Of a stretch of 39,447 nucleotides of DNA, positions 1 to 39,447 are shown piece after piece. The DNA is from Candidatus Spechtbacterales bacterium (lineage in GTDB: Bacteria > Patescibacteriota > Minisyncoccia > Spechtbacterales > 2-12-FULL-38-22). The DNA lies in NCBI GenBank assembly GCA_040900345.1, contig JBBDZE010000033.1, forward strand, positions 25,309-64,755. The letters run 5' to 3'. The notes under the pieces were generated by a model, which saw only the letters and a program-made list of their open reading frames with translations, searched no databases and was not told the DNA's origin. How positions within the stretch are numbered: position 1 is the stretch's first letter; each line of letters begins with the position of its first letter. The translations under genes were made by a program, and so were the position numbers.

Positions 1-57
1 TTTTTCCCGGCCCCGCGCTGATTCCCGTTCCTCGGGAACCTCTATGCTCTTAAGGTG

Positions 58-2787
58 CTAATGGGACGATGGCGCCTCCTCCTCCGGGCGTCCGTCGTCC
101 TCCAAGTCGTTTTGAGAATCCGGATTCTGCGTCGCCTCCGGTTCCGGCGTCGCCCGGGGTGCCGGGCCCACATCTTGGACCGGATCCGTTGCCGACAGGA
201 CCGAGTCATATACCGGCTCCGTCGACGTCGAATCACTGTCGTCCACCTCGACCACCGGCGTCGGTTGAACCGTCGGCGGTGGGTTGGGGTCTCGCGGCGG
301 ATTCTGCGGATCCCAGGGGGGAGCCGCAGGGGTCGCCTCGCCGCAGAGCTCGTCCGAGTTGGACTGCATCCGCTTGAGCACGCCGGCTCGGTTGCCTTGT
401 GCCTCCACGGTTGCTGCGGCCAACGCGGCTTCCTCTGCAGCCGCGACGGTGCCGCCCGTCCGCGTCTCCGTACCGAGGGCCTTGTCGGTTGCCTGCTTGC
501 CGTTGAGGCAGTACAGGACAACCGGCAACTCCGCCGTCATTGTTCTGATGAACTGCGACGGCGATGGCGCCGTGCCCTGTGGCGGAGACCCTCCGAATCC
601 CTTGATGAAGTTGTGCGTAATGCATGTCTTCGTCACTCCGCTTCGCAACATCGTGTTCACGACGCTCGCGGAAAGGAAACAGTTCGAGTAATTCACACCC
701 ACGATGCCGGGGATGCTCACTTCTCGAATCTGCAGCGACTGGTTGAAGACCAGCGGCACCGACCAATGCTGGCCGCACTGGAGTGTGAAAGCCTCCGCCG
801 GGATCACAACCCCGTTGCGGAGAACCTGGAATGTCCACTGCCGGCTGTTGCCGTACGTGTTGATGACTCCAGCGCTGCAGGTCTTCGTCATGGGATAGCG
901 CAGGGCCTGTGGCTCCTGTGCCGTACATCCCGCCAAGAACTGCTGGATGCTGACCTCACGCGCCTTGCGGAACGCGAGTTCTCGGGCACTCAGGGCCTTG
1001 TTGACGACCGCGCTACCCCAATTGTTGTCCCGGACTTCCGTTTCGGTGACTCGGATAACGCCACCATCGAACTTACGCGTCCCCGTTCCGAAGATCAGGT
1101 GTCGCGAGCCTGGCGGGCACGCCACAAACCGATCTGGAACTTCCACGGTCAGCGTGAAGGGCTCCTTCGGCGGCGTTGGCTTCGGCACTGGCGGAGGCGG
1201 CGCTCCCTTCTCAAAAAGGAGATTAGCGCACAGCGTCATCACGTGGATGACGCTCTCGCCGTTATAGAACTTCCCGCCGCTGGCAAGACCACATTCGAAG
1301 GCCTCAACCTCAGCAGAGCCATCGGGATGCCGTTCGCCGATGAACTCCCTGTCGCCGATGCGGTATTGCATCTCGTCCGCTACCACAGTGTGCGGACCAG
1401 TGCAAATGACTTCGGCGGGGCTGTCGATGATTCCTTCGTCGACAAGACGCAGGGCAGCCTCTGCCGGCGTGTCGATGCCCGCAGCGTAGATGAACCGTGA
1501 GCGTTCAGCTGCGCCACCACTGGCTCCGGGCACTGAACGATTAGCATCGTCTGCGTCGACTGGTGCGAGAGAGAACACAACCGCGTCCTCTTCCGTCTCG
1601 TCGACCAGCGTTGCTTCGCCGTCGAGCACCAGGCTGAAGACCGTACCCTCCGGGGTAAACCGGAAGGTAGCCGACAGCGATCCGATGAGCTCTTCGTCCG
1701 AGTCCACCGAAATCTTGTAGAGACCCGGTGGAATAGCGAACTCCGCCTCCCCGCCGCTGCCGACAATACGGCAGTTAAAGGTTTTGGCGGCGTCCTCGAC
1801 GGACGGGCCACAGAGAAACTCCTCGGTGACCATCTTGTCCTTGTTGTCGACGGGTCGGATCGAAACGGTGAACTTCGCCTCTTCTGCCCCTTCGGGCATA
1901 TCGGCGAACTCCAGACGATACAGAACGGGTTCGCCGTCCTCCGCAGCTTCCGCCGCGGCTGCACCGTTCTCGTCGCCGTTGTCGCCGGCTGCCGCAAGAG
2001 CGAGCAGACCGTCAACCGGACACTTCGAGAGCGGGTCATTCTGGTCGGCCCGACACTCCCACTCATCGCCCATCCAGACGAGCTGCCAGAACGTACCCTG
2101 CAGCCCTGAGCCCTCGGGAGGAACAATGCTAACCAAGTAGGCCAGCTCTTCGTCCTCCCCGAGAGGCTCTCCCAGCGGAAGGTCGAATGCAACCCTCCCC
2201 TCTTCGTCCGTGGTCTTCTCTTGCTCGACAACGAGCAGGCCGCCGGAGGCGCGGACGATGGCGCCCGCAAGGGTTTCATCCTCCGCGTTGGTCACCTGGA
2301 ACTCGTAGACACCGCTGTCGGCGCCGCTGTCGGCGCCGAAGAGCCATAGCGCGATGCCCAGGATGAGGATTCCGGCTATGGCAACGCCAATGATTGCCAG
2401 GAACCAGCCGAGCACCAGGCGGCCGCGTCGGCGGCCCCCGTTGGAAGCGACGACCGGGCGCTGGCCGCGGGGCGGTTCTCCGCCTCCGCTGCTGCCTTGA
2501 AGTCGTTCGGCTCGCTCGCGCTCTTCCTCACGGATGCGCGCACGCATCTGCGCTGGGGTCTCCTGTTGGTCTTGGGCCACGTCAGCCTCCCCTTCTTCAG
2601 CCGGTGGCTGGTCTCCGGGAGAGGGCTCTGCGGCTCCCTGCTCATCCTCTTCAAGCTCTTCAATCGGCACGTAGTTGGTCCCATCGTAGACCATAATACG
2701 TCGTGTGCCATATGGCGCTGGTGGCTGGCCACCCTCTTCCGACTGATCGGGTTGCCCTGGTCGATTATCAGGTCCAGACGCTGTCAT
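58..2787 (-). CDS. Large single-pass membrane-anchored surface protein (909 aa) with Pro/Glu-rich termini; function unknown
   Basis: Longest ORF in a GC-rich stretch where all frames are open. ATG at 2787 with AAGGAGG 6 nt upstream. Acidic/Pro-rich N-terminus, one hydrophobic helix (LVLGWFLAIIGVAIAGILILGIALWLF), then a Cys-containing ectodomain. Segments such as YEFQVTNAEDETLAGAIVRASGG...TDEEGRVAFDLPLG resemble carboxypeptidase-regulatory-like beta-sandwich domains. Pro-rich C-terminal tail. Confidence 0.7.
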   Translation of the reverse strand: MTASGPDNRPGQPDQSEEGGQPPAPYGTRRIMVYDGTNYVPIEELEEDEQGAAEPSPGDQPPAEEGEADVAQDQQETPAQMRARIREEERERAERLQGSSGGGEPPRGQRPVVASNGGRRRGRLVLGWFLAIIGVAIAGILILGIALWLFGADSGADSGVYEFQVTNAEDETLAGAIVRASGGLLVVEQEKTTDEEGRVAFDLPLGEPLGEDEELAYLVSIVPPEGSGLQGTFWQLVWMGDEWECRADQNDPLSKCPVDGLLALAAAGDNGDENGAAAAEAAEDGEPVLYRLEFADMPEGAEEAKFTVSIRPVDNKDKMVTEEFLCGPSVEDAAKTFNCRIVGSGGEAEFAIPPGLYKISVDSDEELIGSLSATFRFTPEGTVFSLVLDGEATLVDETEEDAVVFSLAPVDADDANRSVPGASGGAAERSRFIYAAGIDTPAEAALRLVDEGIIDSPAEVICTGPHTVVADEMQYRIGDREFIGERHPDGSAEVEAFECGLASGGKFYNGESVIHVMTLCANLLFEKGAPPPPVPKPTPPKEPFTLTVEVPDRFVACPPGSRHLIFGTGTRKFDGGVIRVTETEVRDNNWGSAVVNKALSARELAFRKAREVSIQQFLAGCTAQEPQALRYPMTKTCSAGVINTYGNSRQWTFQVLRNGVVIPAEAFTLQCGQHWSVPLVFNQSLQIREVSIPGIVGVNYSNCFLSASVVNTMLRSGVTKTCITHNFIKGFGGSPPQGTAPSPSQFIRTMTAELPVVLYCLNGKQATDKALGTETRTGGTVAAAEEAALAAATVEAQGNRAGVLKRMQSNSDELCGEATPAAPPWDPQNPPRDPNPPPTVQPTPVVEVDDSDSTSTEPVYDSVLSATDPVQDVGPAPRATPEPEATQNPDSQNDLEDDGRPEEEAPSSH

Positions 2788-3151
2788 AGCGTTCCTCCTT
2801 GGCTTCTGATTCTTCGTGGACTCTCCGAAAGACCGCGAGTATCTCGCGTCCTCCCGGGACGTATCGACGACCCTGAATGGGGATCGTCATGGGTCAGATG
2901 ATTGTTTCCTGACATCAAATTAACCCCCTTTCCGGGGACTAACTCAAACACACAAACAAATTGTGTAGAGTACTATTGAAAACTTCGGCAAAATCCATTC
3001 CCTCGAGTGAGAGACGCAATTTGTACCGACTAGGTATTCTACGTCTAATCCGTAGAACTGTCAAGGGGGGGCGCCACTATTGGGACATGGTCGAATTTTT
3101 CCCCTCTTGTGATACTAGTAGTATCAAGAATGTCCCTATTTTGCAACTAAA

Positions 3152-3208
3152 ATCCCGCCATGGACTGTCCGAGATCGGGGAACAACTCCGGACAGCCCAT
3201 GGCGGGAT
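3152..3208. other. Long imperfect stem-loop in non-coding region
   Basis: atcccgccatgg (3152-3163) is the exact reverse complement of ccatggcgggat (3197-3208). An inner ctgtccg/cggacag pairing extends the stem. Confidence 0.6.
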
Positions 3209-3297
3209 GTGTTCGTGCCCTTGCAGAACATCTCGTTGTAGTGCTAATGTCCGAACATGTCAACCCCGTTAATAGCCCAGCGATGAGGAAACATGCC

Positions 3298-3353
3298 CTT
3301 TCTCTTTTATCCCTTATCTCCACGGCCGTGGAGATAAGGGATAAAAGAGAAAG
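3298..3353. repeat. 56-bp perfect palindrome
   Basis: ctttctcttttatcccttatctccacgg (3298-3325) is followed directly by its exact reverse complement ccgtggagataagggataaaagagaaag (3326-3353), with no spacer. Confidence 0.9.
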
Positions 3354-3385
3354 CTACGTTACCTATTTTAAAATGCCTCATACCA

Positions 3386-3423
3386 CCTCAAAAACACCTC
3401 ATCTATGTGAGGTGTTTTTGAGG
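3386..3423 (-). terminator. Hairpin downstream of the IMPase-family gene, putative terminator
   Basis: cctcaaaaacacctca (3386-3401), 6-nt loop, tgaggtgtttttgagg (3408-3423). 16-bp perfect stem with T/A runs, 27 nt past the stop at 3450. Confidence 0.5.
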
Positions 3424-3449
3424 AACGACTCAAACCGGTGAAGCGTTTT

Positions 3450-4229
3450 TTACGTGTAGAGCTTCTTGGTTATGGCCACGATGTCGTTATGCACGACCCC
3501 ATTTGAAGCCAGAAAGTACCCATTGCCAAACTCCCAGGGGTTTCCGGACAAATCGGACACTCTCCCGCCCGCCTCCTGAACCAATAGGACACCCGCGGCA
3601 TAATCCCAGGTGGACAACCCAAGACAGACAAATCCCTCCGTGCCGCCGCGTGCAACATATGCAAGCTCTAAAGCACAGCAACCGAACACGCGAGCACTTT
3701 TTGCGCTACGGGACAATTCAGCACGCAATACCTCGCTTGGTTCGCGATCTTCGGGTTTTCGCGAGCGTCCATAGGTAACCATTCCCTCGGATGCCCGTTG
3801 GGAGGAGACATGCAGGGGGATGCCATCGTTCCAAAACGCACCCTGGCCTTTTTCTGCATAAAATAAGGAAGGAATAACGGGATTATATACCACGCCGGCG
3901 ATAAGCTCGCCATCCTTTTCGAGTCCTACTGAAACGGCGAACAGGGGGATGCTATTGGCAAAATTGCTCGTCCCATCGATGGGGTCCACGTGCCAGCGAT
4001 AGGGTTGGCTTCCGACTACTTCCCCGCCCTCCTCTCCGGCGATACTAAAATCGGGCGTATGCTTTTTGAGCACTTCAATGATAGCTCTTTCGCTCTCCTC
4101 GTCAGCCCGGGTCACAATACTCGTATCGTCCTTCTCGCGCTTTACCAGCGCGGTCTCAAAATAGTGCTCGGCAACGACTCCTCCAGCCTTGGCTGCCTCA
4201 ATAGCGATGGTTGCGTATTCCATGGTCAT
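3450..4229 (-). CDS. suhB: Inositol monophosphatase family protein (SuhB-like)
   Basis: IMPase signatures WHVDPIDGTSNF and WDYAAG. 259 aa. ATGA start/stop overlap with the upstream murC. Confidence 0.85.
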   Translation of the reverse strand: MTMEYATIAIEAAKAGGVVAEHYFETALVKREKDDTSIVTRADEESERAIIEVLKKHTPDFSIAGEEGGEVVGSQPYRWHVDPIDGTSNFANSIPLFAVSVGLEKDGELIAGVVYNPVIPSLFYAEKGQGAFWNDGIPLHVSSQRASEGMVTYGRSRKPEDREPSEVLRAELSRSAKSARVFGCCALELAYVARGGTEGFVCLGLSTWDYAAGVLLVQEAGGRVSDLSGNPWEFGNGYFLASNGVVHNDIVAITKKLYT

Positions 4230-5434
4230 TGCGCAAGAGCTTGTACTATTTGCCAGGAATCCCCCGCTCCCACGGAAAAGAGTACTCTGTCGCCGGAAAG
4301 ATTTTTCTTATAATACCGTATGGCCTCTTCGTTGGTGGCAAAGTATTCGGCCCTAAGCGTGGCGGCAAGCTTTTTACCAAGCTCGTCTTTTCCCTGCTCG
4401 CGAGCCGAGCTGTACGTCTTTAAAATAGCGACGCGATCAACTTTCGCCAGTTCCTTCACAAAATCGTCAAACAATCCTTTCGTACGGCTAAATGTATGGG
4501 GCTGAAACACCATACAGACCTCTTTGTTCGGAAACTTCTCTCGAATGCCCGAAAGGAGCGCAGCAATCTCGGTTGGATGGTGCGCGTAATCGTCGTAGAG
4601 CTCGGCCCCGTTGTACACACCATAGTGCTCAAATCGGCGCGCCAGACCTTTAAAATTGACAAGCGCCTCGTGGATGGTCTCGTCGTTTACGCCAAGTTTG
4701 CGCGCCGCCGCCGCGGCCAGGTTGGCATTCTTTTGGTTGTGTTGGCCCGGTAGCGCCAACGCAAAGTGTTCCAGTGTATCGGGAACACGAATAAGCAGGT
4801 CGCGTTCTACCCGGTCAGTGAAGATCTTAAATGACATCATGTAGGAATCCCTCGTAGGGAAATAGTCGGGGTGGTCGTAATCCACGCTCGTAAGCAGTAT
4901 CATCTCGGGATCGTAGCGCAGAAAAGCATCGCGATATTCGTCGGCTTCCAGCACAAAGTACTGCGAAGCACCGACGCGAGCGTTGCTCCCCCACTCGTTC
5001 ACGCGACTGCCGACCACCACAGTCGGGTCAAACCCCGCCCGCTCCAAAATAACCCCTAACATAGCCGTCGTGGTACTTTTGCCGTGGGTTCCCGCCACCG
5101 CAATGCCCCGCATGGCGTTAAACAGCTCGGCCAAGCCATCGTGCCAGGTAATGACAGGTATGGCCCGCTTCTGCGCGACGATAATCTCCGGATTGTCGGT
5201 ATTGATGTAGGCAGGGGAGGTTACCACGATATCTACCTGTTCGGGCACGTTGTGGGCGTCAAAGCCCTCTACAAAAGGAATATCAAGATGCCGCAAAACC
5301 TCGTCCGTAAAAAAGACCTCGTGAGTGTCCGAGCCGGACACGGCGATGGCGCGGTCGCGTAAAAGCTGCGCAAACGCCGTCATTCCCACTCCTTTGATGC
5401 CAACAAAATAGGCACTTTTGATATTCTCTATCAT
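4226..5434 (-). CDS. murC: UDP-N-acetylmuramate--L-alanine ligase (Mur ligase family)
   Basis: N-terminal GIKGVGMTAFAQLL nucleotide-binding motif and the Mur ligase P-loop AGTHGKSTTTAML. I chose the ATG at 5434 (MIENIK...), which overlaps the upstream stop as TAATG. The ORF track starts at a TTG at 5446. Confidence 0.8.
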   Translation of the reverse strand: MIENIKSAYFVGIKGVGMTAFAQLLRDRAIAVSGSDTHEVFFTDEVLRHLDIPFVEGFDAHNVPEQVDIVVTSPAYINTDNPEIIVAQKRAIPVITWHDGLAELFNAMRGIAVAGTHGKSTTTAMLGVILERAGFDPTVVVGSRVNEWGSNARVGASQYFVLEADEYRDAFLRYDPEMILLTSVDYDHPDYFPTRDSYMMSFKIFTDRVERDLLIRVPDTLEHFALALPGQHNQKNANLAAAAARKLGVNDETIHEALVNFKGLARRFEHYGVYNGAELYDDYAHHPTEIAALLSGIREKFPNKEVCMVFQPHTFSRTKGLFDDFVKELAKVDRVAILKTYSSAREQGKDELGKKLAATLRAEYFATNEEAIRYYKKNLSGDRVLFSVGAGDSWQIVQALAQ

Positions 5435-5778
5435 TACGGCGTACAATTACCTGCCAAGGTGTAGCCAGCCTCTTGGGCTTCCTGGGGGGAGGCGAACCAG
5501 ACCTGATTGTCTTCTTTGATGCTCGAAGCGCCCGAACAATATTCAAAATGATACTTGTCAGAGTTGATGCTCCCGACCACGCGGCCGGTACGTTCTGCGA
5601 CATTCACCTCTTGCGCTTCGTTACTTTTTGCGGTAGAATATAGCTCGGATGTGAGGCGTTCGACCACGATGGGCGACTTCTCGACATGAGCCACCGATGC
5701 GGCAACAAAACCCAGCGCGAAAATACCTACCGCGCTGCACGCAAGAATAAGCGCCGTGTACCGTTGGCCCGAAATCAT
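5434..5778 (-). CDS. Membrane-anchored protein with C-terminal Ada-like/sunset-type metal-binding domain
   Basis: N-terminal hydrophobic helix (YTALILACSAVGIFALGFVAA). C-terminal KYHFEYCSGASSIKEDNQVWFASPQEAQEAGYTLAGNC matches the YH..C....I...N..F.S..EA..AGY....C pattern. ATG at 5778; GTG alternative at 5787. Confidence 0.55.
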   Translation of the reverse strand: MISGQRYTALILACSAVGIFALGFVAASVAHVEKSPIVVERLTSELYSTAKSNEAQEVNVAERTGRVVGSINSDKYHFEYCSGASSIKEDNQVWFASPQEAQEAGYTLAGNCTP

Positions 5779-5817
5779 ATGCTTCACGTTTTCTAGTATC
5801 TCCCTTATTATACTATT

Positions 5818-6090
5818 ATGTCAAAGACAAAAGCAGCAGGAACAAGTAAGCTCGGAAGAGATTCTATCTCTAAGCGCCTCGGCGTGAAGCTTTTTGGCGG
5901 GCAGAAGGTATCGGCTGGTAACATTATTCTTCGCCAGCGCGGTACGCGCTTTCTTCCCGGCAAGAACGTCCGTCTGGCCGCCGACGACACCATCTACGCC
6001 CAGCGAAGCGGTATGGTGAAATTTCGCACCATTCGCAAAAGAAATTTCGATGGCCGCCAGCGCCGTGCCAAAATAATCGACGTTTTCTAA
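5818..6090 (+). CDS. rpmA: 50S ribosomal protein L27
   Basis: [45 protein letters not shown] is a canonical L27 sequence. 90 aa. Confidence 0.95.
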
Positions 6091-6110
6091 CCCCCCACCC
6101 TCCAGCAATC

Positions 6111-6138
6111 AAAAGGCCGCCCACATGGGCGGCCTTTT
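6111..6138 (+). terminator. Intrinsic terminator after rpmA
   Basis: aaaaggccgccca / tgggcggcctttt form a GC-rich stem. It is followed by a T run and lies 21 nt after the rpmA stop. Confidence 0.8.
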
Positions 6139-6160
6139 GATTTATAGAAATGGTGGGTGG

Positions 6161-6190
6161 TAGGCCTCGGCGACGTGTCGCCGAGGCCTA
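6161..6190. repeat. 30-bp GC-rich palindrome/hairpin
   Basis: taggcctcggcgac gt gtcgccgaggccta: 14-bp perfect arms. Sits between convergent rpmA and the 159-aa ORF. Confidence 0.7.
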
Positions 6191-6306
6191 CGCAAATGGC
6201 GTTTCCATCGCTACCTCTTCGGCCTAACCGCTCGAGATGCCTCAGAAAGCAGCGGGGAAACTATGCGTAGCGGCATTCGTGTAGATTGCGGACGAGCTCC
6301 TGCGTC

Positions 6307-6786
6307 CTAGCTGATCTGCGTTCCAATGTCCCGTAACGCCCTCTCTATGTCCAACGAAGGGCCTCCCCCTTCGCCCGGAAGAGCCACTACCTGCTTGCTT
6401 TCGCGCAGGGCCGGGCCTTCTGGGGGTACTCTGGCACGCACCCAAAGCTTCGTGGTCATATCCTCGCTTGCGTACGAGAATACGATGCCAACATCTGATC
6501 CAAGGGGGCAAAAAACCCCTACCAGCAGTTCTTCGGTCTTTCTCGCAGCATCGGCGAGCGAGAAGGTCCGGTCCGACTCGTTCTCTTCAGGGCGCTCTCC
6601 CTTGTTGCGGAGGACGCTGACGAAGTACTCCGCCAAGCTTTCCCCGCACCAACGGCCCTGGAAGAGATCACCCTCCTCGCTCTTGACCTCAAAGAAATTG
6701 CGGCGAAGATGTACCGTGAAGCGTATGGGCTGCCCGCGAGCTGCTCGACGCAATCCGCGGAACAGCACCCAGATGTACTCATTCAA
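6307..6786 (-). CDS. Hypothetical protein (159 aa), GC-rich orphan downstream of pyrG
   Basis: Protein-like composition, whereas the antisense ORF 6326-6925 is S/R/P-rich. The only start is a TTG at 6786 and no clear SD is visible. No motif recognised. Confidence 0.4.
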   Translation of the reverse strand: MNEYIWVLFRGLRRAARGQPIRFTVHLRRNFFEVKSEEGDLFQGRWCGESLAEYFVSVLRNKGERPEENESDRTFSLADAARKTEELLVGVFCPLGSDVGIVFSYASEDMTTKLWVRARVPPEGPALRESKQVVALPGEGGGPSLDIERALRDIGTQIS

Positions 6787-6888
6787 TAAACACCATACCG
6801 TTCTTTCTGGCCGCCACGCCGGAACTGCCTATATTAAACCAAATATCATCAGAAAATCAAGCTGGCGCATTTTAAAAACGTTCTCTCT

Positions 6889-8559
6889 TTATGTTTTCTC
6901 CCGCGCGGCAACAGCTGCAGTCTGACGAACATGGACAGAAGCTTTGGCGGCTTTCACAAACGCGCCAAACAACGGATGGGGCGCCAGGGGGCGCGATTGC
7001 AGTTCCGGATGAAATTGCGTCGCAAGGAAAAATGGATGGCCAGGTAGCTCAATAATCTCTACAAGACCCGTGTCCGGGTTGGTACCCGAAATGCGCATGC
7101 CATTTTGCTCAAGGGCGTCACGGTACAGATCGTTCACTTCGTAGCGGTGTCGGTGTCGTTCGAGTACCTGGGATTTGCCGTATGCCGCGCGAGCAATGCT
7201 GCCGGGTGCTAAATCACACGCATAGTGGCCCAACCTCATCGTTCCGCCATAGTGGTTGTCTGCCAAGTTCTTTTTTTGTTCCGGCATGATGTCAATCACG
7301 GGGTGTTTGGTCTTGGGGTTCACCTCGGTCGTATGGGCACCTACAAAACCGAGTACGTTGCGCGCGAATTCGATAACAGCCATTTGCAGCCCATAGCACA
7401 ATCCCAAATAAGGAATGCCCTGCCGGCGACAATACTCGGCAACACGAATTTTTCCCTCAACTCCACGACTACCAAAGCCGCCCGGCACAATAATGCCGTC
7501 ATATTCGCGCAGGTTTTTGAGTGCTTTTCGGTCGCGTTCGTACTCTTCGACGTTGAGCCATTCAATGCGCGGGTTGAGCCCATGGCTCCAGGCGGCATGC
7601 TTGACCGACTCAATCACAGAAATATAGGAATCCGCCAAAACAAAACGTCCTGTTTCAAAATATTTTCCAACAATGCCGATGCGCACCTCCTTCTTGGGGC
7701 TGTTAATGGTACGCACGAGCGCGCGCCACTTGCGCCCATCTTTTTTGCGCGGGCGAAGGCCGAGTTTTTTAATGACCAAGTCCCCCAAACCTTCCTGCTC
7801 AAAGTTCATGGGGATCTCATAAATGCTGCTTTCGATATCTGGAGCGGAAATGATTGCCCGCTCTTCCACGTTACAAAAAACGGCAATCTTTTGCTTGCGG
7901 GGCTCGTCCAGGGGGTATTCACTTCGTGCCACAATAACGTCGGGCTGAATGCCGGCAGAGTTTAGGGTACGCACGGCATATTGCGTTGGCTTGGTCTTCA
8001 TTTCTCCCACCATCTTGGGCGTGGGGAGATAGCTCACGAGTATAAACAACACATCCTTAGGCTTTTTGAGGTGCATCATGCGAGCCGCTTCCAGGAACAG
8101 CATATTTTGGTATTCGCCCACCGTACCGCCAATCTCGATGAGGGTTATGTCGGCCTTGGCCTCTTTGGCAGCCTGTTCAATGCGACGAATCACTTCCAGC
8201 GGGATGTGTGGGACCACTTCCACGCTCTTGCCCTCGTATTCTAAATTGCGCTCTTTTTGGATGACGGTCTGGTAAACCAGCCCCGTGGTCATGTAGTTGC
8301 TTGCCGTCAGATCCACGTTCAAAAAACGCTCATAGTTGCCAATATCCTGGTCGCATTCCATGCCATCTTTCGTCACGAAAACTTCTCCGTGTTCGGTGGG
8401 GTTCATGGTACCGGCGTCCACGTTGATATAGGGATCAATTTTGACCGCAGTTACAGTAAAGCCCCTCGATTTCAGAAGGGCTCCAAGTGAGGAAGTCGCA
8501 ACTCCTTTGCCGACTCCGCTCATGACACCGCCGGTAACGAATATGTATTTCTTCGACAT
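6889..8559 (-). CDS. pyrG: CTP synthase
   Basis: N-terminal KYIFVTGGVMSGVGKGV, a C-terminal glutamine amidotransferase domain (GLCYGLQ, HRHRYEVN). 556 aa. Confidence 0.97.
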   Translation of the reverse strand: MSKKYIFVTGGVMSGVGKGVATSSLGALLKSRGFTVTAVKIDPYINVDAGTMNPTEHGEVFVTKDGMECDQDIGNYERFLNVDLTASNYMTTGLVYQTVIQKERNLEYEGKSVEVVPHIPLEVIRRIEQAAKEAKADITLIEIGGTVGEYQNMLFLEAARMMHLKKPKDVLFILVSYLPTPKMVGEMKTKPTQYAVRTLNSAGIQPDVIVARSEYPLDEPRKQKIAVFCNVEERAIISAPDIESSIYEIPMNFEQEGLGDLVIKKLGLRPRKKDGRKWRALVRTINSPKKEVRIGIVGKYFETGRFVLADSYISVIESVKHAAWSHGLNPRIEWLNVEEYERDRKALKNLREYDGIIVPGGFGSRGVEGKIRVAEYCRRQGIPYLGLCYGLQMAVIEFARNVLGFVGAHTTEVNPKTKHPVIDIMPEQKKNLADNHYGGTMRLGHYACDLAPGSIARAAYGKSQVLERHRHRYEVNDLYRDALEQNGMRISGTNPDTGLVEIIELPGHPFFLATQFHPELQSRPLAPHPLFGAFVKAAKASVHVRQTAAVAAREKT

Positions 8560-8593
8560 TCGTGGTTGTCGTCTGGGTTGTGTGAATCGGGCG

Positions 8594-9040
8594 CTACTCT
8601 TCCGCCTCTACCAACACTTTGAGTTCGGCTTCAAGACCGTGCTCAAACTCAGCCATTACCTTATATTCTCCGGTTTCTTTAATGGGTTGTTCCAGGGTTA
8701 TCGCCTTCTCGGGAACGGCAAAACCCATTTCACCAAGGGCTTTGGCAATCGTCTTTTCAGTAACAGCCGCATAGAGCTTTCCTTGTTCGTCGGCCTTGGT
8801 GGAGATGAACACTTCCATGCCGTCTACCGCAGCAACGGTGCCTTCAATTTGTTCAAGTTCCTTTGTCGCCTCAAGTTCTTGCTCGCGCATCTGTTCTTCC
8901 AGTTCTTCAAGCGCATCTTGGCTCGCAAGCCGGGCCAGCTTTTGCGGGAACAAAAAATTCCGCGCGTAGCCATCGGAGACGTGCCTTACGTCCCACTTGC
9001 TGCCGATATTCTTTACGTTGGCGAGTAAGATGATTTTCAT
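8594..9040 (-). CDS. rplI: 50S ribosomal protein L9
   Basis: MKIILLANVKNIGSKWDVRHVSDGYARNFLFPQKLA is a canonical L9 N-terminus. 148 aa. Confidence 0.93.
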   Translation of the reverse strand: MKIILLANVKNIGSKWDVRHVSDGYARNFLFPQKLARLASQDALEELEEQMREQELEATKELEQIEGTVAAVDGMEVFISTKADEQGKLYAAVTEKTIAKALGEMGFAVPEKAITLEQPIKETGEYKVMAEFEHGLEAELKVLVEAEE

Positions 9041-9127
9041 AATTTCGCTTTCATTTTATACGTGCCCGGCCCGAATGACAAGTGGTAGGGCCTCTCGATG
9101 TTGGCCGCTCTTCTTGATGCCCAAAAT

Positions 9128-10324
9128 CTACAGTGAGTTTACCAGATTAAGGGCCGCTTCGCGTTGCTCATCCTCGGGGTCTTCGTCTTGCTCGACAGGA
9201 TGGGTTGGCGTAATACCCATGCCGGCTATTTGGTTGCCTTCGGGGGTTAGCCACCGCGCTACGGTAAGCTTGATACCCGTGCCGCCCGGCAGACGAAGGA
9301 ACTCCTGCACACTTCCCTTGCCAAAGCTTTTAGCACCCACTATGGCTGCTCCACGCTGTTCATGCAGGGCCCCGGCAAGAATTTCCGAGGCGGAGGCTGA
9401 ACCCTCATTTTGTACAATAACCAGCGGAAGGGACTGCAGTGAGCCTGGTCCGGCCGAGCGAAACTCCTTGCGCGTGCCATCGGCAAGCTCTTCTATCAGA
9501 ATGACATCTCCTTTCGGAATGAACCAGCCTGCCAGATTAATGGATGATTGCAGCAGCCCGCCTGGATTATTGCGCACGTCAAGAACCACACGGTCGGCGT
9601 TGCTGGAAAGAATAGCCTGGGCTATTGCGCTAAACTCTTTGTTCATATTCTCAGAAAAATGATTCACGCTTATGTATGCCACCCGTCCGTCCACGACCTC
9701 CATTTCGACGCTGGGAATTTCAATGACGTCCCGCGTGATGCGAATATCCTGCGCAGTAGAGTCTCCTCCGTGTCGCACTGTCAAAGTGATGGTGGTTCCT
9801 TGTTCACCGCGAATCTTTGTGACGGCCTCCTCCAAGGTGATGTCCTGTGTGGATGCCCCGTCAATGGCGACAATGGCATCCCCAGCTCGCACGCCCGCGC
9901 GTTGGGCCGGCGAGTCGCGCAGAGGGCTTACCACAACGAGCACGCCGTCGCGGATATCAATTTCTATGCCAACTCCCTCAAACGAGCCCTCAAGCTCCCG
10001 GAAGAACTCGTTGGCCTCTTGTTCAGTAAAAAACGTCGTGTAGGGGTCATCCAGCCCCTCAAGCATGCCGCGTATCGCCCCATAGACAAGCGCTTCGTCA
10101 TCCAGGCTGCTCCGATCAACGTGTTGGGAGTGAAGGGCATCCCACACTTTTTCCACAAGCGCGAAGTCTACGGTACCGCTGCGTGTAAAAATATCAGAGA
10201 AGCGATTGGTCCCCGCGGAATCACTCGCGTTCGTACCAAACGAGAAGCCGACAAAAAATGTTACCGCCAATGCCAAAGCGGCGATAGAAAAGCGGAGCCA
10301 TGGTTTTTGCTTAACAGGTTTCAT
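9128..10324 (-). CDS. Carboxyl-terminal processing protease (peptidase S41)
   Basis: PDZ segment GVGIEIDIRDGVLVVVSPLRDSPAQRAGVRAGDAIVAIDG, then NNPGGLL and GSASASEILAGAL catalytic-Ser region. I chose the ATG at 10324 (MKPVKQKPWLRFSIAALALAV signal/anchor), 4 nt after the upstream stop. Confidence 0.9.
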   Translation of the reverse strand: MKPVKQKPWLRFSIAALALAVTFFVGFSFGTNASDSAGTNRFSDIFTRSGTVDFALVEKVWDALHSQHVDRSSLDDEALVYGAIRGMLEGLDDPYTTFFTEQEANEFFRELEGSFEGVGIEIDIRDGVLVVVSPLRDSPAQRAGVRAGDAIVAIDGASTQDITLEEAVTKIRGEQGTTITLTVRHGGDSTAQDIRITRDVIEIPSVEMEVVDGRVAYISVNHFSENMNKEFSAIAQAILSSNADRVVLDVRNNPGGLLQSSINLAGWFIPKGDVILIEELADGTRKEFRSAGPGSLQSLPLVIVQNEGSASASEILAGALHEQRGAAIVGAKSFGKGSVQEFLRLPGGTGIKLTVARWLTPEGNQIAGMGITPTHPVEQDEDPEDEQREAALNLVNSL

Positions 10325-10328
10325 TGGG

Positions 10329-11498
10329 TTAGTCGCGGAGCATTGAAGCCATAATCGCTCGTATTTGGCTAAAATCGCCGGCACGCGGTAGCAGCACGTA
10401 TCGGCCATCGTCCTGAGCAGCGCGCAACAGCCCCCCCTCTGAGTCATCGAGCACAAGGGTTTCTACGGGAGTAGATTGATAATCCTGCGCCATGGAAATT
10501 AGGCTGCGAATGTCATTGAGGCCGGCATCGGTCCGGACGTTGCGCCCGAGGATATCCATCACTTCAAAAGCTTTTACCGGGTTGGCTAAAATGCCCAAGG
10601 ACAGCGCCTTGCGCTTTACACCATCCAGCACCTGCTGCTGGCGGTACATACGGTCAAAGTCCGATGTGGTATAGCGGGAGCGAATGTAGTAGAGGGCGTC
10701 TTCGCCGCCCAAGGTATGGGTGCCGGCTGGGATATGGAAGACCCAGTATTCTTGGGGTGGATTTGTTATCGTTTTTGGCTCGCTTTCAGCGGTGGGCTGG
10801 TCGGGTTCGTCCTCGGAATCTACGCCCTCGGCGGGTGCGGGTTCGGTCGTGGCTGGAACGGTCTTCTTGACCCAATATCTAGAACCCGTGGTCTCGCCAC
10901 GCCACTGCTGGCTTTCGGTAAATGCGCTGTCGCGCGTTATCGCCACGCCCCCGAGGGTATCGACTAGCCGCTCAAATCCCGCGAAGTTTACAACAATTGC
11001 ATGGTCCACGTAGACTCCTGTCACGTATTTTACCACCTCTTTTGAAAGCGATAGCCCGCCGCCGCCTGGCTTTCGCTGCTCACCGAGCGCGTAGGCAAAG
11101 TTTATTTTTTCAGGCCGGTCGTGATCGGGCATTTTTACCAGCAAATCACGCGGAATGGAAACCATACTGGCTTGCTTTGTTCGCGTATTAAAACTGGCCA
11201 GCACGAGGGTGTCGGCCAAAAGCCCGCCGTTGTCGTCGCCGGAGCCGCGAATGCCCAAGAGCAGCACGTCGATGCGATCCTCTTCTTTTTCAACCGAAAA
11301 ATCATCGTACCTTCCGGCGTCCACGTCAGCCCCGGTAATCATCAGCACATGGGCGGATTGGTAGACGAACACTGCTCCGCCCACGAGAAGCGGGAGAGCC
11401 AAAACAAGCGCCAGTACTCGGCGCTTTTGCCACCATTTTTTAGGGCGCGGTTGCAGCTGCTGCTGCCGGTAGTTATAGGGAGAAACAGTAGAATCCAT
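10329..11498 (-). CDS. LytR-CpsA-Psr (LCP) family cell-envelope glycopolymer transferase
   Basis: N-terminal TM helix. LCP core DRIDVLLLGIRGSGDDNGGLLADTLVLASFNTRTKQASMVSIPRDL. I chose the ATG at 11498, which avoids overlap with the upstream GT2. Confidence 0.85.
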   Translation of the reverse strand: MDSTVSPYNYRQQQLQPRPKKWWQKRRVLALVLALPLLVGGAVFVYQSAHVLMITGADVDAGRYDDFSVEKEEDRIDVLLLGIRGSGDDNGGLLADTLVLASFNTRTKQASMVSIPRDLLVKMPDHDRPEKINFAYALGEQRKPGGGGLSLSKEVVKYVTGVYVDHAIVVNFAGFERLVDTLGGVAITRDSAFTESQQWRGETTGSRYWVKKTVPATTEPAPAEGVDSEDEPDQPTAESEPKTITNPPQEYWVFHIPAGTHTLGGEDALYYIRSRYTTSDFDRMYRQQQVLDGVKRKALSLGILANPVKAFEVMDILGRNVRTDAGLNDIRSLISMAQDYQSTPVETLVLDDSEGGLLRAAQDDGRYVLLPRAGDFSQIRAIMASMLRD

Positions 11499-11505
11499 AG
11501 TATTG

Positions 11506-12537
11506 CTACGAGCGAAACCATTGGCGCATGTCACGAGCTGAAACCCGGCATTGCTTCATGATACGACGACGCTTACGCATCATCAGGGGCACCATGTGCA
11601 CAATGCCTACATACCCACGCAGTGAGCTGCGCTCCCACAGTATGACATAGGCCAGCAACTGCGCCTCGCGCATGATAATCCACGGCAAGCACAGTAGTAT
11701 ATTAACGAAGAAATCGTTTTTAATAAAGGTAAGCCGTTGGTTACGCAAATCGAGCATTCGTTTGAACGCCGGGACCGTTTTGCGCTGCTCAATGAATCCG
11801 CGTCGGCCGGCGGATAAGGCGTGTGTGGTCTGCCGATCGTGCCACGCGACCGCCGCCGGCGCGTACCACATGCTCCAGCCCAATAACCGCAAACGCCATC
11901 CCAAATCGACCTCATCGGCATACCAAACGAAGTCTTCATCGAGATACTCATAAGGAAACTTCCTATCTCGTACTCTTTTCTCCATCCGCGCCTCTTCAAG
12001 CGCGGCTCGGCAAAATACCGGCACCGCTCCCTCGTAACAAAAAATCTCTTCGGCCCTGTCATACTGGCCAATATCTTCTTCTCCGTGGCCGCGGTTGATT
12101 ACGCGCCGCGATTTGAAAATATCCATACCAGCCGTATCAATGACCTTGGTTTTGGTGTCCGTGGCAAGCTCATAGCGCAGTACTTTGGGTTGCAGCACGG
12201 CGGCTTCGGGATGGGCCTCTAGGGCAGCAACCGCCCGTTCAATAAAGTCTGGGGCAAGCATAACGTCCACGGAAAGCTGCACGACGTAAGGTGATTCGCT
12301 GTAAGACAAACTGCGATTGAACCCTCCACCCGTAAAATAGTTTTGGGGGAAATTCACAACCTCAACAGCCGGCCACATGTTACGGGCAATTTCAATCGTA
12401 GCGTCCACCGAGGCGTTATTAAAGACGCGAAATATCACGTTCTCATACGTTTGGACCCGCACATGCTCAAGACACTTCCCAATATATTGTTCGCCATTAT
12501 AGACGATTAAATGGATTGAAACTTCTGGCCGCGTCAT
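11506..12537 (-). CDS. Glycosyltransferase family 2
   Basis: VSIHLIVYNGEQYIGKCLEHVRVQTYENV...NNASVD is a GT-A N-terminal signature. ATGA overlap with the upstream gene. Confidence 0.85.
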   Translation of the reverse strand: MTRPEVSIHLIVYNGEQYIGKCLEHVRVQTYENVIFRVFNNASVDATIEIARNMWPAVEVVNFPQNYFTGGGFNRSLSYSESPYVVQLSVDVMLAPDFIERAVAALEAHPEAAVLQPKVLRYELATDTKTKVIDTAGMDIFKSRRVINRGHGEEDIGQYDRAEEIFCYEGAVPVFCRAALEEARMEKRVRDRKFPYEYLDEDFVWYADEVDLGWRLRLLGWSMWYAPAAVAWHDRQTTHALSAGRRGFIEQRKTVPAFKRMLDLRNQRLTFIKNDFFVNILLCLPWIIMREAQLLAYVILWERSSLRGYVGIVHMVPLMMRKRRRIMKQCRVSARDMRQWFRS

Positions 12538-14132
12538 ACCGAGGTTCGTTTAAAATCATGTTGGTGCAGCCCGGCGAACGTGCCCAGCACGAGCATAAAA
12601 GCCAGCAAGGCGCGTTCATCAAAGAGTGCCGCGTCCGTCATGCTGTAGCCGGCAATCCATGCCAAAGAAAACAGGGCGGTGGCCGCATAGAGGGCGTAGA
12701 GTGAGCGCCCATTGCGCCGCATAATTACTATTGCGCTCCGCACCACCCCACCCGCAATGCCGAGAAACGCAATAAATCCAACAAGGCCGACGGTGCTGGC
12801 AATGTGCAGATACAAGTTGTGTGCGCTTGCGCCCATGCGCGAAGCGGAAATGCTCTCACTGAGGACAATGGGATAGTTGCCAATGCCCACACCCCACACG
12901 GGCGTACGTTCAATGGATTCTATGGTAGTGCGCCAAATGTACACTCGCCCCTGGTTGGACGTCTCTGAAAAATCAATCAGCGAACGGATGCGTGAAAACC
13001 CCGCGTTGGAAGCTGCATCGGTCTCCTGAAACTGTGGAAAGGTTACAACCGCTTGATAGACTGGAAACATCAAAACAAAAAGGAGCGCCACCAAGGAAAG
13101 AAGTCCTGCCAAGCGATGCGCACGGCCCCAAAAGGCAATCAGCGGCAGCGCACACAGGGCCGCGACAACGCTTATCCATATCCCGCGTGTACCCGTCAGT
13201 ATGAGCGCCAGCAACATCACGGCAAGGCCGGCCGTGGCTAAGCCGACCCGCCAGTGCAAAAGAAGTGTTCGTACCGGCATGCGTCGCGGAGCCTCCACGA
13301 ACTGCCGCAAGCGCGGCATAGCTACGGCTCCCGCCACCAAAAGCGCCGGGAGAGCCATGAGCACATACATAGGAAAGGAATGGGAGTCTGGAAAGAGCGA
13401 GAACATGCGAAGGCGCAACGTGTCGCCCGAGTAGCTAAACCACGTATTACCAAAATCGAGCACGATATTGGCCCACTCTTGCCCGTACAAATTACGGCTC
13501 ACAATACTCCCCCACCAGTGGTGAAAACGCCACGCTGGAACAAAGTAGGCGGCCAAAAACTGGATGAATCCAAAGATTACAACCACCGCAGCTGAAAAGG
13601 CAAAATTTTTGGAAAGCGAAATAAGGTATGAGCGTCGCTCGGCAATGAGCCATCGCACGACAATAAACAAAAGTGCGGCGTTGCCTAAGTATATCAATCG
13701 CTTTATCCCGGCTGTCGTATCGGGAGCGACATAGAGCGATAGTGCGGCAATAATGAAATACACGATGCCAAATGTTTCCATCCAGTTAGTACGCATCCAA
13801 TGGAAAAGCTCGGTTCGGTTGCGCAGAGGTTTCACTATTTTGCGCCAGCGTCCTTGCGCTAGCACGAGCCGCACCGCCAAGATAATGATGAGGGCCCGCC
13901 ACATGTTGAAGTTGTCAAACGTTTCCGCAAGCGGCAAAGCGATGAAAAGCGGAATCGCCCGCACGAACAACTCCGTCCCGCGGGTCACGGGAGCTACCAG
14001 CATATAGCCGCCGTATAAGCCAAAAACGGCGAACGCAAGCACGCGCGGCAAAAAATCAAACGCGATGAGTATCGTCAGGGCGAAAGCAAGCGCAAAAACG
14101 ATGTTTTGTTGCGTAATGTAGGCTCTATTCAT
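12534..14132 (-). CDS. O-antigen ligase/polymerase-like (Wzy_C-type) polytopic membrane protein
   Basis: At least 10 hydrophobic helices. GTRGIW and SAHNLYLHIASTVGLVGF segments are typical of the O-antigen ligase family. 532 aa. Confidence 0.8.
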   Translation of the reverse strand: MNRAYITQQNIVFALAFALTILIAFDFLPRVLAFAVFGLYGGYMLVAPVTRGTELFVRAIPLFIALPLAETFDNFNMWRALIIILAVRLVLAQGRWRKIVKPLRNRTELFHWMRTNWMETFGIVYFIIAALSLYVAPDTTAGIKRLIYLGNAALLFIVVRWLIAERRSYLISLSKNFAFSAAVVVIFGFIQFLAAYFVPAWRFHHWWGSIVSRNLYGQEWANIVLDFGNTWFSYSGDTLRLRMFSLFPDSHSFPMYVLMALPALLVAGAVAMPRLRQFVEAPRRMPVRTLLLHWRVGLATAGLAVMLLALILTGTRGIWISVVAALCALPLIAFWGRAHRLAGLLSLVALLFVLMFPVYQAVVTFPQFQETDAASNAGFSRIRSLIDFSETSNQGRVYIWRTTIESIERTPVWGVGIGNYPIVLSESISASRMGASAHNLYLHIASTVGLVGFIAFLGIAGGVVRSAIVIMRRNGRSLYALYAATALFSLAWIAGYSMTDAALFDERALLAFMLVLGTFAGLHQHDFKRTSV

Positions 14133-15283
14133 ACCGGTGTTGATGCCGCCGCTTCACGCAGCACCTTGAGCGTAGTACGAGCCGTCTGCTCCCACGAAAA
14201 CCGACTCGCCTGCCGCGGGCCGCCCTCTCGTGCGCGCTGTTGGTAAGCGCTATCGGTAAGTACTTTGCGCATCGTGAGCGCAACCTCCCCAACGTCGGCG
14301 GGGTCATCTACCACGACCTGCTCACCACCGAGCGTTGTGGCAAGTGCGGTGGCATTGGGCGCTAAGACGGGCGTACCGGTTGCCAAAAACTCAAGCGGCG
14401 GCAGCCCAAAGCCTTCGTAGTCCGACAAATAGCATCCGGCCCGAGCACCGCCCATAAGCGACACAAGGTCTTTCTCGGCAATATATAGCGTCCGGAGTAT
14501 CGCCTTGCGCCCCGATTTTTTATTGACCTCTTCAGCCAGCTGATCAATATGAAGCGGCGGCTCGGTAAAGTCCTTCCCCGCAACAAGCATCTGTACCCTC
14601 GGAAACTCCCCGGCAATGCGACCAAAAGCTTGCATGGCAGTATGGACGTTCCTGCGGTTAAATATCTGTCCCACCCAGAGAAGATAGTCTCCTTCAATGC
14701 CGTAGTGGGCTTTGAGATGCGTGGCAGGGGTTTCCTGCGGAGCGAAGAATTTTTTATCCACCGCAAGCGGCGTTACCACCACCTTGTCTGTCGGTACATG
14801 GTAGAGGTCAACAATCTCCCGCTTGGAAAACTCGGAAGCCGTGAGAATGCGTTTGCTATGATGTGCGCCATAGCGGCTGAATACTGTGTACGGCATGCGG
14901 TAGCGCCAGGAGAAGCGTTCAGGGTAGCGCGCGAACATCACGTCGTGCAACACAATGACTGAGGGCCCCCGCCAAGTATGCGGCACCATATAGGTAGGAA
15001 ACCACATTACATCTACCTTGTCCCGCCACGCGGCCCAAGGGAGAAGAAATAGAAAATACAAAAAAAAGCTGCTGCGCGGCCAAATTTTAAGACAGCGTAC
15101 GCGGAACATAGGATGACGCAAAGCTTCATCCGACGGCACGTGGCGCTTGGTGTAGACGGTAATGCGCACATCATTCATCTCGCCCGAATTTCGGGCATAT
15201 TCGGCAAGAATAGATTCTAAATAGCGCCCCACTCCGGCGCGATTTCCCTCCAAATTATGACCGTCAATTCCAATATGCAGCAT
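14129..15283 (-). CDS. Glycosyltransferase family 4 (GT-B, Glycos_transf_1)
   Basis: C-terminal EGFGLPPLEFLATGTPVLA motif. 384 aa. ATGA overlap with the downstream gene. Confidence 0.88.
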   Translation of the reverse strand: MLHIGIDGHNLEGNRAGVGRYLESILAEYARNSGEMNDVRITVYTKRHVPSDEALRHPMFRVRCLKIWPRSSFFLYFLFLLPWAAWRDKVDVMWFPTYMVPHTWRGPSVIVLHDVMFARYPERFSWRYRMPYTVFSRYGAHHSKRILTASEFSKREIVDLYHVPTDKVVVTPLAVDKKFFAPQETPATHLKAHYGIEGDYLLWVGQIFNRRNVHTAMQAFGRIAGEFPRVQMLVAGKDFTEPPLHIDQLAEEVNKKSGRKAILRTLYIAEKDLVSLMGGARAGCYLSDYEGFGLPPLEFLATGTPVLAPNATALATTLGGEQVVVDDPADVGEVALTMRKVLTDSAYQQRAREGGPRQASRFSWEQTARTTLKVLREAAASTPV

Positions 15284-15293
15284 ACCTGTAGCT

Positions 15294-16250
15294 CTAGTGG
15301 GCCCCTCGTTTTCCCAGTCGTCGCCGGTAGTAATCCAAAATACCTTCGGCGATGGCCTTAGAAACGTCGCGGTTGCGTCCTAGTGCAATCTTCAGGACTT
15401 GTTTGGCAAGCGTATACAGCGACCAGAGCGGTCGATAGAACCCCATCCAGAACGGTCCGTGCTTTGTTGAAAGCAATAAAATATTGCGCGAATGATAGTA
15501 GTGCAGGCCGGGCGAGCCCAAGGCGCGCTTACTCGTGGCTGAAACCTTATGCCACACCCGCGCCCGAGGAACCCAGCGCAAGCGCTTGCCCGCCTTGCGA
15601 AATCGCAGGGAAAGATCGGTATCTTCAAAATACAAAAAGAACCGCTCGTCAAAGCCTTTTACCTTGCGAACGTCCGCGGCGCGTATCAACATGGCCGCAC
15701 CCGTAATAAAACTGACGTCTTCGGCAACCATGTCTTTCGTCAACCGCTTTTTGAAGTACGCGCAGGTATCAGTAAAACCTTTGTCCATACGTCGCCAGCT
15801 TCGGTCAGAAGTACCGCCAAACCAAATAAGGCGGGGCTGGTCATAAAACAAAATAGCAGGAGCGAGCATGCCGATATCTGGCTCCCGTTCGGCTTCCTTC
15901 ACGAGTTCATTCAAGACATTTGGGTCAACGCTCGTGTCGTTGTTTAGTACCCAGATATAGTCAGCCCGGCTATCGAGCGCGTAGCGTATGCCAGCGTTAT
16001 TGCCGCCCGCGTACCCCAGATTTTTTCCGTTTTCCAGAATGACCAGTCCGTAATCGTCGTTGGCGGCCTGAAATTTTTTAAGCTGCGCCAGTGAATCGTC
16101 TTCCGAGCCGTTATCAATGGCCACCACAGTAAAATTGGGATACGTCACGCCCCGCAACGACTGCAGACATTCAATCGTATCACCCGGGTTATTCCAGTTC
16201 AAAACCAGTACCGAAACGCGCGGATACCGGAAAGATTTCGTAGCGGTCAT
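15294..16250 (-). CDS. Glycosyltransferase family 2 (rhamnosyltransferase-like)
   Basis: VSVLVLNWNNPGDTIECLQSL...VVAIDNGSEDDS...NLGYAGGNN. I chose the ATG at 16250; the track start at 16286 is a TTG. Confidence 0.85.
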   Translation of the reverse strand: MTATKSFRYPRVSVLVLNWNNPGDTIECLQSLRGVTYPNFTVVAIDNGSEDDSLAQLKKFQAANDDYGLVILENGKNLGYAGGNNAGIRYALDSRADYIWVLNNDTSVDPNVLNELVKEAEREPDIGMLAPAILFYDQPRLIWFGGTSDRSWRRMDKGFTDTCAYFKKRLTKDMVAEDVSFITGAAMLIRAADVRKVKGFDERFFLYFEDTDLSLRFRKAGKRLRWVPRARVWHKVSATSKRALGSPGLHYYHSRNILLLSTKHGPFWMGFYRPLWSLYTLAKQVLKIALGRNRDVSKAIAEGILDYYRRRLGKRGAH

Positions 16251-16292
16251 AATCAATAGGATAGCAAACAAAGCCCCAGCCTTCAAGCAACT

Positions 16293-16324
16293 AAAAACCC
16301 CGCGGGTGCACCATCGGGGTTTTT
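16293..16324 (-). terminator. Intrinsic terminator after the 123-aa membrane protein gene
   Basis: aaaaaccccg (16293-16302), 12-nt loop, cggggttttt (16315-16324). Begins 20 nt past the stop at 16344. Confidence 0.7.
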
Positions 16325-16343
16325 AGTACGGTTCTGGCGCGCT

Positions 16344-16715
16344 CTATACGGTACCGCCAGTTCTGGGCTCTTCCTCCTCACGTTGTCCTGAACCAGTCGA
16401 AGGGCCGGCTTCATCCATACCGGGCATCTCTGGACTTTCAGGCGTAGGTATAGAGGGTGCTGGAGGCTCGCTGGGATAGGACGGCTCGGCTGGTACCTCC
16501 GGGGTGTCAGGGGTCATAGTGGGAGCGACTGACTCTCCCATGCCCATACTGCCGCCCGACGCGTTGGTGCTGTCCTCCATGCCAACACCTTCATCCGCCG
16601 AGGTCATCGTCGGGGCATCATTTGCGCCGCCCTTGGTGCGCATAAAGAAATACCAGTACCCGCCGACTGCAACCAGCAGGACGGCCGCCAAAAGCGCGAT
16701 AGTCGTTGTGTCCAT
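16344..16715 (-). CDS. Small N-terminally anchored protein with low-complexity Pro/Met/Gly/Glu-rich tail
   Basis: TM helix IALLAAVLLVAVGGYWYFF followed by a disordered tail (PTMTPDTPEVPAEPSYPSEPPAPSIPTPESPEMPGM). Confidence 0.6.
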   Translation of the reverse strand: MDTTTIALLAAVLLVAVGGYWYFFMRTKGGANDAPTMTSADEGVGMEDSTNASGGSMGMGESVAPTMTPDTPEVPAEPSYPSEPPAPSIPTPESPEMPGMDEAGPSTGSGQREEEEPRTGGTV

Positions 16716-16837
16716 ACAAAAAGAATTTCTGTTAATACTAATATCATGTGATCTACTCGCCTACAGCCATTCTAACAAAAAGATTAATAAAAAAGAAACC
16801 CCTTTTCCACACGGCTCATTTCTTCCCTTCTCGTTCA

Positions 16838-16866
16838 TTGTATCGGCCCATGGTATTGGCTAGAAT
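16838..16866 (+). promoter_or_regulatory. Sigma70-like promoter upstream of priA
   Basis: TTGTAT (16838-16843), 17-nt spacer, TAGAAT (16861-16866). The -10 element ends 12 nt before the ATG, so the leader would be very short. Confidence 0.4.
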
Positions 16867-16878
16867 ACTTCTACCACC

Positions 16879-18777
16879 ATGTATCTGTATTCGGTCATAC
16901 CGCTCACGAAGATTCCCCGCCCCCAAGTGCAAATGCCGCTCTACTTCAGCACGCGGCAACTCGAAGCCGGCTGTTTCGTGGAGGTTCCGCTAGGCCGGCG
17001 CCGCGTTGCGGCGTTCATCTATCAAAGCTTTCCTGCCCAAGAGCATCGCCAGCAACTGCGCGCCGCATCGTACGCTTTGAAGAATATTTCCCGCGTACTG
17101 GTCGTGCGCCCGGTCCTTCATCCGGCATTCCTCAACCTTGTCCGCGAACTCGCCGACCACTACTACGAGCCAGTCGGCCTTATGCTGCGACGGCTATTAC
17201 CGCCCTTCTTTGCCAAGCCCACCAGACCACTCTTGGCCATGCTCGAAACACTCGGCGTGTTGTTTGAACCCGCCCCCGCCCAGCGCCAAAAGGCATCGGC
17301 AGTCTTTGGACCCAAGCGCTTCACCCAACTACAGCGCCTTCTCAAGACCCCCGCCCTTGTTCTCGCGGCGGAGCACTCCCAGGCATCCCGCCTATCCGAA
17401 GACCTTTTGACCACTCATAGCGCCGTAGCAACTCCTTCCCTTTCAGTAACAAAGTGGCGCGAACTCTGGGAGCATGCGCATTCAGGCAAGCTGGATGTCC
17501 TCATCGGCGCGCGAACAGCGCTCATTACGCCATTTGCTTCCCTCAACACCGTGCTGCTTGAGGATGAACCGAATGACGCCCACAAATCATGGGACCTGCA
17601 CCCGAAGTTCGATGTGCGCCTCGTTGCCGAACGCTTCGCAGAGCACATGGGCGCTACCTTTGTTGCCGGAGGGCTCCTCCCTTCAGTGGCGGCTTTTTCG
17701 CGTTTCAAACCGACCCTTCCGTCCATTCCTGGCCCCAAACCCGTCATTGTGGATATGCGGGAAGAGTTGGCGGTGGGCAACCGCCTCATGTTGAGCCGCC
17801 CCCTCTACCACCTGCTGGAGAACGCTAAACCCGACCAAAAGGTCCTATTGCTCATCAACCGACGAGGCTTTTCTTCAGCCCTGTTGTGCCGCGACTGCGG
17901 CAAGGTGGTGAATTGCCCCCAGTGCGAGAGTGCATTCGTCGTGCATCAACGCACGATGGTCTGCCATCGCTGCGGCACGAAGCGCCCCGTTCCTCGGGTA
18001 TGTCCGGCATGCGATAGCGCGCGCATTAAGCCCCTGGGCGGCGGGACGCAGCGCGTTGCAGAAGAGGTGGCCGATTGCGCCCCGAACCTTGTCGTTGCTC
18101 GGCTCGACAGCGACATCGCCCCCACCCGCGAAGAGCAAGAGCACATTCTGGCGGATTTTCGCGAAGGCGATACAAACGTCCTGGTGGCGACCGCCCTTGC
18201 CCTGAAGGAACATGCGCTCCCCACGCTGGATACCTCGGCCATTATTATGCTCGATACTGTCCTCACCTTGCCGGCGTATCGCTCGGGCGAGCGTGTCTTT
18301 TCAATGGTCGCCTTCTTGCGCCTCTTCACGAAGAGCAACCTCTTTGTGCAAACCTACCACCCGCAACTGCCCCTGTTTGCCCTGGCCCAGGCCAGCGATG
18401 CCACGCCTTTTTACGAGAAAGAGCTTGCCAAGCGCAAGGCACTGAGATGGCCGCCGTTCGTGCAACTCGTTAAGCTCACCTATAGCCACCGAGACGCCGA
18501 ATATGCCGAACGCGAAGCCGTGGCCCTGAAGCGCAAACTTGAAGCCCAAACCGCCCGCCTCGCTCGAAGCTCAAAGCTCGAAACTCAAAGCTTTTCAGTT
18601 CTCGGCCCGGCTCCGGGCTTTATCCCCCGTGTCGCCGGTAAGAACATCTGGTATATCCTCGTAAAATGGCCCCTGAATAAAGATGGCTCGGTGCGCAATC
18701 TCCAACTGCGTAACCACCTGCTCTCCGTCGTGCCGCCCGGCTGGGATGTAGACGTAGACCCCTTGGATGTGGTTTAA
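16879..18777 (+). CDS. priA: Primosomal protein N' (PriA)-like, with apparently degenerate helicase motifs
   Basis: PriA-specific Cys-rich zinc region CRDCGKVVNCPQCESAFVVHQRTMVCHRCG...VCPACDS followed by IKPLGGGTQRVAEEV. Overall PriA architecture, 632 aa. No GxGKT Walker A is visible. Confidence 0.8.
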   Translation: MYLYSVIPLTKIPRPQVQMPLYFSTRQLEAGCFVEVPLGRRRVAAFIYQSFPAQEHRQQLRAASYALKNISRVLVVRPVLHPAFLNLVRELADHYYEPVGLMLRRLLPPFFAKPTRPLLAMLETLGVLFEPAPAQRQKASAVFGPKRFTQLQRLLKTPALVLAAEHSQASRLSEDLLTTHSAVATPSLSVTKWRELWEHAHSGKLDVLIGARTALITPFASLNTVLLEDEPNDAHKSWDLHPKFDVRLVAERFAEHMGATFVAGGLLPSVAAFSRFKPTLPSIPGPKPVIVDMREELAVGNRLMLSRPLYHLLENAKPDQKVLLLINRRGFSSALLCRDCGKVVNCPQCESAFVVHQRTMVCHRCGTKRPVPRVCPACDSARIKPLGGGTQRVAEEVADCAPNLVVARLDSDIAPTREEQEHILADFREGDTNVLVATALALKEHALPTLDTSAIIMLDTVLTLPAYRSGERVFSMVAFLRLFTKSNLFVQTYHPQLPLFALAQASDATPFYEKELAKRKALRWPPFVQLVKLTYSHRDAEYAEREAVALKRKLEAQTARLARSSKLETQSFSVLGPAPGFIPRVAGKNIWYILVKWPLNKDGSVRNLQLRNHLLSVVPPGWDVDVDPLDVV

Positions 18778-18808
18778 TAGCTGCTTCTTGGGTACAATAG
18801 TTATATCT

Positions 18809-19303
18809 ATGGTCCAACCCGTCGTACAAGATCCAGACCCGGTACTGCACAACGTTACCGAACCTGTCAAAAACTTCAACGATCCCGAGCTCGCTAAGCT
18901 GCTCAAAGATATGAAGGATACGCTCGCGGAACAAGAAGGGTTGGGGCTGGCCGCTCTGCAAATTGGCGTTTCAAAAAGTATTTTTGTCATCCCGCCCGAG
19001 CACGCCCCCGAGGTGCGCACCCCCTATGCGCCGCTTTCGTATCTCAAGCCCCTCAAGCCCACCGTTTTTATGAATCCCAAAATTCTTCGCTACAGCGAAG
19101 AAAAGGAAACGTTGGAGGAGGGCTGCCTGAGTATTCGCGGCCTCTTTCGCCCCACCCCGCGTTCCTACGCCGTTACTTTGCAAGCTCAGGATGAACGCGG
19201 CCGCAAATTCAAAATAAAAGCGGACCAACTTTTGGCCCGCATCTTCCAGCACGAAACCGACCACCTCAACGGGGTTCTCTTTATTGAAAGGATTGTGCAA
19301 TAG
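18809..19303 (+). CDS. def: Peptide deformylase
   Basis: All three PDF motifs are present: GLAALQIG, EGCLSIRG, HETDHLNG. I chose the ATG at 18809 (MVQPVVQDPDPVL). Confidence 0.93.
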   Translation: MVQPVVQDPDPVLHNVTEPVKNFNDPELAKLLKDMKDTLAEQEGLGLAALQIGVSKSIFVIPPEHAPEVRTPYAPLSYLKPLKPTVFMNPKILRYSEEKETLEEGCLSIRGLFRPTPRSYAVTLQAQDERGRKFKIKADQLLARIFQHETDHLNGVLFIERIVQ

Positions 19304-19310
19304 AAATGAC

Positions 19311-19336
19311 AACGCCGCATCTTGCGATGCGGCGTT
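19311..19336. terminator. Hairpin between convergent def and a small membrane ORF
   Basis: aacgccgcatc ttgc gatgcggcgtt: 11-bp perfect stem with a 4-nt loop. Confidence 0.6.
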
Positions 19337-19369
19337 TAGCCGATCCCGATTTCCTTATCTTCGGGAGGG

Positions 19370-19600
19370 CTATTCTCCCACTTTTCCAATCACGTGGGCC
19401 AGGAGCAGAAATGTTGCCGCTCCGGCCAACACAGCGCCGATTGGGCTAACCCAGAGAAAAAACTCCCAAATCGCTGGTCCAAAGGGGCGCCCTGCCGTTT
19501 CTTCTGCCCACAAGAAGAACGTGAAAGCGCCGCCCATAACGAACCTCGTTACAAGCAAAGCGCAGGCGAGCGAAACAGCCACCTTGATTAGCAACGCCAT
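19370..19600 (-). CDS. Small hydrophobic membrane protein (76 aa)
   Basis: Two to three predicted TM helices. ATG at 19600 preceded by GAGGGAG. Antisense to the spurious N-terminal extension of the fmt ORF. Confidence 0.55.
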   Translation of the reverse strand: MALLIKVAVSLACALLVTRFVMGGAFTFFLWAEETAGRPFGPAIWEFFLWVSPIGAVLAGAATFLLLAHVIGKVGE

Positions 19601-19649
19601 TCGAATCTCCCTCTGTATCTATGAAAGCACAGTATTAGAAAAAGTCAGT

Positions 19650-20720
19650 ATGCACACCGTTTTCTTCGGCACACCGGACTTTGCCGCCATCATCCTCAAA
19701 AAACTCATCGACAGCCCCTACCGGCCGTTTTTGGTGGTGACGGCTCCAGACAAGCCTGCCGGCCGCGGCAACCAGCTTACTCCCCCGCCGGTGAAGGTAT
19801 TCGCGCAAGAGACAGGTATTGAAGTTGTGCAGCCAGAGAAGCTTAATGCCGCTTTTGTTGAAGAATTAAAAAAGGCGGGCTGCGAGCTTGCGATTGTTGC
19901 CGCCTACGGCCTTATCATTCCGCAAGCCGTGTTGGACGTTCCCCAGCGCGGCTTCATCAACGTGCACGGCTCGCTCTTGCCCAAGTACCGCGGCGCCTCC
20001 CCCATTCAGCAAGCTATCCTTGACGGCGAAAAGGAAACCGGCCCGACCATTATGCTCATGGACGCGCAGATAGACCACGGCCCAATACTTTCTCAGCGCA
20101 CCTTCCCCATTGCGCCAACCGACACTGCCGAAGACGTCTTTGCAAAAATGGCAGAGAGTGGTGGCGAACTTCTTTTAGAAACTATCCCTCAGTGGACCGG
20201 CGGCGATATTGTCCCACGAGAGCAAGACCACAAGACCGCAACGTACACCGAACGCCTCGCGCGCGAGGACGGCCACATCAACTGGAGCAAGCCGGCCGAC
20301 CACATCGAGCGCATGCTACGCGCCTACACGCCCTGGCCGGGTATTTTTGTCTTTTTTGAAAGCTCGCTTTCGCGTAAAGCCTCCCCCAACACCCACCCGT
20401 CTGCGCACGACCTGTCTGCCGTACCTGTTGACGCACAGCGCGCAGGCAAGCAAACGGCGCAGGTAGACGCACGCGTAGAGAGTTTGGCAGGTGGGTCCAA
20501 AAGACACGGCAAACGTCTTAAAATTCTTGCGCTTGCCACTAAGGGCGATGAGGCATACGAGGAACCCGGCAAAGTTATTGCATACGAAAAGGGTTTCGCC
20601 ATACAAACAAAAAAGGGACTGGTTGTCCCCACACTGGTGCACCTTGAAAATAAGCGGCCTCAAAGCGCCGAAGAGTTCCTCCGCGCCTACCCCGACATCC
20701 TCACCGTCACTCTCCAGTAG
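19650..20720 (+). CDS. fmt: Methionyl-tRNA formyltransferase with an extra segment of about 50 aa in the C-terminal domain
   Basis: MHTVFFGTPDFAAIILKKL, VVTAPDKPAGRG, INVHGSLLPKYRGASPIQ. ATG at 19650 is in frame with the longer track ORF. Ends with TAG. Confidence 0.92.
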   Translation: MHTVFFGTPDFAAIILKKLIDSPYRPFLVVTAPDKPAGRGNQLTPPPVKVFAQETGIEVVQPEKLNAAFVEELKKAGCELAIVAAYGLIIPQAVLDVPQRGFINVHGSLLPKYRGASPIQQAILDGEKETGPTIMLMDAQIDHGPILSQRTFPIAPTDTAEDVFAKMAESGGELLLETIPQWTGGDIVPREQDHKTATYTERLAREDGHINWSKPADHIERMLRAYTPWPGIFVFFESSLSRKASPNTHPSAHDLSAVPVDAQRAGKQTAQVDARVESLAGGSKRHGKRLKILALATKGDEAYEEPGKVIAYEKGFAIQTKKGLVVPTLVHLENKRPQSAEEFLRAYPDILTVTLQ

Positions 20721-20721
20721 C

Positions 20722-20767
20722 TTTCCCTTATACTACGATACTAGCTAGTATCGTAGTATAAGGGAAA
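20722..20767. repeat. 46-bp perfect palindrome, probable bidirectional terminator
   Basis: tttcccttatactacgatactag is followed directly by ctagtatcgtagtataagggaaa, its exact reverse complement. Begins 2 nt after the fmt stop, between convergent genes. Confidence 0.85.
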
Positions 20768-20884
20768 ATGATTTTCGTGGGTATTTTCTCGACGTCCACC
20801 GCAAAACACCCCCTCCCTATCCATCCTTATCCCCCGCCTCCGTTCTCCACTATAATCTGTCCTTCACTATGAGCTGTGGGTGTT

Positions 20885-21208
20885 TTATAATCGCCGCTCG
20901 GAGTTATCGAGAATATGGCGCGGAGATTTGATAAGTTTAAGATAGTAGCGTTTGAATGTCCTACGCGCGAATGGCAAGTCTACAATCAACTCACTCAGGA
21001 CCGCAAATGGCAACGCGACAAGAGCCGCAATAATAAGCGTATGACGGGTAATTTCAGCATCCGTTGCTAAAACCACGACCAAAACATCTTCGAAAACACC
21101 GAGAAGAAACCCTACAATAAAAAATTCCAAAAAGCGAAAAAAGCGGTGGTGGTGCCGGCTGAGCTGCCCGGCTTCGACGGCCACTCCATGCGAAGAAAGG
21201 GAAATCAT
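20885..21208 (-). CDS. Hypothetical small membrane protein (107 aa)
   Basis: Two hydrophobic helices (FLEFFIVGFLLGVF, LIIAALVALPFAVL). ATG start, no clear SD. Confidence 0.45.
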   Translation of the reverse strand: MISLSSHGVAVEAGQLSRHHHRFFRFLEFFIVGFLLGVFEDVLVVVLATDAEITRHTLIIAALVALPFAVLSELIVDLPFARRTFKRYYLKLIKSPRHILDNSERRL

Positions 21209-21338
21209 ATCCGATGAAAAAACATCAATGTGATACTTTTATCATACCACAATTTCTTTTCATGTCGGGATGGGCGGTATGCTATACTTGCACCATAGCC
21301 TTCTCCAAGAGTGCCCTGCACTCTTTTGTTATGTGTGT

Positions 21339-22562
21339 ATGCAGCTGCGATTTTACTTTATCTATTTGACGGTTTTCCTCAACGTGATGGCGTTCACGCT
21401 GGTATTCCCCCTATTGCCCGCCTACGCCAAAACGTTCGACGCTAGCGCCCTTCAAATTGGCCTGCTTGCCGGTTCATTCGGCCTCGCACAGCTTTTCTTT
21501 GCGCCTATATGGGGGCGCATATCCGATCGCATCGGAAGAAAACCGACCATCCTGATGGGTGTTGCGGGATTGGGTGTGGGGTTTGTGCTCTTTGGCCTGG
21601 CGGGTTCCTTGTCGATGTTATTTGTGGCACGCTTTTTGCAAGGTATTTTTTCGGGCGCTTCACTTCCCAGCGCTCGCGCGTATGTTGCCGACCTCACCGA
21701 CAAAACCGAGCGAGTGCGCGCCATGGGACGCATCGGCGCTTCATTGGCGTTGGGAGTCATTATGGGCCCTTTTATCGGCGGAATACTGGCCAGTGCCGGC
21801 CTACCACTGCCGTTTGGCATGAGCGTTGAAGGTTCGCTTGCTCTCCCGTTTTTTGCGGCCGCAGTACTTGCCGCACTAAATCTGTTGCTCGTTGTTGCCT
21901 TCCTCCCCGAGTCGCTTCCAAAACGAGCCGAGCGCCTCGCTTTGCGGGAAGGGTTTGTGAATATCACCAAGTTGCGCGCGCAACTGCGCCTGAACAGCAC
22001 TCTCACCCCATTTTTACTGCTGGCATTCGTCTGGTCATTTGCCATTTCGAATAATCAGGTGGTCGTGCCGCTCCTCGGTGAGAGCATTTATGGGGTCGAC
22101 GCGGCTGCCATGGGCCTTCTCTTTGGCCTGATGGGCCTCGTGTCGTTTGTCACCCAGCTTTTTCTACTGAGCCGAATTACCAGACTGTTTGGTGAACGGC
22201 GTACCGTAGTAATCGGCCTTGGCGCCCAGGCATTCGCATTTAGTATCATGCCGTTTATGCCCGTCTTTTCCGGGGTTATCGGCACTGCCATGTTCGCCGC
22301 GCTTGGCTCATCCATGGCCCGGCCAGTCATCACCGCGCTCGCCTCGGAAGAGACCACCGAAGGGCAGGGCACAACCATGGGCCTCTTGACCTCTATGGAA
22401 GCTATCGGCCGGGCGAGCGGTCCGTTCCTTGGCGGCGTACTGTTTGGCGTGCTTTATTTTGTCCCATTCCTATTTTCGGCGCTGGTCGTTGCGGTTTCCT
22501 TGGTGTTTATAATCATGCGGCTCCATTTTTTCCGCCGCATACACCACCACCCCATTGCCTGA
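21339..22562 (+). CDS. MFS transporter
   Basis: About 12 TM helices and the MFS loop motif GRISDRIGRKP. I chose the ATG at 21339 (MQLRFYFIYLTVFLNV...). An in-frame ATG at 21270 is also possible. Confidence 0.88.
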   Translation: MQLRFYFIYLTVFLNVMAFTLVFPLLPAYAKTFDASALQIGLLAGSFGLAQLFFAPIWGRISDRIGRKPTILMGVAGLGVGFVLFGLAGSLSMLFVARFLQGIFSGASLPSARAYVADLTDKTERVRAMGRIGASLALGVIMGPFIGGILASAGLPLPFGMSVEGSLALPFFAAAVLAALNLLLVVAFLPESLPKRAERLALREGFVNITKLRAQLRLNSTLTPFLLLAFVWSFAISNNQVVVPLLGESIYGVDAAAMGLLFGLMGLVSFVTQLFLLSRITRLFGERRTVVIGLGAQAFAFSIMPFMPVFSGVIGTAMFAALGSSMARPVITALASEETTEGQGTTMGLLTSMEAIGRASGPFLGGVLFGVLYFVPFLFSALVVAVSLVFIIMRLHFFRRIHHHPIA

Positions 22563-22574
22563 AAACTGGTAGCC

Positions 22575-23132
22575 TTATTCAATTGGGCACACCAACGGGC
22601 TTTGGATGCGTTTGGCTATTAAATAGATTGAGATTAACAGCAGCGCGATACTCAACAAGCCAAACTCTTCTCCGTGCAGGGGCAGGACCGCCAAAAGGCC
22701 CCCTGCACCGACCAGACCAAGTATCGGCCCTACCAACGCTGTGCCACAGGCGGCACATCCAAGGCCTAGTATGCCGCTGACCAGGCCGCCAATGCCGGCC
22801 GCGCTGCCCGTTGGCCCGGCATCCGTGAAAGCCCCGCGGCGCTGAACAATATAAAAAACTACCAAAGCGAGATTTATGCCCAAAAGAATGGCGATGGCGA
22901 TAATATAGACGGCGGCTAGTGTGGAGAAATTCGTCGTAATGGATTGGGCAAAACTCCAAAAAATGGTCGCCTTGGTGCTGACACGGTAGCTGCCACTAAT
23001 GAGGATATCCCACAAAAGCATGGCATTTTGCGCCCAGACGGCCAGCAAAAAAACGCACACGCTCGTGGCAAGCGCCAACAATGCGTAGCGCGGTTTTTTG
23101 AGCACCCGTGCAATTGTTGCCGCCACGCCCAT
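22575..23132 (-). CDS. Polytopic membrane protein with an intramembrane CxxC (GCAACG) motif
   Basis: Four to five hydrophobic helices and exactly four Cys (SVCVF, GCAACG, LVCPIE). The ATG at 23132 lies 4 nt after the DsbA-like stop. Confidence 0.7.
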   Translation of the reverse strand: MGVAATIARVLKKPRYALLALATSVCVFLLAVWAQNAMLLWDILISGSYRVSTKATIFWSFAQSITTNFSTLAAVYIIAIAILLGINLALVVFYIVQRRGAFTDAGPTGSAAGIGGLVSGILGLGCAACGTALVGPILGLVGAGGLLAVLPLHGEEFGLLSIALLLISIYLIAKRIQSPLVCPIE

Positions 23133-23136
23133 GCGA

Positions 23137-23880
23137 TTAGCTTTCCTCAAGTGCCAGGTCGACAATGCGCTTGACAGCCTCGTAGGGCTGGGCGCCGTTT
23201 ATCACAAAGGTTTTGCCATTGGGAGCGACAACAACGCTATAGGGAGTTCCCTGTGCCCTAGCGTTTTGGGCGTCAGCGATGTCGCGATCAATCCGTGCAT
23301 TGTGCGCGTCGCCCTCAAGGCATGCAGAAAACGCGGCCCGGTCCACGCCGACGTAAGCGGCGATTTCAGGAAGCTGCGTATGATCGAGGCCATCGTTGGC
23401 CGGCGTTATTTCAAAAATGCGGTCCGTAAATTTCCAAAAGGCACCATTGCCGCCGAGTTCAGCCGCGCACTCCGATGCCACCGCCTCGCGGTATGCCTTT
23501 TGGTGCAGTTGGACGAGCGGGTAATGGCGATACACCCAGGCCACCTTCCCATCGTACTCCTCCACTATCTGCTGCATGGTAGTGTGGAAGCGCTGGCAGA
23601 AGGGGCATTCAAAATCAGAAAATTCAATAAGCTTTACGGGCGCGTCGGCGTTGCCGCGGATATGATCCTCAGCCGAAACGGAAGCTAACGAGACGTTCTG
23701 CGCAATGGGGCTGTCATTTTCGCCCGTGGGCGCACCCGCCTGCGAGACCGTCTGGTCATTCATGCCATTTGCCGCAAGCCCAAAGTAGAGTCCGCCCCCG
23801 ATGAACATGCCGGCAGCCAGAATGGCAAGCGGCGTGATATGTTTTTCAAACGACGTATTTTCCCCAGCTTCAGTGGTCAT
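23137..23880 (-). CDS. DsbA-family thiol:disulfide oxidoreductase, N-terminally anchored
   Basis: Thioredoxin-fold active site FSDFECPFCQRFH. N-terminal TM helix PLAILAAGMFIGGGLYFGL. GAGGAAG SD. Confidence 0.88.
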   Translation of the reverse strand: MTTEAGENTSFEKHITPLAILAAGMFIGGGLYFGLAANGMNDQTVSQAGAPTGENDSPIAQNVSLASVSAEDHIRGNADAPVKLIEFSDFECPFCQRFHTTMQQIVEEYDGKVAWVYRHYPLVQLHQKAYREAVASECAAELGGNGAFWKFTDRIFEITPANDGLDHTQLPEIAAYVGVDRAAFSACLEGDAHNARIDRDIADAQNARAQGTPYSVVVAPNGKTFVINGAQPYEAVKRIVDLALEES

Positions 23881-23925
23881 AGCTTCCTCATTGTAGCATG
23901 GTTTGGACCTTTCGACATGCTGAAT

Positions 23926-25029
23926 TTATTCCTCCTTGGCGACATGGACGGTTCTTGTCGGGAAAGCGACCATAATGCCTTCACGGTTGAGCGCCTCGTT
24001 AAGATTGAGAAGTACCTCCTGGTTGATGTCCATATATTCGGCATAGTCGCCAGACCTCACATAGTAGACATTCTCAAACTCCAACGCCGAATCGCCAAAC
24101 ACCTTGAAGTGCGAGCGGTCAAACCGGGTATTGTTTGCGCTCTCAACGGTACTACGGACCAAGTCCGGTATACGCCGCAGCTTCTCCTGCGGCGTGGCGT
24201 ATTCAACCCCCAGCGCAAAGCGCACCCGCCGTTGTTCCATGCGCCCATAGTTTTGCACCCGTGCATCCGTCAGCTGGGCGTTGGGCAGTATTATTTCCTC
24301 GCCCTCCAGTGATTGAATACGCGTCGTTTTGAGGCCGATGCGCTGCACCGTGCCGCTCGTTTCGCCCACAACAATAAAATCACCCGGCTCGAACGGTTTG
24401 TCAAAAGCAATGGAAAAGGAACTGAACAAGTCGGAAAGAATGTTTTGGGCGGCCAGGGCAATGGCAATGCCGCCAATGCCCAGCCCGGCGATGATAGATG
24501 TTACGTTCAGTCCGAAGTTTTGCAGTACGAACAAAATGCCGAGCACCCACAAACTCCACTTCGCCACACTCTGAAGCGTTTGCAATGCGGAGCTGCTGTC
24601 AGGGCACTCCCCCGTTCTTTGTGGAACCACCGAGTGGAAAAGGTAATCGATGAAAATGCCAAGCGCCGTAATAACCTGCTACGTAATGGCAACGATGACG
24701 AGCGCGTTCAAGACCACTTCAGCGATATCGGGCAGCTCAATACTGCGCACGGCAATGTAGAAGGCTAAAAAGGTGACCAAAGGGGGCTTCACGGAGTCGG
24801 CAATGCGTACCAGGGTGTCATCGACATCCGTGTCCGTGCGCTTGGCCAGGGCCTGAAAGCGCCCGAGCACTGTCTTTTGGATAAGATACAGTAGCGAAAA
24901 AGCCCCCAGAAAAATTATCAGGGCCGTAAGGTAATCGCCCGCATTTTGCACGACGGGTATACGCTCTTCCACGAAGAGAGAAAATCGATTCGGCACCTCC
25001 AATAGCTTCCGTAGGTTTGAAAAATTCAT
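23926..25029 (-). pseudogene. Mechanosensitive ion channel (MscS family) interrupted by one in-frame TAG at 24679-24681
   Basis: The 116-aa N-terminal TM fragment (24679-25029) and the 234-aa C-terminal fragment (23926-24630) are in the same frame. The latter carries the MscS core GLGIGGIAIALAAQNILSDLFS and a beta domain. The 48 nt between them translate to a sensible TM continuation, QVITALGIFIDYLFHS. Confidence 0.8.
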
Positions 25030-25070
25030 ACGTTGCTATGTTTTCATCCTAGGGGTTTTGGCAAAATAAC

Positions 25071-25107
25071 GCAACATAAAACCCGCTCAAGGCGGGTTCT
25101 ATGTTGC
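25071..25107 (-). terminator. Hairpin after the RRM-protein gene
   Basis: gcaacata a aacccgc tcaag gcgggtt c tatgttgc. On the minus strand it is followed by GTTATTTTGC. Confidence 0.6.
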
Positions 25108-25125
25108 GACCGGACAACGTGCGTA

Positions 25126-25398
25126 TTACGCAGCGTTGCGGTCGTCGCGCTCCATGGGACGGGCTTCGTTGACGGTCAACGTACGACCTTCAAACTCTTT
25201 GCCATTCCACATGTCGATTGCGGCTTGCGTCTCTTCTTCCGTTGCCATCTCCACAAAGCCGAAGCCCTTGGAGCGACCCGTCATGCGGTCGGTAATGATA
25301 GCTACTGAGCTAACCGTACCGGCCTGCGCAAACGCATTCGTAAGCTCTTGTTCGGTTGTTGCGTAAGGCAAGCCACCGACAAATAATCGCTTATTCAT
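25126..25398 (-). CDS. RRM-type RNA-binding protein
   Basis: RNP-2 LFVGGL and RNP-1 KGFGFVEM motifs. 90 aa. Confidence 0.92.
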   Translation of the reverse strand: MNKRLFVGGLPYATTEQELTNAFAQAGTVSSVAIITDRMTGRSKGFGFVEMATEEETQAAIDMWNGKEFEGRTLTVNEARPMERDDRNAA

Positions 25399-25533
25399 GT
25401 GCTCTAAATTTCTTTATAACTTCCTTCGAACGTAAGCGACACTGCACTCGCTACACAAACTACTCACGCACACGCGGTTATGCCTTACGTAGAAGATACC
25501 AACACTGTACCACAGTGTTGGAAAATTGCAAGA

Positions 25534-25562
25534 GATATAGGACATTTTTCCCTCTTTGTCAA
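25534..25562 (-). promoter_or_regulatory. Sigma70-like promoter for the RRM-protein gene
   Basis: On the minus strand: TTGACA (25562-25557), 17-nt spacer, TATATC (25539-25534). This implies a leader of about 125 nt that contains the hairpin caacactg tacca cagtgttg (25500-25520). Confidence 0.45.
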
Positions 25563-25585
25563 GTTTTTTCGACACAGCCCGACCA

Positions 25586-26740
25586 TTACTGCTTCTTCTG
25601 TCCTTGTTTGCGGGGCTTATAGTAAGTCTTCCCCTTGAGTTGTTCAGGCAGCAAATCTTCCTTGGGATAGCGCTCGTATCCCTTCCCATACCCCAGATTC
25701 TTCATTAACTTGGTAGGAGCATTCCGGATTTTCATTGGCACGGGCAAATTGCCGTAGCGCTTGACATCCTCCATAGCCCGACCCAAACCCTCGTAAGCGC
25801 TTTTGTCCTTTTGGCATTGGGACAAATAGACCACGCCGTGGGCGAGATTGATGGCACATTCGGGCAGACCGATGGTCTCCACCGAGCGGAACACGTCATT
25901 GGCAACAACCAGTGCGGTCGGTTGGGCCATGCCAATGTCCTCACTAGCGAACACGACCATACGCCGAGCAATGAATTTAGGATCCTCGCCAGCATCTATC
26001 ATGCGGGCTAAATAGTACAAGGCTGCATCCGGCTGGCTTGCCCGCATGCTTTTTATGAAAGCTGAGATAGTATTGTAGTGCTCCTCACCCTTTTTGTCGT
26101 ACCGCAAGTGTTTGGACTGGAGCGTGTCCTTGAGGGTCTCTGTCGTTATCTTCCCGTACAAGCGATTGGCATTTTCGAGCATCGTAATGGCCTGGCGAGC
26201 ATCCCCGTTTGCCATGGCGATAAGCCAGTCTCTGGCCGCTTTGTCCATTTTGAACTTTGTCCGCGCAATTATTTTTGCCATCTCCTTGCCAGAAAACTCG
26301 TTGAGAACAAATACACGACAGCGCGACAGGAGCGGGGCAACTACTTCAAAACTGGGGTTTTCCGTGGTGGCCCCAATGAGTGTGAGCTCCCCACTCTCCA
26401 CATACGGCAAAAGAAAATCCTGTTGGCTTTTGTTGAAGCGATGAATTTCATCGAGGAAGAGCACCTTGGGTTTGTCGGCCGCATCGTCTTCAAGTATTTT
26501 TTTAATGTCACCTTTTCCGGCTGAAACGGCCGAAAGCTGATAGAGCTTGGCATCCAGCGCCTTGGCGTAGATGCGCGCAAGCGTGGTTTTGCCTACGCCC
26601 GGCGGCCCCCACAGAATGAACGAAAAGAGATGCTTTTGTTCAACCGCAACACGCAAGGGCTTTCCCGTGCCGACCAGATGCTCTTGCCCCACAAACTGCT
26701 TTAGGCTAGTGGGGCGTATGTGGGCTGCCAAGGGTTCCAT
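25586..26740 (-). CDS. rarA: Replication-associated recombination protein A (AAA+ ATPase)
   Basis: Walker A GPPGVGKTTLA, Walker B LFLDEIHRFNKSQQD, and a C-terminal MgsA domain (YHYNTISAFIKSMR-like, YLARM). Confidence 0.93.
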   Translation of the reverse strand: MEPLAAHIRPTSLKQFVGQEHLVGTGKPLRVAVEQKHLFSFILWGPPGVGKTTLARIYAKALDAKLYQLSAVSAGKGDIKKILEDDAADKPKVLFLDEIHRFNKSQQDFLLPYVESGELTLIGATTENPSFEVVAPLLSRCRVFVLNEFSGKEMAKIIARTKFKMDKAARDWLIAMANGDARQAITMLENANRLYGKITTETLKDTLQSKHLRYDKKGEEHYNTISAFIKSMRASQPDAALYYLARMIDAGEDPKFIARRMVVFASEDIGMAQPTALVVANDVFRSVETIGLPECAINLAHGVVYLSQCQKDKSAYEGLGRAMEDVKRYGNLPVPMKIRNAPTKLMKNLGYGKGYERYPKEDLLPEQLKGKTYYKPRKQGQKKQ

Positions 26741-26747
26741 GGTCCCC

Positions 26748-27347
26748 TTATTTCACCACTTCCTTGAGTTTTTGAAAATCCCCTTGAAGGACTTCTTTTG
26801 TGGCGCCCGAATACAGCGCGGCCGCGGGATGATAGAGCGGAAAAATCGTAATGGGGCCATACGATGCCGAAGCGGCAATGGGCGTACCGTGCAAAACGCC
26901 GATGGTCAGCCCCGCCTCCTGCGCTCCAAACTTTTCCAAAAGGTACTGCATGGAAAAGCGCCCCAAGGTGGCGATTATTTTGGGCTGGATACTATCAATT
27001 TGTCTATCCAAGAATGGTCCATACAGCGCAATTTCCTGCGGGCTTGGGTCGCGGTTAGCCGGCGGACGGTCTTTTACGATGTTAGTTATATAGACGTCTT
27101 CGCGCTTAATGCCGGCGCCCTCTAGCAGCTCGTCCAGCACACGTCCAGCCGCTCCGCAAAAAGGGCGGCCTTGCTCGGCCTCGTTCTTGCCGGGCGCCTC
27201 ACCGATGAACATGAGCTTGGCGTCATGGTTGCCTTCCCCAATAACCGGATAAGCGCCGGCCGCTATGCGCGCCGCATACAGTGGCGAGGCTTTGAGGGCA
27301 AGTACTTCATCTCGAATCGCCTTAAGTTGGTCGTCCTTTGTGTCCAC
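26748..27347 (-). CDS. Uracil-DNA glycosylase, family 4-like
   Basis: Motif A GEAPGKNEAEQGRPFCGAAG and motif B HPAAALY. GTG start at 27347 overlaps the upstream gene by 26 nt. Confidence 0.88.
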   Translation of the reverse strand: MDTKDDQLKAIRDEVLALKASPLYAARIAAGAYPVIGEGNHDAKLMFIGEAPGKNEAEQGRPFCGAAGRVLDELLEGAGIKREDVYITNIVKDRPPANRDPSPQEIALYGPFLDRQIDSIQPKIIATLGRFSMQYLLEKFGAQEAGLTIGVLHGTPIAASASYGPITIFPLYHPAAALYSGATKEVLQGDFQKLKEVVK

Positions 27348-27900
27348 GGAAGTCGTTTAGGATGTTCTGATAGCCCGTTTGCTCAACAACGTTCCACGCC
27401 TCCCGATACTCCGGAGGCTCTTCACCCCTTTCTACGTCGCGCTTCAAGCGATTCGCGTCGCCGAGTACTTCTAGATAGAGATGCGCGTGCACAGCATGCA
27501 CAAAGACGTGCCGCAGTATAGTGCTGTCGGTTATATCAGAGAACAAGCCGACCGTCACTACTTCAGCCTTCACGCCTTGCGTATTGTAGTCGCCGAGTCG
27601 ATGGATAAGCTCATGAGTCAGCACGTCCACAAACCAGTCCGAATCGGTACGGCTTGAAATGACAATGGGGTCGCTAAACGCACCCTCGTAGCTTCCTACC
27701 ACATAAACGGGAATACGATTTTCAAAAAACGTCAGGCCGGTGACTTCTTGCATGCCAGCGAGAAGCCGCTCTTCTTCTTGTTGCCATGCCGCGCGCCTCT
27801 CTTCAACACGAGTGAGCATCTCGTCTTCTGAAAATGAAGCATGCGCGTAGGCGTCAAAAATCGGCGCAAGAAACTTTCCGTAGATGATATCAATCTCCAT
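27322..27900 (-). CDS. Hypothetical protein with an HExxH motif (putative metallopeptidase-like)
   Basis: 192 aa with an ATG start. The only recognisable feature is DVLTHELIHRL. Confidence 0.6.
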   Translation of the reverse strand: MEIDIIYGKFLAPIFDAYAHASFSEDEMLTRVEERRAAWQQEEERLLAGMQEVTGLTFFENRIPVYVVGSYEGAFSDPIVISSRTDSDWFVDVLTHELIHRLGDYNTQGVKAEVVTVGLFSDITDSTILRHVFVHAVHAHLYLEVLGDANRLKRDVERGEEPPEYREAWNVVEQTGYQNILNDFRGHKGRPT

Positions 27901-28088
27901 AGCTTGTTACTGCAATGAAAAGACCTCGTAGTGGAGGCGGGCGTTGGGCACGCCGAGTTTCGTGAATGTCGCAATAAGTGATTTCAGCATGGGCGGGGGT
28001 CCGCAAAGAAAGACGCCAGTTCTTCTTTTTACTCAACTCATGCGTACTCATCCTGCTGCGAGAAGCCGCATATCTATATTCACAAAAT

Positions 28089-29099
28089 TCACAAAGCATG
28101 CTCTCCTTCTCCTCGCCGCTTTTCCATCTGTTCCCAGACGAAATGGCCCGCGAAAAGAACGAGGAACCATCCCGCATAGCCAAGTAAAAACTCTCCATAG
28201 CCAAACGTAAGATGTTCAAAAGAGTCAACGAACGTAATCGTGGTCCAGGAAGTAATTGAAATCGTTCCCGAAATACTGGCGGCCGTAGCCCAGCGTCCGG
28301 CTAAATCCCGCGCGCCGCTCTTGACCGTCCGCAAGAGTTTTTCGCCTATGGGCCCGCCCAAAATAACCCCGTTAATAATAAGGATGCCAACAACCGTCTG
28401 CATGAAGAAAAATTTAGGCGTGAGGGCAATGGCATCTCCAAAAACCAAAGCAACACTAAGAAAATCAATCCCCAATCCCACCCATATTACCTTGCTGATA
28501 CTGCGAAAGTGGGGATAGATATGTTGTTTCAATAGGGATGAACGGTGTGAGACGACGAACAAAAAATCAAGCGTAATGACCGTCCCCAGCGTAAAGATGG
28601 AGTGAGCACTGTGCCCTATGTAAAATAATTGAGTGCGATCAAACTGGCCCGTCCAGGCGGGAAAACTAATCAAGAAAAGCACCACAGCGAGCGCGGCGAC
28701 AAAGAAGGAAAAATATGCCTTTGTTCGCCATACTTGCGGTGCGAGGCGCAATGCGACAAACAGGAGCAGGGCACTGCCAAAGAAGACAAAAAACGGTGTC
28801 GCCGTAAACGGCACTGCCGCCAGTCGTTCGACATGCGTAGGAACCACACCAATGCCCTCGTGGGCAAGCGCGGTCGCCGATAGCAGGCCGATCCATGAGG
28901 CAAGTGCTACCGCCATGCCACCCCAAAACGGCAGGAACAGCCGTGCGGCCACACGCCGGTAGGCGGCTGCTTGTTCTGCGTTGGCGACACGTTGGCTCTT
29001 GTACAAAAAAACAGCACCCCATAAGGACGTCGCGCCCGCAAGGGCTAGGCCGAGTTGCCGCCCGAACATGAAGAGCTCGGAAAGTTCTGCGCCAAACAT
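28089..29099 (-). CDS. Polytopic integral membrane protein (336 aa), function unknown
   Basis: About nine hydrophobic helices. ATG at 29099 lies 1 nt after the stop of a small upstream ORF. Confidence 0.7.
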   Translation of the reverse strand: MFGAELSELFMFGRQLGLALAGATSLWGAVFLYKSQRVANAEQAAAYRRVAARLFLPFWGGMAVALASWIGLLSATALAHEGIGVVPTHVERLAAVPFTATPFFVFFGSALLLFVALRLAPQVWRTKAYFSFFVAALAVVLFLISFPAWTGQFDRTQLFYIGHSAHSIFTLGTVITLDFLFVVSHRSSLLKQHIYPHFRSISKVIWVGLGIDFLSVALVFGDAIALTPKFFFMQTVVGILIINGVILGGPIGEKLLRTVKSGARDLAGRWATAASISGTISITSWTTITFVDSFEHLTFGYGEFLLGYAGWFLVLFAGHFVWEQMEKRRGEGEHAL

Positions 29100-29100
29100 A

Positions 29101-29280
29101 TTAGCGATTCAACAAAAATAACAAGACGCCAAAGAGGTACAAACCCTTGGCCACAACCCAGACGGTAAAATCTCCGTAGACAAGAACGAATGGCAAACTC
29201 GCGAGCAACACAATGCCCGCGCTGAGTAAAATATATTCACTTAACCGAAGCTCAGTAAAAAATGACCGGCCCTTCATCAT
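29101..29280 (-). CDS. Small two-helix membrane ORF (59 aa), below the ORF-track cut-off
   Basis: Hand translation gives MMKGRSFFTELRLSEYILLSAGIVLLASLPFVLVYGDFTVWVVAKGLYLFGVLLFLLNR. Its TAA is separated by 1 nt from the ATG of the 336-aa membrane protein (TAATATG). Confidence 0.45.
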   Translation of the reverse strand: MMKGRSFFTELRLSEYILLSAGIVLLASLPFVLVYGDFTVWVVAKGLYLFGVLLFLLNR

Positions 29281-29394
29281 GCGTTCAGTATACCATCCTT
29301 ATAGAAGTCTTCTCGGGAAAGGCAAGGCGGGCACAATGGCGTTGCACCCGCTGGCCTCGAGCCTCCTTTCGTGGCTCGTGGCTTGTTTGAGGGA

Positions 29395-29784
29395 TTAGCT
29401 TCCCGATGGGGCTTCACCTGTGGGAAAGAGTTCTTGGAAGACTCGCAGGGCAAGCTTCTCTCGCACCATCCTTGGTGAACTTGAACGAGCCTCTGCCTCA
29501 TCCGAGCCGCTTTCCTCCCACCTCCTCAGTTCCTTCCCCTCTGAACTTTCAGCGATGAGCCTACAGATGCATCCGTCCGCATCGTTATACCAGAACGTCG
29601 GTCTCGGAAGATGATGCAGTCGGAAGAATTCGTAGATGGCACCTTCCCAATTTTTGGTCTTGGAGCACTCCCGAATAGCTTGCTCCAAGCGCTTCCACTC
29701 TTCGGGGTCAACCACGACCGGAGGAACCCAGCAGGGAGTCGGTGGGGTGGAAGCTTGCACTCCCTTATCCGTCGTCTGTGTCAT
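29395..29784 (-). CDS. Hypothetical protein (129 aa), GC-rich orphan
   Basis: ATG at 29784 preceded by GAGGGGAG. No TM helix or recognised motif. Sampled line 29461-29520 is 35/60 GC. Confidence 0.5.
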   Translation of the reverse strand: MTQTTDKGVQASTPPTPCWVPPVVVDPEEWKRLEQAIRECSKTKNWEGAIYEFFRLHHLPRPTFWYNDADGCICRLIAESSEGKELRRWEESGSDEAEARSSSPRMVREKLALRVFQELFPTGEAPSGS

Positions 29785-29914
29785 TGAGGTCTCCCCTCGT
29801 TATATAAAAACATCCGCCCACCACTGTGGAACGGACGCCTCCAAATCTCTCTCGCTTCTGAACAACTATACCGCACATGAGGCATTCGGTAAACAAACTT
29901 ATACACAGCCTGTT

Positions 29915-29945
29915 AGCGCCGCACCTTGTTCTTAGGTGTGGCGCT
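29915..29945 (-). terminator. Weak hairpin after msrB
   Basis: agcgccgcacc / ggtgtggcgct: 11-bp stem with one mismatch and no strong T run. Confidence 0.35.
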
Positions 29946-29957
29946 CGCTGCGGTAGC

Positions 29958-30365
29958 TCATTCTTGTTCCTTGCCGCTCTTGTCCAAATCGAGACAGACA
30001 GAGTTCATACAATAGCGTTTGCCGGTTTCGGTAGGCCCATCATTGAACACATGGCCCAAATGCGAACCGCACTTGGCGCACGCAATTTCTGTGCGCTCAA
30101 TGCCCAGGGAACCATCCGATTTCTCTTTGACCGCATCCGGCAACGCCTCGTCAAAGCTGGGCCACCCCGTGCCGGAGTCGAACTTGGCGTCGGATGAGAA
30201 GAGCGGATTGCCGCAGGCAGCACAGTTGTACGTGCCCGAGGACTTTTCGTGCAAGTACTTGCCGCTGCCGGGCATCTCCGTACCACCCTCGCGTAACGAA
30301 TGGTACTGTTCGGGCGACAGCTTACTCTTCCACGCGTCTTCAGTTTTGGGCGTTTTATCCTCCAT
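29958..30365 (-). CDS. msrB: Peptide-methionine (R)-S-oxide reductase
   Basis: CAACGNPLF...GWPSF...CAKCGSHLGHVF...RYCMNS. I chose the ATG at 30365 (MEDKTPK), 1 nt after the msrA TAG. Confidence 0.92.
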   Translation of the reverse strand: MEDKTPKTEDAWKSKLSPEQYHSLREGGTEMPGSGKYLHEKSSGTYNCAACGNPLFSSDAKFDSGTGWPSFDEALPDAVKEKSDGSLGIERTEIACAKCGSHLGHVFNDGPTETGKRYCMNSVCLDLDKSGKEQE

Positions 30366-30366
30366 A

Positions 30367-30912
30367 CTATTGGGCATCCTTGAGAAGTTCTGCAAACTCC
30401 TTTTGGACCTTTTCAAGTTTCGGGTTGATGATCACTTGGCAGTACCCCGCGTTTTTGTTCTTCTCGTAATAGTTTTTGTGGTAGTCCTCGGCTGGGTAGA
30501 AGTTCATGAGCGGCTCCACGTGCGTGACGATAGCCTTCCCTTCGTTACTGGAGGCATTGAGCTTGGCGATGAACTCCTCTGCTGCCTTCTTCTGTTGGGG
30601 TGTCGTGTAAAATAGCACCGAGCGGTACTGAGTTCCCACATCGTTGCCTTGGCGGTTCAGTGAGGTCGGATCGTGCGAGGCAAAAAAGACGGTCAGCAGG
30701 TCTTGGTAGCCAACGTGCGCAGGGTCGTACTCTATCTTGATAACCTCCGCGTAGCCGGTCGCCCCCGAGCACACCTGCTCGTATGTGGGGTTTTCCACGT
30801 GGCCGCCGGCATAGCCCGGCTCCACCGAGCTGACGCCCTCGAGCATCTTGAAGACCGCCTCGGTACACCAGAAGCATCCGCCACCGAACACTGCTGTTTC
30901 GATATTCGTCAT
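30367..30912 (-). CDS. msrA: Peptide-methionine (S)-S-oxide reductase
   Basis: Active site AVFGGGCFWCTEAVF. I chose the ATG at 30912, because the track's TTG extension would translate the upstream palindrome. Confidence 0.92.
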   Translation of the reverse strand: MTNIETAVFGGGCFWCTEAVFKMLEGVSSVEPGYAGGHVENPTYEQVCSGATGYAEVIKIEYDPAHVGYQDLLTVFFASHDPTSLNRQGNDVGTQYRSVLFYTTPQQKKAAEEFIAKLNASSNEGKAIVTHVEPLMNFYPAEDYHKNYYEKNKNAGYCQVIINPKLEKVQKEFAELLKDAQ

Positions 30913-30946
30913 GTCTTTAGTATACCGCACCGAAAAACTCCAGCCA

Positions 30947-31000
30947 GACAAAGACCGTAAGCTATTTCGACCGCCGTCGAAATAGCTTACGGTCTTTGTC
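30947..31000 (-). terminator. Very long perfect hairpin (25-bp stem, 4-nt loop) between the tRNA-binding gene and msrA
   Basis: gacaaagaccgtaagctatttcgac cgcc gtcgaaatagcttacggtctttgtc. On the minus strand a TTTTT run follows 9 nt later. Confidence 0.6.
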
Positions 31001-31010
31001 AATCGCTTTT

Positions 31011-31343
31011 CTACCCCACCTTGCTTCCTGGGTCCACGAGCTTTTCGGGATGCAACAGCACTGGCGCGCCCTCTTGCCCGTGTGCAGCCAACAGCATGCC
31101 GTTGCTTTTCATGCCCAGCATTTCGCGCGGTTCCAAATTGGTCACAAAAGGTAACTGCATGCCAATCAACACTTCGGCATCCACATACTTGGCAATGCCT
31201 GACAAAATTTGACGCGGCTCTTCCTCGCCAAAGTCAACCATCAGTTTAAGCAGTTTTTCCGATCCTTCAACCGGCTCGGCCGAAAGAATGGTGCCAATTT
31301 TTATTTCTACTTCGCTAAAATGAGAAAAAGGAATGTTGACCAT
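31011..31343 (-). CDS. tRNA-binding domain protein (CsaA/EMAP-like)
   Basis: FSEVEIKIGTILSAEPVEGSEKLLKLMVDFG...ILSGIAKY matches the tRNA_bind OB fold seen in CsaA and the MetRS C-terminus. I chose the ATG at 31343. Confidence 0.85.
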   Translation of the reverse strand: MVNIPFSHFSEVEIKIGTILSAEPVEGSEKLLKLMVDFGEEEPRQILSGIAKYVDAEVLIGMQLPFVTNLEPREMLGMKSNGMLLAAHGQEGAPVLLHPEKLVDPGSKVG

Positions 31344-31377
31344 GCTGTTATTGTATCGCATTTCTCTCAAACGAAAA

Positions 31378-31407
31378 CATTCTAATATTCTTGAGAATAT
31401 TAGAATG
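31378..31407. promoter_or_regulatory. 14-2-14 palindrome, copy 1: putative ArsR operator upstream of the tRNA-binding gene
   Basis: cattctaatattct tg agaatattagaatg. It overlaps the ArsR stop codon and lies 35 nt upstream of the ATG at 31343. Confidence 0.5.
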
Positions 31408-31666
31408 TTTTTAGAAAATCTACAAACCTCCTTCCATACGGAGAAAGCGAGTGAGCAACCGAAGGCCCCTGATATTTTTTATTCAGCAACCCTGCATGCG
31501 CAAGGCGACGGGTATGCTCGGAGGTTGTTTTGATATTGCAATGAAGCTCCTCGGCAATTGCGTCCAGCGTTAAGCCTTCCGCTTTTGCAAGTAAGAACAA
31601 AATTTCAATGCGTCGATGATTTGCGGCCCCCTTGCAATACCGCTCAAGTTGCTTTGCTTTTTTCAT
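31400..31666 (-). CDS. ArsR/SmtB-family winged-helix transcriptional regulator
   Basis: NHRRIEILFLLAKAEGLTLDAIAEELHCNIKTTSEHTRRLAHAGLL. 88 aa. Confidence 0.85.
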   Translation of the reverse strand: MKKAKQLERYCKGAANHRRIEILFLLAKAEGLTLDAIAEELHCNIKTTSEHTRRLAHAGLLNKKYQGPSVAHSLSPYGRRFVDFLKTF

Positions 31667-31680
31667 ACTTCCACCCTACT

Positions 31681-31718
31681 CTATCATTCTAATATTCTCA
31701 AGAATATTAGAATGATAG
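31681..31718. promoter_or_regulatory. Palindrome copy 2 (18-2-18): putative ArsR operator in its own promoter region
   Basis: ctatcattctaatattct ca agaatattagaatgatag. Same 14-bp arms as copy 1. Lies 15 nt upstream of the ArsR ATG and 5 nt after the NUDIX stop. Confidence 0.5.
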
Positions 31719-31722
31719 TTGC

Positions 31723-32163
31723 TTATTGTTTTGCGGTTCCATAGAAAAGATTAATGCACTCATCGTTGCCTGATATCAAGTCAAGCTCCAGTGCGTCCTG
31801 TGCGCTCACCCAGCAGTAATCCTGGTGCTCATCGCTCAAGACAACGCGCGGCTTTTTGGGCAGCTGGACCTGGAACATGTGGAAAATAAAATCAAACTCC
31901 GGGTAGCGAACGTATGTTTTTTGAAAGTAGCCAATAACCTCAACCGGCACCGAAATTCCTGTTTCTTCCTGCAATTCCCTGGCTATTGCCGCCTGCAACG
32001 CCTCGCCCGGGTCAACTTTACCCCCTGGCATGCCCCATCGACTGCCCTGAAATACGCCATCTTTTCTGCGCAAAAAGAGTGCTTTTCCTTCGGCTTCCAA
32101 AAAACAACTTACGGCCTCAACCGTTGGGTTAAAATGTTTGGGAGGTTTTTGGTAGACACTCAT
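31723..32163 (-). CDS. NUDIX hydrolase
   Basis: Nudix box GGKVDPGEALQAAIARELQEETGI. I chose the ATG at 32163, which forms an ATGA overlap with the upstream gene. Confidence 0.88.
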   Translation of the reverse strand: MSVYQKPPKHFNPTVEAVSCFLEAEGKALFLRRKDGVFQGSRWGMPGGKVDPGEALQAAIARELQEETGISVPVEVIGYFQKTYVRYPEFDFIFHMFQVQLPKKPRVVLSDEHQDYCWVSAQDALELDLISGNDECINLFYGTAKQ

Positions 32164-32627
32164 AGGCCTTGTGCTTCCATCCAATCGTGCGGCATGACTG
32201 ATGCAATGCCCAAACGTTTGGCTTGTTCGTATTCCCACGAGGCGCCTTTAGACGTTTCCCAACCGGGAAGAAAATAAAACTTTGCAATATAGCCGGTTTC
32301 AAAAATGGGCAAAAAGAAATCGTCCAGCAAGCCCATCAGATAGCCGGTCTCAACACCCTTGCGTTTGATGTTTTGAACCGCATGCTCAAAGGGACGCTGG
32401 TCAAAGACGTTCTCCCTTCCTGCGATGAGCAACTCAATGGCCATGTCAAAAATGCGAAAATTATCCGCTACCGAGCCCATGCCCCCGGTAGAGATGGGGC
32501 CGCACACTTGCACCACCGGCTCGGGAATGCGCGGCAAAATCTGCATAGCAAGGGCCAGCATATCCTCGTAGCTGTCCATCGTCGCTACCTGCTCTAATTC
32601 TTCTTTGGTCCAATGGGGGTTAGGCAT
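32160..32627 (-). CDS. DUF4406-like (nucleoside 2-deoxyribosyltransferase-like fold) protein
   Basis: VCGPISTGG and LPGWETSKGASWEYEQAKRLGI resemble the AGP.TG ... LPGWE.S.GA..E...A..LG pattern. Family recalled from memory, not searched. Confidence 0.55.
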   Translation of the reverse strand: MPNPHWTKEELEQVATMDSYEDMLALAMQILPRIPEPVVQVCGPISTGGMGSVADNFRIFDMAIELLIAGRENVFDQRPFEHAVQNIKRKGVETGYLMGLLDDFFLPIFETGYIAKFYFLPGWETSKGASWEYEQAKRLGIASVMPHDWMEAQGL

Positions 32628-32664
32628 ACGTTATAGTTGTCATTCAATGATGACTTTCCTCGTC

Positions 32665-33153
32665 CTAAACTCCCTTACGTTGGTCCACCAAGCCACCCAG
32701 GTAGTTTGCTGTATAAATAATCTCATCGCCTTGCACGATCTGCTCTTCACCGGAATATTTCTCCAAATCACCCTCCCATGCATTCACGTAGGTAAAGCTA
32801 TCCTGTCGGTACTCTTTGGGGCCGCGAAAAGGAGCCTCCTGCGGCATTCGCATTAAAGCATTACGTAAAACCTCATACACGGGATTTGGGTCTGCGCTTT
32901 CATTCACCCATCCATAGTACACCATTATCCAGGAGGGTTTGCTATCGTAAAGCACAATTACTCTACCGCCGTAGGGCTCGCCGCCAAAAAAATTATCATG
33001 TGAGCGCCACAGACCCTTTTCGAACGGGATTGTGGTAGAACCATCGGGCTCTTTCACCCAGTCCTTTTCCTCTCCAGCGGCGTATCCCGCCTTGTTGCAG
33101 TCAACCAAGAATTGACGTAACTGTTCGATATCCATGGGCATGTCGTGATGCAT
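32665..33153 (-). CDS. DUF5680-like protein
   Basis: FL...NKAGYA...FFGGEPYGG...YYGWV...PFRGPKEY...YSGEEQI...YLGGLV resembles the DUF5680 pattern. Family recalled from memory, not searched. Confidence 0.5.
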   Translation of the reverse strand: MHHDMPMDIEQLRQFLVDCNKAGYAAGEEKDWVKEPDGSTTIPFEKGLWRSHDNFFGGEPYGGRVIVLYDSKPSWIMVYYGWVNESADPNPVYEVLRNALMRMPQEAPFRGPKEYRQDSFTYVNAWEGDLEKYSGEEQIVQGDEIIYTANYLGGLVDQRKGV

Positions 33154-34054
33154 TTTTATTTTTTATAGTGCTACTTAGTATGGATTCCGTGTGCTTTTTG
33201 ACCCACCGAGCAGCCTTCTTCTGTCCCGAATTCACAAAAAAGACAAACGACGAGAGTCCCAGAAATAACTGATAGCAGGCTATTCTTTCCTCGTAATTCT
33301 CAACAGCAATCCCCACTTTTTTATAATGAACTTTGAATTTTTCAGCATACTGAACGTCACGCGACCAAAAGTCTAACCACGCAATATCGAATAAAAAATC
33401 TCCATACTTCATTTCTCCCCAATCAATGACGCCCGTAATCTTTTTGCCATCCGCCAACACGTTATTGAATCCGTAATCTCCGTGCACTAAGGAGCGCTTT
33501 TCGGGACAGTAGCGCACTAGCGTTCTAATCTTTTCTTCCACTTCTTCAAAAAACTCTTTCTCTTGTCCTGTTTTGTTCTGTATGGATAGTATATAGGACC
33601 TCCAGGAGTCAGACATTCCTACTCCTCGCATATTCAGGTCCCCAGATCTCTTACCCTGGCTCGAAATCTTCGTGGAGTGAATGGCATCCAACGTTCTCAT
33701 AAGCTGGGGAAGAAGTTCATTGAGGTCCTTGGTATTGAAATCTTCCACAACCTTGCCCGCAACTCTTTCAGAAATTGAGAAAAACAATCGCTCATTCAGC
33801 CTCCCAATTTTGATTATCTTGGGAATGGGTACTGCATCCGAACGAAAGTGCCGATAGGCGTACACATCTTTCCGAAAAGTTCTCGCTGTGTTGTTTGCCC
33901 GAATTACATACTTTCCCTCACTTGTATCAAATGCAAAAGCTCGAGAGTATTCCCCTCCCCGCAACGGGTGTAGAGCTCGAATCGGTTCGGCATATTCTTC
34001 GCGCAAAAACGTTCTCACCTCTCCAATCGTGACACGTGTCTTTACCGTAGACAT
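33101..34054 (-). CDS. Aminoglycoside/small-molecule phosphotransferase (APH family kinase)
   Basis: Brenner motif LVHGDYGFNNVL and GVIDWGEMKYGD. I chose the ATG at 34054 (MSTVKTR). Confidence 0.85.
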   Translation of the reverse strand: MSTVKTRVTIGEVRTFLREEYAEPIRALHPLRGGEYSRAFAFDTSEGKYVIRANNTARTFRKDVYAYRHFRSDAVPIPKIIKIGRLNERLFFSISERVAGKVVEDFNTKDLNELLPQLMRTLDAIHSTKISSQGKRSGDLNMRGVGMSDSWRSYILSIQNKTGQEKEFFEEVEEKIRTLVRYCPEKRSLVHGDYGFNNVLADGKKITGVIDWGEMKYGDFLFDIAWLDFWSRDVQYAEKFKVHYKKVGIAVENYEERIACYQLFLGLSSFVFFVNSGQKKAARWVKKHTESILSSTIKNKNASRHAHGYRTVTSILG

Positions 34055-34085
34055 ATTTTTATCTTGCGATATTATCCATATATTT

Positions 34086-34544
34086 TCAAACGGGAGCTGA
34101 AACCACATACCCCAAGATATCAAACTGTGGGCCAAAAAATTCTACCATTTCGTAATCGGGTCGTTCAATAAGACGAAGATGTTCTGACGAGTTTAAATAC
34201 TTATTTTTAAAATCTTCATACTCGCCTGCGTCAAAGTCCACACAGCCAACCTGAGGGCGCTGGGGGTCGGGCTTGCGAACACGAATGCGCGGAATGCCGT
34301 CTATGGCCTCGTTCAATTTTACTTGCTGTCCGTTGTTGGCCTCAGAAACCTCCCCCAAGCTGGCAAGCATGGCTACCAGCCCATCATATTCTTCCTGGGA
34401 GTGGGCAAAAATTGTAAGGTAGGTAATGGGATAGCGCTGCCCCGTTACCTTTTCGGCCAATGTGGCAGCCTCCTTCGCCACATACTGCACGGCCGCAAAA
34501 AGCTCTTCGTGTGTTTTAATTGGGCTGAAGCGGTAAGAAGTCAT
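34086..34544 (-). CDS. Hypothetical protein (152 aa)
   Basis: ATG start. Tightly packed in the operon. No motif recognised. Confidence 0.6.
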   Translation of the reverse strand: MTSYRFSPIKTHEELFAAVQYVAKEAATLAEKVTGQRYPITYLTIFAHSQEEYDGLVAMLASLGEVSEANNGQQVKLNEAIDGIPRIRVRKPDPQRPQVGCVDFDAGEYEDFKNKYLNSSEHLRLIERPDYEMVEFFGPQFDILGYVVSAPV

Positions 34545-34556
34545 ACTTCTGATGTG

Positions 34557-35177
34557 CTATTTCCCAATATCAACGGTTCGCTGAATGCCATCCTTGATAT
34601 GGACATATTGCGTATCCGTGAGCCGGACCAGCTTGTACTGCCAGTCTTTGTATTCTTCCATTGCCTGTTCGTTAAGCCGCTGTACTTCTTTGTTGCCCCA
34701 GTGCGGCACGAGTAGGAAATCGACCAGACCAAATGCCTCCGTTGAGGTGAGGTTGGCTTTTTCGCGCTCATCGAAAAACTTACACGGCTCGATATCGGGC
34801 GCTGCGATAACCGACCCCGCGCTGGAACCGACGTATATCACGCCACGTTGCACTAACTCCTTCACCAAACGATCAAAACCGCTTTCTTGTGCCTTCTCCA
34901 GTAAATAACATGTGTTCCCACCGGCAACGAAAAGAATGTGCGCATCTTTAAGTTGCTTCTGCAACTCACGATAGCTCTTGCCAGCAATATCCACGTCAAA
35001 AACTACGAAGCCAAGCCCGACCAACGCATCCCGATCTTCGCGCATCCAATAGGCATCCTGGTACGGATCGGCTGCCGTGGGGACGAAGGCCACACGATAC
35101 GCGCTTGGCTGGCCTGCCAGCTCCTTTGCTATTTGCGGAAGCACTCTATGCGCCTGCGAGGTAAGAAAAAGCTCCAT
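34557..35177 (-). CDS. Peptidase S51 (dipeptidase E-like)
   Basis: ILFVAGGNTCYLL...VIYVGSSAGSVIAAPDI is the S51 catalytic-Ser region. Confidence 0.85.
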   Translation of the reverse strand: MELFLTSQAHRVLPQIAKELAGQPSAYRVAFVPTAADPYQDAYWMREDRDALVGLGFVVFDVDIAGKSYRELQKQLKDAHILFVAGGNTCYLLEKAQESGFDRLVKELVQRGVIYVGSSAGSVIAAPDIEPCKFFDEREKANLTSTEAFGLVDFLLVPHWGNKEVQRLNEQAMEEYKDWQYKLVRLTDTQYVHIKDGIQRTVDIGK

Positions 35178-35192
35178 ATTAAACTCGTTTGG

Positions 35193-35597
35193 TCATGGTT
35201 TTTGCAGTCCTGTTACATTTCCTGCCTCGTCAGTTTGATACGTTCCTTTGGAGAGGTCAACAAGGGTAAGATGGTTGCCGAAAGGATCTTTCACGACCGC
35301 CGCTTTGCCAACGGGAATATCTTGGACCTCCACCACAACACTGCCGCCCGCCTTAACTATTGCCTCCACTGCCTCCTCGACCGACTCTACCAGTATATCC
35401 GTCTCGGGGTCCAACGTAGTGCTCAGCACCAATTCACTCTCACCCAGCGATACTGCAGCCATGGTGTCCTTTCGCCAAATCAACTGCTGCCCGAGCTGCT
35501 TACAATAAAAGTTAATGCCGGTTTCAATATCCGGAACTTTTACTAGAACTGCGTCAACTTTTTTAAGAAGCGGGGTGTCGCCTTTGATATTATCCAT
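35193..35597 (-). CDS. VOC (glyoxalase/bleomycin-resistance/dioxygenase) family protein
   Basis: VDAVLVKVPDIETGINFYCKQLG...VKDPFGNHLTLVD is a typical VOC beta-alpha-beta-beta-beta module. Confidence 0.85.
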   Translation of the reverse strand: MDNIKGDTPLLKKVDAVLVKVPDIETGINFYCKQLGQQLIWRKDTMAAVSLGESELVLSTTLDPETDILVESVEEAVEAIVKAGGSVVVEVQDIPVGKAAVVKDPFGNHLTLVDLSKGTYQTDEAGNVTGLQKP

Positions 35598-35662
35598 ACA
35601 ATAATTCTTGCACTATCTGAGAAAAACTCAAGCAATTCTCTACTGCATGCTAGACTACCAGT

Positions 35663-36181
35663 ATGACCGAAGGAGATTTTCTCGCCCCGTTGCTAAACCT
35701 TTCCCCGCTCGTGGTGGCTTCCGTCGCATGGGCGTGGGGGTTTGGTTCGCTTGTGGTCGTTGGTGTCAAGACCCAAACGTTTCGTCGCAACATACTAAAA
35801 AACCCCGCCGTGATGGTCGGGGATGTCCTGCTGTTGCCAGTAAGCGCCGGGCTTATCGTGCTCTTTTACCAATCAGTGCAGCAACCGCTTGCCGAGACAG
35901 CTGTGCCCGCATGGAGCATTGCAGGGGGAATCATTGCGTCGGTTATTACAGCTACTTTCGCCGTTCGTTTTCAGCTCCTCAACATATGGTGGTTGCCCCA
36001 TGGGCTCTTCTTTTTGTTTATGGCATACCTTGTTGTCGTCTTTAGCACAAAAGGCGCCTATCAACTGCTTTTGGGACCCTCCTCGCCCTCTCTTTGGCTG
36101 TTGTGGACATCACCTCTTCTTTTGATTGCATTACACCACCTCTTGGGAATGAGGTTTAAGAAACGCTTTCCAACCCCTTAA
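35663..36181 (+). CDS. Integral membrane protein (172 aa, about 5 TM), function unknown
   Basis: ATG start and hydrophobic helices throughout. Divergent from the VOC operon. Confidence 0.65.
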   Translation: MTEGDFLAPLLNLSPLVVASVAWAWGFGSLVVVGVKTQTFRRNILKNPAVMVGDVLLLPVSAGLIVLFYQSVQQPLAETAVPAWSIAGGIIASVITATFAVRFQLLNIWWLPHGLFFLFMAYLVVVFSTKGAYQLLLGPSSPSLWLLWTSPLLLIALHHLLGMRFKKRFPTP

Positions 36182-36190
36182 AAACAGAAC

Positions 36191-36239
36191 GCCGCCCAGA
36201 AGTCGAGCAGCGTCTGTTGTCTGCTGCCTCATGGGCGGC
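36191..36239 (+). terminator. Branched hairpin after the 172-aa membrane gene
   Basis: gccgccca (36191-36198) pairs with tgggcggc (36232-36239), and an inner gcagc/gctgc pairing adds to it. Followed by TTTG. Confidence 0.4.
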
Positions 36240-36302
36240 TTTGCGGTTCTCTCCTATTCTCCTGGGGGAGGAAGTGTCATGCCCTCGGGTTCGAAGACAA
36301 AC

Positions 36303-36343
36303 AGCCGCCAACAAATACAGCTAGGGGCTGTCTGTTGGCGGCT
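36303..36343 (-). terminator. Intrinsic terminator ending the three-gene orphan operon
   Basis: On the minus strand: agccgccaaca ... tgttggcggct, an 11-bp stem with an inner acagc/gctgt pairing, followed by GTTTGTCTT. Abuts the TAA of the 67-aa ORF. Confidence 0.6.
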
Positions 36344-36546
36344 TAGGCCCCGAGGGGCTCAAGAAAACCAATTCGTGGATCCGATGCGTGCCGGTCTCTG
36401 CCGGCAATATCCTCCCATTGCACCTGCGCGCGCCGTCGTGCCTGCTCTATTGCCGTGGAATCACCCAGGTCGAGTGCTGCTACACCTGTAATTCTTTTCC
36501 ACCCTATGGCAGCAGGAATTTCTGTTGCGTAGACAAGGTACCACAT
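36343..36546 (-). CDS. Hypothetical protein (67 aa), orphan island gene 4
   Basis: I chose the ATG at 36546 (MWYLVYATEI...), preceded by AAGGAG 8 nt upstream. The track's GTG start at 36564 is less likely. Confidence 0.55.
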   Translation of the reverse strand: MWYLVYATEIPAAIGWKRITGVAALDLGDSTAIEQARRRAQVQWEDIAGRDRHASDPRIGFLEPLGA

Positions 36547-36570
36547 CGCGACTTCTCCTTTCACGGGCGG

Positions 36571-37065
36571 CTAGGTGATGACTGGCTGCATCCAGTCAGG
36601 AACTTCTCGGAGGCGCTCGAACGCATCTTGGATGCGCACTGCAACCTCGGGACGCTGGCGCTTGAGGAGCTGGTAGACGGCTGCCTGGATGGGAACCTGC
36701 AGTCCCTTCGTAGCTGAAAAGAAGAACTCCTCGACCCAGGTGTCCGATTGGCCCAGGCTCAAGAGTTCGAACCCCTGGACATTGGCCACTAGCTCCACGA
36801 TGGTCGGGCCTGTTTCCTTGGGGAACTCGACGTCCAGCCACTCGGGCGGAATCTGCTCATACCGCCGCATGATCCTGCCAACGTTCTCGACAACCTCCTC
36901 AGGGTCGAGATGGCCAGCAATGTGGCAGGTAGAGAACTTCCGCCCATCGCTGCCGATTAGGCCGACCTCCCAGTGGGAACCACTGAGGGTCGCACCGACA
37001 ACGCGCATCTGGATTCGAAACGAGAACGTCCCCGCGGTGACGAGAATGCCCCACTGTTCGGACAT
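36571..37065 (-). CDS. Hypothetical protein (164 aa), orphan island gene 3
   Basis: ATG at 37065 preceded by GGGAGGGAGG. No TM helix, signal peptide or recognisable motif. Confidence 0.6.
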   Translation of the reverse strand: MSEQWGILVTAGTFSFRIQMRVVGATLSGSHWEVGLIGSDGRKFSTCHIAGHLDPEEVVENVGRIMRRYEQIPPEWLDVEFPKETGPTIVELVANVQGFELLSLGQSDTWVEEFFFSATKGLQVPIQAAVYQLLKRQRPEVAVRIQDAFERLREVPDWMQPVIT

Positions 37066-37108
37066 GCAAACCTCCCTCCCAGCCGTCCGCGTCGTAGCTC
37101 GGGTCCGC

Positions 37109-37468
37109 CTAGATCTTTAGGGCAGGAGATCCGCGGAAGCACGACGAGACGAACTCGTGGGTCACGTAGTACTGCCCGTCCATCTCCGCGAAGAGCGTCC
37201 GATTGCCCAGAAGCTCATCCAAATCCCGCTCTTGAAGGCGAGGATGTCTCTGGGACGGGTTCTCCTTGGCATGGAGGCCCCACAACTCGTCGCGAGTAAA
37301 CGGACTCCAGCCACCGCGTCGTTGCGCGAGGCGCACAACCCAGAATCCGGAAGATTCGAGCTCTGCACGTCCCAGGGTATCCATGAAATCTAGTTCGGTG
37401 CTGATATCGCTCGGCTGAATGGGGTACTCGACAACCTGGCCGACTACCTGGCGCTTTGAATCAGGCAT
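37109..37468 (-). CDS. Hypothetical protein (119 aa), orphan island gene 2
   Basis: ATG at 37468 preceded by AGAGG. No recognisable motif. Confidence 0.6.
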   Translation of the reverse strand: MPDSKRQVVGQVVEYPIQPSDISTELDFMDTLGRAELESSGFWVVRLAQRRGGWSPFTRDELWGLHAKENPSQRHPRLQERDLDELLGNRTLFAEMDGQYYVTHEFVSSCFRGSPALKI

Positions 37469-37503
37469 GTAGCATACCTCTGCTAATCCCTAGTTTCGCC
37501 CAA

Positions 37504-37529
37504 ACAGTACCACTCGCGAGCGGTACTGT
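37504..37529. promoter_or_regulatory. 26-bp near-perfect palindrome upstream of the three-gene orphan operon
   Basis: acagtacc a ctcgcgag c ggtactgt. 36 nt upstream of the ATG at 37468, immediately downstream of the preceding terminator. Confidence 0.4.
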
Positions 37530-37546
37530 CAATGTCAAAAACAGAA

Positions 37547-37592
37547 AAGCCTCGCACAGAGCGGCCGTGGTCGGCTTTTCTGTGCGAGGCTT
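37547..37592 (-). terminator. Intrinsic terminator after the 149-aa orphan gene
   Basis: On the minus strand: aagcctcgcacaga, 18-nt loop, tctgtgcgaggctt, then TTCTGTTTTT. Starts 34 nt after the stop at 37627. Confidence 0.7.
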
Positions 37593-37626
37593 GGAGGAAG
37601 ACGAGGGGTTTCCCCAGGCAACGCGG

Positions 37627-38076
37627 CTAGATGCAGGAAATGACATAAGCGCCCTTTGGCCATTCGCCCCAATGGCCAGCAACCGCCATATTCCATCGCT
37701 TGCTTCCGGAGCCCCAGGCGAAATTAACAACCTGGAGCTGGCCGTCGTGGTCACGGATGTAGGCGATGTTGACGCCATTAGTCCTTAATGGCCCCGACTC
37801 TCCGCGGGCTTGCCCCTTCAGTAGCTCGAAGAGGTGCGCCAGAAAGATTGCGGCTCGATCGCCCAGATCAGCCAGAATGGGGGCATTCGTTGCTTCCCCC
37901 TCTAGACGATATATAGCGAGAGTTGCCCTCCCTCTATTCTCTTCCCCCTTGTCGAGAAAGAAGCGAGGGAAGTCCTCACCGTGAACGCGTACATTTGCCG
38001 CCTCTAACTGTTCTCGGGCAACGAATCGCTCCACCTGTTCCACTTGGACAGTGTGCATTAAAGAGATTAAAACCAT
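37627..38076 (-). CDS. Hypothetical protein (149 aa), orphan island gene 1 (monocistronic)
   Basis: ATG at 38076 preceded by GGGAGA. Upstream promoter-like element and its own terminator. No recognisable motif. Confidence 0.6.
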   Translation of the reverse strand: MVLISLMHTVQVEQVERFVAREQLEAANVRVHGEDFPRFFLDKGEENRGRATLAIYRLEGEATNAPILADLGDRAAIFLAHLFELLKGQARGESGPLRTNGVNIAYIRDHDGQLQVVNFAWGSGSKRWNMAVAGHWGEWPKGAYVISCI

Positions 38077-38126
38077 CGCAATCTCCCGTATCGGATTTGC
38101 ACTTTGCCTTTTTCAAAAACATCAAC

Positions 38127-38155
38127 ACACTACCACTGAATTGTTAGTGTGTCAA
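38127..38155 (-). promoter_or_regulatory. Sigma70-like promoter for the 149-aa orphan gene
   Basis: On the minus strand: TTGACA (38155-38150), 17-nt spacer, TAGTGT (38132-38127). Embedded in the inverted repeat acacacta/tagtgtgt. Confidence 0.45.
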
Positions 38156-38404
38156 GAGTTCTATTTCTTTCTGCTTCTTTCCAAGCACATCCTCCAACGC
38201 CTCTTTTAATTCGGGATGTTTGAAGGTACGGGGCTGCTTGTTTCTGATACGTTAATCAGATTTCCCGAAGGCAATAGATAACAAGAACCGCGTTCAAGAA
38301 CAGCCCCACGACAAGGGCTAAAAGGTTGGGGCCACTTGATTGTAGCACTGCGCCTAGAAGATAACTTTCGCTACGCTCGGATTAGTCCTTCAACTAGTTC
38401 AGGA

Positions 38405-39447
38405 CTAGTAGCTTAACGTACCGCTCGCTACAGGAGAACTTGAATCAACCCACTTTATTGGGTCGACCAGTTCCCCATCTCGCCACCATACATCCCCTTC
38501 GGTAACATTACCCATACTATCTGATGAGCCAAGATCCATGGTCATGGCAAGCGTCTTGCTTACCGCCGTGATCAAGGTGGTCGTGTCAGCAACCAAGGTC
38601 AGCGTCTTACCCGTGGTGGGAATCGTGAACTGGCTCGTCGGAATGAAGGTTACCGAACCGGCAAACGTCGTACCAGAGTAGTAACCTGTGGCAACAGTAG
38701 TAGCGCCGTCTTTCAAAAATAGTGCCGCACCATCTTGCAACCCGCCATTTGAGGCAAGGGCGATTGTTATTTTATCAATTTCTACCGAAGCCTGGCTGGC
38801 AGCGTCAAAGTCCAATGACAGAATAGTCTGGTTGGAACTTCGCGTTGCCGTGCCCGACGGAGATGCGCTGTTCAACGCAACGCTCAAGGTCGTCTTGTGG
38901 ATGGTCTGAGCGTTGAAGTTGCTGGCCGTCTCGGGAGTCAGTGTACCTGCAAAAGAGGTTACTATTGAGCCAGAGGTTGCGCCCTTCGCTTCAATATCAG
39001 AATCAACCAAGTTTGCAGCACCAGTTACATCCGCGACATGGAAAGTTGGGCTCTCGCCCGCCGTAGCACCCGTTGAGGTACCGTTCAGGTCGGCCTTGAT
39101 GGTTAGGGTCAAGGAACTGTTCTTGGGTACTACCACGGAACCGGCCGTAAAGCCAAAGTCCATGGTTACGTCACCGCCGGCGTTGGTGCCGGTAGGTGCC
39201 AACGGGCCGCTTACACGCGTGCTGCCCAAGTAGAGGGAAACGCCCGCAAAGCCGGGCACTTCATCGGTGGTCGTGCCGCCGGTTGCCTGTGCAAGCGTCA
39301 GCTTCAGACGGGTAAGCTGAATATCTTCAGCCGTTGCCGTGAGCTTTATCGAACCCCACTCAACACCCGTAGCGCCGGCAGTGGTGCCAACGGCTACCTG
39401 GCCGGTTGTTACGGTTGACGGGTCAACAGAGACCGTCAGCGTACCGG
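38405..39447 (-). CDS. Thr/Ser/Gly/Ala-rich beta-rich surface protein, C-terminal part (ORF runs off the window)
   Basis: The frame stays open from 39445 down to the TAG at 38405; the track's M at 39259 is an internal GTG. Two similar modules of about 140 aa are visible (…KLTLAQATGG…VSLYLGSTRV…TLTIKADL and …KITIALASNGG…ALFLKDGATTV…TLTLVADT). Confidence 0.75.
   Translation of the reverse strand, partial: GTLTVSVDPSTVTTGQVAVGTTAGATGVEWGSIKLTATAEDIQLTRLKLTLAQATGGTTTDEVPGFAGVSLYLGSTRVSGPLAPTGTNAGGDVTMDFGFTAGSVVVPKNSSLTLTIKADLNGTSTGATAGESPTFHVADVTGAANLVDSDIEAKGATSGSIVTSFAGTLTPETASNFNAQTIHKTTLSVALNSASPSGTATRSSNQTILSLDFDAASQASVEIDKITIALASNGGLQDGAALFLKDGATTVATGYYSGTTFAGSVTFIPTSQFTIPTTGKTLTLVADTTTLITAVSKTLAMTMDLGSSDSMGNVTEGDVWWRDGELVDPIKWVDSSSPVASGTLSY

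Follow-up and report, generated by a model that had tools for sequence, protein, structure and literature searches.

Does a tight group of four small orphan genes, furnished with its own promoter-like sites, palindromes, and terminators, form one system, or have unrelated genes come to lie side by side? The genes lie in a 39,447-nucleotide stretch of a Candidatus Spechtbacterales genome (the window), and a preliminary description had read them as a GC-rich cassette, acquired horizontally as one block, in which a solitary gene, an operator-like palindrome, and a three-gene operon resembled a regulator-plus-effector module. We examined this locus at the levels of coding potential, transcriptional layout, homology, and composition.

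The island consists of four minus-strand open reading frames (ORFs) in two units. The first unit is a monocistronic gene encoding a 149-aa protein (P149; 37627-38076), and the second is an operon of three genes encoding proteins of 119 aa (P119; 37109-37468), 164 aa (P164; 36571-37065), and 67 aa (P67; 36343-36546, counted from its ATG). Each ATG is preceded by a Shine-Dalgarno (SD) motif (GGGAGA, AGAGG, GGGAGGGAGG, and AAGGAG for the 149-, 119-, 164-, and 67-aa ORFs, respectively), so that the ORFs, start codons, and motifs reported earlier are borne out. The P67 ORF would reach 73 aa from an upstream GTG, which has no SD. Under a host codon model, all four ORFs score higher in their annotated frame than in the other five, and each codon score exceeds those of dinucleotide shuffles (z = 4.4, 4.3, 6.6, and 2.7 in the same order). 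The three longer ORFs score 0.13-0.29 bits per codon (background, 0.229 ± 0.08); P67 has the weakest coding signal of the island (0.075 bits per codon, about -1.9 sd) together with a low GC3. This weak score, the atypically low GC3, and the lack of a homolog fit the idea that the 67-aa ORF, perhaps along with the 119-aa one, arose by chance in a G+C-rich transcribed leader or trailer of the 164-aa gene, as does the presence of several ORFs of 100-140 aa in other frames across the region. Such an origin is nevertheless very improbable: both ORFs are the best of their six frames and beat the shuffles, both have an ATG behind a well-spaced SD, and the terminator stands directly after the 67-aa stop codon, not after that of the 164-aa gene. 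All four genes are real, coding orphans.

The terminators are well defined. That of the 149-aa gene (37537-37592, minus strand) comprises a hairpin at 37547-37592 with 21-nt arms that are 86% complementary, followed by TTCTGTTTTT, and gives an intergenic fold z of -5.35. The operon terminator (36294-36342, minus strand) is a hairpin at ~36304-36342 that begins right after the 67-aa stop codon and is followed by TGTTTGTCTT (fold z -5.56). The folds thus confirm both the clean terminator of the solitary gene and the second one ending the operon. A further G+C-rich hairpin (36188-36214) is flanked by T runs on each side; it occupies the junction where the operon and a 172-aa membrane-protein gene converge, and marks the cluster boundary. 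The flanking genes had been labeled a housekeeping-type membrane gene (35663-36181) and a surface-protein gene, but neither has a Pfam match. Nor did the decayed gene fragments proposed for 38100-38400 materialize: this segment has no blastn or tblastx similarity to the window or the fetched loci and no Rfam match, and it shows only a weak fold (z -1.9). Within the operon, the intergenic gaps are 43 and 24 nt. Given the common orientation, these short gaps, and the single promoter and terminator, the 119-, 164-, and 67-aa genes are predicted to be co-transcribed. Co-transcription usually implies shared function, and its prediction for this trio counts against a piecemeal origin of the island.

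All four proteins are small, soluble, and acidic (pI 5.0-6.2; 6.2 for P149, 5.3 for P119, and 5.0 for P164), and none has a predicted transmembrane helix (maximum 19-residue mean Kyte-Doolittle value 1.17). None has a match at E ≤ 1 in Pfam, NCBIfam, or PADLOC, and PHROGs returned a single chance-level match at the same threshold. The reported absence of membrane helices and known motifs thus stands. No recognizable DNA-binding, sensor, toxin, or defense domain was found in these four collections; specifically, Pfam and NCBIfam reveal no HTH, RHH, or AbrB domain, and none of the proteins is basic. There is no paralogy among the four proteins or between them and other window genes, and Rfam searches of the window and of the island gave no match.

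Relatives are equally scarce. A word-index search of 5.8 billion proteins recovered only self-matches for the 164-, 149-, and 119-aa proteins. As this search missed a Bradyrhizobium homolog of the 149-aa protein that is present in the collection, the negatives from this tool are weak. P119 has no relatives in the word-index, PDB sequence, IMG/VR, or phage/plasmid searches, and P67 has none in 90% clusters or in the PDB sequence, IMG/VR, or phage/plasmid searches; PDB sequence matches for both proteins were at chance level. Scans of IMG/VR with all four proteins produced one match, covering 22 residues of P67, which we rejected as spurious because the ORF concerned is out of frame and runs antisense to a 664-aa gene. 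In tblastn searches of phages and plasmids, the four proteins yielded only a match of P149 on Bradyrhizobium plasmids, with none in INPHARED. Since P119 and P67 were searched by methods of limited sensitivity only, hidden homologs or conserved co-occurrence may exist for these two proteins.

Each unit has its own promoter-like site on the minus strand, composed of a consensus -35 element, a 17-nt spacer, and an extended -10 element of the form TGnTAnTGT. The site of the 149-aa gene (38125-38155) reads TTGACA-N17-TAGTGT at 38127-38155 with a TGG extended -10, and carries a perfect 8-bp inverted repeat formed by ACACACTA (38145-38152) and TAGTGTGT (38125-38132; p = 0.005, spacer shuffle). The operon site (37504-37532) reads TTGACA-N17-TACTGT, again with a TGG extended -10. 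It is overlain by the 26-nt palindrome ACAGTACCaCTCGCGAGcGGTACTGT (37504-37529; 24/26 positions), which spans the end of the -35 element through the -10 element, has perfect 8-bp arms (p = 0.002, spacer shuffle), and can form a hairpin of 12 pairs as RNA or DNA. A generic sigma-70 scan reports no promoter in the island, since each -10 hexamer shares just three of its six positions with TATAAT. The two-unit architecture, in which a promoter-like site, a gene or operon, and a terminator follow one another, is therefore real, as is the palindrome at the operon promoter.

Such an arrangement could reflect one regulated module, of a toxin-antitoxin (TA)-like, anti-phage defense, or acr/aca type, in which the palindromic promoters are bound by one of the products and the rest serve as effectors. 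Consistent with this, the trio is predicted to be co-transcribed across short gaps from one promoter to one terminator, the 26-nt palindrome coincides with the core promoter in the manner of autoregulated TA and acr operons, a dyad also occurs at the promoter of the 149-aa gene, and immunity and anti-defense genes typically encode small acidic orphan proteins. However, none of the four proteins matches PADLOC, Pfam, or NCBIfam, no HTH, RHH, or AbrB domain or basic protein was detected, and the half-sites of the two island dyads differ (ACAGTACC at the operon versus ACACACTA at the 149-aa gene). Moreover, only three consensus promoter-like sites exist in the window, a number reached by 0 of 100 shuffles, and the third belongs to an unrelated 909-aa gene, where the same kind of dyad recurs. 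The dyads at all three sites thus agree in type and differ in sequence, which argues that the palindrome is not a cluster-specific operator, as had been supposed, and instead looks like a lineage-wide promoter feature. The recurrent layout comprises a -35 element, the complement of the -10 region, and the extended -10 element. Over the operon core promoter, the palindrome would probably lower or gate transcription, through either a dimeric repressor or a hairpin or cruciform. Were this dyad promoter to hold across the genome, it would matter for transcription control, a subject on which hardly anything is known for this phylum.

The remote homolog of P149 is encoded on Bradyrhizobium conjugative plasmids: WP_280978587.1, a 224-aa hypothetical protein of Bradyrhizobium sp. 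ISRA443. Residues 14-145 of P149 align to it with 34% identity (pairwise E = 4e-16), and the blocks LLxxQAxGESGxLxTN and NIxxxRD are common to both proteins. The Bradyrhizobium protein differs from P149 at both ends: it begins with a hydrophobic, signal-peptide-like stretch and is extended at the C-terminus. It too is uncharacterized, with no match in Pfam, NCBIfam, PADLOC, or PHROGs, and the family comprises these two distinct sequences only. Its gene lies downstream of an NYN nuclease gene, whereas the window contains no NYN gene. The NYN protein matches a PADLOC model, and this adjacency of the sole P149 homolog is a further point in favor of a regulated module. The other three island genes are absent beside the Bradyrhizobium relative. 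Because this relative belongs to another phylum, the 149-aa protein is not strictly lineage-specific. A weak PDB sequence match suggested a PKD domain in the C-terminal half of P149 (6aem, E = 0.006); we rejected it because Pfam gave no PKD match at E ≤ 1 and the match was lost with the two-sequence family profile. A single-sequence AlphaFold model of P149 (pLDDT 44) was unusable.

P164 has just two relatives, P0010 (E = 1e-11) and P0011 (E = 5e-7), in an exhaustive HMMER search of 1.84 billion representatives. The three proteins align end to end with 26 invariant columns over the full length. In this three-member sample, invariant positions are hydrophobic and charged, and they include no Cys, His, Ser, or Asp. 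The AlphaFold model of P164 (pLDDT 76, pTM 0.72) contains four strands and five helices and has no credible match in the PDB and BFVD structure libraries (best TM about 0.35). P0010 scores 13.7 bits against Hypoth_Ymh (PF09509), below the gathering cut-off of 25 (E = 0.06), and P164 itself is unmatched; a PADLOC match of P0010 to BovA (E = 0.035) is at chance level, and P0011 and P0012 have no PADLOC match. Across Pfam, NCBIfam, PADLOC, and PHROGs, none of the relatives gave a significant result. P0010 derives from a metagenome-assembled genome (MAG) annotated as "Patescibacteria group bacterium" (locus L003), where its gene sits among NUDIX genes, one of which is 48% identical to the NUDIX gene of the window. 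Together with P0010 itself, this match suggests that the window, too, is of Patescibacteria origin. Both P0010 and P0011 (locus L006) are encoded by stand-alone genes with their own TTGACA promoter-like sites, and the P0010 gene is also followed by a terminator hairpin. The neighbors of these two relatives are unlike the 119-, 67-, and 149-aa proteins.

Homologs of both the 164- and 149-aa proteins therefore occur without partner genes, which, together with the missing DNA-binding, sensor, toxin, and defense domains, undercuts the proposed regulator-plus-effector system and makes a single regulated module quite unlikely. About as improbable is a more elaborate proposal, in which the operon, either alone or joined by the 149-aa gene, would be a new Patescibacteria-specific conflict module (immunity, anti-defense, or TA-like) gated by dyad-symmetric "hairpin" promoters, this promoter type marking self-expressed cassettes that spread horizontally in these bacteria.

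The composition of the island is mildly unusual. Its GC content is 0.571, whereas the window averages 0.536 ± 0.031; among segments of the same size, 10% reach this GC content and 8% reach its dinucleotide distance. Tetranucleotide values also fall inside the window's distribution, and positions 1-2800 of the window are far more deviant than the island. The excess is uneven as well, with GC3 z-scores of -0.06, +1.6, +2.8, and -2.0 for the 149-, 119-, 164-, and 67-aa genes, respectively. At 0.75, the GC3 of the 164-aa gene exceeds that of the other three. A mild GC enrichment is thus real yet remains within the range of the window, and in comparisons of codon and tetranucleotide usage with the rest of the window, codon usage fits the host and only the GC3 of the 164-aa gene is significant. 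Signs of mobility are lacking: the window contains no tRNA gene, direct repeats flanking the island do not exceed chance, the genes called on one of its sides encode no integrase or transposase domain, and there is no prophage context, the neighbors being cellular genes.

These data bear on the possibility that the four genes are lineage-specific and vertically inherited, with GC3 differences caused by expression, amino-acid usage, or short-gene noise. Host-like codon usage in three of the four genes (0.075 bits per codon in the 67-aa gene), overall GC, dinucleotide, and tetranucleotide values within the window's distribution, and the lack of a tRNA gene, flanking repeats, or a mobility domain among the called neighbors all agree with descent without transfer, and the proximity of the P0010 gene to a related NUDIX gene may be the trace of an ancient common neighborhood. 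Set against this are the GC3 of the 164-aa gene, the location of the sole known P149 relative on an alphaproteobacterial plasmid, and the P0010 gene, a striking GC3 island that is hard to explain without transfer (GC 0.533 and GC3 0.625, versus 0.37-0.44 and about 0.35 in its neighbors, in a 42% GC contig). We consider purely vertical inheritance unlikely, although it deserves to be taken seriously. The GC3 of the 164-aa gene and the occurrence of its homolog as a GC island in another genome make a horizontal origin plausible for at least this gene. Acquisition of the whole island as a single cassette is not supported, given the heterogeneous GC3, host-like codons, window-range composition, and lack of a tRNA gene, repeats, or a mobility domain on the side covered; the horizontal scenario proposed at the outset is thus plausible for the 164-aa gene and unsupported for a single block.

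The sampling of this lineage frames these observations. The window proteins that were checked, pyrG included, stand alone in 90% clusters except for copies from the same genome, indicating that the lineage is poorly sampled. In the search for sister genomes, scans of genome contigs with an alignment of the 164-aa family and with the S51 peptidase gene gave no match, and a first metagenome scan gave none either. A metagenome scan with MsrA returned 80 loci, none of them syntenic, the best relatives being at most 71% identical and lacking the flanking genes. Among the genes lying fully inside the 12-kb stretch around the island, 12 of 23 have no Pfam match.

Taken together, the evidence leads us, with modest confidence, to see the island as a patch of four accessory genes, each restricted in its lineage distribution, within a genome whose relatives have been little sampled, and not as a conserved four-gene machine. 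Just two of the proteins have detectable relatives, which come from different organisms, sit in different contexts, and lack the other three genes alongside, and the four genes were probably acquired piecemeal. They would have arrived or arisen one by one beside a large surface-protein-like gene, and the 164-aa gene may have spread by horizontal transfer on its own, as a moron-like cassette. A binding or inhibitor role (immunity-like or anti-defense-like) is more likely for the products than an enzymatic one; for P164, this is suggested by the invariant hydrophobic and charged positions and the lack of invariant Cys, His, Ser, or Asp, and for the other three proteins by small size and the absence of known domains only. 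If the accessory-gene reading is correct, the island is ordinary, adding four more lineage-restricted unknown genes to those of CPR-type genomes; a tidy promoter and terminator layout combined with orphan status does not make a "system."

How does the island compare with known systems? Patescibacteria have among the highest ratios of unknown to known genes, and their lineage-specific unknown clusters in the AGNOSTOS catalog are mostly species-level (PMC9132574). The island genes resemble these catalogued unknowns in being small, lacking Pfam domains, and occurring in one or few genomes. An exception is the 149-aa protein, whose Bradyrhizobium plasmid relative belongs to another phylum. Unlike genomic islands, the locus has no integrase or transposase (one side), tRNA target, or flanking direct repeats. 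With type II TA and acr-aca operons it has in common genes that are small and closely packed, a strong promoter over which an inverted repeat extends, and small, acidic, fast-evolving products. It departs from them in having no match to a toxin, antitoxin, Acr, or Aca family and no detected DNA-binding domain, in that partner genes are not conserved together (judged from two P164 relatives), and in sharing its dyad type with an unrelated promoter; as unrelated promoters in the window carry the same kind of dyad, the palindrome does not discriminate a TA module. Phage morons, which are independent promoter-gene-terminator units spread by horizontal transfer (PMC3594210), offer another comparison. 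The island differs from them in lacking a prophage context and any significant PHROG, credible IMG/VR, or INPHARED match, and the 164-aa gene of the window, unlike stand-alone morons, is embedded in a three-gene operon. In a moron-like manner, however, the 149-aa gene and the P0010 gene each have their own promoter-like site and terminator, as does the island operon, and for the P0011 gene at least a promoter-like site of its own is present. On composition the picture is mixed: the P0010 gene clearly stands out in G+C content from its surroundings, in the window only the 164-aa gene does so significantly (GC3), and the island as a whole stays within the window's range. A by-product of this work is a tiny new family, that of P164, whose genes resemble self-expressed cassettes of a single gene that move horizontally among Patescibacteria.

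The four minus-strand ORFs of the island encode proteins of 149 (37627-38076), 119 (37109-37468), 164 (36571-37065) and 67 aa (36343-36546). Each starts with ATG behind a normally spaced Shine-Dalgarno motif and, in agreement with the preliminary description, no segment of any product reaches the hydrophobicity expected of a membrane helix; the four proteins are all acidic, with pI 5.0-6.2. A GTG upstream of the 67-aa ORF, which would give 73 aa, lacks a Shine-Dalgarno motif. Under a codon model trained on 35 other window ORFs, the annotated frame is the best of six in every case. The 149-, 119-, 164- and 67-aa ORFs score 0.13, 0.19, 0.29 and 0.075 bits per codon (background 0.229 ± 0.08), with z values of 4.4, 4.3, 6.6 and 2.7 against their own dinucleotide shuffles. 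By these intrinsic criteria the four ORFs are therefore real genes, the 67-aa ORF being the least certain, and a partly non-coding cluster is very improbable.

The proposed division into two units is borne out. A promoter-like site, TTGACA-N17-TAGTGT (38127-38155, minus strand), precedes the 149-aa gene, which is followed by a hairpin with 21-nt arms (37547-37592, minus strand; fold z −5.35) and then TTCTGTTTTT. Directly after this hairpin and before the operon lies TTGACA-N17-TACTGT (37504-37532, minus strand), filled by a 26-nt palindrome (37504-37529; 24 of 26 positions). The three operon genes are separated by gaps of 43 and 24 nt, and the operon is closed by a hairpin with a T-rich tail that begins directly past the 67-aa stop codon on the same strand (fold z −5.56). 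The pattern TTGACA-N16-18-TAnnnT occurs at just three sites in the 39-kb window, a count attained by no shuffle. A generic sigma-70 scan called no promoter at either island site because each −10 hexamer shares just 3 of its 6 positions with TATAAT; both sites carry a TGn extended −10 element.

The earlier observation was largely right, and the island genes are true orphans: at E≤1, Pfam, PADLOC and NCBIfam gave no family for any of the four proteins, and PHROGs gave one chance-level match. In a word-index search of 5.8 billion proteins, the 164-, 149- and 119-aa proteins each matched nothing but themselves. This search missed a 224-aa Bradyrhizobium relative of the 149-aa protein that is present in the big protein collection, and the negatives for the 119-aa protein are therefore weak. 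Each window protein checked in 90%-identity clusters, even CTP synthase (pyrG), stands alone save for same-genome copies; the host lineage is thus barely sampled. Twelve of the 23 genes wholly within the 12 kb around the island are Pfam-less, and Patescibacteria have one of the highest ratios of unknown to known genes, the unknowns being mostly species-specific (PMC9132574). The adjoining ORF (38405-39447, minus strand), previously called a surface-protein gene, has a high content of Thr, Ser, Gly and Ala, has no Pfam match and extends past the window end; a Logan assembly built independently from the same sample agrees with the window at every position of an 11,994-nt stretch and breaks off inside this ORF at 38564. 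No gene is assigned at 5447-6888 (1.4 kb; it contains just two ORFs, of 159 and 199 aa, which overlap on opposite strands) or 24631-25585 (0.95 kb), and neither stretch matches Rfam.

Island GC (0.571) lies above the mean of equal-sized windows (0.536 ± 0.031), but 10% of such windows reach the same value, so the label GC-rich holds only in part; 8% and 13% equal or exceed its dinucleotide and tetranucleotide distances. The GC3 z-scores are disparate (149 aa, −0.06; 119 aa, +1.59; 164 aa, +2.83; 67 aa, −2.03), and the four genes therefore do not form one compositional unit. The window contains no tRNA gene, direct repeats flanking the island are short chance matches only, and genes called on one side of it include no integrase or transposase domain. 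Neither these results nor the GC3 spread support a single horizontally acquired cassette. Orphan genes of purely vertical inheritance seem rather unlikely; we lean towards a reading in which accessory genes would have accreted piecemeal, unknown genes being usual in this genome.

Elsewhere, the strongest compositional outlier is a 909-aa ORF (58-2787, minus strand; GC 0.63, GC3 0.72, dinucleotide distance about 155 versus a mean of 66), and region 1-2800 deviates far more than the island. This ORF has only a below-threshold CarboxypepD_reg match and lies about 250 nt downstream of a consensus dyad promoter-like site (3036-3064). The low-GC outlier, an APH/fructosamine-kinase-like gene 2 kb from the island (33101-34135, minus strand; GC 0.43, GC3 0.45 versus about 0.54 and 0.60), may be another foreign gene.

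All three consensus promoter-like sites of the window contain a perfect 7-8-bp inverted repeat, with the left arm adjoining the −35 and the right arm overlapping the (extended) −10 (spacer-shuffle p 0.002-0.005 each). These minus-strand dyads lie at the operon site (37504-37532; arms ACAGTACC/GGTACTGT), at the 149-aa gene site (38125-38155; ACACACTA/TAGTGTGT) and upstream of the unrelated 909-aa gene (3036-3064; TTCTACG/CGTAGAA). Another precedes the gene for P0010, a relative of the 164-aa protein (locus L003, MAG contig JADFRF010000058.1, about 1574-1603; CAATACCA/TGGTATTG; spacer-shuffle p 0.0008), and the same arrangement precedes a 108-aa hypothetical gene at metagenome locus L015 (about 13596-13626, minus strand); across these five sites the p values are about 0.001-0.005. 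Over about 750 kb of window and fetched loci, arms of at least 7 bp occur at 4 of 43 promoter-like sites against 0.68 expected, three in the window and 1 of 40 in the other loci. Because arm sequences vary from site to site, the dyads are not binding sites of one island-encoded regulator. The operator-like palindrome is real, but its assignment to a dedicated regulator is weakened, as other consensus promoters carry dyads of differing sequence; this suggests a promoter or hairpin feature of the lineage.

Plasmid tblastn with the 149-aa protein recovered its only relative, the 224-aa hypothetical protein, which is encoded on four conjugative plasmids of Bradyrhizobium; identity over residues 14-145 is 34% (E 3e-8, and 4e-16 in a pairwise comparison). 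The N-terminus of the plasmid protein is hydrophobic and signal-peptide-like, and its gene starts 4 nt after an NYN-domain nuclease gene. On NZ_CP094524.1 the pair (7221-8483) sits between a traM/traR-type region and a Dabb-family gene, and the NYN protein matches the PADLOC model 'LabA-like NYN nuclease'. A borderline PKD-domain match of the 149-aa protein in the PDB (E 0.006) had no Pfam support, vanished with a two-sequence profile and was rejected; the single-sequence structure model (pLDDT 44) was unusable.

Exhaustive HMMER with the 164-aa protein against 1.84 billion representatives found two relatives, P0010 (159 aa, 34% identity, E 1e-11) and P0011 (160 aa, 31%, E 5e-7), alignable over their full length with 26 invariant columns. 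P0010 is labelled 'Patescibacteria group bacterium' and flanked by NUDIX genes on MAG contig JADFRF010000058.1; one NUDIX protein there is 48% identical to that of the window (gene 31723-32238). Label and match point, with medium confidence, to a Patescibacteria/CPR origin of the window. The ORF of 70 aa that lies downstream of P0010 and the ABC-transporter gene found upstream of P0011 show no resemblance to the 67- or 119-aa protein, and tblastn of all four island proteins against both contigs matched only the 164-aa family. A single co-functional regulated module is improbable: the 119-, 164- and 67-aa trio is co-transcribed and search depth was limited for two of the four proteins, but no test in this analysis gave the module support. 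The regulator and effector proposed earlier likewise find no domain matches, the 164-aa relatives stand alone, and dyad arms differ between sites.

A model of the 164-aa protein from the three-sequence alignment (pLDDT 76, pTM 0.72) predicts an N-terminal sheet of four strands followed by five helices; Foldseek against the PDB and BFVD libraries returned nothing credible (best E 0.14 and 0.005, TM ≤0.35). Cys, His, Ser and Asp are all absent from the invariant columns of the three sequences, which weakly favours binding over catalysis. Contig JADFRF010000058.1 also carries, within 5 kb, six dispersed copies of an intergenic repeat about 40-110 nt long (1507-1615, 2350-2388, 2721-2814, 3343-3436, 3929-4037 and 4728-4836). 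In at least three copies a −35-like box is accompanied by a small hairpin and its T run and by an extended −10 reading TGGTA, and the repeat may be a recurring promoter/terminator module.

P0010 and P0011 each have their own TTGACA promoter-like site; P0010 has a 12-pair terminator and forms a sharp GC island (GC 0.533, GC3 0.625 versus 0.37-0.44 and about 0.35 in its neighbours). Judged by these features and its solitary relatives, the 164-aa family appears to behave as a self-expressed, horizontally moved single-gene cassette. In layout it resembles the phage 'moron' (PMC3594210), but it differs in occurring without a phage context.
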